Below, in pieces: positions 1 to 64,000 of a stretch of 64,000 bases of DNA. A program made the position numbers and the translations under genes. The DNA is from Pseudomonas aeruginosa PAO1 (GTDB taxonomy: Bacteria; Pseudomonadota; Gammaproteobacteria; Pseudomonadales; Pseudomonadaceae): NCBI RefSeq assembly GCF_000006765.1, contig NC_002516.2. The stretch is one strand, 5' to 3'. Under the pieces are notes generated by a model. That model made no database searches. It had not been told where the DNA came from and saw only the letters and a program-made list of their open reading frames with translations. Every line of letters begins with the position of its first letter. Positions within the stretch are counted from its first letter, which is position 1.

Positions 1-141
1 CGCCCACTTCGGCTGCTCCAGGTCGAAGAGGAAGGCCAGGTAGAGGGTCAGCAGCCCGGCGGCGACGGTGCGCAGGGCGAACAGCAGGGTTTCCCGCGGC
101 GGCCGCCAGAGCAAGCGGGCGTAGAATTTCAGCCCTTCCAT
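1..141 (-). CDS. FUSC-family (aromatic acid exporter-like) membrane protein, N-terminal part only; runs off the window start
   Basis: ATG at 141 reads MEGLKFYARLLWRPPRETLLFALRTVAAGLLTLYLAFLFDLEQPKWA, typical of the first FUSC helices. Confidence 0.8.
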   Translation of the reverse strand, partial: MEGLKFYARLLWRPPRETLLFALRTVAAGLLTLYLAFLFDLEQPKWA

Positions 142-541
142 GCCCGGCCCCGCACCTCCAGGCAACGGTTGGCCGCGGACCAGGCGGCGATGAAGCGACT
201 CGACATGCTGGTTTCTCGTTCGGGGTTCATGCGGCGGGTTCGCTTCCAGTCTAGAAGGCGCAAGGAAATCCGTGGCCGCCTACGGGGGCGGGCAGGTGCG
301 GTCGGCCACGGAGCGACGAGTCGCGGCTACAGGGTAAAAGCCCCGACAGCCTTCCCGGTAGCGCGTCCAGGCGAAAACCGTTTTCGCTGAGAACGAACGC
401 TGCGGCGCCTTTCGATTGGGTAAGCTTGCTCAAGGCTGGATCGATTTAGCTTGCGAATCAAGCGGATAGAAAGCCTAAGGAAAACGACCAGGAGGAGCCG
501 AGAATGCGTCGAGCGATTGCCACTGTATCGTGGGCCCACCG

Positions 542-1456
542 ATGAGCCTGCGTTTCGACGATATCGAAGCCTTCCTCAACGTCGCCGAACTCAACAGCGT
601 GACGTCGGCGGCCGAGCGCATGAGCCTGTCCAAGTCGGTGATCAGCAAGCGTGTCAGCGATCTCGAACGACGCCTCGGCGTCCGCCTGCTCTATCGCACC
701 ACGCGCAACGTCGAGCCGACCGAGGCCGGGCATTTCTTCTACAAGGCCGCCAAGGCCTCGCTGCAGGAACTCAACAACGCCGCGGAGATTGTCGCCCTGC
801 GCGAGAACGACCTGTGCGGCGAATTGCGCATCGTCACCCCGATGAGCTTCGGCACCCTCTGGCTGTCGCCGATCATCGCCGACTTCATGAGCCAGCACCC
901 GCGCCTGGAGATCGTCCTGCAGATGGACGACCGCCTCACCGACTTCGAGAAGGAAGGCTACGACCTGAGCATCCGCGTCACCCGCCTGGACGACAGTTCG
1001 CTGATCGCCCGGCCGCTGGCCAACAGCCAGCGGGTGGTCTGCTGCAGCCCCGACTACGCGGAACGCCACGGCACGCTGGACACCCTCGAACAACTGATGC
1101 AGCACGAGTGCCTGGGCTACAACAACGCCACGCCGAGCCAGGTCTGGACCTTCGAACCGGCGTTCCCCGGCGCCAAGCCCCGTGCCGTCTCGCCACGCGG
1201 ACGCTTCAGCAGCAACAACGGCCAGGCCATGCGCGACGCCGCCCTGCGCGGCCAGGGACTGGCGTTGCTGCCGCTGTTCATCGTCGCCGAGGACCTCAAG
1301 AACGGCCGCCTGGTGGACGCCGCGCCCGGCCTGCGCCCACTCGACGACGTGATCTACGCGATGTATTCGCGGGCGGCGGCGATGTCGCCGAAGGTCAAGG
1401 CGTTCATCCAGCATCTCCAGCAGGCGCTGTCGATCCCGCCCTGGGGCAACGGCTGA
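542..1456 (+). CDS. bexR: LysR-family regulator BexR (304 aa)
   Basis: LysR HTH (DIEAFLNVAELNSVTSAAERMSLSKSVISKRVSDLERRLGVRLLYRTTR) plus substrate-binding domain. Start chosen at MSLRF. Symbol from recalled PAO1 synteny. Confidence 0.85.
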   Translation: MSLRFDDIEAFLNVAELNSVTSAAERMSLSKSVISKRVSDLERRLGVRLLYRTTRNVEPTEAGHFFYKAAKASLQELNNAAEIVALRENDLCGELRIVTPMSFGTLWLSPIIADFMSQHPRLEIVLQMDDRLTDFEKEGYDLSIRVTRLDDSSLIARPLANSQRVVCCSPDYAERHGTLDTLEQLMQHECLGYNNATPSQVWTFEPAFPGAKPRAVSPRGRFSSNNGQAMRDAALRGQGLALLPLFIVAEDLKNGRLVDAAPGLRPLDDVIYAMYSRAAAMSPKVKAFIQHLQQALSIPPWGNG

Positions 1457-1570
1457 GCGACCGAACCATTCCGGCGAGGCTCCGGTCAGATACTGGGCAT
1501 GCGGAGAAGACTCCCAGGAGCCTGTCGTCTCTCCCCCGTCCGGCCACCCGGCCCACAAAGGAGAACTGCC

Positions 1571-1840
1571 ATGATCGTGCGTACCCTGCTCATCGCCGCC
1601 GCCCTGCTCGGCGGCACCGCCCAAGCCGCCGAAAGCACCGACCTGTGCGGCGCCAACCTGCAGAAGCTGGACGATATCCTCGCCGTGCGCGGCAAGACCT
1701 CGGTCACCGGTGCGCGGGTCACCGAGGTCAAGGAACTCCAGGCCAAGGCCAGGCAGGACCAGGCCAGCGGCGACACCAAGGGCTGCATCACCGCCACCAC
1801 CCAGGCCCTGCAGATCCTGCAGAACGCCGGGAAGAAATGA
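1571..1840 (+). CDS. Small secreted protein with a Cys pair (89 aa)
   Basis: RBS AGGAGA, signal peptide MIVRTLLIAAALLGGTAQA, LCxxNL...KGCI. Confidence 0.85.
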   Translation: MIVRTLLIAAALLGGTAQAAESTDLCGANLQKLDDILAVRGKTSVTGARVTEVKELQAKARQDQASGDTKGCITATTQALQILQNAGKK

Positions 1841-1855
1841 TCCGCGACAGACGCA

Positions 1856-1937
1856 AGGCGGATAACCGCAAGCGGTTATCCGTCCTACCCCAATGCGACC
1901 CTCCGCAGGGCGAATAGCGCCGCAGGCGTTATCCGCC
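1856..1937. repeat. GTAG-type REP doublet between convergent genes
   Basis: GGCGGATAACCGC-AA-GCGGTTATCCGTC-CTAC (1857-1888) and inverted partner GCAGGGCGAATAGCGCC...GGCGTTATCCGCC (1905-1937). Confidence 0.75.
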
Positions 1938-1975
1938 GACACTCCAGCCCCCGCCCCGACCGCGTCCGATTTCGC

Positions 1976-2521
1976 TCATTCGAAGCGCAGGCTTTCCCGC
2001 ACCGCACGGATTTCTGCCTGGCTGGCGTCGTAGGCCTCGGCCAGGCCGGCATAGGACAGCGAATAGGCCGAGGTCTTGCCGGCCGCGGCGAGCAAGGTCT
2101 GCTTCATCACCACGGCGCCGCGCTGGCGAATGGTGCAGGTGGTCTCCAGCGCCGCCAGCCCGCCGGTGGTGGACGGCTGCGGCGAGGTGCAGGCGGTCTG
2201 CAGGCCGTTGCGCAGGAACTCGATCTGCACCAGCTTGCGCATGTGCCCGAGGACTTTCTCCAGGTTCACTGCCTGCCCGCTCTGCAGGGGCATCCGCGTC
2301 ACCTCCATCACCAGTGCCTGGGAGCCGTCTGCCTGCAACTTGACCGCGCGCTGGCGCTGGCCGGCGCCGGCCTGGCCGGGCTGCGCGGCGGGCAGGTCGC
2401 TGACCTGCCAGCCCGCCGGCCAGCGCGCCATCGACGCCTCGGCCAGGCTCAGCGCGGACAGCGTGCCGACCGCCAGGGCCAGCCAGCGCCAGCCGTTGCG
2501 TCGCGTTTGCGCCTGCCTCAC
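1976..2521 (-). CDS. Exported DcrB/PsbP-like protein (181 aa)
   Basis: GTG at 2521 overlaps the ATPase stop (GTGA), RBS GAGGAGG, N-terminal hydrophobic signal, two Cys. Fold assignment is inference. Confidence 0.7.
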   Translation of the reverse strand: MRQAQTRRNGWRWLALAVGTLSALSLAEASMARWPAGWQVSDLPAAQPGQAGAGQRQRAVKLQADGSQALVMEVTRMPLQSGQAVNLEKVLGHMRKLVQIEFLRNGLQTACTSPQPSTTGGLAALETTCTIRQRGAVVMKQTLLAAAGKTSAYSLSYAGLAEAYDASQAEIRAVRESLRFE

Positions 2522-4503
2522 GGTGTACCCTCCTCTTCGCGTCCCTCCACGGCCGGCCGGGGCTGCCCGAGGGGCTCCTCGAAACGCAGCAGGCGTCCGG
2601 CATTGCCCAGCACCAGCAAGGTGCTGAGGTTGTGCAGCAGCGCCGCGACCATCGCCCCGGCCGCGCCGAGCAGGCCGAAGGCTGCCGCGGCGACGATCGC
2701 CAGGGTCCAGCCGAGGCCGATCGCCACGTTGACCTGCAGGGTCCGCCGGCATTGCCGGCTGAGCCGCACGCAGGTGCCGAGCCGGCGCAGGTCGCTGCCG
2801 ATCAGCACGATATCCGCCGAGGCCAGGGCGATGTCGGCGCCGCCGGCGCCCATTGCCACCCCGACCACACCGGCCTTCAGCGCCAGCGAATCGTTGATGC
2901 CGTCGCCGACCACCATCGGCCGGAAACCGCTGCCGATCTCCGCGCCGACCTGGCGCAGCTTGTCCTCCGGCAACGCCTGCGCCACCAGTTGGCGAATCCC
3001 CACCTGCTTGGCCACGGCGTCGGCCACCGCCCGGCGATCGCCGGTCAGCAACAGTTGCCGGCCCAGACCCAGTTCGCGCAGATCGGCCAGGGCCTCGGCG
3101 GCCTCCGCGCGTACGCTGTCGGCCAGCAGCAGCCAGCCGAGGAAGCGCCCGTCCAGGGCGATTCCGGCGATCGGTCCCTCATGCTCCGGCACCTCGCTGG
3201 CGTCGATGCCCAGTTGCTGGAACAGTTCGGGCCGGCCGAGGGCGGCTTCGCCCGCCGCTGTTCGTGCGACCACGCCGAACCCCTGGCGTTCGCGGATATC
3301 GCTCAATGGATGATAGGCATCGTGCGCCGCCAGGGCTGCCAGCGCTCGGCTCACCGGATGGCTGCTGGCGGCGCCGAGGCTAGCGGCCAGGCGCAGCACC
3401 GACGCCTCCTCGGCGGCATCGGCCAGGCGCAGCGCCTGCAGGCGCAGGCTGCCGTGGGTCAGGGTGCCGGTCTTGTCGACCACCAGCGAAGTCAGGTCCG
3501 CCAGCTCCTCGAGGAAGGCCGAGCTGCGGATCAGGATACCGTGGCGGGCGGCCACGGCGATCCCGGCGATAGCCGTGGCCGGGGCGGACAGCACCAGGGC
3601 GCAGGGACAGGCGGCGACCAGCACGGCGAGCATGGCCTGGGCATCGTTGGTGACGAACCAGGTGACCGCGGCGATCAGCAACACCAGCAACATGTACTGC
3701 CCGGCGTAGCGCTCCAGCAGGCGGGTGATCGGCGGCTTGGCGCGCTCGGCCTGCTGCATCAGGCCGATCACCTTGCCCAGGGTCGAGGCCTCGCCGGTAC
3801 GGGTTATCTCGATGCGCAGCAGGCCGTCGAGGTTGATCGCGCCGCCGTAGACCTCCATCCCCGGCGCCACCTCGAGCGGCACCGACTCGCCGGTGATCGG
3901 CGCGGTGTCGAGACTGGCCTGGCCTTGCAGGACCCGCCCGTCGGCCGGAACCCGGTCGCCGGCGCGCACTTCCACCTGGTCGCCCGGCCGCAGGCTGGCG
4001 TTGTCCACCTCGCTCAGGCTGCCGTCGGCCTCGATCCGCCGGGCATGGCTGCGGGTCAGCTCGCCGAGGGCGGCGATGGCCTCCTGGGAGCCGATCACGC
4101 TGCGCTCCTCCAGTACATGGCCGAAGATCATGATGATCGGCAGCAGCGCGGCGGTCAGCAGGTCGCCGCTGGCCCAGGCGCCGAGCATGGCCAGCGCGAT
4201 CAACTGGTCGGTGACGCCATGCAGGCTCGGATGCCGCAGGCTGTCCCAGGCCGAGCGGGCCACCGGCAGCGCCACCAGCAGCGACGCGACGCCGAGCAGG
4301 ATCTGGCTGACCCCGGCCTGGTCCGCCGCCAGCCAGCGCCAGGCCAGGCCGAGCAGCAACAGGCCGAGGGCGAGCATCGCCAGGCTCAGCTGGCGCGCGG
4401 CACGGCGCTGCTCGTCGCGGCTGAGCAGGCCGCCGCCGAACGGCAGGTGATGATGGTGATGCGCGCAGCCGCCATGGCTGCCGTGGGCGGTCGGCTCGCT
4501 CAT
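2518..4503 (-). CDS. Heavy-metal P1B-type ATPase (661 aa) with a His-rich N-terminus and no HMA domain
   Basis: TGES, CPC, DKTGT, HP and GDGIND motifs; RBS GGAGG before ATG 4503; N-terminus HGSHGGCAHHHHH. Confidence 0.95.
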   Translation of the reverse strand: MSEPTAHGSHGGCAHHHHHLPFGGGLLSRDEQRRAARQLSLAMLALGLLLLGLAWRWLAADQAGVSQILLGVASLLVALPVARSAWDSLRHPSLHGVTDQLIALAMLGAWASGDLLTAALLPIIMIFGHVLEERSVIGSQEAIAALGELTRSHARRIEADGSLSEVDNASLRPGDQVEVRAGDRVPADGRVLQGQASLDTAPITGESVPLEVAPGMEVYGGAINLDGLLRIEITRTGEASTLGKVIGLMQQAERAKPPITRLLERYAGQYMLLVLLIAAVTWFVTNDAQAMLAVLVAACPCALVLSAPATAIAGIAVAARHGILIRSSAFLEELADLTSLVVDKTGTLTHGSLRLQALRLADAAEEASVLRLAASLGAASSHPVSRALAALAAHDAYHPLSDIRERQGFGVVARTAAGEAALGRPELFQQLGIDASEVPEHEGPIAGIALDGRFLGWLLLADSVRAEAAEALADLRELGLGRQLLLTGDRRAVADAVAKQVGIRQLVAQALPEDKLRQVGAEIGSGFRPMVVGDGINDSLALKAGVVGVAMGAGGADIALASADIVLIGSDLRRLGTCVRLSRQCRRTLQVNVAIGLGWTLAIVAAAAFGLLGAAGAMVAALLHNLSTLLVLGNAGRLLRFEEPLGQPRPAVEGREEEGTP

Positions 4504-4531
4504 GCGCACCTCCCGGGGCGAGCCGCGGCGG

Positions 4532-4966
4532 CTATTGCGGGAAGCGCGCGTCCGGCCGGCGTACGTAGTCCAGGGCTTCCTTCTCGGTGAGCTCCCAGAT
4601 CTGCTTGACTTGCCCGTTGTTGTCGCTCTTCAGGCCGACGAAACTGCCCTTGAGCTGGGGCATGCGGCCATAGACGATGAACAGGTTCTGCGCCGTGCGG
4701 ATGCGCACCGACGGCGCCACCGAATAGCTGACGGTCTTCTTCCCCAGCCCCAGGGTGAGCACGCTGCGCAGCAGGCTCTGCTTGGGCTTCTTCAGGGTGA
4801 TGACCGGGTACTGCGCGCTGGCCACGAAGCCCACCAGCATGTCGCTCGGCAACTGCCGCGCCAGCGCCTCGCCGCCGCACAGCAACAGCGCCAGCCCGCA
4901 CAGCAGGGCCCTGCCGGGTGATAGCCGCGCACCGTTGCCCGTGAATGGAATACCGCCTGCCGTCAT
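4532..4966 (-). CDS. Small exported basic hypothetical protein (about 144 aa)
   Basis: Signal-like segment ALLCGLALLLCGGEALA, ordered sequence, collinear with the operon; exact start uncertain. Confidence 0.75.
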   Translation of the reverse strand: MTAGGIPFTGNGARLSPGRALLCGLALLLCGGEALARQLPSDMLVGFVASAQYPVITLKKPKQSLLRSVLTLGLGKKTVSYSVAPSVRIRTAQNLFIVYGRMPQLKGSFVGLKSDNNGQVKQIWELTEKEALDYVRRPDARFPQ

Positions 4967-5119
4967 TGCCCGTCCCGTTCGCCTGGTTGTTCGACTCGGC
5001 GCCGCGTTCCGCTGGCGGAAGCGCGTACCGAAGGTTGATGCCGACGCAGGGTAGCCGTTTCACGTTCGCTTGTCCGTCCATTGTTTCACAGCCCGCGAAG
5101 GGCACCGTCGGGCAGCGGC

Positions 5120-6160
5120 TCATGGCTGCCCACCTTGCAGAATCAGGCGGCCATCGTCGCGCGGATCGACGCTGCCGACCGAACCGGCCTTGCCGAGGAT
5201 CGCCGGCACCCGTTCGCGGTACAGGCGCCAGAGCAGGCCGGCATCGGTCGCGCCCAGCGCCGGGGCCAGGCCAACGATGCTGGCGGTGTCGCGGCGCGCC
5301 TGGGCCAGCCGTTCGCCGGCCTCGGCGCGGGCGAGCTGCAGGGTGCGGTCGGCCCCCTCGGTGGCGGCCTGGGTGAGTTTCTCCGCCTCGGTGCGCGCCT
5401 TGGCGACGTTCTGCTCGGCCAGTTGGCTGGCGGTCAGCACCGCGTTGAAGGCGCTTACCGCATTGCGCGGCAGGCTCGACTGCACGTCGACCCGCACCAC
5501 CTGGATGCCCAGCCCGCTGCCGGCCGCGGCCAACGCCGCCAGGCTGTGGTTGATGCCCTGCACCAGGTCGCCGCGCAGGCGTTCGCGGCGCTCGGCGACC
5601 GCGCTGTCGTTGCCGAGCAACTCCGGGCGCGCCACCAGGATGGTGTCCAGGTCGCGCGCGGCGCAGACCTGCACGGCGTTGCGCGCCACCAGCCGGTCCA
5701 GCGCCGGCAGCACGTGGGCGCCCTGGAGGACGTAGGCGTACGGGTCGTCGACCTTGTAGAACACCCGCACGTCCAGTTGCACCACCCCGGCGTCGCCGGT
5801 CAGCAGGTAGCCGGAGCCGGCCAGCGCGTCGCTGGACAGGCTGACGTCGAGATCGGCGCGACGCGCCTGCTCGGAACGCAGCAGGCCCTCGACGCGGCGT
5901 TCGATCACCTGTTCGGCGGACGGCAGCAGCACCACCTGCTCCAGCGGCTGCGGCCAGGCCAGCAGCAGGCCGGGACCGGCCAGGCGCTCCAGCGCGCCCA
6001 GGCGCAGCACTACGGCGCGGTTCTCCGGGCCGATCTGGCGGACGTTGGAAAACGCCCAGGCCAGCGCCGCCAGGAGGGTCACGCCGAACAGTGCGAGGAA
6101 CGCCAGGCGTCCGGCCTGCAGCCAGGGGCTGCGCAGCCCCTCGCGCGCTTCGCCGCTCAT
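5120..6160 (-). CDS. SPFH/band-7 protein, HflK-like (346 aa)
   Basis: N-terminal TM, ERAVVLRLG-like segment, LLTGDAGVVQLDV, Ala/Glu-rich coiled coil; ATGA overlap with the upstream gene. Confidence 0.9.
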   Translation of the reverse strand: MSGEAREGLRSPWLQAGRLAFLALFGVTLLAALAWAFSNVRQIGPENRAVVLRLGALERLAGPGLLLAWPQPLEQVVLLPSAEQVIERRVEGLLRSEQARRADLDVSLSSDALAGSGYLLTGDAGVVQLDVRVFYKVDDPYAYVLQGAHVLPALDRLVARNAVQVCAARDLDTILVARPELLGNDSAVAERRERLRGDLVQGINHSLAALAAAGSGLGIQVVRVDVQSSLPRNAVSAFNAVLTASQLAEQNVAKARTEAEKLTQAATEGADRTLQLARAEAGERLAQARRDTASIVGLAPALGATDAGLLWRLYRERVPAILGKAGSVGSVDPRDDGRLILQGGQP

Positions 6161-7197
6161 GGCCGGCGCCCGTTGGCCGGCGCTTCGGCGGGGAGCGCCG
6201 GCGGCCCGTCGACCAGCACGCGGAACGGTGCGGCATCGGTGCGCAAGACCAGCCGGGTATCGCCGTTGACGATGGTGCCAAGGGTGTCCAGCGAGCGCAG
6301 CAGGTTGTATAGCTGCGGCGAACCGGCGTAGGCCTTGCCGTAGATGCGCGCCGCCTCGACCCGTGCCTGGGCCTCGATCTCCGCGGCTTTCACCGAAGCC
6401 TCGGCCTGGATCACCCGGGCGTCGCGCTCCGCCGCCGAACGGATCTCCGCGGCCTGGCGACGGCCCTCGGCGGTACGCTCGGTGGCGATGGTCTCGCGCT
6501 CGGCGCGCATGCGGTCGACGGTGGCGCCGAGGGTCACCTTGGGCAGGGTCAGGCGCTCGATGCCGACCTGCACCACCTTGACCCCGTAGGTCGCCAGCAA
6601 CTGATGGTCGATCTGTTCGCGCAGGCGCGCTTCGAAGTCGCCGATACGCACCCGCGACGCCTCGGTATTCACCAGGTCGGCCAGGTCATAGGCGCTGGCG
6701 GTGGTTTCCAGCGCCGAGCCGACGAAGGTGCGCAACTGCCGGGCAGCCTCGTCCGGCTGGTTGCGCACCGCGCGCATGAAGCGCTGCACGTTGTCGGCGT
6801 CGCCCTGGACCTGCCAGGCCACGTAGGCCTGGACGATGATCCGCAGGCCATCGCGGGTGCCGACGTCCTGCAGGCCGCTGGAGGTGGTGCGCAGGCGCAG
6901 GTCGACCGGGATCGCGCTCTCGAACGGCAACGGCAGGCGCCAGGCCAGGCCCGGTTCGAGCAGGACCCGCGCCGGGTTGCCGAAACGGGTGATGACCATC
7001 GCCTCGCCGGAACGTACCTGCACCAGGCAAGCGGCGGCGACGGCGAACAGCACCAGCAGCGCGGCGACCAGCAGCCGGCGCCAGGGCGACGCGGCCTGTG
7101 CGCCATGGCCGTGATCGTGATCGTGATCGTGATCGTGATGATGCTCGTGGTGGCTGTGCGAGTGGGAGTGACCGAGGCTCAAGAGCGCTCTCCTCAT
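6157..7197 (-). CDS. SPFH protein, HflC-like, with a His/Asp-rich N-terminal tail
   Basis: VITRFGNP, GLAWRLPLPFES, RMRAERE and YNLLRSL motifs. Start is ATG 7197 (ATGA overlap) or TTG 7182 behind AGGAGA. Confidence 0.9.
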   Translation of the reverse strand: MRRALLSLGHSHSHSHHEHHHDHDHDHDHGHGAQAASPWRRLLVAALLVLFAVAAACLVQVRSGEAMVITRFGNPARVLLEPGLAWRLPLPFESAIPVDLRLRTTSSGLQDVGTRDGLRIIVQAYVAWQVQGDADNVQRFMRAVRNQPDEAARQLRTFVGSALETTASAYDLADLVNTEASRVRIGDFEARLREQIDHQLLATYGVKVVQVGIERLTLPKVTLGATVDRMRAERETIATERTAEGRRQAAEIRSAAERDARVIQAEASVKAAEIEAQARVEAARIYGKAYAGSPQLYNLLRSLDTLGTIVNGDTRLVLRTDAAPFRVLVDGPPALPAEAPANGRRP

Positions 7198-9194
7198 GGT
7201 GCGGATTGCCCGGCCGCGGACGCCGGAGCGGCGGACGGACGGGACGAAGACGGGGAATCCAGGCGGCCGAGGCCGAAGCTGCGCAGGTCGATGGTCGGCG
7301 CGCCGGCGCCGGCGATGCGGTGGTCGATGAGCAGCAGGTTGGCCTTGCCCAGGCCGCGTCCGAGTTGGCGGTAGTAGGCCTCCAGCAGGAAAGCCTGGCC
7401 GGCGTCGGCATAGCCTTCCCGCTCGGCGGCGAAGCGCCGGTCGGCGGCCTGCGCGGCGGCCAGGGTCTCGCGGGCCTGCGCGCTGGCCCGGTCGTGCGCC
7501 ACGCTGGCCTGTAGTTGCGCCTCGTTGCGTTGCGCGGCGGCCTGCCCGCGCTCGCGGGCGATCAGCGCCTGGGCGGTGATCTGCGCGGCCTGCACCGCGT
7601 GGTAGGCATTCGCCGCACCGGCCGGCGGATGGATCGCCTCGACCGCCGCGCCCAGTACCTCGACGCCGCTGCCGAGGCGATCGAGATCGGCCTGCACGGC
7701 CTGGCCGATCTGCTCGGCCAGGCCCGCACGCTGCTCGCCGAGGACCTCGTCGAGGGTCCGCGAGGCGAAGGCATGCACCAGTACGCGGCTGGCGGTGCTG
7801 CGCACCAGCGTCGGCACGTCGGCGCTGCGGTAGGTCGCCGCCAGCGCCGATGCGTCGTCGAGAGCGATGCGGTAGACGATGCGCACGTCCATGTTGACGA
7901 TCTGGAAGCTCTGCCGATGGTCGGCCAGGCTGGCGATGACCTGCGATTTCTCGCTGACGTGGGAGGCGTCCCACAAGCGGTTGGCGCTATCCGGGGCCGG
8001 ACCTTCGGCGGGCGCGAGCGGCTCGGCTCCGCCGTCGCCGGCGGCGACGCTGGTGGCCAACTCGTGGACCACCCCGTTCTCCACCGCCAACACCCGCCCC
8101 AGCGGCCAGGGCAGCCCCAGGTGCAGGCCGGGGCCGAGCACCGCGACCGGCTTGCCGAAGCGCTCGTAGACACCCCGTGCATCCATGCCGATCTCGCGTA
8201 CGCCGCTGAGCAGCCAGCCGCTCAGCGACACCACCGCCAGCACCGGCAGGAACGCCCGCCGCATGAAACCGAAGGCCCAGACCTGGCGCAGGTCGATGCC
8301 GAAGCGCTGGTGCAACTCATGCTGCAGACGCTGCAGGGGACGCGGCGGCCAGCGCAACAGGTCGGCCAGCAGGCTGGTGGCGACCAGGCGCGGTTCGAGG
8401 CCGGCACGCTGCGGCGCGAACATCGCCAGGATCGCCCTGCCCAGCAACTCCAGCGCCAGCGCCGCCGGCAACAGGCCGAGCAGTACCGCCAGGCGCGGGG
8501 CCCAGGGGTGTCCCTGGCGAGCCAGGAACAGACAGAGGGCGGCCAGCACCAGGGTACCGATCAACGCCCGCGCCAGTTGCCCGAGGACCGGGGCTTCCGG
8601 CCACTGCGCCGGCCCTTGGCTGGCGAGGCGACGTTCCAGCACCAGCACCGCGAAGGCCAGCAGCAGGCAGATACCGATGGCGAGGTCGGCCGCTTGCCCG
8701 GAACTGGCCGGCGGCAGGTCGAGACGCCAGCCGGCGGCTACCAGGCACAACGCCAGCGCCGCGCTCGCCGCCAGCCACAGCGCAGCGTGCCCGAGCTGGG
8801 CCAGGCCGTGGGCGATGGCCTGGCCCAGGCGCTCCAGCAGCCGTTCATAGGCGCTGTCGGCGGTGGCGTCGGGTTCGTCCCGCTGCCAGCGCAGCCAGGC
8901 AGGCCGCGCGCTGGCCTCCGCGCCGAGGACCACGCAACGCCAGGCCGCGACCCGGTAGGCCGCGTGCAGACCGGCGAACAGGACCAGCCAGGCCGCGCCG
9001 AGGTTGTACAGCAGCGGCGGCCAGAGCGAGTCGGCGGCGAACAGGCCGATGAAGAACCCCAGCACGGCGCAGGCGGCGGCCAAGGCGACGCTGGCCGCTG
9101 CCCATCGCCACAGCTGGCGCAACTGCCGGGGCGCCTGCTGGAAACGCGGCAGCGATTCGGCGGCGACGCCCTCGGCGTCCAGGTCGACTCTCAT
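7194..9194 (-). CDS. SPFH protein, HflK-like, with a large polytopic N-terminal membrane domain (666 aa)
   Basis: RBS GGAG before ATG 9194; about 7 hydrophobic segments, then GVYERFGKP...GLHLGLPWP and IHPPAGAANAYHAVQAA. Confidence 0.9.
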   Translation of the reverse strand: MRVDLDAEGVAAESLPRFQQAPRQLRQLWRWAAASVALAAACAVLGFFIGLFAADSLWPPLLYNLGAAWLVLFAGLHAAYRVAAWRCVVLGAEASARPAWLRWQRDEPDATADSAYERLLERLGQAIAHGLAQLGHAALWLAASAALALCLVAAGWRLDLPPASSGQAADLAIGICLLLAFAVLVLERRLASQGPAQWPEAPVLGQLARALIGTLVLAALCLFLARQGHPWAPRLAVLLGLLPAALALELLGRAILAMFAPQRAGLEPRLVATSLLADLLRWPPRPLQRLQHELHQRFGIDLRQVWAFGFMRRAFLPVLAVVSLSGWLLSGVREIGMDARGVYERFGKPVAVLGPGLHLGLPWPLGRVLAVENGVVHELATSVAAGDGGAEPLAPAEGPAPDSANRLWDASHVSEKSQVIASLADHRQSFQIVNMDVRIVYRIALDDASALAATYRSADVPTLVRSTASRVLVHAFASRTLDEVLGEQRAGLAEQIGQAVQADLDRLGSGVEVLGAAVEAIHPPAGAANAYHAVQAAQITAQALIARERGQAAAQRNEAQLQASVAHDRASAQARETLAAAQAADRRFAAEREGYADAGQAFLLEAYYRQLGRGLGKANLLLIDHRIAGAGAPTIDLRSFGLGRLDSPSSSRPSAAPASAAGQSAP

Positions 9195-9577
9195 CTTCAC
9201 TCCAGGCAAAACTCGAAGGTACCGGCCAGGCCGGCGCAAACGCCCGCAACTTTATAACAATGCGCGTTAAGAAGTTGTCATGATTTGAAAAACAGTCTGC
9301 ATCCCAAGGCTCTTGACTGGAAGACGAGAGTCTGTGTGCAGCACCCTGGGCAACACCTAACCAATCGAAAGGTTCTAAGCAGCCGGGAAAAACCACCGGA
9401 CATCCGTGCAAACGACCATTCGTCGGCAATTCTCATTCAAATCGGATTTCTTATAACCAATCCGCATAGGCCTACCGGAGCCCTCATCTCCCCCGCAAAG
9501 GCACGCCATTCCGGGCCTCGACGCGTAGCCGGCAGGCCTTTTCGCATAGCCTGACGGTTTTATAACAGCGGCAGAGC

Positions 9578-9591
9578 GTCAATAATCCGAC
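9578..9591. promoter_or_regulatory. Candidate FleQ box upstream of the deacetylase-like operon
   Basis: GTCAATAATCCGAC versus the recalled consensus GTCAnTAAAnTGAC; weaker copy GTCAAAAAAGAATC at 9608-9621. Confidence 0.5.
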
Positions 9592-9881
9592 CATCGACTG
9601 TGATAGCGTCAAAAAAGAATCATATCGATCCTTTGTAGCGTTATCCGGTGCCATGCAGTCCTTATCGAACAACCGCCGGGGCCTCGCCAAGCCCCGGTTC
9701 GAGCCACGCATTGCGTGGTCGCAGCAAACGTTTGTGCGGATTACCCCAGGAGGCTCGCCCATGACCGAATCGACTGCCGGGGCCGGAGTCCATGGCACAG
9801 CCTCCGGACAGGCTGGCGAAAGCCCTGCCGCGCGCAGGGAACGATCGCCGGTGACGGATCGTCGATGAGCCGGGGGAAGCC

Positions 9882-10844
9882 ATGCGAAGCCTGATCGGGA
9901 TGACGTTCCTGAACTCCTCCGTAGGCCAGCGCCGGCTGCGCCAGAACGGTATCGTGCTGCGCCTGGGACCGGTAGTCGCGGATCGCCGGCGCGCGACCCT
10001 GCCGCACCGGCAAGGCCACTGCCTCGATCGTCAGGACCTGGAAACCCTGTTGCTATGGCTACAGCGGCACTTCCTCTGCGTGCCCCTGGAACACCTGCTC
10101 GAAGGCCCCGCTCCAGCCTGCCTGCGGATCGCCCTGAGCGTCGACGGCAACCCTGCGGAACTGGCCGAGCAGGTCTATCCGCTGCTGGAACGCTACGAAA
10201 TGCCGGCGAGCGCCTTCATCGGCGGTGACCCGCGCAGTTGGCGCGAAGCGGTGGCCGAGACGCTCTGGCAGGCCGATGCGACTGCCGCCGGACCCTTGCT
10301 GGAACTGCTGGAGGGTTACAGCGGCGCGGCACTCATGGCGGTGTTCGAACGCACCGGCGACGACCAGCGTCGCAGCCGCAACCTCGACCTCCTCCTGCGC
10401 AAGCTGGAACGCCTCGACCCGGCCTCGCAGCAGGCCTTGCACGCGGCCTGCCCGGTTCCCGCACCGTACAGCGCTGGCGACTGGGAGCGGGTCCGCCGCC
10501 TGGAAAACAGCGGCCTGCTTCGCTTCGGCCTGCGCGGACAGGAGCCGCACCCATCGGCAGGCCTTTGCGCCGAGGACTGTCTCGGCCGCGCCCACCGCCA
10601 GCTCCAGCAGCATTGCGCCGCCCCCCTGCCGGTGTTCTGCCAAGCTCGCACCACACCCGCCGCGCAACCCGGCCTGCGCGCCGCCCTCGGTCGGCTTGGC
10701 TACCGCTTCGCCTTCGGCGCGCGCAATGGCCTGGTGGATACCCGTTGCGACCCGCTGGACCTGCCGCGCATCGAGGTGGATGCGGCGATCGCCGCCCGTC
10801 CCGGCCGGCTGGCCTGGCATATCTATCGTGGAGCCCGCCCATGA
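9882..10844 (+). CDS. Polysaccharide deacetylase (CE4/NodB)-like protein with degenerate catalytic motifs (320 aa)
   Basis: IALSVDG, YPLLERYEMPASAFI, LENSGLLRFG and LGYRFAF...DPLDLPRIEV follow the split CE4 layout. Confidence 0.8.
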   Translation: MRSLIGMTFLNSSVGQRRLRQNGIVLRLGPVVADRRRATLPHRQGHCLDRQDLETLLLWLQRHFLCVPLEHLLEGPAPACLRIALSVDGNPAELAEQVYPLLERYEMPASAFIGGDPRSWREAVAETLWQADATAAGPLLELLEGYSGAALMAVFERTGDDQRRSRNLDLLLRKLERLDPASQQALHAACPVPAPYSAGDWERVRRLENSGLLRFGLRGQEPHPSAGLCAEDCLGRAHRQLQQHCAAPLPVFCQARTTPAAQPGLRAALGRLGYRFAFGARNGLVDTRCDPLDLPRIEVDAAIAARPGRLAWHIYRGARP

Positions 10845-11716
10845 GCATGGCTTCCAGCCCGTTCCCAAGGAGGCGCGACAGGCAGTCGCCCTCCGCCGGA
10901 AGACCGCCCGAACCACGGGAAGCGAACGCGCCGTCGCCCGCCATGCCGCAGCGACGCCGCTCTCAGGGATATGGCCAGCCCAGCTGGCCCGGTATCAGCA
11001 AGGATCGTCCCATGACTGCAGACACCCCTACCTCTGTCGCTACCATCAACCACCTGCTGCTCGGCGCGCCCTACACCAGCCCACTGGTGATCCCCGGCGA
11101 CTGGCTGGTCGACGAGCTGGAAGGCGCCGTGGAGGTCGGCGGCTTCACCGACGGCCTGTTCCGCTGGCCGACGCGCAAGCGCAGCGGCCGCCCTTCGCCG
11201 ATTCTCTGCGGCGACCTGCTGCGCGCGGTACGTACCGAATGCGCCGAGTCGGTGCAGTTCTGGTGGGGTTTCAGTCCGAGCCTGGTGGGGCGCTGGCGCC
11301 GCGCCCTCGGCGTGACCCGCCGCAACAATCCCGGCGACCAGGCGGTGGCGCGCGCCCGCGCCGCCCTCGCCCGCTCGCTGGACCGCAAGGCGCCGCCGAA
11401 GGCACCGGCCGCCTGGTCCAGCGAAGAAGTCGAGTTCATCCGCCGCCATGGCAGCAAGCGCAGCCTGGCCTGGTGCGCCTACATGCTCGGCCGCAGCTAC
11501 CAGAGTGTCGCCAGCAAGGCCGAGGAGCTTTCCCCGCACAGCGGGCGCGACCGCAACAATGCGATCTGGAGCAAGTCCGAGGAAGATCTGTTGCGCCAGC
11601 ACTACCAGCAGCGCGGCTCGCTATGGTGCGCGCAGCAGACCGGCAAGACCCGCGCAGCGGTATTCCACCGGGCCAAGAAGCTGGGCCTGCAACGGCAGCG
11701 GCCGAAACACCCGTGA
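10841..11716 (+). CDS. Hypothetical protein with an HTH-like segment and two C-terminal Myb/SANT-like repeats
   Basis: ATGA-coupled start at 10841, alternative ATG 11012 with AAGGA; repeats WSSEEVEFIRRH...LGRSYQSVASKA and WSKSEEDLLRQHY...TGKTRAAVFHRAKKLGL. Confidence 0.75.
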   Translation: MSMASSPFPRRRDRQSPSAGRPPEPREANAPSPAMPQRRRSQGYGQPSWPGISKDRPMTADTPTSVATINHLLLGAPYTSPLVIPGDWLVDELEGAVEVGGFTDGLFRWPTRKRSGRPSPILCGDLLRAVRTECAESVQFWWGFSPSLVGRWRRALGVTRRNNPGDQAVARARAALARSLDRKAPPKAPAAWSSEEVEFIRRHGSKRSLAWCAYMLGRSYQSVASKAEELSPHSGRDRNNAIWSKSEEDLLRQHYQQRGSLWCAQQTGKTRAAVFHRAKKLGLQRQRPKHP

Positions 11717-11761
11717 GGCCGGTCGCCGCCCTCTCCCGCCGAGGCGAGAGAGGGCCAGTGC

Positions 11762-12883
11762 TCAACCGCGGTAGTAGCGCTGCGCCACGAAGGGCATCTT
11801 GCTGACCACCAGGGTCACCGGCTTGCCGCGCACCATCGCCGTCACCTCGCTGCCCAGGCCGGCCAGCTCGCTCGGCACGTAGCCCATGGCCAGCGGCGCG
11901 TTGAGACTCGGACCGAAACCGCCGCTGCTGACCTTGCCGATCGCCCGGCCCTGGGCATCGACGATCTCGGCGCCCTCGCGCACCGGCATCCGCCCCTGCG
12001 GCAGGAAACCGACGCGCTTGCTGGCAACGCCCTGCGCCTGCTGGGCAAAGATCCGCTCGGCGCCGGGGAAGCCGCCGGCGCGCACGCCGTCGGCGCGACG
12101 CGCCTTGGAAATGGCCCAGCCGAGGCTGGCTTCGACTGGCGTGGTGGCGCTGTCCATGTCGTGGCCGTAGAGGCACAGGCCGGCTTCCAGGCGCAGCGAG
12201 TCGCGCGCGCCGAGGCCGATCGGCGCCACTTCCGGCTCGGCCAGCAGGCGCCGCGCCAGGGCCTCGGCATGGGCGGCGGGCACGGAGATCTCGTAGCCGT
12301 CTTCACCGGTATAGCCGGAGCGGCTGACGTAGCAGTCCTGGCCGAGCAGCTCGACGCGGGCGAACTGCATGAAGGTCATCTGCGCCACCTGCGGCGCCAG
12401 GCGCTCCAGCACCCGCACCGCCGCCGGTCCCTGGAGGGCGAGCAAGGCACGCTCCTCGAACAGCGGCTCGACGCTGCAACGGCCCTCCAGGTGACGACGC
12501 AGGTGCGCCAGGTCCTGGTGCTTGCAGGCGGCGTTGACCACCAGCAGCAGGCAATCGCCGAGGTTGGCCACCATCAGGTCGTCGAGGATCCCGCCCTGCT
12601 CGTCGGTGAACAACGCGTAGCGCTGCTGGCCCACCGGCAGGTCGAGGATGTCCACCGGCACCAGGCTTTCCAGGGCCAGCGCCACATCGGCGCCCACCAG
12701 GCGAATCTGGCCCATGTGCGAAACGTCGAACAGACCGGCCTGCTCGCGGGTGTGCAGGTGCTCCTTGAGCACCCCGGCCGGGTACTGCACCGGCATGTCG
12801 TAGCCGGCGAAGGGCACCATCTTCGCCCCCAGTTCCAGGTGCAGGGCGTGCAGGGGCGTCTTGGCGAGGGTTTCTGCGGTCAT
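11762..12883 (-). CDS. gcvT2: Glycine cleavage T protein (aminomethyltransferase)
   Basis: [42 protein letters not shown]. Confidence 0.97.
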
Positions 12884-12942
12884 GTTTCACTCCATGGCAT
12901 CCCGGCCTCCTTTCTGCCGGAGAGCCGCGATCGATTGTCGGG

Positions 12943-12973
12943 AAAGAAAAAAGAAGCGCCGGCGCAGCGGCGC
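12943..12973 (-). terminator. Intrinsic terminator-like hairpin between sdaA and gcvT2
   Basis: GCGCCG/CGGCGC stem (12956-12973) followed on the minus strand by TTCTTTTTTCTTT. Confidence 0.6.
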
Positions 12974-12976
12974 GGT

Positions 12977-14353
<1,377 letters not shown>

Positions 14354-14400
14354 GCTCGTCTCCGCTTGCGGATTGGCCGCCACCATGGCGGCGCTCCTGT

Positions 14401-15657
14401 TCAATCAGCGTAGACCGGGAAGTGCCGGCAGAATTCGCCGACCTGGCCCCTGACCCGTTCGCCGACCTCGGGATTGTCGATATCGTCGAGGATGTCGCAG
14501 ATCCAGCCAGCCAGTTCTCGGCACTCGCCCTCGCGGAAACCGCGAGTGGTCACCGCTGGGGTGCCGATGCGGATGCCGGAGGTGACGAACGGGCTCTGCG
14601 GATCGTTCGGCACGGCGTTCTTGTTCACCGTGATGTGCGCCGCTCCGAGCGCCGCGTCGGCGGCCTTGCCGGTCAGCCCCTGCTTCACCAGGCTGATCAG
14701 CATCAGGTGGTTGTCGGTGCCACCGGAAACCACGTCGTAGCCGCGCCCGATGAACACCTCGGCCATCGCCTTGGCGTTGCGGATCACCTGCGCCTGGTAG
14801 TCCTTGAAGCCCGGCTCCAGCGCTTCCTTGAAGCACACCGCCTTGGCCGCGATCACGTGCATCAGCGGGCCGCCCTGGGCGCCGGGGAATACCGCGGAGT
14901 TGAGCTTCTTCTCGATCTCCTCGTTGGCGCGCGCCAGGATCAGGCCGCCGCGCGGGCCGCGCAGGGTCTTGTGGGTGGTGGTGGTGACCACGTCGGCGAA
15001 GGGGATCGGGTTCGGGTAGAGGCCGGCGGCGACCAGCCCGGCGACGTGGGCCATGTCGACGAACAGCAGCGCGCCGACCTTGTCGGCGATGGCGCGGAAG
15101 CGCGGGAAGTCGAGGGTCTTGGAGTAGGCGGAGAAGCCGGCGACGATCATCTTCGGCTTATGCTCCACGGCCAGGCGCTCGACTTCGTCGTAGTCGATCA
15201 GCCCGGTAGCGGTGTCCAGGCCGTACTGCACGGCGTTGTACAGCTTGCCGGAGGAGGACACCTTGGCGCCGTGGGTGAGATGGCCGCCGTGGGCCAGGCT
15301 CATGCCGAGGATGGTGTCGCCGGCGTTGAGCAGCGCCAGGTACACCGCAGCGTTGGCCGAGGAACCGGAGTGCGGCTGGACGTTGGCGTAGTCGGCGCCG
15401 AACAGTTGCCTGGCGCGGTCGATGGCCAGCCGCTCGACCTTGTCGACGTGTTCGCAGCCGCCGTAGTAACGCTTGCCCGGATAGCCCTCGGCATACTTGT
15501 TGGTCAGGCCGCCGCCCTGCGCCTGCATGACCCGCTTGCTGGCGTAGTTCTCCGAGGCGATCAGTTCGATGTGGTCTTCCTGCCGCCGGTCTTCGGCGTC
15601 CATCGCGGCGAGCAGTTCGTCGTCGTAGCCCTGGAGCTGGTCGTGCTTGCTGAACAT
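14401..15657 (-). CDS. glyA2: Serine hydroxymethyltransferase (418 aa)
   Basis: [35 protein letters not shown]. Confidence 0.97.
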
Positions 15658-15799
15658 GGCGCTGGCCTCTTGTCGTGTCGGTGTCAGGACGCTCGCTGGC
15701 GCGAGCGTGGCCGCGGCGCCGCTACGCAAGCGCGGCGCCGGGAAAGGGGTATCGCCGGAAACGCGAGGACGCCGCCGCTGGCGGCGCCCTCCTCGTCCG

Positions 15800-18679
<2,880 letters not shown>

Positions 18680-18689
18680 GACGGGATCC

Positions 18690-19073
18690 TCAGGCGTCGG
18701 CGTTGGCGTTCAGCAGGCGGTCGTAGGCGGCCTGGTCGAGCAGCTTTTCCCAGGCGCCGGCGTCGGCCGGACGGAAGCGGAAGAACCAGGCCTCGCCGAG
18801 CGGGTCCTGGTTGACCAGCTCCGGGGCGTCCGGCAGCGCGTCGTTGATCGCCACCACCTCGCCGTCCAGCGGCATCAGGATGTTGCTGGCGGCCTTGACC
18901 GACTCCAGCACCGCCACTTCACTGCCGGCGGCGTGTTCGCCGAGTTCCGGCAACTGCACGAATACCACGTCACCGAGGGCGTCCTGGGCGTAGGCGGTGA
19001 TGCCGACGGTCAGCAGCCCGTCGTCGTCCTGGCGCAGCCATTCGTGGTCGGTGGTAAAGCGCAACTTGCTCAT
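18690..19073 (-). CDS. gcvH2: Glycine cleavage H protein
   Basis: [15 protein letters not shown], lipoyl-Lys motif ESVKA. Confidence 0.97.
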
Positions 19074-19136
19074 GCTGGATCCTCATTGTCAGCGGGTCGC
19101 CCGGTCGGGACGGGACTTTGTTCTGCGGCAGCCCGT

Positions 19137-19152
19137 AGCAAGCAGGGTGCCA
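19137..19152 (-). promoter_or_regulatory. Sigma54 -24/-12 promoter of the gcvH2 operon
   Basis: TGGCAC-CCTGC-TTGCT on the minus strand. Confidence 0.85.
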
Positions 19153-19217
19153 AGCGGCCCCGGCCCTGTCGCCACGGGGCGTGGCCGGGCGCGGGGGAAA
19201 CCCGGACAGGGCCGCCA

Positions 19218-19336
19218 TGGAACGCTTTCGTTACAGACCCGCCGGACATTTCCCGAACCAGAGCGCAAACGCCTGATAGCAAAGGTTTTTCCTGCAATCG
19301 GAACGAATTCGTTCCACTCGTAACCGAAGCGTTACA
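19218..19336. promoter_or_regulatory. Three GcsR (TyrR-like) boxes
   Basis: 18-mers at 19218-19235 (minus strand TGTAACG-AAAG-CGTTCCA), 19299-19316 (CGGAACG-AATT-CGTTCCA) and 19319-19336 (minus strand TGTAACG-CTTC-GGTTACG), matching the recalled TGTAACG-N4-CGTTCCG. Confidence 0.8.
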
Positions 19337-20255
19337 GCCGATGGCACAGCCCCTGTCGCTGCAAGCTGGCGCGCAGGTGCTCGAGGAACGCGCGGACCTT
19401 CCGCGTGTTGCGCCGGTGCCCCGGATAGAGGACATGGATGGAGGGCCCGAACGGCCCCGGGTCGAAGTGGTAGTCGCCGAGCAGGCGCACCAGCCGCCCT
19501 TCACCGAGCAGCGGCGCGACGCTCCACTGCGGGCAGAACTGCAGGCCCAGCCCGGCCAGCAGGTGGGCGAGCAGGAAGTCGTAGTTGTCGCTGGCCAGTC
19601 GCGGGCGCGGCTGGTCGATACGCTGGCGGGCGCCGTCGCGCTCCATCCACCAGAAGTTCTGGTTCAGCGAAGGGTGCTGGAAGACCAGCCAGGCGTGCCG
19701 CTCGAAGTCCTCCGGGCCTTGCGGCGCGGGTTGCCGCGCCAGGTAGGCGGGGCTGGCGCAAAGCACGATCTGGTTCGGCGCCAGCGGCCGCGCCACCAGC
19801 CCCGGCAGGTCGATGGGGCCGTCGCGCAGGCCGAGGTCGTAGCCGCCTTCGCTGAGATCGAGGAAGGTTTCGTCGAGGTCCACCCGCAGGCTGATCCGCG
19901 GATGCGCCTCGAGGAAGCTGGCGCAGGCCTGCTGGAGGAACGCCGCGGCGAACGACGGCGGCGCGGCGAGGCGCAGTTCGCCGCGCAACTCCGACTCCAG
20001 CAGTTCGATCTCCTGCCCCGCCGTGCGCAGCGTTTCCAGGGACTGGCGGGCCGCCTCCAGGTAGATCTGCCCGGCCTCGGTCAGCGCCAGGCTGCGGGTA
20101 GTGCGCTCGAACAGGCGGGCACCGAGTTCCGCTTCCAGGTGGGCGACGGCCTTGGTCAGCGCCGAGGGCGTCTTGCCCAGGCGCTCGGCGCCACGGCTGA
20201 AGCTACCGGTTTCGGCAGTGGCGACGAACATCGCCAGGGCATTCAATTTGTCCAT
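19332..20255 (-). CDS. LysR-family regulator (307 aa)
   Basis: MDKLNALAMFVATAETGSFSRGAERLG...LFERTTR; divergent from the amidohydrolase. Confidence 0.93.
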   Translation of the reverse strand: MDKLNALAMFVATAETGSFSRGAERLGKTPSALTKAVAHLEAELGARLFERTTRSLALTEAGQIYLEAARQSLETLRTAGQEIELLESELRGELRLAAPPSFAAAFLQQACASFLEAHPRISLRVDLDETFLDLSEGGYDLGLRDGPIDLPGLVARPLAPNQIVLCASPAYLARQPAPQGPEDFERHAWLVFQHPSLNQNFWWMERDGARQRIDQPRPRLASDNYDFLLAHLLAGLGLQFCPQWSVAPLLGEGRLVRLLGDYHFDPGPFGPSIHVLYPGHRRNTRKVRAFLEHLRASLQRQGLCHRL

Positions 20256-20377
20256 CGACTCCTTCCGTTCCGGCACAAGTGTTGTGCGCCGCGCCCGGTT
20301 CTGCCGGGCCGGCGCTTTGGCTAGTCTCGCCTTGCCCGGGCCACGCTACACAAGACCAAGAAGCAAAGGAAACCACC

Positions 20378-22120
20378 ATGAAGCAACGGATTCCCACCCT
20401 CCTCGCCGGCGCCTGCCTGGCCATCCCCCTGCACGCCCTCGGCGCCGCCGACCTGCTGGTGGTCAACGCCAGGATCTTCACCGCCAATCCGCAGCAACCC
20501 TTCGCCGAGGCCCTGGCGGTAGAGGACGGGCGGATCCTCGCGGTCGGCGACGAGGCCGGGCTGCGCGCCCTGGCCGATGGCGACAGCCAGGTCGTCGATC
20601 TCGGCGGCAAGCGCCTGATGCCCGGCCTGATCGACACCCATTCGCACGCGGTGTTCGGCGGCCTGGAGCTGGCCGGCGCGGACATGGGCAACGAACAGGT
20701 CGGCCTCGACGAACTGGAACGGCGCCTGCGCGCCTGGCGCGACAACGGCAAGGCGCGACATGGCGACATGCTCAATGTCAGCGGCATGCATACCGCCTAC
20801 TGGAGCCAGGTCAAGGACTTCCGCGCGCGCTTCGACCACGGCGAATGGGCCGACCAGCCGCTGGCCTTCATCGGTAGCGACCACCACACCGGCTGGGCCA
20901 ACGCCGCCATGCTGAAACGCGCCGGCATCGACGCCGCGCGGGTCCGCGCCCTGCCCGAGGAACAGCGCAACACCATCGGCCACGACGCCGACGCCACCCC
21001 CAACGGCTTCCTCGCCGATGCCGGTCTCGACGCGGTGCTCGCGGTACTGCCGGCGCCGAGCGCGGAACAGATGCTAGAAGCCGGACGCAGCGCGGTGCGC
21101 TACAGCAACTCGCTGGGCCTGACCGCATGGATGGACCCGGCCGCCAATGGCTCGCCGGGCGATGCCCTGTTCAGCCTCAGGCCCGACGAGAACACCGTCG
21201 GCGTGCTACCGGTCTACCACCGGCTGGCCAAGGGCGGCGAACTCAGTGCCCACGTCGCCGCCCTCCTGGTCGCCAACCCACGCAGCCGGCCGACCGACCT
21301 CGAGGTGCTGGACAAGGTGCGCCAGCGCTTCCTCGGCAGCCCCAACCTGACCCTGCCGGGAATCAAGGTGTTCGCCGACGGCGTACCGGAATACCCGGCG
21401 CAGACCGCCGCGCTCCTCGAGCCCTACCGCAACAGCAGGAAGACGGGCGAACTGCTGATCGACCCGGCGCACTTCGGCGAACTGGTCAGCGCCGCCGACG
21501 CCCGCGGCTGGCTGGTCCACGTCCACGCCATCGGCGACCGCGCGGTGCGCGAGGCGCTGAACGGCATGCAGCAGGCGCGGCGCGACCGCGACAGCGGCAT
21601 CGCCCATTCGATTACCCACCTGCAACTGGTCAATCCCAAGGAGTTCGAGCGCTTCAGGCCGCTTGGCGTGATCGCCTCGATGCAGCTGTACTGGGCCGCC
21701 GCCGACGAAACCACGGTGGACCTGATGAAGCCCTATATCAGTGCCTTCGCCTACCGCTACCAGTACCCGGCGCACTCCCTGCTGAGCAAGGGCGCGACCA
21801 TCGCCGGGGCCAGCGACTGGCCGGTGTCCAGCCTGTCGCCGTGGAAGGCCATCCAGCAGGCGGTGACCCGCAAGGGCCCGCAGGGCGTGCTCAACGCCGG
21901 CGAACGCCTGGACCGCCAGACCATGTTCTACGCCTACACCCGCAACGCTGCGCGGACCATCGGCCTGGAGCACCGGATCGGCAGCCTGGAGCCGGGCAAG
22001 CAGGCGGACTTCATCGTCCTCGACCGCGACGTGTTCGAGGTGCCGGAGACGCAACTGGGCGAAACCAAGGTGCTGAAGACCTGGTTCGCCGGCAAGCCGG
22101 TGTATTCCAGCGAGGGCTGA
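20378..22120 (+). CDS. Exported amidohydrolase-3 (YtcJ-like) metallohydrolase (580 aa)
   Basis: RBS AAGGA, signal peptide, PGLIDTHSH, HVHAIGDRA, ITHLQ, SDWPV. Confidence 0.92.
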   Translation: MKQRIPTLLAGACLAIPLHALGAADLLVVNARIFTANPQQPFAEALAVEDGRILAVGDEAGLRALADGDSQVVDLGGKRLMPGLIDTHSHAVFGGLELAGADMGNEQVGLDELERRLRAWRDNGKARHGDMLNVSGMHTAYWSQVKDFRARFDHGEWADQPLAFIGSDHHTGWANAAMLKRAGIDAARVRALPEEQRNTIGHDADATPNGFLADAGLDAVLAVLPAPSAEQMLEAGRSAVRYSNSLGLTAWMDPAANGSPGDALFSLRPDENTVGVLPVYHRLAKGGELSAHVAALLVANPRSRPTDLEVLDKVRQRFLGSPNLTLPGIKVFADGVPEYPAQTAALLEPYRNSRKTGELLIDPAHFGELVSAADARGWLVHVHAIGDRAVREALNGMQQARRDRDSGIAHSITHLQLVNPKEFERFRPLGVIASMQLYWAAADETTVDLMKPYISAFAYRYQYPAHSLLSKGATIAGASDWPVSSLSPWKAIQQAVTRKGPQGVLNAGERLDRQTMFYAYTRNAARTIGLEHRIGSLEPGKQADFIVLDRDVFEVPETQLGETKVLKTWFAGKPVYSSEG

Positions 22121-22127
22121 GCCCGCT

Positions 22128-23663
<1,536 letters not shown>

Positions 23664-23744
23664 GCGGGAACCTGGACTGCGGCGACGCTCGCCATAAAGC
23701 CGTCGATTGTACGGCCTGGCGCCGCCCAGCCCAAGGGGCCGGCG

Positions 23745-24671
23745 TCAGGGTACGGGGCGCAGCGCCTCGCTGCGGGTGCGGTGGCTCCAGTCGCCCTCGT
23801 CGGCCATCACGGTTTCGGTCACCAGCACTCGGCCCGGCTGCTGCGGGTCGGCCTTGTACAGCACCAGTTCGGCCTCGGCATCGTCCCAGGTGGTGGAGAT
23901 GTCCGGCAGCACCCGCACCCACTGGCCGTCGCGGATTTCCAGCAGCGACGACTTGGTCCAGGTGCTGGTCCACCAGGTACGCAGCAGTTGCAGGCGCTCG
24001 CGGCCGCTGTCGTCGAGGCCGCCGAGGACGCTGAGCACCGCGCCGGTGCAACTGCCCAGCGGCTTGGGCGGGACGCGCGCGTCGGCGCTCCAGAGGTCGC
24101 AGCGGCAATCCTCGTATTCGTCGCACAAGGCGGCGCTGTTCGGCGCGTGGGCCACTACCCAGGCGAAGTCCGCCTCGGTACCGGCGAAGCGGCCGCGAGC
24201 CAGCGGGGTGTACCGCGGGTCGACGGCGTAGCGGGTGATCTCGTCGCTCTCGCCGACGAAGCGCCAGGTATCGCCAGGCCCGGCGCGCTCGGCCAGGAGC
24301 AGCCCCGGATAGTTGCGCAGGCGTCCGTCGAGGCGTACCTGCTTGACGAAGCGCACCTCGTAGCGGCCTTCCTGGTCGCCCGGCACGATCTGCGGCGCAG
24401 CGACGATGCGCTGCTCGAAGTCGGGATGGCGGGCGAAGAAGGCCTGCTTGGCGGAGAGGGTGCGCTCGCGCGTCTGCGCGCGGCCATAGTAGTCCAGGCG
24501 CGGCGCATAGACCCCTTCCAGGGCCTTGCCGCTGCGCTGCCCGTGGGCGGCCTGCCAGCGCTGGAACAGGCCGAGGATTTCGCTTTCGGCGGCAGCCTGG
24601 ACCAGCGCTGGGTACAGGCAGAAGAGCGCGGCGCAGAATACCGGGTGCAAGAGTCGGCGCATCGAGAACAT
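23745..24671 (-). CDS. Exported hypothetical protein with an NTF2-like N-terminal domain and a Cys-containing C-terminal domain
   Basis: Signal peptide ending LVQA, then EILGLFQRWQAAH...YAPRLDYYG; start may be 24662. Confidence 0.75.
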   Translation of the reverse strand: MFSMRRLLHPVFCAALFCLYPALVQAAAESEILGLFQRWQAAHGQRSGKALEGVYAPRLDYYGRAQTRERTLSAKQAFFARHPDFEQRIVAAPQIVPGDQEGRYEVRFVKQVRLDGRLRNYPGLLLAERAGPGDTWRFVGESDEITRYAVDPRYTPLARGRFAGTEADFAWVVAHAPNSAALCDEYEDCRCDLWSADARVPPKPLGSCTGAVLSVLGGLDDSGRERLQLLRTWWTSTWTKSSLLEIRDGQWVRVLPDISTTWDDAEAELVLYKADPQQPGRVLVTETVMADEGDWSHRTRSEALRPVP

Positions 24672-24818
24672 CCTTGTCGTTCGATTGAGGCGAACGCCGA
24701 TTGTCCCCTATCCGCCGACGCTGGCAAATGGCCCTGGACGATTTTTTCCGATTCCGCAACGCGGTGGGCATTGCGGACACGCTCCAGACAGCCTTCCCCC
24801 ACCTCCAGGCCGCGGCAC

Positions 24819-24846
24819 GGCGGATAACCGCAAGCGGCTATCCGCC
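24819..24846. repeat. Single REP-like palindrome, same family as 1856-1888
   Basis: GGCGGATAACCGCAAGCGGCTATCCGCC. Confidence 0.7.
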
Positions 24847-24865
24847 CCACGCCAGCCAGCGCGGC

Positions 24866-26445
24866 TCAATGCGCCGGCAACAAGGCCTGCAACCCTTCGG
24901 CAAGCTCCAGGCTCCACGCCGCGTAGTCGTGACCGCCGGGGAACTCACGGTAGTGCAGCGGGTAGCCCTTGCCTTGCAGCGCCGCGCGCAGGCTGCGGTT
25001 GCTGCCGAGAATGCCGTCCGCCTCGGGCTCCTCGAGCAGGCCGGAACTGAGGAAGAACGTCAGCGGCAAACGCTCGCCAGCGGCGAACTGCCGTACCAGC
25101 CACTGCGGCTGCTGCTCGTCCGGCCCCCACCAGAACGAGCCGGACAGGCTCAGCACCTTGCCGAAGCGTTCCGGATAACGGTAGGCGATGCAGCCCGAGG
25201 CCAGCCCGCCGTAGCTGGAACCGGAAAGCACGCGATCGGCAGGCTCCTCGCTCAATGCATAGCGCTGCTGCAACCAGGGCAGCAGCTCGTGGGCGAGCAT
25301 GTCGGCGAAGGCCTCGTTGCAGGGCAGCTCGCGGCCCCGGCTGCTGGCGTCGACATTGCCGACAATCACCGCCAGGGTCGGGCGGATACGCCCGGCGGCG
25401 ATCAGGTTGTCGAGGATGGTCGGGGTCGGTACGTCGCGCGCGTAGTGGTCCTCGTCGAACAGCACCAGCAGCGGATAGCGCTGGCCCTCGGGATCGTAGC
25501 CCGGCGGCGTGTAGAGCGTCAGTGGCGCTGGTTGGCCAGGGCCTGGCTGCTATAGCCGAGGCGCTCCACCTTGCCGCGCGGCACGTCCTTGCGCGGCTGG
25601 TCCCAGGTCTCGGCAGGGGCGCCGCCGAGCTGCACCAGCGAGGCCTGCTCGGCCCGCGGCAGCGCGCGGCTATTGAGCCACGGCGTACGGCTCAGCGGGT
25701 CCGGCCGCGCCGCCGCCTGCAAGGCCAGGCGCAAGGTGCCGCGATCGGCCTGTTGCAGGTCCGGCAGGTCGGCGCTGAGCTGGTAGGAAACCCGCGCGTC
25801 GCGGCGCAGCGGCAGGCTCAGGTAGCGTACGTCGCTGCCGGCCAGGGCCTCGAAGCGGCGGGTGTTGACCTCCGGGGTCGGCCACAGCAGGCGCACGTCG
25901 CCGGGACGCTGCTGGCGCCAGAGGAAGGTGACCAGCACACGTTCGGCATCCAGCGGCTCCACCAGCGGCGTGCCCTGCTTCGCTACCTGCTTCCAGAACG
26001 CCTTCAGCGCGCCGGGGCGCTTTTCCGCAAGCTCCGCCTGCAGGCGTTGCAGGGTCGGGCTCTGCGGCACCGGTGAATCAAGCGCCGGGGTCTGCGGGGT
26101 GAGGCGCTGGGTGGGGATCAGGGTCAGTGCGGTGTCTTCGTCGGCGCTGAAGGTCAGGCGCAGGCCCTGGCGCTCGCCGGCCTGCAGGCCGAGCGACTGG
26201 CGTCCGGCCAGCTCCGTCGCGCGCAACGCCTTGCCGTCGGGCGTGGTGGCGCGCAGGCGGACGCGGCCGCGGTCGACCTCCAGGTCGAGCAACTGCAACT
26301 CGCCGGGGGCAAGGTCGAGGTAGCGCTGGCGGCTCTCGCCGGCAGCGATCTCGATGCGGCCATCGGCCAGCGGCACGGGCTGGGCGGCCTGGGCCGGGGT
26401 CAGCAGGTTGAGGAAAAGCAACAACGAGGTGGAAACGGCAGACAT
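24866..26445 (-). pseudogene. Fes/enterochelin-esterase-like alpha/beta hydrolase with a signal peptide, split by a 1-nt frameshift near 25520
   Basis: 5' part ends ...ALANQRH*; the next frame continues TLYTPPGYDPEGQRYPLLVLFDED to GSSYGG. The span is 1580 nt, one short of a codon multiple. Confidence 0.85.
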
Positions 26446-26601
26446 GGAATCTCCCTTCGAAGAGGCGCCGCCATCCGGGCGGCTCACCGGAAGAGACGTA
26501 CGATCACAGCGGAAATTTGCCGCTGTGATCCAGGCTAGAGCGGTTGCGCCGCGACTGGAGTAGAATCCGCCGCCTCGAAAACCGTCCGAAGGAAAATTCC
26601 G

Positions 26602-26823
26602 ATGACCTCCCGTCTGCTGCCCGCCCTGTTGCTCTCGTCCGCATTCGCCGTCCTGGCCGGCTGCTCCACCCCGACCATCGTCACCCTCAACGATGGCCGC
26701 GAGATCCAGGCGGTGGATACCCCGCGCTATGATCGTAGTTCCGGCTTCTACGAACTGGAGCAACTGGACGGCAAGCGCACCCGCGTCAACAAGGACCAGG
26801 TGCGCAGCATCAAGGACATGTAA
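26602..26823 (+). CDS. YgdI/YgdR-family lipoprotein
   Basis: Lipobox LAGC, then STPTIVTLNDGREIQAVDTP...RVNKDQVRSI. Confidence 0.9.
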   Translation: MTSRLLPALLLSSAFAVLAGCSTPTIVTLNDGREIQAVDTPRYDRSSGFYELEQLDGKRTRVNKDQVRSIKDM

Positions 26824-26876
26824 TCCCCCGGACCCGCCATCCGCGCGGTGGCACACTCCAGGGAAGGAGTCGAACC

Positions 26877-27728
26877 ATGCGATCCGACCTGCACGAGGCC
26901 AACCGGCTGTCGTGGAACGCCGCCACCCGGGCGCACAACAGCCACAAGGCCGACCAAGCCGCCTTCTTCCGCAACGGCGGTTCCACGCTCTATCCCGAGG
27001 AACTGCAACTGCTCGGCCATCTCGACGGCCTGCGCCTGCTGCATCTGCAATGCAACGCCGGACAGGACAGCCTGAGCCTGGCGCGCCTTGGCGCCCGCGT
27101 CACCGGGGTCGACATCGGCGACAGCGCCATCGACTTCGCCCGCCAGCTGTCCCGCGACAGCGGCATCGCCGCCGACTTCCAGCGCGACGACATCCTCCGC
27201 TGGCTGCCCGTCGCCGCCACCCGCGGCGAACGCTTCGAACGGGTCTTCGCCTCCTACGGCACGCTGGTCTGGCTCTCCGACCTCAAGCGCTGGGCCGACG
27301 GCATCGCCCAGGTACTGGTTCCCGGCGGGCGCTTCGTCCTGGTGGAGTTCCATCCTTTCGCCCTGTACTTCGACCCACACTGGCAACCGGCCTACGACTA
27401 CTTCAGCCGCGAGCCGATCGCCGAGAGCGGCGTCAGCGACTACGTCGCCGAGTCCGGCGCCAGCCTGGCGCCCTCCGGCTACCGCGCCGGCGTCGAGAAC
27501 TTCAGCAACCCTCATCCCAGCTACGAGTTCCAGTGGGGCCTGGCCGATGTGATCGGCGCCCTGCTCGGCGCCGGCCTGCAACTCGAACGGCTGGAGGAAT
27601 ACCCCTACGCCAACGGCTGGGCCGGCTTCGACGGCATGCGCGACGGCGGCGGCGGACGCATGCTGCCGCCCGCCGATCGTCCGCGCCTGCCGCTGATGTA
27701 CGGCCTCAGCGCAAGGAAACCACGATGA
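26877..27728 (+). CDS. Class I SAM-dependent methyltransferase
   Basis: LLHLQCNAGQDS, VTGVDIG, LVPGGRFVLVEFHP. Confidence 0.9.
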   Translation: MRSDLHEANRLSWNAATRAHNSHKADQAAFFRNGGSTLYPEELQLLGHLDGLRLLHLQCNAGQDSLSLARLGARVTGVDIGDSAIDFARQLSRDSGIAADFQRDDILRWLPVAATRGERFERVFASYGTLVWLSDLKRWADGIAQVLVPGGRFVLVEFHPFALYFDPHWQPAYDYFSREPIAESGVSDYVAESGASLAPSGYRAGVENFSNPHPSYEFQWGLADVIGALLGAGLQLERLEEYPYANGWAGFDGMRDGGGGRMLPPADRPRLPLMYGLSARKPR

Positions 27729-28252
27729 CCGAAGAACGCCTGCTGCGCCGCGACGAAATCCCCCTGGTCTGGGAGATCGACCGCAGCGAAGTGATCGGAC
27801 ACCTGTATTCCGTCGAGGCCGGCCAACTGGTGCTGCGCCCCGAGTTCTACGACATGCGCGGCTGGCCGGAGGGCGAGGCCGAGCACTACACGCCGATCCT
27901 GCTCGACTGCTTCGACCGCGGCGGCTGGTTCCTCGGCCTGTTCGACCAGGGCCGCCTGATCGGCGCGGTAGTCCTCGACCCACGCCGCCTCGGCCCCGAG
28001 CGCGACTGGCTGCAACTGAAGTTCCTCCACCTCAGCCACGCCTACCGCCGCCGCGGCCTCGGCGCCCACCTCTTCCACCTCGCCGCCACCCAGGCCCGCC
28101 ACCTCGGCGCCAGCGCGCTCTACGTTTCGGCTACGCCGTCGCAGAACACGGTGGATTTTTATACGAGACTCGGATGCCGGCTGTGCATGGAACCGGATGA
28201 GGAGTTGTATCGGTTGGAGCCGGAGGATGTTCATCTGGTGTTCAATCTATAG
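27725..28252 (+). CDS. GNAT acetyltransferase (175 aa)
   Basis: ATGA overlap; LHLSHAYRRRGLG acetyl-CoA motif; NTVDFY. Confidence 0.9.
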   Translation: MTEERLLRRDEIPLVWEIDRSEVIGHLYSVEAGQLVLRPEFYDMRGWPEGEAEHYTPILLDCFDRGGWFLGLFDQGRLIGAVVLDPRRLGPERDWLQLKFLHLSHAYRRRGLGAHLFHLAATQARHLGASALYVSATPSQNTVDFYTRLGCRLCMEPDEELYRLEPEDVHLVFNL

Positions 28253-28308
28253 TCTGATGCTGAGTCTCGTTGATAATCAGCAGTGCAAATAGACTTCAAG
28301 GAATGGAA

Positions 28309-29898
28309 ATGTACAAAGCTCTCGCTTTTCTCCTGTTAAATACATTCATCGCCGTAGTGCATGCGGAGGAAGGCTGGGAGCTTTCAGTTTCAGGACCAGC
28401 CCCTGGACAACCTGAACACGTGCCATATCCAGATAGGCGACAACCCTCGCTCGAAGCCGCTTGCGCGGCCAGCGACAGGTACTATATAGATAGCAATCTG
28501 AAGGGTGGTCACGTAGTTCTAGGGTACATCAGCAGAAAAACACTTATAGATGCCCGATACAATTCATTTTTTTGCAGCATCAGCATATTCAGAAAGTCTC
28601 CGCTAGCAGCTACATCCGGCACTGCTACCTACGGAAATCCTAACTGGTGAGGGGCCTCCGGCACGGCTGTAAACGTTACTCAGGCTCCTCCAACTGGCTG
28701 CCCATACAACCTTTTCAATGGCCGGTACGAGTGCCCCACTGACGTCTCCGATCGAAAGAACGCGGGAATCCCCAACGAAAACGGATGCCAAGGCCCCTCA
28801 TCTTTCCAGGGAAACCCTATAAATGCCAGTATCGGCAATAAATTTCAACGTGAAACCGATATAGATCCGTCGCACTCCCCTCTCCAGTTCGAGAGATACT
28901 ACAACAGCGTTACCGGAATGTGGACGAACACCTTCCAGGAAGGCTTAAAAATAGTAGGCGAAAATATTTCCCTATCTCTACCCGATGGTCGTCAGGAACT
29001 ATTCAGGCTGACTGACGGCGCAATATCGTCCGACGCAACGACGGGTACACTTTCAAAAGACCAGGCAGGCTGGAGGTATGACTATAGGGACGGAACCAGC
29101 TCACTTTTCGATGTCCAGGGCCGGCTTATCCAGAGGAAAGTCAGGGGGCAGGTCATCACGATAACCTATCCGAACCTCTCCACCACCAAGGCTAAAGATG
29201 GGTTCGGAAACACCCTAACCGTTTCCTGGAACGCAACGAAACAACCCTACCTCGTCGATTACAACGGTTCCCTGAAAGTGGAATATCTATATGACGGGGG
29301 CGCCAGGCTGGTTTCGAAGAAAACCACGTCCCAAGGACTCAACCGCACCCGGAAGTATCTCTATGCTGACAGTGGCAATGCCGGGTTAATGGTTGGAATC
29401 ATCGACGAACAAGGCACGCGTTACGCCACCTGGACCTACGACAACCAAGGCCGCGCCATCTCCAGCGAACACGCCAACGGCGCCGAAAAGGTCTCCCTCG
29501 CCTACAACGATGACGGCTCCACCACCGTCACCAACGAATACGGCAAGCAGGCCACCTACCGCTTCCAGGTGATCCAGGGCATCAAGCGCATCGTCGCCAT
29601 CGAAGGGCAACCCTCGCCCAACTGCCCCAGCAGCAATTCCACCTTCACCTACGATGACCAGGGCCTGCTCACCAGCAAACGCGACAACAACGGCAACCTG
29701 ACCACCTACCAGTACAACGCCCGCGGTCTGGAAACCTCGCGCACCGAGGCCGCCGGCACTGCGCAGGCGCGCACCATCACAACCGACTGGCACCCGACCC
29801 TGTTCCTCCCGGTGCAGGTCAGCGAGCCCGGCCGGATCACCCGCTACCAGTACGACGCCGAGGGACGCAAGACCGGCGAGACCGTCACCACCCGCTGA
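28309..29898 (+). pseudogene. Signal-peptide Rhs/YD protein, N-half (DUF6531-like), interrupted by one in-frame TGA at 28648-28650
   Basis: The frame is otherwise open from MYKALAFLLLNTFIAVVHA through GNPINASIGNKFQRETD...FERYYNS to YD repeats ending TGETVTTR*. Confidence 0.85.
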
Positions 29899-29912
29899 CA
29901 AGGACGACACCC

Positions 29913-31151
29913 ATGCGCATCCCCCCCATACTTCCCCCGTCTCGGCGCCCTCGCCCTGGCCTGCGCCCTGGCCCTGCCCGCGCAGGCGGCCGAGCGCGCC
30001 TGGAGCTACAGCTACAACGCTCTCGGCCTGATCGAGCGCGCCGACGGTCCGCGCACCGATGTGCAGGACGTCACCCTCTATGCCTACGACAGTCGCGGCA
30101 ACCTGACCCAGGTGACCAACGCCCTCGGCCAGGTCACCCGCCTCGGCGACTATGACGAGCGCGGCAAGCCCGGCAGCATCACCGATGCCAACGGCGTCAC
30201 CAGCAGCCTCGCCTACACCGGCGTCGACGGCTGGCTGGCCTCCGTCAGCACCGCCGGCAGCACCACCCGCTTCGACTATGACGCGGTCGGCCAGATCACC
30301 CGCGTCACCCGCGGCGACGGCAGTTGGCTGAGCTACGAATACGACGACGCACGGCGCCTGGTAGCGATCGGCAACAACCTCGGCGAACGCCTCGAATACG
30401 ACGTCGACACCAAGGGCAATCGCACCGCCCAGCGCATCAAGGACGCCAGCGGCAGCCTGGTGCGTCAGCAGCAATGGGCCTACGACGAGCTTGGCCGGCT
30501 GCTCCGTGCGGTCGGCGCCGGCGGCCAGACACGCAGCTTCGCCTACGACCTCAACGACAATCCGGTCGGCGAAACCAACCCGCGCCAGTTCGCCCACAGC
30601 CAGGCCTTCGACGCCCTCGACCGGCTGGTCGGCCAGAGCGATCCCCTCGGCGGCAAGACCCGACTCGCCTACGACGCCCAGGACAACCTCACCGAGGTCA
30701 AGGACCCGCGCGGCGTCACCACCCGCTACGAATACGACGGCCTCGGCAACCTGACCCGACTGGTCAGCCCGGACAGCGGCACCACCACCTTCGAGCACGA
30801 CGCCGCCGGCAACGTCATCCGCCGCACCGACGCTCGCGGTACGGTCACCGAGTATCGCTACGACGCCCTCAATCGCCTGATCGAGCGCCACTCGCCGAGC
30901 GACCCGAGCCTCGACGTACAGTACCGCTACGACCTCACCGCCGACGGCAACAAGGGCATCGGCCGCCTGGGCTCCATCGAAGGTGCCCGCGACAGCCTGG
31001 TGTACCGCTACGACGAGCGCGGCAACCTGGTCGAGCAGGTACGCAGCATCCGCCTCGACCAGCAGACCCTGCTCGACCGCGTGACCTACCGCTACGACGC
31101 GGCCAACCAACTGCTGGAGATCGGCTACCCCTCCGGCCTCGCCATCCGGGA
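29913..31151 (+). pseudogene. Second signal-peptide YD-repeat Rhs gene, +1 frameshift in a C7 tract and 3'-truncated by a TIR element
   Basis: Removing one C at 29921-29927 gives MRIPPYFPRLGALALACALALPAQA-AERAWSYSY..., in frame with the YD ORF; no Rhs core or toxin remains. Confidence 0.85.
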
Positions 31152-31374
31152 AAAGGGGACAGATTTATTTTCCCTACTCTAGTTTTGTCTAGTGCTTATA
31201 TTTCTCATTTCTACTGTATACCACCGCCGATCTTACCCACACTGAACCACGTAAAGCGGATAGTTCAGTAAAACCACTCGCCTCTGCCTAGGCATCGCGG
31301 AGCCTCCTTACGGCGTCTGCACTGGAGCCTCCCTGCTCAGAAATCAGGGTAGGGAAAATAAATCTGCCCCCTTT
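31152..31374. mobile_element. Miniature TIR element copy 1 (223 bp) with a decayed Y1/RAYT-like transposase 5' end
   Basis: AAAGGGGACAGATTTATTTTCCCTAC (31152-31177) and its near-perfect inverted copy (31349-31374); minus strand TAAGGAGG-7nt-ATG(31295) MPRQRRVVLLNYPLYVVQCG*DRR. Confidence 0.85.
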
Positions 31375-31481
31375 ATTCGCTCAACCCGCATCTTGCCACC
31401 GGCCATCAAGTTAACACGTGACTGAACACGTCCAGGAACTTGAATAGAGGCTTCAGCAGTATTCGCAGTTCCTTTTGCATC

Positions 31482-32087
31482 TTATGCCAATTGCAAAAAT
31501 CTATACTTCCAATAATCCATACCCTCTAAAACCCAATACCTCTCCCTATCGGGTACTAAATGGCAAAAATCCGAACACTTAGCAAGCCAGTCTGAGTAAG
31601 CCAATTCTTCATGCGCCCGATTAAAGTCCATATGCATGTAAATTTTGCGATCGAAATTCACATAGAACATTGGAAGCCTAGAGGCAACAGTATTAGCGTC
31701 ATGAAAGTAGCTTGCACTCAACTCAACACCAGAAAGATAGTAACCTTCAATTCTTCCATGCAAAGACTCGCTCATATCAAGCCCGCACACAAACATATCT
31801 TTTAGGTCTTGCCGCGACAACACCCACCGTTCCCCCGCCCTCAAATATTTCAAAAAATTCTCAGCAGTAAGTTTAAGCACCCCACCTCTAAACGTCATGC
31901 ATGCCGACGCATATTGCTCCTGAGTTATATGACCCTTATCAAGGTATGCACGATAGTCCTTCTCCGCATCCAAGATGAAGTTGAATTTATCATCCACAAC
32001 CCAGAAGCACGCACCAGAATGAACAAAAAAGCATATATTTTTTTCACCCCCCCACAAATCATCAGCTAACAATTGCCACTGAGTCAT
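31482..32087 (-). CDS. AT-rich 201-aa protein, candidate orphan immunity protein
   Basis: Intact ORF in the cdi orientation; ATG overlaps the stop of a short upstream remnant. Confidence 0.75.
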   Translation of the reverse strand: MTQWQLLADDLWGGEKNICFFVHSGACFWVVDDKFNFILDAEKDYRAYLDKGHITQEQYASACMTFRGGVLKLTAENFLKYLRAGERWVLSRQDLKDMFVCGLDMSESLHGRIEGYYLSGVELSASYFHDANTVASRLPMFYVNFDRKIYMHMDFNRAHEELAYSDWLAKCSDFCHLVPDRERYWVLEGMDYWKYRFLQLA

Positions 32088-32129
32088 CTCCCAAACTCCT
32101 TCAAAAACTCGTCATGAGAGTATAAGCCA

Positions 32130-32353
32130 AAAGGGGACAGATTTATTCCTCCTACTCTAGTTTTGGCTAGTATTTATATTTCTCATTCCCACCGTATACC
32201 ACTGCCGATCTTACCCACACTGAACCACGTGAAACGGATAGTTCAGTAGAACCACTCGCCTCTGCCTAGGCTTCGCGGAGCCTCCTTACGGCGTCTGCAC
32301 TGGAGCCTCCCTGCTCAGAGAATTAGAGTAGGGAAAATAAATCTGTCCCCTTT
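32130..32353. mobile_element. Miniature TIR element copy 2 (224 bp)
   Basis: Same TIRs and interior as copy 1; remnant reads RQRRVVLLNYPFHVVQCG*DRQ; start codon mutated to AAG. Confidence 0.85.
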
Positions 32354-32360
32354 ATGGTCT

Positions 32361-32604
32361 GACATCCTGCTGGGCCGAAATAATTGCCCATTTGGCTTCT
32401 ATTCCTTTTGCAGAGCGGTTTTTCCTTGCAGCCATCGACCTCCTGCCGCTTCTTCTCCTCCTGCCAATGACTGAGGTAGTTGTGTTGGGTGGCATTCCTC
32501 GCCACCCAGGCTCCCGTCTGCAAGCTCTTGGCGTCCGCATCGCCCTGCGTCGAAGCCGCCAGCAAGCCGATCAACTGCGAACTCATGGTCAGCAGGCCCT
32601 TCTT
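32361..32604 (-). pseudogene. Orphan duplicate of the cdiA pre-toxin region (around TQHN), with a 2-nt deletion
   Basis: Near-identical to cdiA 34710-34955; ends 7 nt from the element 2 TIR. Confidence 0.9.
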
Positions 32605-32782
32605 CTCCAGGCAACGCATACGTTGCCCCGGCGAGCGACCCGCCAGGGATGGCGGGGCCGGAGGTTCAGGACTCTGCGGAAGTAGCGAAAGGGAGGTCAG
32701 TGCTCTTCTTTTAAAATCGAAAAAGTAAATTTTTAAAAAACAGGAAATTACTGAACGGGGAAGATCTACCTACCTTTTAGTT

Positions 32783-32856
32783 CTAGAGCAGTGAAAATAA
32801 ATCCGCCCCCTTTATGCTTCCAGAAACTGGGTAGGGAAAATAAATCTGCCCCCTTT
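32783..32856. repeat. Two solo TIR ends of the same element family
   Basis: CTAGAGCAGTGAAAATAAATCCGCCCCCTTT (32783-32813) and GTAGGGAAAATAAATCTGCCCCCTTT (32831-32856). Confidence 0.8.
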
Positions 32857-32871
32857 ATCCGCTCTGTCAAA

Positions 32872-33351
32872 TCAGCCTTTAATCGCACCAAAATTTTCCG
32901 GAATAAATCCTTTAGGCCAAATCGTTCTATCATTATATATGGCACCCCGAAAAACAGCGCCATCTATCCTCGCTACATCAATATTAACATCTCGCAAATT
33001 GGAATTTATGAAATTAGAACCGCCTATATCAGCATTTTTTAGACTAGCCATGGAAAGATCTGCCCCTGAAAAATCAGCATAAGCCGCCATAGCATCCACA
33101 AGTTTTACACCTTTCATTATAGCATCAACAAAACTTGCATTCATAAGCGCTGCACTATTCATTACAGCACCACCCAACAGAGCATGATTAAAAGAAGCGT
33201 TCCTCAAATTTGAGGCAGTAAAATCAGCCTCTGAAAGATCTAAACCATCAAAAATTGCCCGATGCAGCTCTAGCCCACTTAAGTTTGACTTAGCAAAATT
33301 ATCCAAAGGCAAATCCAGCTCTTCACCAGTTTCAAAAAAAATAGTTATCAT
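32872..33351 (-). CDS. Pentapeptide-repeat protein (159 aa), candidate orphan immunity protein
   Basis: A(D/N)FxxAxLxxAxF repeats; ATG 33351 overlaps an upstream TGA. Confidence 0.85.
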   Translation of the reverse strand: MITIFFETGEELDLPLDNFAKSNLSGLELHRAIFDGLDLSEADFTASNLRNASFNHALLGGAVMNSAALMNASFVDAIMKGVKLVDAMAAYADFSGADLSMASLKNADIGGSNFINSNLRDVNIDVARIDGAVFRGAIYNDRTIWPKGFIPENFGAIKG

Positions 33352-33408
33352 TTGTTCCCCCAATCCACTTGATCTATCTTCAGCTCAGACACAGGTTTGG
33401 TTTGGGAA

Positions 33409-33607
33409 AAAGGGGACAGATTTATTTTTCCTACTCTAATTTTGACTAGTGTTTATATCTCTCATTCCCACTGTATACCACTGCCGATCTTACCCACACT
33501 GAACCACGTGAAGCGGATAGTTCAGTAAAACCACTCGCCTCTGCCTAGGTCTCGCGGAGCCTCCCTGCTCAGAGAATTAGAGCAGGGAAAATAAATATGT
33601 CCCCTTT
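33409..33607. mobile_element. Miniature TIR element copy 3 (199 bp)
   Basis: Same TIRs and interior; lacks 25 nt deleted between GGAGCCTCC direct repeats. Confidence 0.85.
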
Positions 33608-33658
33608 ATGCTGCCCGAGGCCAGTATTTGAAAAAGCAAACGATGTATGTTTTAAAAA

Positions 33659-33913
33659 CTACGACTTCAAACCCTTCAAGTGTTTGAATGGACCTTCCTC
33701 TAAGTCAAACCCCATATCCAGGGCTAATTGTACAGCCTCGCGATATTCCTCATCCGTGATAGATACATCATATTCACAAATATGGTCACACAGAACTTCA
33801 AAAGCCAGACTTTCCTCATTGTATCCAACATAGTCTAGTGCTCCTTGAAGCAGCGTAGACTCTAGCCGCCCCTGGAATCTCTCCCCAAATTTGACAATAC
33901 GATCAGCGTACAT
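33659..33913 (-). CDS. cdiI: Cognate CDI immunity protein (84 aa), MafI-like
   Basis: Small acidic ORF starting 7 nt after the cdiA stop; ALDYVGYNEESLAFEVLCDHICEYDV. Confidence 0.8.
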   Translation of the reverse strand: MYADRIVKFGERFQGRLESTLLQGALDYVGYNEESLAFEVLCDHICEYDVSITDEEYREAVQLALDMGFDLEEGPFKHLKGLKS

Positions 33914-33920
33914 AAAAGAC

Positions 33921-36900
33921 CTATTTAATGGGCTTATAAGGTGGGATAGGTGCGTTGTCGGGGAAGGCTGTGATCACCTTTCCTGTAGCGGGCTGATAAA
34001 CAACGCGCATACGAACTCCATCACGAACCTCATAAGCAACCCATTTAGCGGGATCACCCTTGCTTGTATAAACCCCACCAGTTCCTGTTTGGGCATACCA
34101 TTTGGTACTAGGGGACGTCGCAATATCACCAACCTCGTGAACTATCTTATCTGCCGACCAGTTTTGAGGGAAAACTGTCTTCCCTGCCTGCCCCGGCCAC
34201 AAATGGCCACCACTCCCAGGTTTGTCGCCATACAAAATATGCTGTTTAGCTTCGTGGGAAAGAATATCGACATAACCTTTACCTCCCCCACCCAGCCGAC
34301 CCAAATCCCCCACTGCCCCAAGCTGCGAACTCATACTACCGGAAACAGGTGACTCCGCAATCGCGTTGACCAGGTTCTTGGCTGCTGTTGGCAGCTTGGC
34401 GGTTATCTGCGCGCCACCTTTCACTGCCGTCAGAACGCCAACAAGTTCCGCAGCGAACCTACCGCCCTCGACACCAGCTGTGACCGAACCTTGCCAGCCG
34501 GCATCCTCGTATGCCTGGGTCAAGAATGCGGCGCGCTCCTCCAGCCCCTTCAGGTAGTTATCGCCAAATTGCTGCCGGAACTCTGGCGAAGTGGCCAACT
34601 GCTCCAGAGCTGCATAGGTTTCCCTCCAGTTCTTGACCAGCTCATAAACACCCACTGCGGTTTCAGCTGTCGAAAGACCGATGCCTCCTCCAACACCTAC
34701 GACGATACCGACATCCTGCTGGGCCGAAATAATTGCCCATTTGGCTTCTATTCCGGTTTTGCAGAGCTGTTTGTCTTTGCAGCCATCGACCTCCTGCCGC
34801 TTCTTCTCCTCCTGCCAATGACTGAGGTAGTTGTGTTGGGTGGCATTCCCCGCCACCCAGGCCCCCGTCTGCAAGCTCTTGGCGTCCGCATCGCCCTGCG
34901 TCGAAGCCGCCAGCACGCCGATCAACTGCGAACTCATGATCAGCAGGCCCTTCTTGTCATCGATGGGCAGGCTGGCGTATTGCTTGGCGAGGCTATCCAC
35001 CAGCGCCTCGTTGACTCCCGCAGCCAGGGCTCCGGTACGGAAATCGCCACCGACCGCTTCGGCGGCCAGACCTCCCATCAGGGCGTGCAAGCCGATCTTG
35101 CCGAGGCTGCCGTCGTCCAGCACGCCATGGGTGGTGTCGCCAATCAGCTTGAAGCCGTAGGCCGCAAAGGCATTTGCCAGGCTGTTTTGCAACGCATCGC
35201 CCAGGCTGCCCTTGCCGCCCAGCGCCCGGTCCAACAGCACCGAAGTACCATTCTGCAGCAACTGGTTCGAGGTGAACTGGCCCACGCCTTGCCAGGTGCC
35301 CAACCCTGCGGCGGGCGCCACGGCCCCGGTGTTCGGTAGAGCGGTCGAGGTGCCGGTCTGGGTCGAGGTCCATTTGTCGTAGACGCCGGCAGTCAGCCCC
35401 GCAGTCGTGCCAGCGACTACATAGCCCCTCAGCGCATCGCTGGAGGTCACGTCCTTGACGACATCCCCCAGGTTTCCCCGGTTGTTGATGGTGCTGATCG
35501 CTCCATTGCTGGCCATGCCCATAGCCACGGCAGTTCCAGCTGCATTCGCCCAGCCGGCGGCAGCTGTTCCTACTGCTGTACCGGCCTGGACCATTGCAGT
35601 GCTACCGGCAGCAGCCATCATGCTTCCTGAGCCCGCCCCCACTCCCGCCATCGATCCCAATGCCGCACTCGCCGCACCCGCCGTGAAGTAGGCCACAACG
35701 ATCGCTATCGCCAACTGCGCGCCGACGCCCAGCCCGGAGTTGCTGTACTTCCAGCTGTCATGCAGTTCCTGCACGCGCCGCCAATCCACATCGCCGCGCT
35801 GCTCCATCTGCTTCAGCCAGGCCAGTTGCGGATCCGCCTGCACCATCGCGTCGATGGTCTGGCTCACGGTCTTCTGGTCGATGTGCTTGAGGTCGATCTT
35901 CAGCCCTTCCACGGCCTTGATCGCCAGATTCCCCTGGGCCACGATCTGGCTCTGGCGCACGGTTTCGTCGGTCTGGCCCTTGCCCTTCGACGACTGCCAC
36001 GCCAGGTCGCCCTTGCTCTTCTCGTGGCTTTCCTGGTGCAGGTCCTTTACCGCCTCGAAGGTCACCGCGCCGCCGCTGACGATGGCCAGGTCGTTGCCCG
36101 ATTCCAGCTTCGCGCCCTGGTAAGTCTGGTCGCCGCCACTGAGCAGGGTGAGGTCGCCGCCGCTGGATATTTGGCTGCCCACTGCCGTCACATCGGTGAT
36201 TTCGTCGCGCCGGGTCTTCTTGCTACCGAAGCTGCCTTTGCTCTTCTTGTCGTAGAGGTAGTAACTGCTGTCGTTCGCGGCCAGCAGCTCCAGCTTGTCG
36301 CCGGCCACCAGGTAGGCTTCGTCGCCGGCGCTGGCCTGGCTCGCGACCAGCCGCAGGTCCTGTCCGGCATTGATCGCCAGGTCGCCGCCAGCGTCCACGC
36401 GAGTGGCCTGCTGGGTGATCTTGTCGTCCTGGAAAGTGACCTTCTTGGTCTTGCCATAGGCATGCTCTTCGTTGGCAGCCGCGACCAGGCCCACATCGCG
36501 ACCCGCCTCGAATGTCACGTCGCGACGAGCGTCGATGCGGCTGCCCACGACGCTGATATCGCGTCCGGCGCTGACGCTGATATCGCGCCCCGCCACGACC
36601 TCGGCGCCCATCTGGGTCGTCTGGGTCTGGTATGCCTGGCTTCCTGCCGTCCAGCCCCGCTCCGCTACCGCAGCCGAAACCAGGACATCCCTGCCGCCTT
36701 GCAAGGCGAGGTCGCCCTTGCTGTCGATGACACCGCCAATATTGGCTACATCGCGTCCTGCCGAAACGGTCAGCTTCTGCGCAGCCTCGATACGCGCGGC
36801 GCTATCGGCAAATGCCTCAGTGGTACCGGTTCCCCTGTAGGAGGACTGGTGCTGGGTCACCGTCCGTTCATTGATGACGTCTCCGGTAAGGGCAGAGAGG

Positions 36901-39900
36901 CTTACCTCGCGCCCGGCAATGATGCCGCCCTGGTCATTGCGGATGGAGCCGCTGGCCAGCAGGTCGAGGCGGTTGCCGGCCTCGATCAGGCCGCTGTTGT
37001 CGATGTTGCCGGCTGTCGCGCTGAGGTCGTTCTGCGCGCGCAGGGTACCGGCGTTCCTCAGGTCCCCGCCGGTGATCAGGTTCACGTCGCGCCCCTGGAT
37101 CAGCGCGCCGTTCGGGCCCAACCGCCCCTCGGCCTGGGCCAGGTAGACCACGGGGGCGAGGACCTTTTCGCCATTCACCTCGACTTCTTCCAGCCAAACG
37201 ATATCGTGGGTCAGCGCCGCCACCTGGGCGGCGCTGAGGGTGACGCCAGGGGTCAGTCCCAATACGTCCTTGCTGGCGATGGCGTTGTCCATCAGATAGC
37301 GGAACATCGCTTCGTCGCTGTTCAATCCGGCGATGAAGCGCTGCCCCGTACGCTGGACGATCGCTTCGCGTACCAGGCGCTGCTCGTATAGACCGTCACC
37401 CAGGCGCTTCTTGCTATCGTCCGGATTGATACCCAGACCACCGAGCAGGTAGTCCGAGTTGAGGAACTGCTTCAGCTCGGTGAGCGCCGGGTTGGTCTCG
37501 ATCAGATACTTGTGGCTGTTGCTCGGTGTGGCATTGCTGGGCACGCCCTCAACGCGCGCAACCGACGGCAGGGTTTGCAACGCCGGCTGCCCAACCGGAG
37601 GCTCGGCAAGAAGGGCGCTCCGCTCTTCGAGGCGAGGCAGGCTGCCCTGAGCCCTAACGGCCGAAGGCAGTGCCTGCACCGACGACTGTTCAGCCGGCAG
37701 ATCGGCAAGGATGCTGCCATTGCCACCTGGACTGGAGACTACCCCCTCTACACGCACTGTCGAAGGCGAGGCCTGGACCGTCGCCTGCGCACCCTGCCAA
37801 TTGGCGAGAATAGTTCCATTCCCATCGTGACCGGGCACTGTGCCTTGAACATGATCAGACGCGGGAAGGCTTGAGAACGAGGGTAGACCACCGCGCAGAT
37901 CGGCGAGGATGACGCCATTGCCGCTGTGACCCGATGCATTGCCCTCGACGAGTCCACCCAGTCCCGTGGTCGCCTGGTGCTCACCGGCCTGGAAACGGCC
38001 AGTGTTTCCCCCGTCGCCCGAGATTGGCGCGGAAGCCCGTAGCGCATCGATAGCCTCAGCTACCCGGCCTTGATAGGCGGAACCGGCAAGCGAGGTGACC
38101 CGATCATCGCCGACACGACGCGCCTGGGTACTCCAGCCACTTGCGCCACTGCCTGTCTGTGCGGATACAGATACGCCATGGCCGCTCTGGGTGAGATCGC
38201 TGGCGGATTTCAGAGCACCACTTGCCTGGTTCACCTGGGCTCCTTGGGACGCCAGGCGGAAGAGCCCATTCTGGCCTTGAGGCAGGCTGAAGCCCGGCAG
38301 GGTGAGAGGATTGATCTGTTGCCTTGCCAAATCCGCTGGCAGTTGACTCTTCAGAGTCACTACGGCGCTCGTCGTGCTTGAAACAGCTATGTCCTGATGA
38401 GGTAACTGGGTTTCCTGAACGGCCTGAAATCCCTGTAGGACAGAATTATTGAAACTCTCCGCAGCATTCACCGTTACACGACCGCCAGCTTGCACGACAG
38501 CACCAACCGTTGAGTTCGCCCCTTTGTTAATCGTCAACTCATCGAGAGGAGCCAATCCCTTAAGTAGATCTGGAATAGCATCCGTTTTTTTCGATGAATA
38601 ATTCGGCGCCGGTATTCGTCCAATAGCCTTATTCCAGCGATCTGTGTCCGGATACTCAACATCTAAGGTACCGAAGTACAGGTGCCAACCCGGCCCACCA
38701 TTTTTCCCGTTTCCATGAATGACCTCCAGCGGAGAGACTTTTTCATTAAAATTCTTGTCGAAATAATGAATATTCGGAAGTCTCCCCCCTGTGCTCGCAT
38801 ATCCCTCCCCATAACTGGGATCGTTGACAGCGTTATACGCCAATATGCGCATAAGCAATTCTTCGCCAAATTTACTCGGCGGCGAATAAACGCCCCTGAC
38901 CGCATATTCCCCTAACGCATAACCTTTGTTTTCGAAATTACTCAGAGATAGCGTGGCGTCTCTTACAGCACTTATATTAGAAGCAATATTCTGCAGGCTT
39001 GCACCTACAACAAGCAGATCTCGACCAGCCGTAATTGAAGCAGCGGCAGAAGAATCTCCCAATGTAGACTTATATTCCCTGATCCAGACAAGCTCGCTCG
39101 AAGACCTAGTTTTTCCCCACCTCTCAGAAAGCTGACACCCCGTACAGCGGACGCCAATAGCGCTATTCTGCAAGTCACCTTCAATCTCTAGAGTTTCCCT
39201 TCTATTGAGAAGTGAACTCACGGAGAAACGCATATCACCTGTGCTCTCTAAATTCCCGGAAATGTTCTCCAAGCGATTTGCCCAGCCCCCCGCATCGTCG
39301 CGGGCGATATCCAGCCTGCCGAGGCTGTACACATCCCCGTAGAGGTTGGTGATGTCGCCGGCGCGCAGGGTCATGTCGGCGCCACTGAACAGCAACCCGC
39401 GCTCGTTGAGCAGGGCGGGCGCGTTCAATCGCAGGTTGCCGCCGCCGCCCAGGGTGCCGTAGTTGTTCAGGCTCGCGGCGCTGGCCACGAGGTCGCCGGC
39501 AGCGGTGATCCGCCCACGGTTGACCAGCAGGTTGCCGGCGCCAAGCGTGACATTGGCGCCGCCGGCGAGGCTGGCGGCATTGCCGAGGTCGAGGCTGGCG
39601 GCGTTCAGGGCGAAGTCGCCGAGGCTGGTGGCGCGGCCGTTGCCACGGTAGCCGCCGCTCAGCTCGAGTCGCAAGCTGCCGTTGCTGGCCAGCAGGCCGT
39701 CGTTGCTCCAGTCGCCGCCGCGGCCAGTGAAGGACTGCACCGCCAGCAGCTTGCCCTCGGCCGTCTGGCGGAAGGTGCCGATGTCCAGGTTCAGGCGTCC
39801 GGCTTGCAGCACGCTGCTGTTGGTCCATTCGCTGGCACGGATGTCCAGCAGGCCATTGGTGGTCAGTTCGCCGCCGGCGCGGATCACCTGCCCGGAATCC

Positions 39901-42900
39901 AGGCCGAAGGTGCCGTTGCCAGTGTGGAGGATGCGCCCGCCGGCGTTGGCCAGGCTGCCCAGTTGCAGGTCGAGGTCCTGGTTGGCGCTTTCCAGCACGC
40001 CGTAGGCGTTGTTCAGGTCGCCAGCGACCAGCCGCGTGCTGCCGCTGCGGCCGAGGGCGCGCAGGCTGCCGCCGCTGTTGTCGATCGCGGCGGCGCGCAG
40101 GTGCAGCTCGCTCTCGCTTTCCAACTGGCCGAAGCGGTTGGCCAGCGCGCCGGCCAGGCTGAAGTCGATGCGCCCGGCGCCGACCTTGCCGCCCTGGCCC
40201 GCCGCCGCGCCCTGGTTGAGGAAGCGCTGGCCGTCGAGGCTGAGCAGGCCGCTGGCGTAGAGGCCGCCGCCCTGGTTGTCGAAGTCGGCGGTGACGATGC
40301 GGTTGTCGCCGCCCAGCGCCGAGAGATGGCCCTGCTGGTTGCGCACGCCTTGCCCGGCGCGAATCTCCAGCGACTGCGCCTGGGTGACGCCGGCGCTGTT
40401 GTCGAACAGCCCGGTGACCAGCTTCAGCCAACCCTTGGCGCTGTTGAGCACGCCGCCGGCGCCGTTGTCGAGGCTGCCGCTCTGCAGGTCGAGGTTGCCG
40501 GCCCGGCTGTCCAGGCGGCCGGCCTGGTTGTCCAGCGCGCCACCGATACGCAGCCGGTTGTCGCCCTGGGCCTGGAGCGTGCCCTGGCGGTTGTCCAGGC
40601 TGCCGGCCTGCACCTCGAGGGCGCCGGCCTGGCTGAAGATCAGGCCGTCCTGCTGGTTGCGCAGGGCGCCGCCGCCCAGGCGCAGGCTCATGTCGGCCTG
40701 GCTGGCGAGGGTGCCGGAGGCGCTGTTGTCGAGGCTGCCGGCGCTGATCTCCAGCAGCCCCTGGCTGACCAGCTTGCCGCCGCGGTTGTCGACGCTGGCG
40801 CTGCGCAGCAGCAGGTCGCCGCCGCTGGCCAGGCGCGCCGCGCCGGCGTTGACCAGGGCGCCGCCGAGGATGGCGTCGAGCCGGCCCTGGCTGATCAACT
40901 GGCCGTCGCTGTTATCCAGGCTGGCGCCCTTGAGCAGCAGGCTGCCGCCGTTGATCCGGCCGCCGGCGTTGTTCAGCAGCGTATCGTCGCGCTCGAAGCT
41001 CAGCGCGCGCTGCGCCGAGACCAGGCCGCCCTGGCCGTTGTCCAGCTTCCCGGCGATGCTCAGGGTCACGTCGCTTTCGCCGGAGACGATGCCCTGGGCG
41101 TTATCCAGGCTGGCGGCGTCGATCCGTTGCGCGCCCTTGCTGACCAGCGCGCCCTGGCCGTGGTTGTCCAGCGCGCCGCCGAGGCTGATGGCCAGCTCGC
41201 CGTCCTTGCTCGAAAGGGTGCCGCCGGCGCTGTTGTCCAGGCTCCCGCCTGTCACCGTCAGGCCCTGCCATCCGGAGAGCAGGCCGGCGCCGGCGTTGCC
41301 CAGCGCGTCGGCGTCCAGGCGCAGTTTCCCGGCGCTGATGATGCGCCCCTGCTGGCCGTTGTCGATGCGCCTGGCCAGCAGCTCGAAGCCCTGCTGGCTG
41401 TAAATCTCGCCGCCCTGGCGGTTGTCGAGGACGTTCAGCCGCTCGATGCTCAGCGGGCCGCGGGCACTGATCAGGCCGCCCTGGTTGTCCAGGTCGCCGC
41501 CCCGCAGGTCGAGACTGACGCCGCGCTCGCCAATCAGCCGGCCCTGGCGTTGCACCAGGCGCTCGACCGTCAGGCGCAGGTCGCCCCGGGCGGAGATTTC
41601 GCCGCCGTCGGCGGAATCGACGCGCCCTGCCGTCAGTTCCAGTTCGCCGTCGCTGGTGAGCAGGCCGCCACGGTTGTCCAGGTTGGCGGCGCTCAGGCGC
41701 AGCGACTGCTTGCCACTGAGGGCGCCGCCACGGTTGTCGAGGTCGGCGCTGCTGACGTCCAGGACGCCCTGGCTGATCAACTGGCCACCCTCGGCGTTGT
41801 CCAGCGCGCCAGTGGCGACGCTCAGGCCGGCGTTGCCGGAGAGCAGGCCCTTGCCGCTGTTGTCCAGCGAGGCGCTGGCGAGCGTCAGGCGGGCGCCGGA
41901 GACGGTGCCTTCGGCGTGGTTGTCCAGCGCGCCGTCGACGCGCAGGTCGATGCCGGCGCGACTGGCCAGGGTGCCCTTGGCGCTGTTGTCCAGGCGAGCG
42001 GCCGCGATGTCCAGGCCGGCGGCGCCGGAGATCACCCCGGCCAGGCTGTTGTCCAGGGCCTGGGCGATGCGCAGGGTCAGGCTGTCGGCGCCGATCAGGC
42101 GCCCGCCGCGGTTGTCCAGGCTGGCGGCGGCGAGGGTGAAGGCGCGGTCGCTGGAGATTTCCCCGCCGGCGCCGTTGTCCACCGCGCCGAGCTGGCGCAG
42201 CAGCAGCGCGCCGGGCGTGGCGATCAAGCCGCCGTCGCGGTTGACCAGCGTGCCGCCATTGAGGTCGAGGGTGACGCCGGTTTCGCTGACCAGAACGCCG
42301 CCTCCGCGCTGGTCGAGGCCTTTCAGGTTGGCGTCGAGCAGGCCCTTGGCGCTGACCCGGCCCTGCTGGCCGTTGTCCAGCCGGGCGGCCACCAGGGTGA
42401 TGCCGGCGTTGCTGCCGATGCCGCCGTTGCGGCTGTTGTCCAGTACGCCGGTGCGGATATCCACCGCTCCCTTGGCGCTGATCACGCCGGAACGGCTGTT
42501 GTCGAGGCTGGCGCCCTTCAGCGTCACACCGGCATCGCTGAGCAGCCTGCCGCCCTGGTTGTCCAGCACGGCCTGGCTGGTCAGCGCCAGCGCACCGGCG
42601 CTGGAGAAGGTCCCGCCACGGTTGTCCAGGCGCGCGGCGCGCGCCGTCAGGCTGCCTTCGCTGACCAGCGCGCCGCCCTGGTTGTCCAGCACGCCGCCGA
42701 GGCTCACGCTCAGGCTGTTCTGGCTGTCGAGCCGACCGCCGTCGCCGTTGAACAGTTCGCCGCCGTCCAGGCTCAGGCCGTCGCGCCCGGCCAGCACCCC
42801 CTTGGCCTGGTTCAGCAGGCGCTGCACGGTGAGGCGCAGGCCGCTGTCGCCGATGACCTTGCCGCCGCGGTTGTCCAGTTGCTCGCGGGCGTTCACGGCG

Positions 42901-45900
42901 ACCTTCGAGGTGCTGGAAATCTCGCCGGCGCGGTTGTCGACCTGCCGCGCCTCGATAGCGATGCCGCCATTCGCGGCGATCAGCCCGGACTGGCTGTTGT
43001 CGAGCGTGTCGGCGCGAAGGTCCAGGCTCCCCTGGCTGACCAGTTCGCCGCCTTGCTGGAGCAGCGTACCGACCGCCGCCTCCAGCACGCCTCTGGCGGC
43101 GATACGGCCTTGGTTGCCGTTGCTCACCTGGTCGGCTACAAGCTCCAGGCGGCCTTCACTCACCAGGCTGCCTTGTTCGGCGTTGTCCAGGCTGGTCACG
43201 CTGATACGGGCATCACCCTTGCTGCCGATGGTTCCCGCACGGTTGTCCAAGACCTGAGACTCGATGGCCAGTCCGTCGGTCGCCAGGACCTGCCCCTTGA
43301 GACTGTTGTCCAGTGTCTTGGCGATGCGCAGGGTCAAAGCTTCGCTGCTGATCAGCCGCCCGCCCTGATTGTTCAGTGTGTTGGCGGCGAGGGTAAAAGC
43401 ACGGTCGCTGGATATCTCTCCGCCGACGCTGTTGTCCACCATGCCGAGTTGGCGCAGCAGGAGCGCGCCAGGCGTTGAAACCAGACCGAGGTCGTGGTTG
43501 TCCAGGGTGCCACCGTTGAGGTCGAGGGTGACACCGCGCTCGCCGACCAGCGAGCCTCCCCCCTGCTGAAGCAACCCTTTCAGGTTGGCGTCGAGCGTAC
43601 CCTTGGTGCTGATCCGTCCTTCCCGGCCGTTGTCGACCAACCCGGCGACCAGGGTGACGCCCGTATTGCCGCCAATGGATCCCTTCTGACTGTTGTTCAG
43701 GGCTCCGGTACGAATGGCCACAGCCCCTTTCGCACTGACCAGGCCCGCACGGCTGTTGTCGAAGCCAGTGCTGTTCAGGGTGGCTCCAGCATCGGTCACC
43801 AACCTGCCACCCTGGTTGTTCAACTCGCCCCGGCTGGTAACGAGCAGGCTACCCGCACTGGAGAAAGTCCCCGCCTGGTTATTGACCTGGTCGGCCTTCA
43901 CTGTCAGCGACTCTTCGCTGACCAGTGCACCGCTCCCCTGGTTGTCCAATGCACCACTGAGCGTTACATCCACCAGGCGTTGGCTGCTGAGCAGGCCGCC
44001 ATCGCCATTGAGCAGTTCCGCGCCGTCCAGGTGCAATCCATCGCGACTGGCGAGCACACCCTTGGCCTGGTTCAGCAGGCGCTGCACGGTTAGGCTCAGC
44101 TCACTGTCGCCGATCACCTTGCCCCCCCGGTTGTCCAGTTGTTCCCGGACAGCCAGAGCCACCTTGGCCACGCTGGATATTTCCCCACCGCGGTTATCGA
44201 TCTGGCGTGCCTCGGCGGTGACCCCGCCATCGGCGCTCACCAGGCCGCCATTGCGGTTATCCAGGCTATCGGCGTCGAGAGTCAGCGTCCCCTGACTGGC
44301 CAGTTCTCCACCCTGCTGCTCCAGGGTGCCAACCGTGACCTGCAGATCGCCCTTCGCGGCAATGCGCCCCTTGGCGCTGCTCACCTGCTTGGCGGTCAGA
44401 TCCAGGGCGCCTTCGCTGACCACGCGGCCTGCCTCGTTCTCCAGGCGGTTCACCCCGATGTGTGTATCGCCCTTGCTAGCAACGATGCCGCTATGGTTGT
44501 CGAAGACGAGTGCAGCGACATCCAGCCCTCCGCTTGCGGAAAGAACGCCTTGGAGGCTGTTGTCCAGTGCCTGGGCGATGCGCAGGGTCAGGGAGTCGCC
44601 GCTGATCACGCGGCCACCCCGGTTGCTCAGCGCGGTCGCGGCGAGGGTAAAGCTTCGATCGCTGGAGATCTCGCCACCGCCACTGTTGTCCACGACACCC
44701 AGTTGCCGCAGCAGCAAGGCTCCAGGCGTGGCGATCAGGCCCTGAGCACGGTTGACCAGTTCTCCCCCGCGCAGATCGAGCGCGATGGCCGTATCGCTGA
44801 CCAGCCTGCCGCTGCCCTGCTGATCCAGCCCCTTCAGGTTGGCATCGATCGCACCCTTGGCAGTGATCCGGCCGTTCTGGCTGTTGTCCACCAGGTCCGC
44901 GACCAGCGCGAGCCCGGCACCGCTGCCTATGCCGCCCTTCTGGCTATTGTTGAGGCTGCCAGTACGGATCTCCGCGGCCCCCTTGGCGCTGACGATGCCG
45001 CCCTGGCTATTGTCGAGGCTGGCGCTGCGCAGGACGGCACCGGCGTCGGTGACCACCCTGCCCCCCTGGTTGTTCAACGCACCCTGGCTGGAAAGCGACA
45101 AGGTCCCGGCGCTGGAGACTGCACCGCCCTGGTTGTCCAGCCGACCGCTCTTCACGCTCAGGCGTCCCTGGCTGCTCAAGCTGCCTGCCTGATTGCCCAA
45201 TACGCCGTCCAGAATGACGTCGATGCTTTGCTGGCTGCTGAGCAGGCCGCCGTTGCCATTGAACAGTTCGGCGCCATTCAGGCGCAGCCCATCACGACTG
45301 GCGAGTACCCCGCCGTCCTGGTTGAGTACCCGTGGCGCGGCGAGGCGAAGTCCGCTATCGCCGATGGCCTTGCCGCCTCGGTTGTCCAACTGCTCGGCGA
45401 CGTCCAGTGTCACCTGGCCCGGGCTGGCGATTTCGCCCGCACGGTTGTCGATCCTCCGGGCGGAAACGGTCAGGTTGCCATCAGCACTGACCAGACCGCC
45501 GCTGCGGTTGTCGAGGCTATCGGCCTCGAGCATCAGCGCACCCTCGCTGCTCAATTCGCCACCCGCCTGGTTAAAGGCTGTCACGCTGGCGTGCAGGTCA
45601 CCCCTGGCCGCGATCCGTCCCCTGACACTGTTCGCTCGCTCGGCAGTCAGTTTCAGACGACCTTCGCTAAGCAGGTCGCCGTCATCGTTTTCCAAACGGG
45701 ACACGTCGATATCGACGGCGCCCTTGCTGCCGATGGAGCCACTGCGGTTGTCCAGGGCAAGCGCCCGGATATCCAGGCCTCCGGTGCCGGAGAGAACACC
45801 TTCGAGGCTGTTGTCCAGAGCCTGGGCGATGCGCAACGTCAGTACACCGCCGCTGCGCAGGCGGCCACCCTGGTTGGTCAGCGCGGAGGTGGTGAGTGTG

Positions 45901-48900
45901 AAGGCTCGGTCGCTGGAAATTTCCCCGCCGCTGTTGTCCACCATGCCGAGTTGGCGCAGGAGCAAGGTTCCAGGCGTGGCGATCAGGCCCTGAGCGCCAT
46001 TGGCCAGGGTTCCCTCGTTCAGGTCGAGTATGATGCCGGCATTACTGACCAGCCGCCCTTTGCCCTGCTGATCGAGTCCCTTGATATTTGCGTCGATCAT
46101 GCCTTTGGCAGTGATCCGACCTTCCTGGCTGTTATCCACCTCAGTAGCAATCAGGCCGAGCCCGTCATTACTGCCAAGATTGCCTTTCTGGCTGTTGTTC
46201 AGAACCCCGGTATGGATCTCCGCCGCAGCGTTGGCACTGATGATCCCTGATCGGCTGTTGTCCAGGCTGGCGCTGGTCAGGCGCAGGCTGGAGTCCGTCA
46301 CCAACTTGCCGCCACGGTTGTCCACCGCCTCCTGGCTGCTCAGTCTCAGCGCACCGGCGCTGGACAGAGTGGCGTCCTGGTTGTGTATGCGCCCGGCGCT
46401 CACCGTCAGGGTACCGTCGCTGAGCAGCGCGCCCTTGCCCTGATTGTCCAGCACGCCGTCCAGAGTGACCTCTATATGTCTCTGACTGCTGAGCAGTCCG
46501 GCATTGCCATTGAACAATTCGGTACCACTCAGGCGCAGCCCATCGCGGCTGGCGATTACTCCCTTGTCCTGGTTGAGCACGCGTGGCGCGGTGATGCCCA
46601 GACCACTGTCAGCAACGACTTTGCCGCCACGGTTGTCCAGTTGCTCAGTGAGATTCAGCGTCGCCACGCCCTGGCTGGCAATCTCGCCGGCACGGTTGTC
46701 CACCTGCCGGGCATCGATGACCACACCTCGGTTGCCGGCGATGCGACCAGCGCCGTTGTCGACTTTGTCGGCGTCGAGGGCCAGCGCGCCCTGAGTCGTC
46801 AGCTCTCCCCCGTTCTGCACCAGCGCACCGAGTTTGGCACGCAGTTCATCCTTGGCGACGATACGCCCCTTGGAGTTGTTCGCCTCATCGGCCGCCAGCT
46901 TCAGGCCGCGTTCGGCGATCAGCGTGCCAGCGTCGTTTTCCAGGCGGGTCACACCGATATCGATGGCGCCCTTGCTGCCGATGGAGCCACTACGGTTGTC
47001 CAGGACGAATGCCTGGATATCCAGACCTCCGGCGCCGGAGACAATCCCCTCGAGGCTGTTGTCCAGGGCCTGCGCGATACGCAAGGTCAGGGCTCCACCG
47101 CTGAGCAGGCGTCCACCCTGGTTGTTCAACGCGGAGGTGGCAAGAGTGAACGCGCGGTCGCTGGAGATTTCCCCACCGCTGTTGTCCACCACGCCGAGTT
47201 GGCGCAGAAGCAAGGTGCCAGGCGTGGCGATCAGGCCTTGAGCGCGATTGACCAGGCTTCCCTTGTTCAGATCGAGCGTGATGCCGGTATCGCTGACCAG
47301 GCTGCCCCTGTCATGCTGGTCCAACCCTTGGAGAGCCGCATCGATCGCACCCTTGGCAGCGATCCGGCCCGCCTGGCTGTTGTCTACCCGAGCGGCGACC
47401 AGGGTGAGTCCCGCATCGCTGCCGATACTGGCTTTCCGGCTGTTGTTCAGGTTGCCGGTACGAATCTCCACGGCCCCCTTGCCACTGATCGCACCGGCCT
47501 GGCTGTTGTCGAGGCTGGCGCTGCTCAAGCTAAGTCCGGCGTCGCTCGCCAGTCTGCCGCCCTGATTGTTCAGGGCGCCCTGGCTGGTCACTGCCAATGC
47601 CCCTGCGCTGGATAGCGTACCGCCCTGGTTGTCGAGCCAGGCTGACTTCACCGTCAGGAAGCCCCGGCTGTCCAGGCTGCCGGCCTGGTTATCGAACGCA
47701 CCGGCCAGGGAGACGTCGATACCCTTCTGGCTGGACAGCAGGCCCCCCGCGCCGTTGAACAACTCCGTAGCACTCAGGCGCAGCCCATCGCGGCTGGCGA
47801 GTACCCCCTTGTCCTGGTTGAGCACGTGCGGCGCGGTGATGCCCAGACCACTGTCACCGACGATCTTGCCGCCACGGTTGTCCAGCTGCTCAGTGAGGTT
47901 CAGCGCCACCACGCCCTGGCTGGCAATCTCGCCGACGCTGTTGTCCACCTGCCGGGCCGTGATGTCCACGCCCTGGTTGCCAGCGATACGGCCAGCGTTA
48001 TTGTTTAGGATGCCCAGGTCGAGAGTCAGCGAGTCCTGACTGGTCAGTTCTCCTCCCTTCTGGCTCAGCGTGCCAACCTTGGCATGCAGGCTACCATTGG
48101 CGGCGATACGCCCCTTGGAACTGTTCGCCTCATCGGCTACCAGCTTCAGGCCGCGTTCAGCGATCAGTGTGCCAGCGTCGTTTTCCAGGCGGGTCACACC
48201 GATATCGATGGCGCCCTTGCTGCCGATGGAGCCACTACGGTTGTCCAGGACGAATGCCTGGATATCCAGACCTCCAGCACCGGAGACAATCCCCTCGAGG
48301 CTGTTGTCCAGGGCCTGCGCGATACGCAAGGTCAGGGCTCCGCCGCTGAGCAGGCGTCCCCCCTGGTTGTTCAACGCGGAGGTGGCAAGAGTGAACGCGC
48401 GGTCGCTGGAGATTTCCCCACCGCTGTTGTCCACCACGCCGAGTTGGCGCAGGAGCAAGGTGCCAGGCGTGGCGATCAGGCCTTGAGCGCGATTGACCAG
48501 GCTTCCCTTGTTCAGATCGAGCGTGATGCCGGTATCGCTGACCAGGTTGCCCCTGTCATGCTGGTCCAGCCCTTGGAGATCCGCATCGATCACACCCTTG
48601 GCGGCGATCCGGCCCGCCTGGCTGTTGTCTACCCGAGCGGCGACCAGGGTGAGTCCCGCATCGCTGCCGATACTGGCTTTCCGGCTGTTGTTCAGGTTGC
48701 CGGTACGAATCTCCACGGCCCCCTTGCCACTGATCGCACCGGCCTGGCTGTTGTCGAGGCTGGCGCTGCTCAAGCTAAGTCCGGCGTCGCTCGCCAGTCT
48801 GCCGCCCTGATTGTTCAGGGCGCCCTGGCTGGTCACTGCCAATGCCCCTGCGCTGGATAGCGTACCGCCCTGGTTGTCGAGCCAGGCTGACTTCACCGTC

Positions 48901-50804
48901 AGGAAGCCCCGGCTGTCCAGGCTGCCGGCCTGGTTATCGAACGCACCGGCCAGGGAGACGTCGATACCCTTCTGGCTGGACAGCAGGCCCCCCGCGCCGT
49001 TGAACAACTCCGTAGCACTCAGGCGCAGCCCATCGCGGCTGGCGAGTACCCCCTTGTCCTGGTTGAGCATGCGTGGCGTTGTGATGTCCAGGCCACTGTC
49101 ACCGACGATCTTGCCACCGCGGTTGTCCAACTGTTCGCGAGCGCTCGCCACCACCCTCGACGTGCTGGAGATATCGCCCGCTCGGTTGTCGATCAACCGA
49201 GAGCTCAAGTCGAGATCCTGGCCGGCGACAATGCGACCGCTGCGATTATCGAGCCGATCCGCCTTCAGGAGCGTACGGCGCTCGCTGACCAGCTTGCCGC
49301 CCGCACTGTTGTCCAGACGAGCGAACTCGATGTCCATGTCTCCCTTGCTGGAAAGGAGACCGGCACTGCGATTGTCCAGTGCGGCAGCCTGGACCTGCAG
49401 TTCGTTCAGACCGACGACCTGGCCGCCACGGTTGTCGAGATCGCCACGGGTCTTGACCACGGCGCGGTCCCGGCTCTGCAACAGGCCGTCCTGGCGGTTG
49501 TCCAGGCTGCTCGCCTCGACCCGCAGTTCGCCCTCGGCGAGCAGCTTGCCGCCACGGTTGTCCAGGTGTCCGCCGTCGACCCGGACGGTCGCCCCCTTCA
49601 GGCTGCCGCCCTGGTTGTCCAGCGCCTGGCTCGCCTTCGCTTCCAGCGCGCGGCTGGCCACCAGGCTGCCGGCGTTGCGCAGGGTGCCGCTGCGCAGCTC
49701 GAGGTCGCCACGCGCGTTGCGTCGCTCGTCTGGCTCGACGCCGGCTTCGATCACCCCGGCGTTGTCGATATGCGCCGCCTCCAGCGCGATGCGTTCGCGC
49801 GCCGCCAGGCTCTGCCGGTTGACCAGTTCCTCCGCGCTGCGAATCTCGGCGCTGCCGCCGGCGTAGGTCTTGCCGTTCAGCTCCACGGCCTGGGCCGCGA
49901 TCTTCAGGTCGCCCTGGCTGGAGGCCTGGGCCAGGCTCAGCTTGCCGCTGGCGTCGATGCGGATGTCGCCGCCGCTGGCGGCCATGTCGCCGGCCAGCTT
50001 CACCCCCACGCCCTGCTCGGTGCCGACCAGGCGGATCGCCCCGGCGTACATCCCGCCCAGCGCCGAGCTGTCGATCGCCAGTTGTGGCTTCTCGCTGCCA
50101 TCGGCGGCGCGCGGCGTGGCCTGCAGGCTGTCGGCCTGGACGTCGTTGCGGCCGGTGACGATGTTGAGGTTCTTCGCGTAGAGCTTGGCGTTGAGCTTGG
50201 CGCTGCGGGTGATCAGGTCGAACTGTTCGAGGTTGCCGACGTTCAGTTCGGCGCCTTCGACGACGATGTCGCCGCCGTCCACCTGGAAGCGCTCCAGGCG
50301 CTGGCCGTCCATGATCGGCTTGCCGGTGGTGAGGGTCGCGCGCGGCGTGTTGATGAAGCCGCAGCCCTGGCAGGTGATGCCGTGCGGGTTGGCGACGATC
50401 ACCCGCGCCGACTGCCCGGCCACCTCGGTGTAGCCGGCCAGGGTGCTGCGGTTGCCGCCGGTGACCTGGTTGAGGATCACCTGCGCCGCCTGGCCCTTGA
50501 GGTTGGGGTTGCCGAGGATGATCCCGCCGAGCTGGGTACCCTGGGTCTTGCCGGTGGCGTTGTTGAGGATCAGCCCGTTGGCGCCGACGTTGTAGTCGCG
50601 GAAATGGTTGTTCGACAGCCCGGCGCCGTTGGGCGTGGCGATATTGACGATGGGCACGCCGTTGCCCGCCTGGCCCAGGCCGGTGTTGCCGCCGGCGGCC
50701 TTGTCCAGCGCCAGCCCCGCCGCCGCGGCGACGATCGGGTTGAGGAACAGGATGCCGGCCAGGGACAGGGCGATGCACTGGTTCAGCGGGCTGCGGATGT
50801 CCAT
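33921..50804 (-). CDS. cdiA: CdiA contact-dependent inhibition exoprotein (5627 aa) with a C-terminal EndoU-type nuclease
   Basis: Signal peptide, TPS domain ([14 protein letters not shown]), LDNxGG FHA repeats, [12 protein letters not shown]637-like region, TQHNYL, toxin HILYGD...GGH...KTVFP...VITAFP. Confidence 0.95.
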
Positions 50805-50916
50805 ATCGTTACTCCTTGGCGGGTAGGGGCCCGGCGAGGTTAAGCAAGGTTTTCCAAGGAAAGGGCCTCGATGCAGGTAGGCGCTTTCCTAAAGCGTTCA
50901 GGAGGTCGCCGCGTCT

Positions 50917-52614
50917 TCAGAAGAACGCGTCGACCCGGAAATAGATCGGGTGCTCGCGCCGCTCGATGGCGCTGGGCCGCTCCAGCGAGCGGGCGAAGCC
51001 GACGCTGGCGGCGAAATAGCGGCCGCGGGCATCCAGTTCGATGGCGTTGCCGCTCATGCGCCCGCTGGCGCCGTCGTTGTAGCGGTCGTGGCGGATCACG
51101 CCGACGTCGTAGGCGAAGGCCACGCCGTATTCCTGCAGCCAGGGCCGCAGCGGCGCCCACTCCACCGCGCGCCGCCAGCGCAACTGGTTGCGCCAGTAGC
51201 CGCCGCTGTCGCCGGTCAGGGTCTGGTCCTTGAAGCCGCGCACCGAGCTGTTGCCGCCGAGGCTGATGCGCTGCGGGCTGAACAGCACGTCCTCGCTCCT
51301 CTGCCCGGTGGCCAGGCTGTCGAAGCTGAAGCGCTCGCCCCATAGCTGGAACGGCTGCAGGTAGCTGAGGGTCAGGCTGTACTTGTCGTAGCGCGCATTC
51401 GGATCGCCCGCGTGCGGGTGGCCGCGACCCTGCGCGCCAAGGGCGCCGATGCCCTGCTGCCAGCCGAAGTCGAGGTTGACGAAGCCGCTGCCGATCCGCC
51501 GGCCGTGGTTGAAGCCGAGCTGGGTCTCGGTGATCCGCGTGCTCTGGTCTTCCAGGCGGGTGTCTTCGAGATAGTTGTTGGTGCGCTGGTGGCTGAGCCC
51601 CAGGCTCATGGCGGTCTTGCTCACACCGTCGCGGTGCAGCACGCGTTCGGCGCGGAACTGGTGGCTGCGGCTGTCGCCATCGAGCTTGAAGGGGAAGCCG
51701 CTGGCCTCGTTGCGCGTGCGGTAGTCGCTCTGGCTGTAGCCGTAGGTGAAGGTCCACCAGCCCCAGGGCAGGCTGTAGAACAGGCTCTGGCTGTCGGAAT
51801 GGCGCCAGCGGTCGGTCACCGCGTCGCGGTTGGCGCGCAGGTTGAGCTGGTCGGCCAGGCCCAGCGGGCTGTCCCAGTCCAGGCCCAGGCCCATCTGCTG
51901 CTCGCCGGTGCTGACGTCGCCGTCGTTGTTGCGCGTGGCGGAGACCCGCCAGGGCTTGTCGCGCTCGCCCTTGAGACGCACCCGGCTGCCGCCGACCTCG
52001 CTGCCGGGCACCAGCTCCAGTTGCGCCTGGCGCGACGGCAGGCGGCTCAACTGGTCGACCAGTTGCTCCAGTTCGCGCAGGTCGAGCAGCTCGCCGGTCC
52101 TGCCCGGAAAGCTCATCGCCAGTTCGCGCGGGCTGGCCAGCGCGGAGCTGTCCAGGCCCTCCAGGCGGCCTTCGACGACGATGATGCGCAGGGTCCCGGA
52201 GGCCAGGTCCTGCTGTGGCAGGTAGGCGCGGGTGGTGACGTAGCCGCGATCCAGGTAATGGTCGGTGACGGCCTTGAGCAGCGCATTGAGCTGGCCGACG
52301 CCCAGGCAGCGCCCCTGGTAGGGCGCCAGCAGTTGGCGACGCGCGCTTTCGCCGAGGTGCCCGGCGCCTTCCAGCTCGATGCGGCGGATCTCGAAGCAGC
52401 GCTCGTCGTCGCCGGAGGCATCCGCAGCGGCGGGCGCTCCCTTGCCGGGCAGTTGCTGGAGTTCCTCCAGGCGCTTGCGCTGTTCGTCCAGCAGGCGCTG
52501 CTGGCGGTCGCGGATCAGGTCGCGGTCGCCGGGGGAGGTGAAGGGGGCGGCGCTGGCAAGAAGCGGCAGTAAAACCAAGCCAGCGACAACCGCACGATAG
52601 CTAGAACGCAACAT
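50917..52614 (-). CDS. cdiB: CdiB TpsB/ShlB-family outer-membrane transporter (565 aa)
   Basis: POTRA region (YLDRGYVTTRAYLPQQDL), VRGFKDQ loop-6 motif, terminal F. Confidence 0.95.
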   Translation of the reverse strand: MLRSSYRAVVAGLVLLPLLASAAPFTSPGDRDLIRDRQQRLLDEQRKRLEELQQLPGKGAPAAADASGDDERCFEIRRIELEGAGHLGESARRQLLAPYQGRCLGVGQLNALLKAVTDHYLDRGYVTTRAYLPQQDLASGTLRIIVVEGRLEGLDSSALASPRELAMSFPGRTGELLDLRELEQLVDQLSRLPSRQAQLELVPGSEVGGSRVRLKGERDKPWRVSATRNNDGDVSTGEQQMGLGLDWDSPLGLADQLNLRANRDAVTDRWRHSDSQSLFYSLPWGWWTFTYGYSQSDYRTRNEASGFPFKLDGDSRSHQFRAERVLHRDGVSKTAMSLGLSHQRTNNYLEDTRLEDQSTRITETQLGFNHGRRIGSGFVNLDFGWQQGIGALGAQGRGHPHAGDPNARYDKYSLTLSYLQPFQLWGERFSFDSLATGQRSEDVLFSPQRISLGGNSSVRGFKDQTLTGDSGGYWRNQLRWRRAVEWAPLRPWLQEYGVAFAYDVGVIRHDRYNDGASGRMSGNAIELDARGRYFAASVGFARSLERPSAIERREHPIYFRVDAFF

Positions 52615-52679
52615 CCGATGTCCTGCGAGTTCCCTTCAATATCCACCGCATAGCTAAACGACATGGGCGTGTTGAGGGG

Positions 52680-52709
52680 GGATTAGTCCAAAAGTAGGAA
52701 TGCTAATCC
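52680..52709. promoter_or_regulatory. Inverted repeat upstream of cdiB, candidate operator
   Basis: GGATTAG-N16-CTAATCC with an inner TCC/GGA pair. Confidence 0.4.
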
Positions 52710-52879
52710 AAACAGGGACAGGAAGGAATGGCACTTTGCCTTCATTGCGTCGTCCTGGCTGTGCGGACGTTTCAGGATCGATGCGATGTCGTCATTTTCG
52801 TAATGGGAAGGACCAATCGGTCTCCAGGCAGCGCTCGGCCGGGTTCTGGTGAGCTGATTATTTGCGCTCGTGGCCCGGC

Positions 52880-52906
52880 AGAAAGAAGCCCCGCCAAGGC
52901 GGGGCT
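52880..52906 (-). terminator. Intrinsic terminator after the 174-aa gene
   Basis: AGCCCCGCC/GGCGGGGCT stem (52887-52906) followed by TCTTTCT on the minus strand. Confidence 0.7.
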
Positions 52907-52926
52907 GCTTTGACGCAGACTCGAAT

Positions 52927-53451
52927 TCACTTCACCGGCAGGTCCTTGCCCCACAGGCGCACCGCCTTGATCCCTTCCGCGCCGCCTTCGAAGACGAAGG
53001 TCTGGCGGATGCCGGCCTTGGCCGGGACGGTGACGTCGTCGGGGTTGGCGAGGGCGACCAGGGCGTTGGAGTAGCCGTCGTTGTCGATCACCAGCAGCGC
53101 GCCGGTCTGGGTCAGGTTGATCAGGCGCACGGTGGCGTCGCCGTCGTTCTTGAAGCCGAGGGTGACGGCCAGTTGCTGGTCGCGCGGCTCGGTCTTGAGC
53201 ACTTCGACCTGGCCGATCTCGGCGAAGCCGGCGTTGTCGGAGACCACCTTGGCGCCATCGGCGCCCTGGGCCGACTGGCGGCCGCTGGTGATGCCCTCGC
53301 TGACCCCGCCGAGGAGGTTCTTGCCGGTCTCGATGGCCGAGGACACCGCGGCCTTGGCCGCATCCTTGACCGAGCTGCCCTCCTCCGCGGCCACGGCGCT
53401 GCCGGCGGCCAGGGGCAGGAGCAGTCCCAATGCGGCGATCCTTGCGTTCAT
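52927..53451 (-). CDS. Exported hypothetical protein (174 aa)
   Basis: RBS GAGGA, signal peptide MNARIAALGLLLPLAAGSAVA. Confidence 0.8.
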   Translation of the reverse strand: MNARIAALGLLLPLAAGSAVAAEEGSSVKDAAKAAVSSAIETGKNLLGGVSEGITSGRQSAQGADGAKVVSDNAGFAEIGQVEVLKTEPRDQQLAVTLGFKNDGDATVRLINLTQTGALLVIDNDGYSNALVALANPDDVTVPAKAGIRQTFVFEGGAEGIKAVRLWGKDLPVK

Positions 53452-53497
53452 TCGTCCATCCTCTGGTGGTGTGGGAGGCAGCCAGACTAACAGCCGT

Positions 53498-54646
53498 CTA
53501 GCGGCCGTTCCAGTGGCGCGCCCGGCGCTTGCGCCACCAGATGTAGACACCGGTCAGCGACAGCCCGGCGATGGCCAGGCCGAGGGCGGCGATGGCGATG
53601 CGTCCCGGCAGGCCGGCGATGCGCCCGCCGTGGATCGGGTACTGCAAGCGGTAGAAACGCTCTCCCCAACTGCCCTGCCCGGCGACTTCCTGGCCTAGCA
53701 GGCGGCCGTCGCTGCCGTGGAAGAACAGCCAGGACTTGCCCATGGGGTCGTCGTGGTCGCCGAAGCCGGCGCCGAAGAAGTTGTATTCGAAGCTGTAGTA
53801 CAGCTCGCCGATCGGCTCGGCGATGCCCAGCCGCGCCGCTTCGACGCTGGCCAACTGGAAGGTGCGGTCGTAGTCCAGGCGGGTCTCCCCCAGTTGCTCC
53901 CTGGGCAGCCGCCCGCGCGCCTCGTAGACGCTCGGTTCGATCGGCGAGAACAGCGATACCAGCGGCTTGAACACCTGGCTCGGCAGGTTCAGGGCGACGC
54001 TGCTCAGCGCCACCGGCGCCAGCAGCAGCCAGAGCCAGAGGCCGCCGGCGCGATGCAGGTCGAAGTTGAAGCGGTAGGCGTTGCCGCGCTTGATCTTCCA
54101 GGCTGTCGTCCACTTGCTCCAGAACGGCCGGCCGCGCGGCAGGGTCAGCCAGGCGCCGACGAAGCAGTCGAGGAACCAGAACATCGCCACCCCGCCCATC
54201 AGGTACAGGCCCCAGTTCCCCGGCAGGGTCAGGTTGTGGTGGAACTCCAGGACCCAGGGAACCAGGTTCGCCGGCTGGAAGCAGCAGGCCGCCCAGAGGC
54301 GCTTGCCGACTTCCTCGCCGCTGACCGGGTCGAGGTAGAACACGTCGTGCTCGACCTTGGCGCCGGCCTCGCGCGGCACGGTGGCGAGCAACGCCGGATG
54401 CCCGCCCGCCTCGGGATACTCCATGTACCACACCAGTTGTCGCGGATAGCGTGACTCGACGCGTTGCACCAGGCTGCCCGGGGAAAGGCGCTCGCCACCC
54501 TCGCCCACGGCGTAGAAGCCGGGGTTCAGCCATTCGTCGATTTCATGATGGAAGGCCAGCAGGCTGCCGGTGAGACCGGCGAGGAAAAGGAACAGCGCGG
54601 TAGCCAGACCGACATAGCGGTGCAGCAGGACCAGGACGGGGCGCAT
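53498..54646 (-). CDS. foxB: PepSY-associated TM-helix protein, ferrioxamine reductase FoxB
   Basis: LHRYVGL, EFHHNL, DLHRAGG and YPIHGG His motifs; downstream of foxA. Confidence 0.85.
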   Translation of the reverse strand: MRPVLVLLHRYVGLATALFLFLAGLTGSLLAFHHEIDEWLNPGFYAVGEGGERLSPGSLVQRVESRYPRQLVWYMEYPEAGGHPALLATVPREAGAKVEHDVFYLDPVSGEEVGKRLWAACCFQPANLVPWVLEFHHNLTLPGNWGLYLMGGVAMFWFLDCFVGAWLTLPRGRPFWSKWTTAWKIKRGNAYRFNFDLHRAGGLWLWLLLAPVALSSVALNLPSQVFKPLVSLFSPIEPSVYEARGRLPREQLGETRLDYDRTFQLASVEAARLGIAEPIGELYYSFEYNFFGAGFGDHDDPMGKSWLFFHGSDGRLLGQEVAGQGSWGERFYRLQYPIHGGRIAGLPGRIAIAALGLAIAGLSLTGVYIWWRKRRARHWNGR

Positions 54647-54763
54647 GGGGGCTCCAGGTAACCAGGGTACGGCCGGCGACGCCGGCGAATGCCCGGCGCG
54701 TACGTCGCGCGCCGGGCTGCTTGGCCGGTACCGCGGCGCTGGCGCCGGGGCCCGGGTGGACGG

Positions 54764-57226
54764 TCAGAACTGGTAGTTCACCGTCGCGGTGACGTTGCGC
54801 TTCTCGCCGAAGTAGCAGAAGTCCAGGCTGTAGCAGGACGCCACGTAGTCCTTGTCCAGCAGGTTGTTGGCATTGAGGCTGACGTCCAGGCCTTTCAGGC
54901 CGAGCTTGCCGAGGTCGTAACCGATCCGCGCGTCGACCAGGGTGTAGTCCGGCACCCGCAAGGTGTTTTCCTTGTCCGCCCAGGTCTCGCCGACGTAGCG
55001 AGCGCCGCCGCCGATGCTCAGACCGCTGAGCGGGCCGGCGTCGAAGGCATAGTCGGCCCACAGCGAAGCCATGTGCTTGGGCGCCTGGTTCGGCGTATGG
55101 CCCTGGTTGCCGTCCAGCGACTTGGTGTAGGTGATGTCGGTGTAGGTGTAGCTGCCGAGCAGTTTCAGGTTGTCGCTGAGCTGGGTATGGGCCTCCAGTT
55201 CGAGCCCCTGGGAGCGCACTTCGCCGACCGAGGTGTAGAAGTTGTCCTGGGGTTCCTTGGAGGCGACGTTTTCCTGGGTGATATGGAACAGCGAGGCGGT
55301 GTAGAAGCTGTTGCTGCCCGGCGCCTGGAACTTCAGGCCGAGTTCCCACTGCTTGCCCTCGGTGGGCGCCAGGGGCGTGCCGGAGGCGTCGGAATAGGCG
55401 TTCGGGTTGAACGACTCGGAGTAGCTGACGTAGGGCGCCAGGCCGTTGTCGAACAGGTACAGCGCGCCGATCCGCCCGGTGAATTTCTCCCAGTCGTCGT
55501 CGGCCTTGCTGCCGGTGCTGCGGTTCTTGTCGGTGACGCTGACCCAGTCCTGGCGCAGGCCGAGCGAGAAGCGCCACTGGTCGATGTCGATCAGGTCCTG
55601 GAGGTAGACGCCGGTCTGCTCCAGGCGGCGGGTGTGGTTGTCGTCCGGGAAATAGCTGATGGCGTCGTCGCCGTAGACCGGGTTGAACGCGTCCAGCGCC
55701 GAGGCCGAGCCGGAACGCCAGTCGACCACGGTGCGCCGGCGCTGGTAGTCGAGGCCGGTGAGCAGGGTGTGGCGCGCCGCGCCGGTGGCGAATTCGGCCT
55801 GCAGCATGTTGTCGACGATATACGCCTGCAGGTGCTCGCGGGCGCCGCTGAAGTAGCGGTTCAGCTTGTTCGGCTCGCTGGCGCTCCAGCCGTAGGCGTA
55901 GACCTGCGACAGGTCGACGTCGGAGTCCAGGTAGCGGAAGTTCTGCCGCGCCGACCAGACGTCGTCGATGCGGTGCTCCAGCTGGTAGCCGAACATCCGC
56001 TGGGTGCGGTCGAAGTCGTCCTTGCTCGGCTCGCCATCGAAGAACTCGCGGGAGATGTGCCGGCCGTTGTGGTGCGACAGGGTGCCGTCGGCCGGTACGC
56101 CGCCGTGGTAGCCCCCGTTGGGATCGTGTTGCAGGTAGCCTTGCAGGGTCAGGGTGGTGTCGTCGCTGAAGTCGATGGCCAGGGTCGGGGCGATGGCGTA
56201 GCGCTCCTCCTTGACGTGATCGAACTGGGTATCCGAGCCCTTGCCGAGACCGATCAGGCGGTAGGCGATGCGCTTCTCCTCGTCGAGCGGCCCGCTGAAA
56301 TCGAAGCCCATCTCCTTCTGGCCCATGTTGCCGATGCTGCCGGTGATCTGGCGGTAGTCCTCGTACAACGGCTTCTTGCTGGTCAGCGCCACCAGGCCGC
56401 CCGGCAGGCTACGGCCGTAGAGCACCGAGGACGGCCCCTTGAGCACATCGATGCGTTCGAGGAAGTACGGGTCGACCTGCATCGAGCTGAAGGTACCGCT
56501 GTCGCCCATGGCCTTGAGACCGTCGAGGTAGATGTTGTCCACGCTGTTGTCGGCGAAGCCGCGCATCACCACGTAGTCGTAGCGGTTGGAGGCGCCGACC
56601 TGGCCGGTGAAGATGCCGGGGGTATAGCGCATCGCCTGCTGCACGGTCTTGGAGGCGGTGTCGTCGATCTGCTCGCGGGTGATCACCGAGACGGTCTGGC
56701 TGGTTTCCAGCAGCGGCTTGCTGGTCTTGGTGGCGATCTGGCTATGGGTGGCCAGGTAGCCATCGGTGCTGCCCAGGTTGTTGCCGAGGGCGAAGACCTC
56801 CACCGCCTGCATGTTCAGCACATCGCCGTCCTTTGCCGGCGCCTCGCGCAAGACGAAGCTGCCGTCGCCCTGGTCTTCCGCTTCCAGCGGGGTGTCGGCG
56901 AGCAGCCGGGCCAGGCCCTGCTGCACGGTGAAACTGCCGCGCAACCCCTGGGAGCTGTAGCCACCGGTCTGCGCCGGAGTGGCCGAGAGGGTGATGCCGG
57001 CTTCGCGGGCGAAGCGGTTGAGCACGTCGCCCAACTGTCCGGCGGGGATCGCATAGGGCCGCGCCTGTTCCGCCGCCGCTTCGGCGGCCGAGGCGCAGAG
57101 CGGCGCCGCGCCGGCCGCCATGGCCAACGACAGCAGGGCCGCGCGCACCGAACGGCTCAGGCGCGAGGCGCGGGGGAAATCGAGGGACGACGGGGCATTG
57201 CGGAGGACGACGGCGGTGGCGGTCAT
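54764..57226 (-). CDS. foxA: TonB-dependent ferrioxamine transducer FoxA (820 aa)
   Basis: Signal peptide, STN signalling domain (YAIPAGQL), plug, ERIDVLKGPSSVLYG, terminal YQF. Confidence 0.92.
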   Translation of the reverse strand: MTATAVVLRNAPSSLDFPRASRLSRSVRAALLSLAMAAGAAPLCASAAEAAAEQARPYAIPAGQLGDVLNRFAREAGITLSATPAQTGGYSSQGLRGSFTVQQGLARLLADTPLEAEDQGDGSFVLREAPAKDGDVLNMQAVEVFALGNNLGSTDGYLATHSQIATKTSKPLLETSQTVSVITREQIDDTASKTVQQAMRYTPGIFTGQVGASNRYDYVVMRGFADNSVDNIYLDGLKAMGDSGTFSSMQVDPYFLERIDVLKGPSSVLYGRSLPGGLVALTSKKPLYEDYRQITGSIGNMGQKEMGFDFSGPLDEEKRIAYRLIGLGKGSDTQFDHVKEERYAIAPTLAIDFSDDTTLTLQGYLQHDPNGGYHGGVPADGTLSHHNGRHISREFFDGEPSKDDFDRTQRMFGYQLEHRIDDVWSARQNFRYLDSDVDLSQVYAYGWSASEPNKLNRYFSGAREHLQAYIVDNMLQAEFATGAARHTLLTGLDYQRRRTVVDWRSGSASALDAFNPVYGDDAISYFPDDNHTRRLEQTGVYLQDLIDIDQWRFSLGLRQDWVSVTDKNRSTGSKADDDWEKFTGRIGALYLFDNGLAPYVSYSESFNPNAYSDASGTPLAPTEGKQWELGLKFQAPGSNSFYTASLFHITQENVASKEPQDNFYTSVGEVRSQGLELEAHTQLSDNLKLLGSYTYTDITYTKSLDGNQGHTPNQAPKHMASLWADYAFDAGPLSGLSIGGGARYVGETWADKENTLRVPDYTLVDARIGYDLGKLGLKGLDVSLNANNLLDKDYVASCYSLDFCYFGEKRNVTATVNYQF

Positions 57227-57298
57227 GAACGGGATCCGTTGGAGTCGTTGAAGGGTGTTCAATCGGTAAAGCCGGACCAGTCGCGGAAAGCCGACAAA

Positions 57299-57317
57299 AA
57301 TAATGAAAATAATTTTC
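57299..57317. promoter_or_regulatory. Fur-box-like site upstream of foxA
   Basis: AATAATGAAAATAATTTTC, 15/19 match to GATAATGATAATCATTATC. Confidence 0.55.
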
Positions 57318-57369
57318 AGTGCGTTTCGCTCCGGACGAAAGCAAGCGTCCACGCGGCCGCCGGCGCGAC

Positions 57370-58368
57370 TCAGGCGGCGACCACCCTCACCCACCAGCGG
57401 GTATGTCGCTGCAGGCGCACCGGCAGGGTCCGCGCGAGCACCTGCAGCAGCTTGTCGGTGTCGTCCAGGCGATAGACCCCGGACAGGCGCAGGTCGGCGA
57501 CCTCCGCGGCGCAGCCGAGGTAGCCGTTGCGGTAGCGGGCGACCTCGGCGAGGAAATCGGCCAGGCGCATGTCGCGGGTGACGATGAGGCCATCGGCCCA
57601 GGCCACGGCGTCCATCTGCGGCCGTTCGAGGCGCCGCACGCCGTCGGCGGCGATCCGATAGCTCTGCCCCGCCTCGGCCACCGGAGCCTGCAGCGGACGC
57701 GCGCCGAAGGCATCGATGCGCACCGAACCCTCGCTGACGCTGAGACAGGTGGCGGCATCTTGCAGGCGTACGTTGAAACGGGTGCCGAGGGCCTCGAACA
57801 GCCCTTGCGCGGTACGTACCCGCAGCGGCCTGTGCGTGGGCGATTGCGTATCGGCGCCGCTGGCGAGGAAGATCTCGCCGCGGGCGAGGAGGATCAGGCG
57901 CTGGCCGGCGTCGTAGCGCACGTCGACCGCGCTGTCGGTGTTCAGTTGCAGGCGGGTGCCGTCGACCAGCTCGATACTGCGCCGCTCGCCGGTGGCGGTG
58001 CTGTAGTCGGCGCTCAGGCGCTGCCAGGGCAGGCTATCGCGACCGACCCAGGCCACGGCGCCGCCGGCCACCAGCAGCGACAGCAGTTTCAGCGCCTGGC
58101 GCCGCTGCAGGCGCTGCGCGCTACTGTCCAGGGTGCCGTAGGCGACCCCGCCGGGCAGCGCCTTGAAGCGTCCTTGCAGTTCTTCGTTGAGCGCGCTGAC
58201 CTGCTGCCAGGCCCGCTCGTGCTCGCCGTGCTCCGCGCGCCAGGCCGCGCAGGCGCGCTGCAGGCGATCGTCGGCCGGCTGCGAGCGCAGGCGGACCAGC
58301 CAGTGGATGGCCTGCCTGACCACCGCTTCGTCGACCCTACCGCGCGTCCCGTCCACGGCTCCGCTCAT
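57370..58368 (-). CDS. foxR: FecR-family anti-sigma factor FoxR
   Basis: AIHWLVRL, DYSTATGERRSIELVDGT, AWADG. Confidence 0.92.
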   Translation of the reverse strand: MSGAVDGTRGRVDEAVVRQAIHWLVRLRSQPADDRLQRACAAWRAEHGEHERAWQQVSALNEELQGRFKALPGGVAYGTLDSSAQRLQRRQALKLLSLLVAGGAVAWVGRDSLPWQRLSADYSTATGERRSIELVDGTRLQLNTDSAVDVRYDAGQRLILLARGEIFLASGADTQSPTHRPLRVRTAQGLFEALGTRFNVRLQDAATCLSVSEGSVRIDAFGARPLQAPVAEAGQSYRIAADGVRRLERPQMDAVAWADGLIVTRDMRLADFLAEVARYRNGYLGCAAEVADLRLSGVYRLDDTDKLLQVLARTLPVRLQRHTRWWVRVVAA

Positions 58369-58883
58369 TCGCCGTAGCGCAGCAGGTAGCAGTGGTACAG
58401 CGCCTCGGCCACGTAGCGCTCGACGCTACGCTGGGAAACCCCCATGCGTTCGGCGATCTGCCGGTGGCTGAGGTCTTCGCACTGGGCCAGGAGGAAGGCG
58501 GTGCGGACCTTCGGCTTGAGCCCGTCGAGCATCCGCGAGATTTCCTCCAGCAGTTCCAGCACCAGTTCCCGCGCCTCGGGCGACGGCGCCTGTGCCTCGG
58601 GCAGGTGGGCGATGCTTTCGAGGTAGGCGCGCTGCAGTTCCTCGCGACGCCAGTGGTCGATCACCAGGCCGCGGGCGATGGTCCGCAGGAACGCGCGCGG
58701 CATGCCGATCTCGCGCAGTTCGCGCTTGAGCAGGATGCGCAGGAAGGTGTCCTGGGCCAGGTCCGCCGCGTCCGCCGCGCAGCCCAGCTTGCCGCGCAGC
58801 CAGTTCTGCAACCAGCCATGGTGCTCGCTGTACAGCGCATGCATGGCGCGATGGTGGGCGCTGAGAAGGATCGGGGCGGACAT
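58365..58883 (-). CDS. foxI: FecI-family ECF sigma factor FoxI (172 aa)
   Basis: AADLAQDTFLRI, region 4 SHRQIAERMGVSQRSVERY. Confidence 0.92.
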   Translation of the reverse strand: MSAPILLSAHHRAMHALYSEHHGWLQNWLRGKLGCAADAADLAQDTFLRILLKRELREIGMPRAFLRTIARGLVIDHWRREELQRAYLESIAHLPEAQAPSPEARELVLELLEEISRMLDGLKPKVRTAFLLAQCEDLSHRQIAERMGVSQRSVERYVAEALYHCYLLRYGE

Positions 58884-58908
58884 GGGAAAGTCGGGGCGAC
58901 ACATGAAT

Positions 58909-58927
58909 GATAATGAATCGCATTGTC
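58909..58927. promoter_or_regulatory. Fur box upstream of foxI
   Basis: GATAATGAATCGCATTGTC, 14/19 match to the consensus. Confidence 0.7.
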
Positions 58928-58971
58928 GAGAAGCCGCGGCCTTTTTGCAATAGCACCCGCCGGCCGGCGCC

Positions 58972-59886
58972 CTACTCGGCCGCCGCGCCTTCGCGCAGGC
59001 AGGCCAGCAGGTCTTCGCTGGCACGGTCGCGGTGCGGTTCGTCGCGCCAGCACATGCCCACCGCGCCCTCGCCGGGAATCTCCAGCGCCAGCCTGGCCAC
59101 CAGGCCGAGCCCGGCAAGGTGCTCGACCACCCGCGCCGAGCCGATGGACAGCATGTCGCTGCCACGCAACAATTCGATGTTGGCCAGCATCGACGATGAC
59201 TCCAGGCGGTAGGCCGGCGGCTGCCGGCCGCCCTGGGTCAGGGCCATGTCGAGCTTGCTGCGGATCGGCGAGCCGGGCGGCCAGACGATCCAGTCGTAGC
59301 GCCGCACGTCTTCCCAGTCCAGCGCGGCGGCCTGGGCCAGGGGGTGACCGGGGCGCGCCATCACCACGATCGCCTCGCTGTAGAGCACCTCGCAGCGCAG
59401 GCTGGCGCGCGGCGCATAGTTGTCCAGGCGCCCCACCACCACATCGAGCTGGCGTTTCTCCAGCCGCTCGAGAAGGCCGTTCATGGTGCCTTCGAGCAGT
59501 TCCACCTGGGCCCCGGGGTAGCGTCCGAGGAACGCCCGCAATGCGCGCGGCACCAGGCTCGGCGCGGAGGCCGGCGACGTGCCGAGGAGCACCCGGCTGC
59601 CGCTGCCGCTGCGCATCGCCTCGAGGTTCTGCCGCGCCCGCTCCATCTCGGTGAGCACGCGCTGGGCGTGGTTGAACAGGGTCATGCCATAGGGCGTCGG
59701 GCGCAGGCCACGGGCGTGACGCTCGAACAGCGGCGCGCCGACGTCCTCCTCCAGTTCCTTGAGCCACTTCGACAGGCCCGGTTGGGTGGTGTGTGCGGCC
59801 CGGGCGGTGCCGCTGAGGTTGCCGGTCTCCATCAGGCTGACCAGCAGTTGCAGGTGTTGCAGGCGCAGGCGGCGGGTCCAGTCCAT
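58972..59886 (-). CDS. LysR-family regulator of the gentisate cluster (304 aa)
   Basis: LRLQHLQLL...TTQPGLSKWLKELE; divergent from gtdA. Confidence 0.92.
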   Translation of the reverse strand: MDWTRRLRLQHLQLLVSLMETGNLSGTARAAHTTQPGLSKWLKELEEDVGAPLFERHARGLRPTPYGMTLFNHAQRVLTEMERARQNLEAMRSGSGSRVLLGTSPASAPSLVPRALRAFLGRYPGAQVELLEGTMNGLLERLEKRQLDVVVGRLDNYAPRASLRCEVLYSEAIVVMARPGHPLAQAAALDWEDVRRYDWIVWPPGSPIRSKLDMALTQGGRQPPAYRLESSSMLANIELLRGSDMLSIGSARVVEHLAGLGLVARLALEIPGEGAVGMCWRDEPHRDRASEDLLACLREGAAAE

Positions 59887-60010
59887 CGCAAGCCATCCTC
59901 GAATACGTATAGGTCGATGTCTAAATATCATTATTCGGTTATGCCTTCACCTCGAATAATGACTACCAGACCGAGGCGGCCCCGCCTCCTCCCGCCGGAG
60001 ATTCATCGGT

Positions 60011-61072
60011 ATGCATAACGACAATTCCACCGAGAAGCGCGCCGACTTCTATCGACGCATCCGCCAGCAGCACCTCACCCCGCTCTGGGAAGCCCTGCAC
60101 AGCCTGGTCCCGGCGCAACCCGCCGGCGGCTGCCAGGCGGCGCTGTGGCGCTATCGCGAACTGCGCCCGTTCCTGCTCGAGGCAGGCGACCTGATCAGCG
60201 CCGAGGAAGCGGTGCGCCGCGTGCTGGTGCTGGAGAACCCGGACCTTCCCGGCCAGTCGTCGATCACCCCGAGCCTCTACGCCGGCCTGCAACTGATCCT
60301 GCCGGGCGAGATCGCCCCCAGCCACCGGCACACCCAGTCGGCCCTGCGCTTCGTCGTCGAGGGCTACGGCGCCTACACCTCGGTGGACGGCGAACGCACC
60401 CGCATGGAGCCGGGCGACTTCATCATCACCCCGTCCTGGACCTGGCACGACCACGGCAACCGCGCCGCCGCGGAAGGCGGCGAGCCGGTGGTCTGGCTGG
60501 ACGGCCTGGACATCCCGATGCTGCGTTTCTTCGGCGCCACCTTCGCCGAAAACCATGATGAACCGGTACAGCCGTTGCGACGTGGCGAAGGCGACAGCCT
60601 CGCCCGCTACGGCAGCAACATGCTGCCGCTGCGCCATCAGCCGACGACGCCGACCTCGCCGCTGTTCAGCTACCCCTACGCGCGCAGCCGCGAGGCCCTC
60701 GAGCGCCTGGCGCGCCTCGAACGGCCCGATCCCTGGGAAGGCCACAAGCTGCGCTACGTCAACCCGGCCACCGGCGGCTGGGCCATGCCGACCATCGCCA
60801 CCTGCCTGCAACTGCTGCCGGCCGGCTTCCTCGGGCAGCCCGCGCGCAGCACCGACGCCAGCGTCTATTCGGTGGTGGAAGGCAGCGGCGTGGCGCAGAT
60901 CGGCGGCCGGCGCTTCGCCTTCGAGGCCAAGGATCTGTTCGTCGTGCCCTCCTGGGCCGAGCTGCGCCTGGAAGCCGGCGCCACCGACTGCGTGCTGTTC
61001 AGTTTCTCCGACCGCCCTGTGCAGCAGGCGCTCGGCATCCTCCGCGAATCCCGCGAAACCCTCGCCCACTGA
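60011..61072 (+). CDS. gtdA: Gentisate 1,2-dioxygenase
   Basis: Bicupin [11 protein letters not shown] and WTWHDH motifs. Confidence 0.93.
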
Positions 61073-61084
61073 AGGACCCGTCCC

Positions 61085-61783
61085 ATGAACCATCTCTTCG
61101 CGCCCGAAGCACCCGTCAGCCTCACCATCCATGGCAGCGACCAGACCTTCCCGGTGCGGCGGGTCTACTGCGTCGGCCGCAACTACGCCGCCCACGCCCG
61201 GGAAATGGGCTTCGATCCCGAGCGCGAGCCGCCGTTCTTCTTCTGCAAGCCGGCCGACGCGGTGGTCCCGGTCGCCGCCGGCAGCACCCTGGAGCTGGCC
61301 TACCCGAGCCAGACCGGCAACTACCACTACGAGATCGAACTGGTGGCGGCGATCGGCAAGGGCGGCTGCGACATCCCCCTGGAGCAGGCCGAGGAACACG
61401 TCTGGGGCTACGCGGTGGGCCTGGACATGACCCGCCGCGACCTGCAGATGCGCATGCGCGAGATGGGCCGGCCCTGGGAGATCGGCAAGGCCTTCGACCG
61501 CTCGGCGCCGATCGGCCCGCTCTACCCTGCCAGCCAGGTCGGCCATCCGCGCCACGCCGCCATCAGCCTCCAGGTCGACGGCGAGGATCGCCAGCGCAGC
61601 GACATCGACCAGTTGATCTGGTCGGTGGCGGAAACCGTCAGCTACCTGTCGCGCTTCTTCGAGCTGCGCCCCGGCGACCTGGTCTTCACCGGCACCCCGG
61701 AAGGCGTCGGCGCGGTCGAGCGCGGCGAGCGGATGCTCGGCGCCATCGACGGCCTCGGCGAACTCAGCGTCCGCGTGGTCTGA
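61085..61783 (+). CDS. FAA-hydrolase family protein, probable fumarylpyruvate hydrolase
   Basis: YCVGRNYAAH, HYEIEL, GKAFD, TGTPEGVG. Confidence 0.9.
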   Translation: MNHLFAPEAPVSLTIHGSDQTFPVRRVYCVGRNYAAHAREMGFDPEREPPFFFCKPADAVVPVAAGSTLELAYPSQTGNYHYEIELVAAIGKGGCDIPLEQAEEHVWGYAVGLDMTRRDLQMRMREMGRPWEIGKAFDRSAPIGPLYPASQVGHPRHAAISLQVDGEDRQRSDIDQLIWSVAETVSYLSRFFELRPGDLVFTGTPEGVGAVERGERMLGAIDGLGELSVRVV

Positions 61784-61860
61784 CCCACCGCCCGCGCACG
61801 GCGCGGGCCCACCCTGCCCTTCATCCGGGCTGTCGCCACGGCGACGGCCGAGGAACGCTC

Positions 61861-63207
61861 ATGCCTACGCCCGACAAGAACAACAAGATCGACGTCCAGG
61901 CCTTCATCGATGCGCAGGCGGTTTCCGCCTTCCAGTTGCGAGTCCTGTCGCTGTGCTTCCTGATCGTCGCCATGGACGGATTCGACACCGCCGCCATCGG
62001 CTTCATCGCCCCGGCCCTGGCCCACGACTGGCAACTGAGCCCGGCGCAACTCAGCCCGATCCTCGGCGCCGCACTGGCCGGCCTGGCCCTCGGCGCCTTC
62101 GCCGCCGGCCCGCTGGCCGACCGTTTCGGACGCAAGAGCGTGCTCCTGCTCTCGGTGCTGTTCTTCGGCGGCTGGAGCCTCGCCTCGGCCTACGCCGGTT
62201 CGGTGGAAACCCTGGCCCTGCTGCGCTTTTTCACCGGCCTCGGCCTGGGCGGGGCGATGCCCAACGCGATCACCCTGACCTCCGAATACTGCCCGCGCCG
62301 GCACCGCGCGCTGATGGTTACCGCGATGTTCTGCGGCTTCACCCTCGGCTCGGCGCTGGGCGGCCTGCTCGCCGCGCGGATGGTCCCGGCGCTGGGCTGG
62401 GAAAGCGTGCTGCTGCTCGGCGGCGGCCTGCCCCTGGCGAGCCTGCCGCTGCTCTGGGCATGCCTGCCGGAGTCGGTGCGCTTCCTCGCCCGCCGCGCAC
62501 CGGACGCGGCGCGCCTGCGGCGCATCCTCGAACGCCTGGGGCGCCTGCCCGACGGCTGGGCCGGACGCCTCGAACTGCCCGCCGACGAGTCCGACGGCAC
62601 CTCGCCCCTGCGGCAGATCCTCGGCGCCGAGCTGCGCGGCGGCACCCTGCTGCTCTGGGCCACCTTTTTCATGGGCCTGCTGATCATCTACCTGCTGACC
62701 AACTGGCTGCCGACGCTGATCGGCGGCACCGGCTTCAGTCTCGGCGAGGCGGCGACGATCAGCGCCATGTTCCAGCTCGGCGGCACCCTCGGCGCACTCC
62801 TCCTGGGCAGCGCCATGGATCGCTTCGACGCGCACCGGGTGCTGAGCCTGGCCTACGTCGGCGGCGCCCTGTTCATCCTCGGCATCGCCAGCCTCTACCA
62901 CAGCTTCGCCCTGCTGGCGCTGTGCGTCGCCGGCGTCGGTTTCTGCATCAGCGGCTCGCAGGTCGGCGCCAACGCCCTGGCCGCCGATTTCTATCCGACC
63001 CGCAGCCGCGCCACCGGGGTCAGCTGGGCCCTCGGCCTGGGCCGCATCGGCTCGATCGTCGGCTCCCTTAGCGGCGGCGCCCTGCTCGGCCTGGGCCTGG
63101 GCTTCAGCGGCATCCTCGCCCTGCTGGTGATCCCGGCGCTGCTCGCCGCCGTGGCCGTGCATCGCCTGGGCCGGCGCCGGGCCAGGCCTTCTCCCACCAC
63201 TCTCTGA
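61861..63207 (+). CDS. MFS aromatic acid:H+ symporter
   Basis: DGFD, LADRFGRK, 12-TM pattern. Confidence 0.92.
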   Translation: MPTPDKNNKIDVQAFIDAQAVSAFQLRVLSLCFLIVAMDGFDTAAIGFIAPALAHDWQLSPAQLSPILGAALAGLALGAFAAGPLADRFGRKSVLLLSVLFFGGWSLASAYAGSVETLALLRFFTGLGLGGAMPNAITLTSEYCPRRHRALMVTAMFCGFTLGSALGGLLAARMVPALGWESVLLLGGGLPLASLPLLWACLPESVRFLARRAPDAARLRRILERLGRLPDGWAGRLELPADESDGTSPLRQILGAELRGGTLLLWATFFMGLLIIYLLTNWLPTLIGGTGFSLGEAATISAMFQLGGTLGALLLGSAMDRFDAHRVLSLAYVGGALFILGIASLYHSFALLALCVAGVGFCISGSQVGANALAADFYPTRSRATGVSWALGLGRIGSIVGSLSGGALLGLGLGFSGILALLVIPALLAAVAVHRLGRRRARPSPTTL

Positions 63208-63219
63208 ACAGGACTTTCC

Positions 63220-63864
63220 ATGCAGCTCTACAGCTTCTTCAACAGCTCCACGTCCTATCGGGTGCGTATCGCATTGGCCCTGAAAGGCCTGGATTACCAG
63301 GTAGTGCCGGTCAACCTGCGGCAGGGCGAGCAACTGCGCCCGGCCGACCGCCAGCGCAACCCGATGGGCGCGCTGCCGACCCTGGTCGACGCCGACGGTC
63401 GCCGGTTCAGCCAGTCGCTGGCGATCATCGACTACCTCGACGCCGTGCAGCCCGAACCGCGCCTGATCCCTCTCGACCCACTGCATCGCGCCCAGGCGCT
63501 GGAACTGGCCCTGCTGGTGGCCTGCGACATCCATCCGCTGAACAACGTGCGGGTGCTCAAGTACCTGACCCAGGTCCTCGGCATAGACGCCGAGGACCGC
63601 CAGCGCTGGTACGCGCACTGGGTCGCCGAGGGCCTGGCGGCGGCGGAGACCCTGCTGAACCGACACCGTCGCGGCGCCTTCTTCGCCGGCGCCGCAGCGG
63701 GCATCGTCGAGTGCTGCCTGGTACCGCAACTGGCCAACGCCCGGCGCATGGGCTGTGACCTGGCGCCCTACCCGGCGTTGCTCGAACTGGAGGGGCGCTG
63801 CCTGGCGCTCGAAGCCTTCCAGCGCGCCAGCCCCGAGCGCCAGCCCGACTACCTGCCGGACTGA
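63220..63864 (+). CDS. maiA: GST-zeta maleylpyruvate/maleylacetoacetate isomerase
   Basis: SSTSYRVRIAL, NPMGALPTL, SQSLAII. Confidence 0.88.
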   Translation: MQLYSFFNSSTSYRVRIALALKGLDYQVVPVNLRQGEQLRPADRQRNPMGALPTLVDADGRRFSQSLAIIDYLDAVQPEPRLIPLDPLHRAQALELALLVACDIHPLNNVRVLKYLTQVLGIDAEDRQRWYAHWVAEGLAAAETLLNRHRRGAFFAGAAAGIVECCLVPQLANARRMGCDLAPYPALLELEGRCLALEAFQRASPERQPDYLPD

Positions 63865-63905
63865 CGCGCTGCCCCGTGGAAAACAACAACAAGAAGGACA
63901 CGCCC

Positions 63906-64000
63906 ATGACCACCCGCATCCGGGCCAGCCTGCTGGCCCTGCCCCTGCTGCTGCCCTCGTTCCAGGCTATCGCCGCGCTGCCGGGGATGAACCTCGGCCA
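63906..64000 (+). CDS. Start of an exported protein, truncated by the window end
   Basis: RBS AAGGA; MTTRIRASLLALPLLLPSFQAIAALPGMNLG. Confidence 0.65.
   Translation, partial: MTTRIRASLLALPLLLPSFQAIAALPGMNLG

Follow-up and report, generated by a model that had tools for sequence, protein, structure and literature searches.

An invariant four-gene module links three HflK/HflC-like SPFH proteins to the HmtA-type metal ATPase

Three SPFH genes (A, B and C) and a gene for a P1B-type metal ATPase form an invariant four-gene module, which is reported here as new; a literature search returned no paper describing the universality of this unit. We studied it in a 64-kb stretch of Pseudomonas aeruginosa DNA (the window), where it is part of a six-gene locus (A to F; Table 1) that is the published hmtA cluster PA2434-PA2439, with the metal pump HmtA. 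The gene content of A-F equals that of the published cluster, and the window proteins have exact or 98% matches among abundant P. aeruginosa proteins. To judge by gene content and order, the invariant unit suggests a scaffold-plus-pump machine. Since the SPFH halves bear the cage-forming fold, the best reading is a heteromeric SPFH assembly dedicated to an HmtA-type pump.

A previous sequence-only reading had described a cluster of six genes, with ATGA overlaps at A/B and B/C, a GTGA overlap at E/F and a 153-nt gap between C and D. Genes, positions, junctions and gap were all confirmed, the six genes being co-directional on the minus strand, as was its statement that the cluster holds neither ftsH nor hflX: hallmark motifs of FtsH and HflX are absent from the whole 64 kb, in which the DKTGT motif of P-type ATPases occurs once. 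The hfq-hflX-hflK-hflC gene context of gamma- and beta-proteobacteria is absent at PA2434-PA2439, and the canonical hflK-hflC pair sits elsewhere in P. aeruginosa (PMC13086221). Beyond F, a perfect hairpin probably marks the end of the transcription unit; as it carries no U-tract, its function as a terminator is putative. The C-D gap showed no significant or unusual RNA fold (z = 0.82), an Rfam search of positions 1-12000 returned no match, and a scan for sigma-70 promoters and terminators gave nothing useful for the minus strand.

Table 1. Features of the hmtA locus, in window coordinates
Feature	Positions	Strand	Remark
A, PA2439-type SPFH protein	7194-9194	minus	666 aa; one of PaFlo5-7
B, PA2438-type HflC-like SPFH protein	6157-7197	minus	346 aa
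C, PA2437-type HflK-like SPFH protein	5120-6160	minus	346 aa
C-D gap	4967-5119	minus	153 nt; P. aeruginosa lineage only
D, PA2436-type orphan	4532-4966	minus	144 aa; signal-peptide-like N-terminus
E, HmtA (PA2435)	2518-4509	minus	P1B-type ATPase
F, PA2434-type DUF4946 protein	1976-2521	minus	181 aa
Perfect hairpin GGATAACCGC-TT-GCGGTTATCC	1860-1881		10 bp; between F and convergent plus-strand ORF 1499-1840
Weak Zur-box-like site GTTATAAGAAATC	9445-9457	minus	9/12 vs GTTATANTATAAC; ~250 nt upstream of A start
Degenerate Zur-box-like site GTTATAAAGTTGC	9246-9258	minus	8/12

Conservation of gene order, which the sequence-only reading had proposed as a check, proved complete: A-B-C-ATPase was contiguous, on one strand and in the same order at every informative locus. 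A genome scan with a 10-sequence alignment of A found this arrangement in 80/80 Pseudomonas species loci, these being the best 80, of which 78 are labelled Pseudomonas. Because the best loci were nearly all from this genus, breadth was sought through look-ups of distant proteins and through a metagenome scan started from the ATPase. The look-ups gave the same module in all five informative distant loci (Xanthobacteraceae MAGs and others), with A 33-40% identical and flanks unrelated. In the metagenomes, the module found from the ATPase alone was present in each of the 40 loci with at least 4.3 kb of upstream sequence, and the 18 partial loci held as much of the trio as their length allowed (18/18); ATPases down to 40-47% identity were included. 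Co-occurrence of trio and ATPase, whose failure the sequence-only reading had named as a refutation, thus holds at every informative locus, whichever partner the search starts from, and no member of the ATPase family was seen without the trio among informative loci. In total, 135 complete modules were collected, and order, strand and tight coupling, mostly by 4-nt overlaps, are kept in all of them, down to 23-30% SPFH identity, while all flanking genes change. Moreover, the divergence of A, B and C correlates with that of the ATPase (Spearman 0.59-0.72, n = 125). Gene tables of the distant loci contained no ftsH or hflX, and a flanking-gene census, made with crude ORF calling, was heterogeneous, with metal-related neighbours scattered only.

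The two exported proteins that had been counted as part of the system lie outside this conserved unit, D and F being additions of the P. aeruginosa lineage. D has only 13 clusters, all in the P. aeruginosa group, and is absent from 79 other Pseudomonas loci; those species also lack the 153-nt gap, their ATPase gene starting ~0-80 nt after C or overlapping it. The mature part of D contains no His and no Cys. D was also considered as the NfeD partner of an SPFH-NfeD pair, but a Pfam search showed no NfeD domain in its sequence and no match of any kind even at E = 10. F is annotated in two ways, as 181 aa from a GTG start with a signal peptide and as 151 aa from an internal Met without one, so its description as a GTGA-coupled exported protein depends on the start chosen.

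A, B and C all belong to the SPFH family, with Band_7 (PF01145) scores of 97.4, 113.9 and 68.1 bits, respectively, against a gathering cut-off of 23.6; in A the domain spans residues 334-552. The best NCBIfam match is hflC for B and hflK for C, and by sequence B resembles HflC (2e-20) and A resembles HflK (5e-21). None reaches the corresponding equivalog: A (65.6) and C (85.3) stay below the HflK cut-off of 159.4 (TIGR01933), and B (113.5) below the HflC cut-off of 134.4 (TIGR01932). A, which shares 98% identity with a P. aeruginosa cluster of 2056 members, begins with an N-in six-TM domain (residues 1-300), followed by a seventh TM anchor, an HflK-like SPFH domain in the periplasm and a long helix. 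In its AF2 model these last three parts appear as a TM helix (306-329), a beta/alpha SPFH domain (332-522) and a helix (527-598), and this C-terminal half matches HflK, HflC, stomatin, QmcA, prohibitin and erlin with a Foldseek probability of 1.00 (E = 2e-11 to 1e-7). B has one TM helix, after a cytoplasmic His/Asp-rich N-terminal stretch, and C a single N-terminal one; with seven TM helices in A, the SPFH domains of all three proteins come to lie on one side of the membrane. All three share the cage-forming architecture of N-terminal anchor, SPFH domain and long wall-forming helix, read from the AF2 model for A and assigned by sequence for B and C. The six-TM domain of A gave no significant match in the PDB. 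It was compared with CDF transporters (YiiP/ZnT) and rejected as one: the best match, YiiP, has E = 0.08 and a TM-score of 0.30-0.40 (below 0.5), and the conserved residues are E187, R188, E249 and R253, with no Asp/His pair in TM2/TM5.

E matches PF00122 and PF00702 and scores 539 bits against the 346-bit cut-off of TIGR01525, which makes it a P1B-type ATPase. Public annotations give 661 aa from an ATG at 4503, probably the true start; the 663-aa GTG form is absent from the collection searched. The exact 661-aa sequence occurs on at least 1000 P. aeruginosa contigs, and the identification of E as HmtA comes from these matches and the gene content of the cluster. Its motifs are an N-terminal His stretch, CPC in M4, HNLST in M6 and DKTGT, and the HmtA family has conserved motifs of its own, the N-terminal LLSxxEQR and P[DS]LHG[IV]TDQL. 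The nearest solved relatives, sCoaT (7qbz, 3e-77) and ZntA (4umv, 3e-76), are both exporters. Assignment of E to ZntA (P1B-2) was rejected on scores far below the family cut-offs (NF033775, 291 vs 1240; PRK11033, 321 vs 1005) and on M6, where ZntA carries ADTGAT in the alignment. The P1B-4 class (CoaT/CzcP) is marked by SPC in M4 and HEGxT in M6. Membership of that class was rejected as well, given CPC in M4 of 85/86 sequences and HN[LFVM]ST in M6 of 83/86; only the His, which aligns with that of the sCoaT HEGST motif, and the S/T-T are common to the two M6 motifs.

Results of the original HmtA study (Lewinson 2009) are cited here through reviews. When E. coli expresses HmtA by itself, both its metal content and its metal sensitivity are altered (PMC10393844, PMC11923076), over-expression raising cellular Zn/Cu and sensitivity (PMC10393844), and HmtA has since been the positive control in work on copper uptake (PMC11923076). 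Because HmtA alone alters E. coli metal content, the scaffold trio is dispensable for transport as such. HmtA stands apart from other P1B ATPases in being reported as an importer, a claim on which a review states that “Further analyses are needed” (PMC10393844).

His tails had been proposed on B and on the ATPase; the His-rich stretches are real, although N-terminal rather than C-terminal. Both the His/Asp stretch of B (HSHSHSHHEHHHDHDHDHDHGHG), in an N-terminal region with 14 His, and the His stretch of the ATPase (HGSHGGCAHHHHH) lie ahead of the first TM helix and are thus cytoplasmic. With a threshold of at least 6 His in 30 residues, B carries the tail in 119/135 modules (~88%), the ATPase in 10 and C in one, and in modules with a tail-less B it is often the ATPase that bears it instead. 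Such movement between subunits is as expected of parts of one complex. In 13 of 55 non-Pseudomonas modules no subunit reaches the threshold, so the tail is not essential.

Several lines of evidence tie the module to zinc starvation. A Zur-like box, cGTTATAtCGTAACg (10-11/12), precedes A by 38-116 nt in each of the other Pseudomonas loci (79/79), and a motif of this type also precedes a nearby AmiA-like amidase. In P. aeruginosa itself, no such match other than GTTATAAGAAATC lies close to the locus; the window as a whole holds 3, against 1.18 expected. The more degenerate GTTATAAAGTTGC is placed much like the strong box of other Pseudomonas and overlaps a TATAAA -10-like hexamer (9251-9256); with ATGACA (9276-9281), 19 nt upstream, this hexamer may form the promoter of A. 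Upstream of four distant modules no Zur-like palindrome was recognised; the Zur consensus of those lineages may differ. One distant module is fused to znuABC, lying downstream of znuA, an ABC ATPase gene and znuB on one strand. Published work on P. aeruginosa reports a weak predicted Zur site at the locus (E = 0.11; PMC4542158) and a Zn-dependent gel-shift of the PA2439 promoter by Zur (PMC8531726). In a znuA mutant the locus is up 5.6- to 14-fold, with 9-14x for the trio and 5.6-6.5x for PA2435 and PA2434 (PMC4542158), and zinc depletion raises the cluster proteins (PMC11761036). One study describes hmtA mRNA as constantly low, without repression by zinc (PMC8531726), which conflicts with the induction seen by RNA-seq and proteomics.

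The proposal of the sequence-only reading, an SPFH cage around a metal pump, is partly supported, with the co-occurrence of trio and ATPase as strong support at the level of gene arrangement. We give somewhat better than even chances to the view that A, B and C form a cage made under zinc limitation, with HmtA as its dedicated client. The two HflK-like subunits (A and C) and HflC-like B would assemble into a hetero-oligomeric ring or cage of the HflK/C style, an inner-membrane-anchored structure with periplasmic SPFH domains, whose client would be the P1B ATPase. We infer contact with the pump, closure of the cage and its stoichiometry. Such a cage would fence HmtA into a membrane patch and probably stabilise or regulate it. 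Dense cytoplasmic His/Asp-rich tails, usually those of B and sometimes those of the ATPase or C, would be displayed beside the cytoplasmic face of the pump and would bind Zn(II)/Cu(II), accepting, buffering or sensing the metal that it moves in a presumed native direction. The six-TM domain of A, with conserved residues facing the cytoplasmic side, is a likely adaptor for docking the pump. Production of the unit under zinc limitation would be under Zur control in Pseudomonas; in one other lineage the unit is part of a znuABC operon. A bolder version, which we rate as quite improbable, is a nanocompartment in which the SPFH dome seals a periplasmic chamber and the fenced patch over the pump, the six-TM domain of A docks the pump or provides a second ion path, and the His crown acts as reservoir or sensor. 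The sole hint of a second ion path through A is the faint resemblance to CDF zinc transporters. If true, this would be the first SPFH cage with an ion pump as client and could explain apparent import by a P1B ATPase, or protein metallation in a closed space.

The same complex could conceivably run in reverse, with HmtA exporting metal from the cytoplasm, the His tails feeding it, much as the PacL1 motif and N-terminal metal-binding domains do for exporters, and the periplasmic dome receiving the metal; under zinc scarcity the dome would then be a protected chamber in which zinc proteins of the periplasm, or destined for secretion, are metallated. To our knowledge, every structurally characterised P1B ATPase is an exporter of cytoplasmic metal, which includes the nearest solved relatives of HmtA, sCoaT and ZntA. 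Furthermore, His-rich tails on the cytoplasmic side are characteristic of exporters, where they act as donor or regulatory elements, with PacL1 as the closest analogue, HflK/C-type cages surround a periplasmic volume in their structures, and the import claim is founded on over-expression phenotypes for which a review asks confirmation (PMC10393844). On the other hand, those phenotypes are raised Zn/Cu and sensitivity (PMC10393844), and HmtA is the positive control for copper uptake (PMC11923076). Zinc-starvation induction, Zur-like boxes and the znuABC fusion fit acquisition more simply, and no candidate client for metallation is conserved beside the module; we consider export unlikely.

A looser association, in which the trio is a zinc-starvation membrane organiser or protector that merely shares the operon of the pump, would agree with the general role of SPFH proteins as membrane organisers and with the function of HmtA alone in E. 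coli. In P. aeruginosa, moreover, the 153-nt gap and the orphan D part the trio from hmtA, and the fold changes of the two are unequal. However, constant order, strand and coupling in 135/135 modules would be unusual for mere co-regulation, the subunit that bears the His tail varies between B, C and the ATPase, and the ATPase family always comes with the trio in informative loci, which makes co-regulation without contact distinctly unlikely. The likeness of the trio to HflK and HflC in sequence and fold, together with a remark in a proteomics preprint on the interaction of HflK/C with the zinc protease HflB, could instead mean that the trio is an alternative HflK/C and, in zinc starvation, modulates FtsH, a zinc metalloprotease, the ATPase being an FtsH substrate or a zinc supplier. 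This is very improbable: all three proteins score below the HflK/HflC equivalog cut-offs, P. aeruginosa has its canonical hflK-hflC elsewhere (PMC13086221), ftsH and hflX are missing from the window and from the gene tables of distant loci, and the invariant gene partner is the ATPase.

The sequence-only reading knew of no characterisation of this system, which has to be qualified. The locus is published, induced by zinc depletion (PMC4542158) and shifted by Zur (PMC8531726), and under the name PaFlo5-7 its trio has been knocked out, the triple deletion giving only ~20% less biofilm and mildly reduced virulence in Galleria (PMC13086221). What stands is that we found no paper tying the SPFH trio mechanistically to HmtA. 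The PaFlo5-7 paper makes no mention of hmtA, an ATPase or zinc uptake and includes no metal phenotype assays of the deletion strains (PMC13086221), the zinc papers only name the trio genes as co-induced, and our literature search found no link of SPFH proteins to P-type ATPases or Zur beyond P. aeruginosa omics papers. A link between trio and pump would explain the near-silent PaFlo5-7 deletion, as metal phenotypes were not assayed in those strains. Studies of HmtA, for their part, have always left out its three obligatory partner genes; should these govern the stability of the pump, its direction or the way it passes on metal, what has been concluded about HmtA needs revisiting. Zinc acquisition matters to the survival of P. 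aeruginosa under host zinc sequestration. No client is known for most SPFH proteins of bacteria; comparative genomics here names one, a P1B metal ATPase, with a certainty that is uncommon.

Among known systems, HflK/HflC-FtsH of E. coli resembles the module in pairing HflK-like with HflC-like paralogues of cage-type fold, in which an N-terminal TM helix leads into an SPFH domain in the periplasm and a long helix; like the module as proposed, it has an SPFH assembly with a dedicated membrane-protein client. It differs in that the module has three paralogues rather than two, one with an extra six-TM domain, scores below the equivalog cut-offs, lacks the hfq-hflX linkage, has a P1B ATPase rather than FtsH as invariant neighbour and carries a cytoplasmic His-rich tail on one subunit. 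Stomatin cages, which enclose AQP1 and UT-B (PMC12407830), and QmcA-YbbJ (SPFH-NfeD) are likewise SPFH oligomers that enclose or pair with particular transport proteins of the membrane or products of the same operon (PDB 9zd2, 8z5g), but these cages are homo-oligomeric and cytoplasmic, their clients are channels or NfeD, and they have no metal-binding tails. The pump itself shares DKTGT and the 8-TM core with ZntA/sCoaT, and CPC in M4 with ZntA, while its M6 motif HN[LFVM]ST, its own conserved family motifs and its reported role as an importer set it apart. In M. tuberculosis, PacL1-CtpC also pairs a scaffold with a co-encoded P1B ATPase and has a cytoplasmic His/Asp motif (DLHDHDH); PacL1 is needed for the abundance of the CtpC pump and forms high-molecular-weight complexes and foci (PMC9374683). 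Unlike the SPFH trio, PacL is a small DUF1490 protein with a C-terminal motif and flotillin-independent foci, and PacL-CtpC is switched on by an excess of metal and serves efflux, while the module is tied to zinc starvation. The parallel with the PacL-CtpC effluxosome nevertheless suggests that building P-ATPases into scaffolded platforms could be a general principle.

The sequence-only reading staked its claim on the co-occurrence of the three SPFH genes (A, B and C, of the PA2439, PA2438 and PA2437 types) with the P1B ATPase gene hmtA (E, PA2435), and this co-occurrence was seen in 135 of 135 complete modules, no exception being found among genome, distant-contig and metagenome loci. A genome scan from A was assessed at its best 80 loci, each from a different species and 78 carrying Pseudomonas titles; every one of the 80 has the trio and the ATPase gene side by side, in the order A-B-C-ATPase and on one strand. 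Distant relatives of A (33–40% identity) were looked up individually on five contigs, two of them from Xanthobacteraceae MAGs, a sixth being too short; all five encode Band_7 (~630–690 aa), Band_7, Band_7 and E1-E2 ATPase proteins with 4-nt overlaps, and the genes flanking the module are wholly different. When metagenomes were scanned with the ATPase alignment alone, A-B-C lay immediately upstream of the ATPase in 40/40 loci with at least 4.3 kb of upstream sequence, and in the 18/18 loci with partial upstream sequence the trio was present as far as space allows. These loci include ATPases of 40–47% identity, with SPFH genes 23–33% identical; Pfam searches of divergent loci recovered the complete architecture in one (L164) and the Band_7 domain in A of another (L157). 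The divergence of A, B and C tracks that of the ATPase (Spearman 0.59–0.72), and the A-type architecture (600–690 aa) is itself a broad family (210 clusters at 50% identity with E < 1e-30).

The small exported protein D (PA2436 type) is an orphan confined to the P. aeruginosa group (13 clusters only). Two exported proteins had been proposed as parts of the system, a claim we abandon given that D and the DUF4946 protein F (PA2434 type) are confined to P. paraeruginosa among the 80 genome-scan loci. Given the constancy of A-B-C-ATPase and the restriction of D, the conserved unit is therefore these four genes; D, the 153-nt gap and F are additions in P. aeruginosa. Of the 10 reference Pseudomonas genomes covered by a published survey, only P. 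knackmussii and P. syringae had the operon of the trio (PMC13086221); our 78 Pseudomonas-titled loci each represent a different species' genome, and many belong to the P. fluorescens, koreensis, mandelii and cichorii groups. Two loci, L054 (titled Xanthomonas sp. WHRI 1810A) and L062 (Janthinobacterium sp.), have A proteins 59–60% identical to that of the window, as near as Pseudomonas modules, which may reflect mislabeled or contaminated records or a recent transfer.

A of the window shares 98% identity with a P. aeruginosa cluster of 2056 sequences, and the ATPase, C and F match exactly proteins on at least 1000 contigs, the named cluster members being almost all P. aeruginosa; these matches identify the locus as PA2439-PA2434, known as the "hmtA-containing gene cluster." In a znuA mutant, PA2434, PA2435, PA2437, PA2438 and PA2439 were up 5.6- to 14.4-fold, and the same study predicted a weak Zur site at the cluster (PMC4542158). 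Zinc depletion raises its proteins (PMC11761036). Purified Zur shifted the PA2439 promoter zinc-dependently, but levels of hmtA mRNA were low and the addition of zinc did not repress them (PMC8531726). HmtA is called an importer because its over-expression gives more cellular Zn and Cu and hypersensitivity (PMC10393844; PMC11923076), and reviewers request confirmation of import (PMC10393844). The SPFH genes were recently named PaFlo5-7, and their triple deletion had small effects (biofilm down ~20%, mildly lower Galleria virulence) in a paper that does not mention hmtA, an ATPase or zinc uptake (PMC13086221). The earlier statement that no characterization was known thus fails for the locus and stands for a functional link between trio and HmtA: our literature search found no paper linking the two mechanistically and none reporting a universal four-gene module. 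Publications already cover the P. aeruginosa genes with their induction and deletion; what is new is the system as one unit.

Within 1976-9194 the window holds six consecutive minus-strand ORFs. The junctions first read from the sequence (ATGA at A/B and B/C, GTGA at E/F) and the gap between C and D are all present, and the reported absence of ftsH and hflX from the cluster extends further, no FtsH or HflX signature occurring anywhere in the 64-kb window. In public annotations the ATPase begins with the ATG at 4503 (661 aa), and no record of the 663-aa form was found. F was described as exported, which holds for the 181-aa annotated form, with a signal peptide and a GTG start overlapping the ATPase stop, and fails for the 151-aa annotated form, which starts at an internal Met and has none, so its export status depends on the start chosen.

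Features of the hmtA cluster and its flanks in the window
Feature	Position	Strand	Description
A	7194-9194	minus	666 aa; ~6 hydrophobic helices, 7th anchor helix, then Band_7 at residues 334-552
B	6157-7197	minus	346 aa; single TM helix and Band_7 domain
C	5120-6160	minus	346 aa; single TM helix and Band_7 domain
D	4532-4966	minus	144 aa; signal-peptide-like N-terminus; without family
E	2518-4509	minus	663 aa; P1B-type ATPase; PF00122 and PF00702; TIGR01525 539 bits (cut-off 346)
F	1976-2521	minus	181 aa; DUF4946
Hairpin	1860-1881		perfect, 10 bp; between F and convergent ORF
Convergent ORF	1499-1840	plus	113 aa; signal-peptide-like start; no Pfam family; ends ~20 nt before hairpin
Zur-like copy	9246-9258		8/12; overlaps -10-like TATAAA
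Zur-like copy	9445-9457		9/12
Intergenic region upstream of A	9195-9881		687 nt; GC ~0.61 vs 0.72; three GTTATAA words (near 9257, 9457 and 9566); no known RNA in Rfam search
ORF divergent from A	9882-10844		no Pfam match

The nearest E. coli proteins by sequence are HflC for B (2e-20) and HflK for A (5e-21), and A, B and C all score under the HflK and HflC equivalog cut-offs; their pairwise identity of only ~26–29% makes them three old, distinct paralogues. An AF2 model of A (pLDDT 78.9) shows an SPFH domain together with a TM anchor and a helix of 70 residues, and matches the cage subunits HflK, HflC, stomatin, QmcA, prohibitin and erlin with probability 1.00. Seven TM helices with the N-terminus inside place the SPFH domain of A in the periplasm, as for B and C. 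The N-terminal domain of A, although confidently modeled (pLDDT 86.6, pTM 0.80), matched nothing significantly in the PDB. The residues conserved in this domain (E187, R188, a PEA motif, E249, R253 and an RFGIDL motif) lie on the cytoplasmic side. CDF zinc transporters recurred as weak top matches (YiiP E = 0.08, TM-score 0.30–0.40), and were rejected as sub-fold-level and lacking the CDF metal site.

The module ATPases are a tight family (54–64% identity between Pseudomonas and alphaproteobacterial members), with sCoaT and ZntA as the nearest solved structures, and have CPC in M4 (85/86), HN[LFVM]ST in M6 (83/86) and motifs of their own (N-terminal LLSxxEQR; P[DS]LHG[IV]TDQL). The His stretches previously noted in B (His/Asp-rich) and the ATPase are present; their location is N-terminal and, since they precede the first membrane helix, cytoplasmic. 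At a threshold of at least 6 His in 30 residues, B carries such a tail in 119 of 135 modules, the ATPase in 10 and C in one, 13 modules having no subunit at threshold; where B is without a tail, the ATPase often carries one (L157, L165). In a variant locus (L083:8001-13996, and likewise L084), M4 is CPA not CPC, M6 is QNFS not HNLST and B has no His-rich tail, correlated losses that suggest a changed substrate or an inactive pump. In many Pseudomonas loci (e.g., L002:11956-12990), the start codon of B is a TTG a few nt beyond an AGGAG Shine-Dalgarno; ATG-only start calls remove its entire His-rich N-terminus, so automatic annotations may hide the feature.

A Zur-box-like element, cGTTATAtCGTAACg, lies 38–116 nt upstream of A in 79/79 other Pseudomonas loci; its agreement with GTTATANTATAAC is 10–11 of 12 positions in 77 loci, and the remaining two have 9 of 12. 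The window has degenerate copies only, consistent with the published "weak site"; together with the insertion of D, they may be a reason for the conflicting reports on hmtA regulation. The leader of A is much longer in the window than in other Pseudomonas. Further Zur-type sites lie at L010:19753 and 21479, with similar ones in 22 other loci; in 17 of these loci, chiefly from the P. syringae and P. cichorii groups, near-perfect palindromes (e.g., TGTTATACTATAACAT) occur ~4–6 kb downstream of the module. One palindrome is immediately upstream of a gene for an AmiA-like amidase (Amidase_3 and AMIN); amiA is a member of the Zur-controlled dksA2 operon in P. aeruginosa. The module therefore adjoins other Zur-box-bearing genes, putative Zur-regulon members. 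On one distant contig, JGI 3300050821 (protein P0216), znuA (PF01297), a 172-aa ORF, an ABC ATPase gene, znuB (ABC-3) and then the module are co-directional and overlapping, with a large Ser/Thr kinase gene after the string. Other neighborhoods are heterogeneous, with a few metal-related genes (DUF3299, twice in the census; NicO, CbiM, CobW_C, a TonB receptor and DUF1826). The very divergent module L157:2857-10701 (ATPase 47% identical) has a 4-nt overlap between a WD40 beta-propeller gene and the start of A; immediately downstream, on the opposite strand, is a DUF1826 gene. Adjoining a Xanthobacteraceae module (L081:1589-5389) are FtsX-type permease and ABC ATPase genes and two small ORFs without Pfam match, which we take to resemble the Zur-regulated PA4063-PA4066 system.

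Our observations concern the association of the genes in genomes, the folds and topology of the proteins, their tails and the regulatory motifs. They are most likely explained by a dedicated SPFH assembly that, when zinc is limiting, surrounds HmtA in the inner membrane or serves as its scaffold there. Such an assembly would have HflC-like B subunits alternating with the HflK-like A and C. The adaptor to the pump might be the 6-TM domain of A, and the scaffold would govern how stable or active the pump is. The clustered cytoplasmic His/Asp tails may bind the transported metal at the cytoplasmic face of the pump, as acceptor or buffer if HmtA imports and as donor or sensor if it exports. For the proposed trio-HmtA complex we infer contact, stoichiometry, metal binding and transport direction.

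The same complex could instead serve a pump that exports metal into a periplasmic dome for protected metallation, in keeping with the exporter ancestry of the ATPase family and the cytoplasmic tails; against this rival stand the metal accumulation seen on HmtA over-expression and the context of zinc uptake. Trio and pump might also be co-regulated without contact, as HmtA functions alone in E. coli and coupling is loosened in P. aeruginosa, but the constancy (135/135) and the tail that wanders between subunits argue against this. Least likely is that the trio is an alternative FtsH modulator, since ftsH linkage was seen nowhere among the loci examined, canonical hflKC is present elsewhere, and the HflK/HflC scores are sub-threshold.

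The proposed HmtA-scaffolding assembly is best filed as an SPFH scaffold with a new client class and, equally, as a P1B ATPase with a new scaffold class. Besides being unusually clean, the association casts an atypical "importer" P-type ATPase in a new light and offers a precise experiment for SPFH proteins so far without a phenotype. The nearest structural precedents for the assembly are HflK/C-FtsH and the stomatin cages around AQP1 and UT-B (PMC12407830), and the nearest functional precedent is PacL1-CtpC, in which the membrane scaffold PacL1, with its DLHDHDH motif, is needed for pump abundance (PMC9374683).

Follow-up and report, generated by a model that had tools for sequence, protein, structure and literature searches.

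The window, the whole stretch of 64,000 nucleotides that was analysed, probably contains the decayed remains of a two-gene Rhs polymorphic toxin locus of a conserved type, with a Sec signal encoded by each gene (rough probability 0.7). The two-signal, two-gene layout is a variation on known Rhs toxins, and it is conserved. A family whose cocoon is split at one fixed point, with a Sec signal on each half, is recognized, with no fewer than 140 clusters (50% identity) and presence in thousands of P. aeruginosa genomes. For annotation, this means that a ~500-aa "DUF6531 domain-containing protein" and the "RHS repeat-associated core" protein next to it form one system.

In intact relatives, gene 1 of ~500 aa is followed by a spacer of 14-32 nt and then by gene 2 of ~900 aa. 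The gene 1 product starts with a signal peptide and continues through a Cys-rich, hypervariable N-domain and a DUF6531 plug into approximately the first third of a YD shell. The gene 2 product opens with a signal peptide of its own and contains the other two thirds of the shell, then the Rhs core end and a polymorphic toxin tip; a small immunity-like gene lies 3' of gene 2. The toxin tips match Ntox34, Ntox44, Ntox37 or DUF4329, or have no Pfam match. They are low in GC and followed by small genes, and orphan Rhs C-terminal modules are also present. The layout is seen, among others, in further P. aeruginosa strains, in several additional Pseudomonas species and in a metagenome lineage of Marinobacter type. 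The two-ORF pair was found in every Pseudomonas relative checked (L001-L008, L010, L072-L074, L080 and L081) and in the Marinobacter-type contigs L075-L077. In the Pseudomonas loci, the upstream ORF is ~500-560 aa long (1086 aa in L006) and ends with ..YxYDxxGR plus 9 residues, and the downstream gene of ~910-950 aa begins with Met and a signal peptide. This end point is precise, as 110 of the 120 listed gene 1 homologues stop exactly 9 residues past the last YD-type motif. Among the best 150 clusters at 50% identity matched by the gene 1 profile, 141 are 310-668 aa long and 9 are 1289-1696 aa long, and the short forms have their own stop codons inside long contigs. At 55-80% identity, the boundary, the spacer and the second signal peptide recur in each of the Pseudomonas loci examined as well as on Marinobacter-type contigs, and thousands of sequences belong to the full-length gene 2 clusters of P. 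aeruginosa. As judged from these sequence comparisons, the split between the genes is a conserved gene boundary and not a local accident.

An earlier sequence-only reading of this DNA had proposed a bipartite Rhs protein with two Sec signals. This proposal holds for the family and not for the window copy, which carries a premature stop, a frameshift and a 3' deletion. The same reading expected homologues to be encoded by two genes, with a conserved second signal peptide, and not by single ORFs. The second signal is indeed conserved, with signal-like N-termini in 43 of 43 gene 2 products scored by simple sequence features. The expectation of two genes was right for all Pseudomonas relatives checked and for L075-L077, and wrong for P0205, L009, L011-L013 and L066, which are single ORFs.

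The mature chains of the pair are colinear with the single-chain relatives and do not overlap on them. The gene 1 product of L004 ends at residue 576 of the single-chain L009, and the mature gene 2 product starts at residue 583; the corresponding positions are 666 and 673 on L066, and 672 and 678 on L011. Similarly, on the single chain P0205 (1400 aa), P0001 (gene 1) covers residues 139-503 and the alignment of P0123 (gene 2) begins at residue 508. There is no signal-like insert at the junction of the single-chain relative. The two chains therefore appear to be two parts of one shell, and, given their exact colinearity with single chains carrying one Sec signal, the split is a conserved gene fission with an inserted second signal peptide. 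We also considered two unrelated Rhs genes lying side by side, because the parts encoded by the two genes were aligned to overlapping stretches of the NCBIfam RHS_core profile. The exact colinearity rules this out, and the overlap is a register artefact of the repeats.

Structural comparisons agree with this arrangement. In profile matches to the PDB, gene 1 corresponds to the N-terminal part and gene 2 to the C-terminal part of solved Rhs proteins, and the gene 1 homologue profile matches residues 258-548 of 7pq5. The AF2 model of gene 1 has a mean pLDDT of 82.6 and a query-normalised TM-score of 0.55 over 384 columns against the Salmonella bongori Rhs core 8qjd_B. The gene 2 model, made for an intact relative, is confident over shell residues 30-730, with target-normalised TM-scores of ~0.5 against Rhs cores and 0.66-0.68 against the C-subunit chains 4igl_B and 6l7i_G. 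Each chain is thus predicted by modelling to fold as the corresponding part of a solved Rhs shell. From the colinearity and the single-chain models, we infer that the two chains would close one shell. The last beta-hairpins of chain 1 would pair with the first of chain 2, and one closed cocoon would form around the toxin.

Alternatively, the two products may act separately, with the gene 2 product forming a smaller closed shell by itself and the gene 1 product serving as an exported adhesin, receptor-binding helper or chaperone. Such a division would suit two genes that each have their own start and signal peptide, a gene 2 model that folds confidently alone, and the presence of 2-4 gene 1 copies per gene 2, which is a poor fit to a simple 1:1 partner. 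However, the gene 2 product is without a plug and accounts for only some 50-67% of a solved single-chain shell, as the target-normalised TM-score of ~0.5 indicates, and both the plug and the missing first turns reside in gene 1. In addition to the colinearity, the core, which begins ~180 residues before the end of the gene 1 product, stays conserved without interruption across the junction with gene 2. We therefore regard separate action as unlikely and favor a cocoon made jointly by both chains.

Export of both chains is suggested by their N-termini, which were scored by simple sequence features. Each of the 43 gene 2 N-termini scored combines a basic n-region with a hydrophobic core and a small-x-small site, and a hydrophobic N-terminal core is found in 72 of 87 gene 1 homologues that begin with Met and are at least 450 aa long. 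ABC-toxin BC cocoons assemble in the cytoplasm. By analogy, the hydrophobic N-termini of the split Rhs chains may be membrane anchors or relics, with assembly in the cytoplasm, or else at or within the inner membrane, and release by lysis. We give this possibility little weight. Both N-termini show the classic n-h-c layout with an AxA-type site directly before the first shell residue, and the gene 1 N-domain usually contains 5 or 7 cysteines against one in the shell part, which fits an oxidising compartment. A relic would also leave the gain of a second signal at the fission point unexplained. In the mechanism that we propose instead, each chain would cross the inner membrane via Sec and then lose its signal peptide, and co-assembly in the periplasm would be followed by an outer-membrane route. 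The resulting particle would be functionally like the BC cocoon of ABC toxins, although smaller and assembled outside the cytoplasm. No conserved secretion partner adjoins the loci, and their upstream neighbours vary between species. The downstream immunity-like genes are mostly without signal peptides, and therefore most of the toxins would have to reach the cytoplasm of the target.

Gene 1 is often found in tandem, with two to four divergent copies before one gene 2. Among the array copies, the N-domain and the plug region are hypervariable, and the last ~160 residues near the junction are nearly identical. These arrays raise the tentative idea, which we think somewhat doubtful, that the split shell is modular at both ends. 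A toxin-bearing gene 2 chain could then pair with any of several array-encoded, signal-bearing N-chains, and one cell could make several versions of its toxin particle without recombination. In L081, the gene 1 copy adjacent to gene 2 is the most divergent in its last 160 residues (~53%, against 88-92% among the other copies), so that, going by these identities, some array copies may not be partners of the resident gene 2. If the idea is correct, the particle versions may differ, for example, in targeting or surface properties, and the system would parallel the two-chain BC cocoon on a smaller scale and with export by Sec.

The window retains parts of one gene 1 and one gene 2 (Table 1), and a single plus-strand frame holds all Rhs coding of 28309-31146. 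The sequence-only reading had described a Sec-type signal, a DUF6531-like segment and YD repeats in gene 1, and a 14-nt spacer with AAGGA before gene 2; domain searches and coordinates bear this out. The gene 1 product begins with the Sec-type signal MYKALAFLLLNTFIAVVHA; the variable N-domain comes next, then the plug (DUF6531) and the initial YD repeats. RHS/YD repeats (PF05593, TIGR01643) are matched in the parts from both genes, with E-values of 2.6e-14 for gene 1 and 1.3e-59 for gene 2. The intact 530-aa counterpart of gene 1, P0001, is 98% identical to the window copy and has 809 member sequences. The window copy is interrupted by one premature stop; a cut gene 1 product of 327 aa has 414 member sequences. 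The window gene 1 is also a hybrid, mostly of the copy-1a type with last codons of the copy-1b type, and the second gene 1 copy present in intact strains is lost. GC rises from ~0.5 to 0.7 on entering the 3' segment of gene 1, which matches the 3' ends of both tandem copies in intact strains; in the conservation profile, the conserved Rhs core begins here and continues into gene 2. This segment is likely the site of the recombination that left a single gene 1. Upstream, a mechanically called 519-aa ORF occupies 26693-28252, where related loci have a methyltransferase gene and a 175-aa GNAT gene; an exact look-up of this ORF gave no match.

Table 1 Features of the Rhs remnant and its neighbours in the window.
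Feature	Position	Strand	Evidence
Gene 1 remnant (N-terminal shell-half gene)	28309..29898	+	DUF6531 and RHS_repeat matches, homology blocks to L072-L074
Gene 1 Sec-type signal peptide coding region (..VHA)	28309..28365	+	Hydrophobic core in N-termini of gene 1 homologues
DUF6531 (PF20148) plug-type domain, gene 1	28810..29004	+	E 1.9e-8
GC-rich 3' segment, gene 1	29424..29885	+	Overlapping homology blocks, GC, conservation profile
Gene 1 stop codon	29896-29898	+	
Spacer between gene 1 and gene 2, 14 nt	29899..29912	+	AAGGA at 29900-29904
Gene 2 remnant (C-terminal shell-half gene), 7 RHS repeats; ATG at 29913	29913..31146	+	Repeat matches, homology to intact counterparts
Unit of ~200-225 bp bounded by ~33-nt inverted repeats, first copy	31152..31374		Arm matches
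Further copies of the unit	32130-32353; 33409-33607		
Solo arm of the unit	32831-32856		
Orphan/immunity region of the converging cdi locus (neighbour, not part of the Rhs system)	31147..33920	-	ORF calls, domain matches
cdi-region ORFs	31482-32087; 32323-32619 (weak PT-VENN); 32872-33363 (pentapeptide repeats); 33659-33913	-	
cdiA	33921-50804	-	
cdiB	50917-52614	-	

The gene 2 signal and the resumed YD repeats claimed by the same reading are present, as a signal-like ..LPAQA segment ahead of ..AERAWSYSYN. The ATG at 29913 is out of frame with both, which amounts to one frameshift relative to intact relatives, and no in-frame ATG, GTG or TTG start lies upstream of the gene 2 signal peptide. 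Similarity to relatives stops entirely past 31146, and the ORF tail up to 31182 consists of codons from unrelated repeat DNA. This truncation is a deletion whose end is a repeat unit of the cdi orphan array, the end of the remnant coinciding with the outer edge of the first unit. Seven matches to the inverted-repeat arms were found against 0 expected by chance, and in L074 the unit is situated beyond an intact gene 2. Owing to the deletion, the Rhs core end, including the core-end "RHS" motif (PF03527) with its DPxGL-type boundary, the variable C-terminal toxin and the immunity gene are gone from the window. All of these are present in intact relatives, whose gene 2 products are 885-928 aa long (P0121, P0123, P0124 and gene 2 of L072-L074). 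The remaining part of gene 2 was not found elsewhere in the window; PAGI-10, which we take to be a ~2.2 kb Rhs element, might correspond to it.

The index of the assembly collection lists the exact truncated gene 2 product in 1,814 blocks, among them complete P. aeruginosa chromosomes of ~6.26 Mb. Together with the 414 members of the 327-aa cut gene 1 product, this indicates that the lesions are real alleles and not sequencing errors. With three lesions, the window copy is, as far as its sequence tells, a dead remnant with nothing functional left, and its fragments should be annotated as pseudogene remnants and not as two working genes. A promoter scan found none, the terminator count was at chance level, and an Rfam search gave no RNA family. 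The other inactivating lesions here and the existence of single-ORF relatives might suggest that the gene boundary itself is a local artefact of decay, in which a nonsense mutation interrupted one Rhs ORF and a Met and a hydrophobic stretch follow by chance. This has practically no probability, as it is already refuted by the distribution of the boundary, spacer, second signal, gene 2 clusters and short gene 1 type described above and by the single-chain junction, which has no signal-like insert.

Downstream, the Rhs locus converges on the minus-strand genes of a cdi locus, as the sequence-only reading had stated. These genes are opposite-strand neighbours: the Rhs genes have no TPS domain, FHA-type repeats or CdiB transporter of their own, and in strains such as L072 the Rhs locus is present without the cdi island. 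The reading was also correct in that no PAAR, VgrG or Hcp domain was found among those ORFs and gene calls of the window that were examined. Most proteobacterial Rhs proteins are T6SS cargo, and the nearest solved structures to the split Rhs are T6SS Rhs effectors, but it is hardly conceivable that the split Rhs is such cargo, with signal peptides on both chains and with PAAR, VgrG, Hcp and Eag-type domains missing from the Rhs genes, from the window ORFs tested and from the 7-10 kb that flank related loci on each side. Among the genes called within 10 kb on each side of the P. aeruginosa loci, no ABC-toxin A-subunit gene was found.

Our literature searches for split or Sec-type Rhs proteins returned nothing relevant, and no paper on the two-gene layout was found. 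To our knowledge, work on proteobacterial Rhs cocoons has dealt almost exclusively with single-chain T6SS cargo, and no two-chain cocoon is known apart from the BC part of ABC toxins. The split family raises the questions of how a beta-shell is closed from two chains outside the cytoplasm, how Sec-type Rhs toxins exit a diderm cell, and why the N-terminal half is as polymorphic as the toxin tip.

Among solved structures, the best sequence and fold matches are the T6SS Rhs effectors RhsA (7q97), Tse5 (8cp6), RhsP (8h8a/b), Tre23-Rhs (7pq5), Tse15 (8uxt) and Salmonella bongori Rhs (8qjb-d). They share the YD shell, the plug and the core-end motif with the split family. Unlike the split family, they consist of one chain, are linked to PAAR or VgrG and have no signal peptide.

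WapA of Gram-positive bacteria is the studied example of a single-chain Rhs protein with a Sec signal. The single-chain relatives described above (P0205, L009, L011-L013 and L066) have the order of parts of the split family, namely a signal peptide, a variable N-domain, DUF6531, the YD shell, the core end, a variable toxin and an immunity gene, and are up to 62% identical to it. In comparison, the split family is cut at one fixed point, where a stop codon, a spacer with an RBS, a start codon and a second signal peptide are inserted, and its gene 1 can multiply into arrays. Single-chain Rhs proteins with a Sec signal correspond to the "T2SS"-type RHS toxins of Zhang et al. 2012 (PMC3482391). 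RhsT of P. aeruginosa PSE9 (PAGI-9) is also placed under the "T2SS" export type (PMC3482391) and described as an Rhs element without VgrG/Hcp linkage (PMC12629846). We considered whether the window locus is RhsT/PAGI-9. PAGI-9 lies between PA3835 and PA3836 and has one large ORF (PMC4243448, PMC7809047), and it is therefore a different locus from the window Rhs and is not split.

In the BC part of ABC (Tc) toxins, to which the fold matches 4igl_B, 6l7i_G and 4o9x belong, two polypeptides form one Rhs cocoon; for the split family, a putative joint cocoon is supported by the colinearity and the part-shell models. The C-type chain likewise carries the last shell part, an autoproteolytic core end and a variable toxin. 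The split Rhs family is not a member of the ABC (Tc) toxin family. Its gene 1 product is only ~500 aa long and contains DUF6531 and RHS repeats without a beta-propeller or SpvB/TcdB-mid domains, and both of its chains have signal peptides, whereas the BC subunits are cytoplasmic.

The Rhs-type coding in the window starts with a Sec-type signal peptide and contains DUF6531 and RHS/YD repeats, according to Pfam and NCBIfam. The GC content climbs from ~0.50 to ~0.70 within gene 1, near 29400, and is down to ~0.45 past 31150. The sequence-only reading had taken this stretch as an Rhs shell encoded by two working genes, each with its own signal peptide. This was not borne out for the window copy: gene 1 carries one premature stop, the start codon of gene 2 is out of frame with the remainder of the gene (one frameshift), and the 3′ end of gene 2 is truncated. 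For the family, however, the reading is right, as the split and the second signal peptide are conserved. The observation is partly confirmed, and its interpretation partly supported.

Coordinates of the Rhs genes, tandem gene 1 copies and repeat units (window positions unless a locus is named).
Feature	Position	Strand	Remark
Rhs-type coding	28309-31146	+	all in one frame
gene 1 stop	29896-29898	+	followed by a 14-nt spacer with AAGGA
gene 2 ATG	29913	+	after the 14-nt spacer; then a signal-like segment and seven more RHS repeats
tandem gene 1 copies	L081 7636-13766; L080 625-3831; L074 8256-11521		2-4 copies, complete, mostly signal-bearing
~200-225 bp unit	31152-31374; 32130-32353; 33409-33607; solo arm 32831-32856		~33-nt inverted repeats (AAAGGGGACAGATTTATTTTCCCTAC...)

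The scan for relatives used the gene 2 part as query against one genome per species and gave 70 loci. In all Pseudomonas loci (L001-L008 and L010), the gene 1 ORF ends at the same point upstream of gene 2, with the C-terminal end ..YxYDxxGR plus 9 residues, and its size is ~500-560 aa (1086 aa in L006). Gene 2 in these loci is ~910-950 aa long and begins with a Met shortly after gene 1, and its N-terminus combines a basic n-region with a hydrophobic core and, directly before ..ER.W.Y.Y, an AxA-type site. The end of gene 1 lies exactly 9 residues past the last YD-type motif in 110 of the 120 listed homologues. The second signal peptide is likewise conserved, since all 43 scored gene 2 N-termini are signal-like, with 25-32 residues from the Met to the first shell motif. 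With a profile built from 78 gene 1 proteins as the query for 1.84 billion cluster representatives, 141 of the best 150 matches were short (310-668 aa), nearly all stopping at the profile end, and only 9 were long (1289-1696 aa). Marinobacter-type metagenome contigs contain the same gene pair, in which 24 nt separate the genes and gene 2 again has a signal peptide.

More distant relatives, in contrast to the Pseudomonas loci, consist of a single ORF with one signal peptide at the N-terminus, including those of Alcanivorax (L009), Thiobacillus (L066), and Lysobacterales (L011 and L012). BLASTP alignments place the end of gene 1 of the Pseudomonas locus L004 at residue 576 of the L009 protein and the start of mature gene 2 at residue 583; the corresponding positions are 666/673 in the L066 protein and 672/678 in the L011 protein. 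A closer single-chain relative, P0205 (1400 aa, 62% identity, on at least 3 contigs), aligns with the intact 530-aa gene 1 protein P0001 over residues 139-503 and with the intact gene 2 protein P0123 from residue 508, and no signal-like insert is present between the two parts. Judging from these alignments, gene 1 and gene 2 appear to be halves of one shell. The exact colinearity with single chains, together with the lack of a signal-like insert in P0205, shows the split to be a gene fission: at a single point between two YD repeats, a stop codon, spacer and start codon have been inserted, along with a second signal peptide.

In profile searches against solved structures, gene 1 falls on the plug and first turns at the N-terminus (7pq5 residues 258-548), and gene 2 on the C-terminal portion of T6SS Rhs proteins. 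This placement agrees with AlphaFold2 models of intact relatives, each chain being modelled singly. The gene 1 model (mean pLDDT 82.6) matches the first third of Rhs cores, and its best match is 8qjd_B (query-normalised TM 0.55, rmsd 3.7 Å, 384 columns). The gene 2 model is confident over residues 30-730, with a target-normalised TM of ~0.5 against Rhs cores and a TM of 0.66-0.68 against ABC toxin C-subunit chains.

Polymorphic-toxin features are found at both ends of the system. Per-block conservation is 0.67-0.77 in the last ~180 residues of gene 1 and 0.58-0.83 in the gene 2 shell, forming an unbroken conserved core. The plug and first repeats are moderately variable (0.35-0.49), and the gene 1 N-domain (0.13-0.23) and the toxin tip (0.11-0.14) are hypervariable. 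The N-domain usually contains 5 or 7 cysteines, versus one in the shell part. Gene 2 tips have low GC, are followed by small genes, and vary among relatives (Ntox34, Ntox44, Ntox37, DUF4329, or no Pfam match); some loci have orphan Rhs C-terminal modules downstream. P0123 and P0124, the two most abundant intact P. aeruginosa gene 2 alleles (~3000 member sequences each), have a different Cys-rich tip without a Pfam match past the conserved core end (..DPETGRYVESDP); the IGL..G..N..GY stretch usual after the core end is seen in P0205 and the intact gene 2 protein P0121, and not in these two. In contrast to the other loci, L004 (Pseudomonas sp. 2FG) has a signal peptide on the small gene 3′ of gene 2 (12685-13266), which suggests that the L004 toxin tip acts in the periplasm. 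In L006 (Pseudomonas sp. 286, 6653-9910 and 13189-16395), the gene 1 open frame of 1086 codons is ~2x the usual length, and the locus has a pair of orphan Rhs C-terminal modules plus the cut start of a second gene 2, signal peptide included.

Gene 1 also occurs in arrays. At the chromosomal site of the window copy, the intact P. aeruginosa loci L072-L074 contain two copies (529 and 506 aa), then gene 2 (920-928 aa) and one or both of two small genes (171 aa; 78 aa, DUF7336). Two copies are found in L080, and four precede a single gene 2 in P. tohonis (L081). The first parts of array copies are strongly divergent (32-62% identity) and the last 160 residues share 84-93% identity, except for the L081 copy adjoining gene 2 (~53%). 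The window aligns with L072 over 20051-29885, through its first gene 1 copy, and over 29424-31146, from the 3′ end of its second copy across the spacer to ~1.2 kb into gene 2. Near-identity of the two copies at their 3′ ends explains the overlap of these blocks, and the window therefore carries a single, hybrid gene 1 in place of the pair found in intact strains. After 31146, the window continues with a unit that L074 carries beyond its intact gene 2 and DUF7336 gene; the remainder of gene 2 has thus been lost by deletion, along with the small gene that follows it. An exact match to the truncated gene 2 product is indexed in 1,814 assembly-collection blocks, among them complete P. aeruginosa chromosomes of ~6.26 Mb; the cut 327-aa gene 1 product has 414 member sequences and the intact 530-aa form has 809.

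The gene 2 remnant stops exactly at the outer edge of the first ~200-225 bp unit. The inverted-repeat arms of this unit gave 7 matches versus 0 expected by chance, and the units separate orphan and immunity cassettes downstream of cdiA. No match was found in an Rfam search. The unit may be a MITE-like or cassette-boundary repeat, and may have mediated the gene 2 deletion. Relative to L072, the cdi island corresponds to 31147-52926. The entire island (cdiB, the 5627-aa cdiA, cdiI, and the orphan region) is missing from strain L072, in which the Rhs locus runs directly into the PepSY, TonB-receptor, FecR, and ECF-sigma genes that align with window 52927-58433; in L074, an intact gene 2 coexists with a cdi island whose cdiA tip differs. 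The cdi orphan cassettes include a gene for a 163-aa pentapeptide-repeat protein (32872-33363, minus strand), which may serve in immunity or as a decoy; the location is unusual for this fold.

Beyond what is observed here (a conserved split with a second signal peptide, colinear chains, and folds matching parts of the shell), we infer that both chains would cross the inner membrane via Sec and then be processed. The final hairpins of chain 1 could then pair with the initial ones of chain 2 and so close one cocoon, within which the core-end motif of gene 2 would free the toxin, as happens in other Rhs proteins. No conserved secretion gene was found in the neighbourhoods of related loci examined, and no T6SS domain in the Rhs genes or the window ORFs tested.

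RhsT/PAGI-9 is a different locus from the window Rhs (PMC4243448, PMC7809047). A full-text literature search found no description of a split Sec-type Rhs, although such absence is not proof of novelty. Among known families, the nearest is the single-chain Rhs class with a Sec signal, inferred by Zhang et al. from comparative genomics (PMC3482391); in function, the closest analogue is the BC cocoon of ABC toxins, which consists of two chains. We rejected membership of the ABC toxin family because, unlike BC, the two-gene Rhs lacks B-type domains, no A-subunit gene was called within 10 kb of its P. aeruginosa loci, and signal peptides are present on both of its chains.

Follow-up and report, generated by a model that had tools for sequence, protein, structure and literature searches.

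The short repeats at the PAO1-type PA2462 (cdiA) locus of Pseudomonas aeruginosa are decayed mini copies of an element class that has already been named, TIRYT or "TIRtron", and, as judged from the sequences compared here, arrays of polymorphic-toxin and immunity genes are the main home of the family, which is found chiefly downstream of cdiA. The window, i.e., the whole stretch of 64,000 nucleotides that was analysed, contains three co-oriented element copies of 199-224 bp and two solo ends; the copies are probably mini-TIRtrons of a 795-bp TIRYT that spread in trans and act as array breakpoints and portable homology. In the literature searched, no paper linked Y1, RAYT or TIRYT transposases with polymorphic toxins, and the location of TIRYT elements in toxin/immunity arrays appears to be new. 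The first-pass annotation of this DNA, made from the sequence by itself, had presented a non-autonomous element family; the family is real, and its class had already been described, which went unrecognised there. The elements of the window are as follows.

31152..31374, minus strand: mini-element copy 1 (223 bp), with both inverted repeats, a leader with a Shine-Dalgarno sequence and a broken transposase remnant
32130..32353, minus strand: mini-element copy 2 (224 bp), with the internal deletion and stop of copy 1; start codon gone
32783..32856, minus strand: solo left-end repeats, 32783-32813 degenerate and 32831-32856 with 1 mismatch, no partner end
33409..33607, minus strand: mini-element copy 3 (199 bp), with the common deletion and stop and an extra 25-bp deletion; start codon gone

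The three copies and two solo ends were confirmed at the positions first assigned to them, with a mean column identity of 90% in the alignment of the copies, and the 26-mer terminal repeat gave 7 matches (≤3 mismatches), all within 31152-33607, against 0 in 100 shuffles. The inverted repeats of TIRYT/TIRtron elements carry the motif GGGGWSAS (PMC3733652, PMC6006769), which the window repeat, reading GGGGACAG, fits; in the window copies the inverted repeats reach ~33 nt with a complementarity of 88-97%. Every end is GGGG(A/G)CAG, and those of distant relatives are GGG(G)TCAG. Copy 1 differs from copy C of strain L078 at 2 positions, copy 2 is nearly identical to copy B of the same strain, and both solo ends, which are oriented like the 3' (+ strand) ends of the copies, are found in L078 too. 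As had been claimed, there is no target-site duplication: on reading the sequence no flanking direct repeat was seen at any of the three window copies, nor did one appear when the flanks of 127 distinct copies at related loci were displayed as logos, in which the conserved signal consists of A/T-run extensions of the repeat alone. On the minus strand, copies 1 and 2 carry a Shine-Dalgarno sequence followed by the first codons of a gene, earlier taken for a decayed Y1-like start; their frame corresponds to the N-terminal part of the complete transposase from other strains, of whose gene the window copies contain no more than the opening codons. The start codon of the remnant is kept solely in copy 1, and in all three copies the remnant gene has one large internal deletion and one common in-frame stop.

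Within the 64-kb window there is no full-length transposase. Full-length Y1 genes bounded by the same repeats, which had been proposed as a check, were found in other strains, where 795-bp elements carry window-type ends and each encode an apparently intact 230-aa HUH/Y1 transposase; array L001 holds three such elements with perfect 26-bp ends. The inverted ends of the parent span 26-35 nt (e.g., at 14159/14953), and the window copies are 87-88% identical to it over the left 159 bp and the right end. The 230-aa ORF matches Pfam Y1_Tnp (E 7.6e-14), scores 75.6 bits with NCBIfam REP_Tyr_transpos (cut-off 80) and 27.7 bits with NCBIfam transpos_IS200 (below the cut-off of 55), and its HUH histidines and catalytic tyrosine are invariant among 31 homologs. 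The AlphaFold model (pLDDT 76) gave its best match to 4er8, a REP-associated tyrosine transposase (E 7e-7, TM 0.71), followed by the IS608 and ISDra2 TnpA structures, and predicts three extra C-terminal helices with lower confidence; the protein matched no Pfam HTH family at E ≤ 0.01. The evidence supports the earlier proposal that these inverted-repeat elements are non-autonomous and descend from the gene of a Y1 (IS200-superfamily, RAYT-like) transposase. A Tn3-derived miniature element, suggested by the GGGG start of the repeat, was dropped, the parent encoding a Y1 enzyme. Two independent deletion classes of ~224 bp and ~180 bp were each multiplied, and the window and L078 together contain at least 7 members of the 224-bp class that share the internal deletion and stop although they sit between unrelated cassettes, which supports the multiplication of one decayed progenitor, in line with the proposed amplification after decay. 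Furthermore, the arrays L001, L072-74, L064 and L100 contain 2-3 near-identical transposase genes apiece.

The genes and gene fragments around the copies are given below.

28768..31151, plus strand: Rhs gene remnant (DUF6531 and RHS repeats) in two ORFs, converging on the CDI array
31382..31477, minus strand: C-terminal toxin (cdiA-CT) stub of 96 bp, cut by the left end of copy 1
31482..32087, minus strand: immunity-like cassette, an intact 201-aa ORF without Pfam family, between copies 2 and 1
32361..32607, minus strand: orphan stub of a conserved cdiA region, 247 bp, 96-100% identical to 34710-34958
32872..33363, minus strand: immunity-like cassette, an intact pentapeptide-repeat ORF of 163 aa (Pentapeptide E 1.7e-19)
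33659..33913, minus strand: cdiI, the cognate immunity gene (84 aa); copy 3 begins 51 bp past its stop
33921..50804, minus strand: cdiA (PA2462-type), 5627 aa, with an EndoU-fold C-terminal toxin domain (PMC4725963)

The CdiI of PA2462 is listed as 84 aa (PMC4725963). Cut genes adjoin the elements at three of the six ends, and the remaining three ends adjoin untranslated flanks of intact small ORFs, which corrects the earlier count of five ends abutting a cut toxin or Rhs sequence. Copy 1 has a cut gene on both sides, the Rhs core, whose 3' side is cut 4 bp from the right end of the copy, and the 96-bp stub, which is 87% homologous to the start of the C-terminal toxin region in the main cdiA of L078; copy 2 has one at 32353, the stub of the conserved cdiA region being cut 7 bp before its left end. 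The 163-aa ORF lies between copy 3 and the solo ends. The link with Rhs drawn in the first-pass annotation comes down to a single, incidental junction where the CDI array terminates distally, and a search for strains with an intact Rhs gene via the neighbouring acetyltransferase returned PAO1-like genomes only. GC skew in the window is too faint to indicate the direction of replication.

Copies of all three sizes (full, mini and tiny) are situated just downstream of cdiA and between cassettes, both in P. aeruginosa and in ~17 further Pseudomonas arrays, at a density of roughly one copy per cassette boundary. Of the 67 hits to the transposase or a remnant of it, 66 point the same way as cdiA. 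Two "circular plasmids" of 1.8 kb and 2.6 kb (L002, L107) consist of nothing but cassettes and the element. The P. aeruginosa transposase was located in the array after cdiA1 in all 24 contigs read, and homologs from the P. fluorescens group (72-76% identity) likewise follow cdiA. A repeat scan yielded 69 blocks, and by tally 152 of the 257 repeat ends in Pseudomonas-type blocks are in blocks with or adjoining a homolog of cdiA or a CDI toxin. Exact-match blocks number 1-5 per genome; in the complete chromosome of P. nitroreducens TX1 the only two matching blocks are adjacent and hold cdiA. The expected enrichment at toxin loci was therefore borne out, the copies being strongly concentrated at cdi loci; they are not scattered at random, a transposase with the same ends exists and no contiguous empty site was seen, these being the three points that had been named beforehand as able to overturn the proposal. 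Copies also occur in T6SS islands (with VgrG in L030 and DUF2169 in L039), and solo copies lie beside unrelated genes, namely AcrB, pheT, an NRPS-like gene and AbiEii. Outside Pseudomonas, distant relatives behave alike: 12 repeat copies are interspersed in a SpvB/TcaC-Imm26 array of Pseudoalteromonas, and in Colwellia a pair of SpvB/Rhs toxins encloses a copy, with 14 small ORFs in its company. The Pseudoalteromonas transposase homolog contains a stop.

When P. aeruginosa arrays were compared, 44 non-element homology-block boundaries were counted, and 19 of them were no more than 15 bp away from an element end, where ~2 would be expected. These boundaries are phylogenetically non-independent, and element ends are trivially among the places where homology between any two arrays has to end. 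Compared with L078, the window has two deletions of its own, each of which stops 4-7 bp outside an element end, and four immunity-like cassettes were removed by window-specific deletion. When the joined flank pairs of 190 elements were searched against ~110 loci, the only hits were artefactual; with no filled/empty allele pair among the 190 paired copies, simple insertion was not seen. In the related arrays L001 and L072, an element end is often immediately followed by an orphan toxin domain that is intact (deaminase, EndoU, deamidase or NS_2 endonuclease), so the claim that the element deletes toxin domains and keeps immunity genes does not hold generally. In two cases the toxin was cut 130 and 333 codons before the stop, with no fixed motif, and site-specific recombination at a pre-toxin motif was rejected because the cut points fall at varied positions in the toxin region.

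Based on these comparisons, a probable course of events can be proposed for the mini-TIRtrons. The parent is a RAYT-like HUH/Y1 gene with a putative C-terminal helical extension and ~30-bp GGGGWSAS terminal inverted repeats, and the copies are probably its internally deleted, MITE-like derivatives. The full-length transposase, which many P. aeruginosa strains carry in their second CDI locus, probably spread copies in trans. An element would land in or beside a toxin-coding stretch, and recombination at or between co-oriented copies could then generate deletions, cassette swaps and 5'-cut orphan toxins, with the resident copies serving as breakpoints and portable homology. In the window, two such deletions relative to a longer L078-type array would have removed four cassettes together with the distal part of the array, as far as and into an Rhs gene. 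We infer this mechanism of rearrangement from comparison alone. Cut toxins beside intact immunity genes would follow as a by-product of the residence of the elements in the arrays, and a purpose-built editing function would not be needed.

A larger role can be entertained tentatively, in which TIRYTs are the machinery that builds and reshuffles toxin/immunity arrays, the transposase joining a module (toxin tip, immunity gene and element) to new neighbours via the element ends. Such one-ended or cassette-type mobilisation, functionally akin to that of an integron or ISCR-type element, would explain the copy at every module end, the uniform facing and the end junctions without a duplicated target, as well as the occurrence of relatives in delivery systems as unrelated as CDI, T6SS islands and the Rhs/SpvB systems of Pseudoalteromonas and Colwellia. 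Conversely, the elements could be purely selfish residents, i.e., an ordinary MITE/IS family in neutral, AT-richer orphan arrays in which toxins are cut by unrelated decay, an explanation that we regard as possible though distinctly less probable than the breakpoint role. The arrays have a GC content of ~42-55% in a genome of ~66-70% and may be tolerant "safe havens" for elements, nothing like a target motif is visible in the flank logos apart from A/T runs, solo copies occupy other accessory regions, and truncated orphan modules are known in species without this element (PMC3150448). Such neutrality fits less well, however, with strain boundaries at element ends ~9 times over expectation, with the termination of both window deletions at element ends, with the near-universal co-orientation with cdiA at roughly one copy per cassette, and with the failure to find a simple insertion allele.

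A structural role, in which long hairpins between cassettes stabilise transcript 3' ends, act as insulators, or form fragile palindromes that provoke deletions without a transposase, is very improbable. Whole mini-elements and tiny doublets are indeed predicted to fold as long hairpins (z -3.8 to -5.5), the copies lie just downstream of each immunity gene in one orientation, and REPs have been credited with such roles (PMC3733652); however, a symmetric hairpin would be indifferent to orientation, the same positions are occupied by full-length copies with intact, conserved transposase genes, and a consensus scan of 31000-34000 revealed neither a terminator-like T-run nor an excess of promoters, which also led us to reject an outward promoter or terminator inside the element. 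Single repeat ends folded no better than shuffles, with no REP-like hairpin, and an Rfam scan of 28000-35000 returned nothing relevant. Finally, the adaptive "editing system" of the first-pass annotation, selectively removing or truncating toxin domains and preserving immunity genes, is an over-read and hardly credible, for although the three cut sequences of the window are toxin-related (cdiA stub, CT stub and Rhs), the 84-, 163- and 201-aa ORFs are intact and orphan immunity genes confer functional protection on P. aeruginosa (bioRxiv 10.64898/2026.09.30.755834), genes are cut at only half of the six ends, the cut positions have no fixed motif, intact toxin domains directly follow the element in L001 and L072, and the window-specific deletion took immunity-like cassettes as well.

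These results bear on the assembly, truncation and exchange of orphan toxin/immunity arrays in the CDI, Rhs and T6SS field. Change in such arrays is usually attributed to homologous recombination in the conserved pre-toxin region; a dedicated boundary element would give a second class of breakpoints, together with a recognisable sequence by which immunity cassettes could be located in genomes and their limits set. TIRYT transposases form a very large family (~8,000 scored homologs per search) with, to our knowledge, no known role and uncharacterised biochemistry, and the toxin/immunity arrays are suggested here as their biological setting. What makes the arrays important is that the survival of strains under mutual attack is decided by their orphan immunity genes, as was shown for P. 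aeruginosa (bioRxiv 10.64898/2026.09.30.755834).

The elements share the HUH/Y1 catalytic core, the lack of target-site duplication and a strand-biased orientation with IS200/IS605 elements such as IS608 and ISDra2. In contrast, the ends of IS200/IS605 are subterminal hairpins without inverted repeats, whereas terminal inverted repeats are present here, and the IS200/IS605 transposase of ~130-155 aa has no C-terminal extension, compared with the 230-aa protein of the element. Like MITEs, the mini copies are short (<300 bp), multi-copy and bounded by terminal inverted repeats, have no working transposase, and are internal-deletion derivatives of an autonomous parent with the same ends that were amplified after decay; unlike MITEs, they make no target-site duplication, have a parent enzyme of the HUH/Y1 rather than the DDE type and show an extreme location bias. 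In arrays with integron attC sites, or with the repeats around Neisseria maf/tps cassettes, almost all cassette boundaries carry a structured repeat of short length, in one orientation and near a recombinase-type gene. The likeness of the present arrays to these repeat-delimited arrays is one of architecture alone, the enzyme class being different, and neither an attI-like site nor a promoter was identified.

REPIN-RAYT systems (Bertels & Rainey 2011, PMC3116915; Bertels et al. 2017, PMC5581495) have the closest transposase fold (4er8). Further points of likeness are the tiny doublets, which consist of two inverted ends within 75-125 bp and recall REPINs, and a gene outnumbered by its non-autonomous copies. 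On the other hand, tens of clustered copies stand against hundreds of dispersed ones, the ends are not palindromic or self-complementary, and the transposase gene is multi-copy rather than single-copy and vertically inherited. On account of the clustering and of these non-palindromic ends, a classical REP/REPIN identity was rejected; the multi-copy, IS-like gene may instead resemble what has been reported on RAYT "Group 1". The TIRYT/TIRtron elements were described by Di Nocera, De Gregorio & Rocco in 2013 (PMC3733652), and Quentin et al. in 2018 (PMC6006769) assigned their enzymes to subclass 2.1 of the TnpA-REP-like Y1 proteins, which are longer than RAYTs and have a C-terminal HTH-like domain. 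The family described here corresponds to them in its RAYT-like Y1 protein, in the long terminal inverted repeats that surround the gene in place of REP hairpins, and in repeats that also occur as singles, dimers and clusters; its 230-aa protein, with three extra C-terminal helices modelled at lower confidence, may also share the greater length and the C-terminal extension of theirs. It differs from the published TIRYTs in being a multi-copy clade with 2-3 near-identical genes per array, and it goes beyond the TIRYT papers (PMC3733652, PMC6006769) in its link with toxin/immunity arrays, which they do not describe, in its internally deleted mini-copies that retain a gene remnant, and in element ends that coincide with rearrangement boundaries.

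Three copies of one mini-element and two solo ends lie 3' of cdiA in the window:

31152-31374, minus strand (remnant gene): element copy 1
32130-32353, minus strand (remnant gene): element copy 2
32783-32856: two solo ends
33409-33607, minus strand (remnant gene): element copy 3, with 25 bp missing
33921-50804, minus strand: CdiA ORF of 5627 aa with an EndoU-type C-terminal toxin domain

The alignment of the three copies has a mean column identity of 90%, and the 26-mer of their ends has seven matches at ≤3 mismatches, all within 31152-33607 (2.5 kb), versus none in 100 shuffles of the window. The three-copy element described in the first-pass annotation is real and well above chance. The inverted repeats extend over ~33 nt, and flanking direct repeats are absent at each of the three copies. 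Read on the minus strand, each copy still has the first codons of an ORF; a strong Shine-Dalgarno sequence is present in copies 1 and 2, and the start codon is gone from two of the three. The remnant gene is disrupted in the same way in all three copies, by a single large internal deletion plus one in-frame stop.

The CdiA ORF is followed by an 84-aa ORF, the same arrangement as that of the published P. aeruginosa PAO1 PA2462/CdiI locus (PMC4725963). Moving 3' from cdiA, cdiI comes first, then copy 3 and a 163-aa pentapeptide-repeat ORF. Next, the two solo ends and copy 2 enclose a 247-bp stub of conserved cdiA sequence, and copies 2 and 1 are separated by a 201-aa ORF and then a 96-bp stub of another toxin region. 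Last comes an Rhs gene remnant, which is oriented opposite to the cdiA array and cut 4 bp from copy 1. According to this gene order, three of the six element ends adjoin cut toxin or Rhs sequence, fewer than the five counted in the first-pass annotation. The Rhs remnant (28768-31151) is split into two ORFs, and its start lies in a low-GC stretch (0.47-0.53; 28200-29400) to which a 126-aa family-less ORF (28270-28650) also belongs. Within the CdiA translation, units of ~350 aa form several long repeat blocks that are nearly identical, and a low-GC patch (0.47-0.53; 38200-39200) within the otherwise 65% GC cdiA may mark an internal domain acquired by horizontal exchange.

A similarity search of plasmid records led to a 24-kb P. 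aeruginosa record (L001) that is actually a CDI orphan array, with 18 repeat matches, among them three 795-bp elements, each with perfect 26-bp ends and a 230-aa ORF annotated as "transposase". A full-length Y1 transposase gene bounded by the same repeats, which the first-pass annotation suggested looking for, thus exists. The 230-aa protein matches Pfam Y1_Tnp (E 7.6e-14) and scores 75.6 bits, just below the 80-bit cut-off, against the NCBIfam REP-associated tyrosine transposase model; its HUH histidines and tyrosine are invariant among 31 homologs. The top match of its AlphaFold model (pLDDT 76) is 4er8, the E. coli REP-associated transposase with REP hairpin bound, followed by the IS608 and ISDra2 transposases. 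Aligned with this 795-bp parent, the window copies correspond to its left ~159 bp and its right end.

L001 (NZ_CP116719.1), L002 (NZ_CP137494.1, 1794 bp, "circular"), and L107 (NZ_CP137521.1, 2630 bp, "circular") are PLSDB "plasmids" of P. aeruginosa that hold nothing but CDI cassettes and element copies, and the end of the L002 record coincides exactly with that of an element. Repeat-induced assembly artefacts could account for them, as could true small circles of cassette and element.

The 190 paired copies fall into three size classes (~75-125 bp, 175-225 bp, and 775-800 bp). In P. aeruginosa, the mini-elements form two classes that differ in the internal deletion shared by their members: a 224-bp class in arrays of the window-type locus cdiA2 (window and strain L078) and a ~180-bp class in arrays of the other locus, cdiA1. 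Since each class sits between unrelated cassettes, each multiplied after decay, as the first-pass annotation had held.

The P. aeruginosa transposase occupied the orphan array 3' of cdiA1, beside an exoT-type gene, in 24 of 24 contigs read, in the same orientation as cdiA1 and often in 2-3 copies. P. fluorescens group homologs (72-76% identity) also lie just 3' of cdiA or of its orphan fragments. Scanning one genome per species for exact matches to the repeat pattern gave 69 blocks, of which ~55 belong to Pseudomonas and close relatives. By our own tally, 28 blocks contain or adjoin a cdiA or CDI-toxin homolog, and these account for 152 of the 257 repeat ends of Pseudomonas-type blocks. The complete P. 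nitroreducens TX1 chromosome has just two matching blocks, which are adjacent and contain cdiA. Other contexts are T6SS effector islands (VgrG, DUF2169) and arrays of small ORFs that belong to no family; in a minority of cases, solo ends adjoin unrelated genes. In loci that also contain cdiA, 66 of 67 transposase or remnant matches are co-oriented with it (~17 independent arrays); the sole opposing copy found belongs to an inverted duplicate of one copy with its neighbour cassettes (L079 9899-10136). A P. carnis-type CDI array ends distally, beside leuA, in two full-length tandem elements with 390 bp between them (L100 8001-9795).

A longer form of the window array is found in strains L077 and L078: four extra cassettes separate the cdiA stub from the 201-aa ORF, and a Barstar cassette follows this ORF. 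Copy 2 of the window is near-identical to L078 copy B, and copy 1 to L078 copy C. The window diverges from L078 at two points, both just beyond an element: 7 bp past the left end of copy 2 and 4 bp past the right end of copy 1. The window side of both junctions is truncated coding sequence, and the window form is therefore the derived, deleted one. The pattern recurs in cdiA1 arrays, where the right-hand neighbours of an identical element differ from strain to strain. One 1.1-kb module (nuclease domain, immunity gene, and mini-element) is the main cdiA's tip in one strain; in a second strain, it lies behind another element, with element ends on both sides. Comparison of seven array pairs gave 44 non-element homology-block boundaries, of which 19 fall ≤15 bp from an element end versus ~2 expected, a ratio that is indicative only because boundaries are not independent events; most others fall at the conserved/variable junction of cdiA, the classical recombination point. 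Some ends bear "stutter" duplications of the terminal 11-13 bp. At L078 4540-4560, 4690-4712, 9470-9500, and 10780-10800, the outermost 11-13 bp are repeated in tandem with 3-5 bp of flank, and truncated end fragments of 15-20 nt are fused directly to cdiA-derived sequence.

Based on these comparisons, mini-copies were probably spread in trans by full-length elements and could then act as breakpoints and portable homology. In one route, a copy would insert in or beside toxin-coding sequence, and co-oriented copies would then undergo homologous exchange. All main toxin-immunity modules examined have a copy within ~10-500 bp downstream, which could provide the downstream homology arm opposite the conserved cdiA region. 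Alternatively, the joining may be mediated directly by an element end. Both routes would fit the junction sequences, and no filled/empty allele pair was found among the 190 paired copies. A transposase-free, palindrome-provoked deletion is also possible; the whole mini-element and the tiny doublets fold into hairpins, and single ends do not. The adaptive "editing" of toxin domains with retention of immunity genes, suggested in the first-pass annotation, is unneeded and contradicted, because intact toxin domains directly follow elements in arrays L001 and L072 and the window's own deletion also removed immunity-like cassettes.

Outside Pseudomonas, a Pseudoalteromonas homolog is located at the end of an SpvB/TcaC-Imm26 array in which its own repeat occurs 12 times, interspersed with the genes. 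In Colwellia, two SpvB/FG-GAP/RHS toxins flank a homolog and the 14 co-oriented ORFs of 100-120 aa that follow it; a quick repeat search there (L108 7001-14500) gave no clear repeat family. The Gallionella homolog is near WapI and Sel1 genes, two further homologs adjoin toxin-antitoxin pairs, and another lies in a region rich in IS elements. The 17-nt repeat core is 96-100% conserved in very remote lineages, where it frequently forms doublets and reaches 5-10 copies per 8 kb, in MAGs of Rokubacteria (L067 2191-2240, 7925-7975), Coprothermobacterota (L063 4604-4760), and gammaproteobacteria (L003, L054, L059), and in Marinobacter (L036), which suggests extreme conservation of a recognition sequence or binning contamination.

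RAYT-like tyrosine transposases with long terminal inverted repeats in place of REPs are known as TIRYTs, their units as TIRtrons, and the common motif of their repeats is GGGGWSAS (Di Nocera et al., PMC3733652); TIRYTs are equated with subclass 2.1, which has a C-terminal helix-turn-helix-like extension (Quentin et al., PMC6006769). The corresponding repeat of the window element is GGGGACAG, and distant homologs (40-45% identity) of Pseudoalteromonas, Iodobacter, Rhodospirillum, and Gallionella each possess separate inverted repeats in which this motif is present. The element thus adds a member to a kind already known, the TIRYT-derived miniature element. In the literature searched, no description of toxin-array residence was found for the TIRYT family, and the new habit of this element is its residence at the cassette boundaries of polymorphic-toxin arrays.
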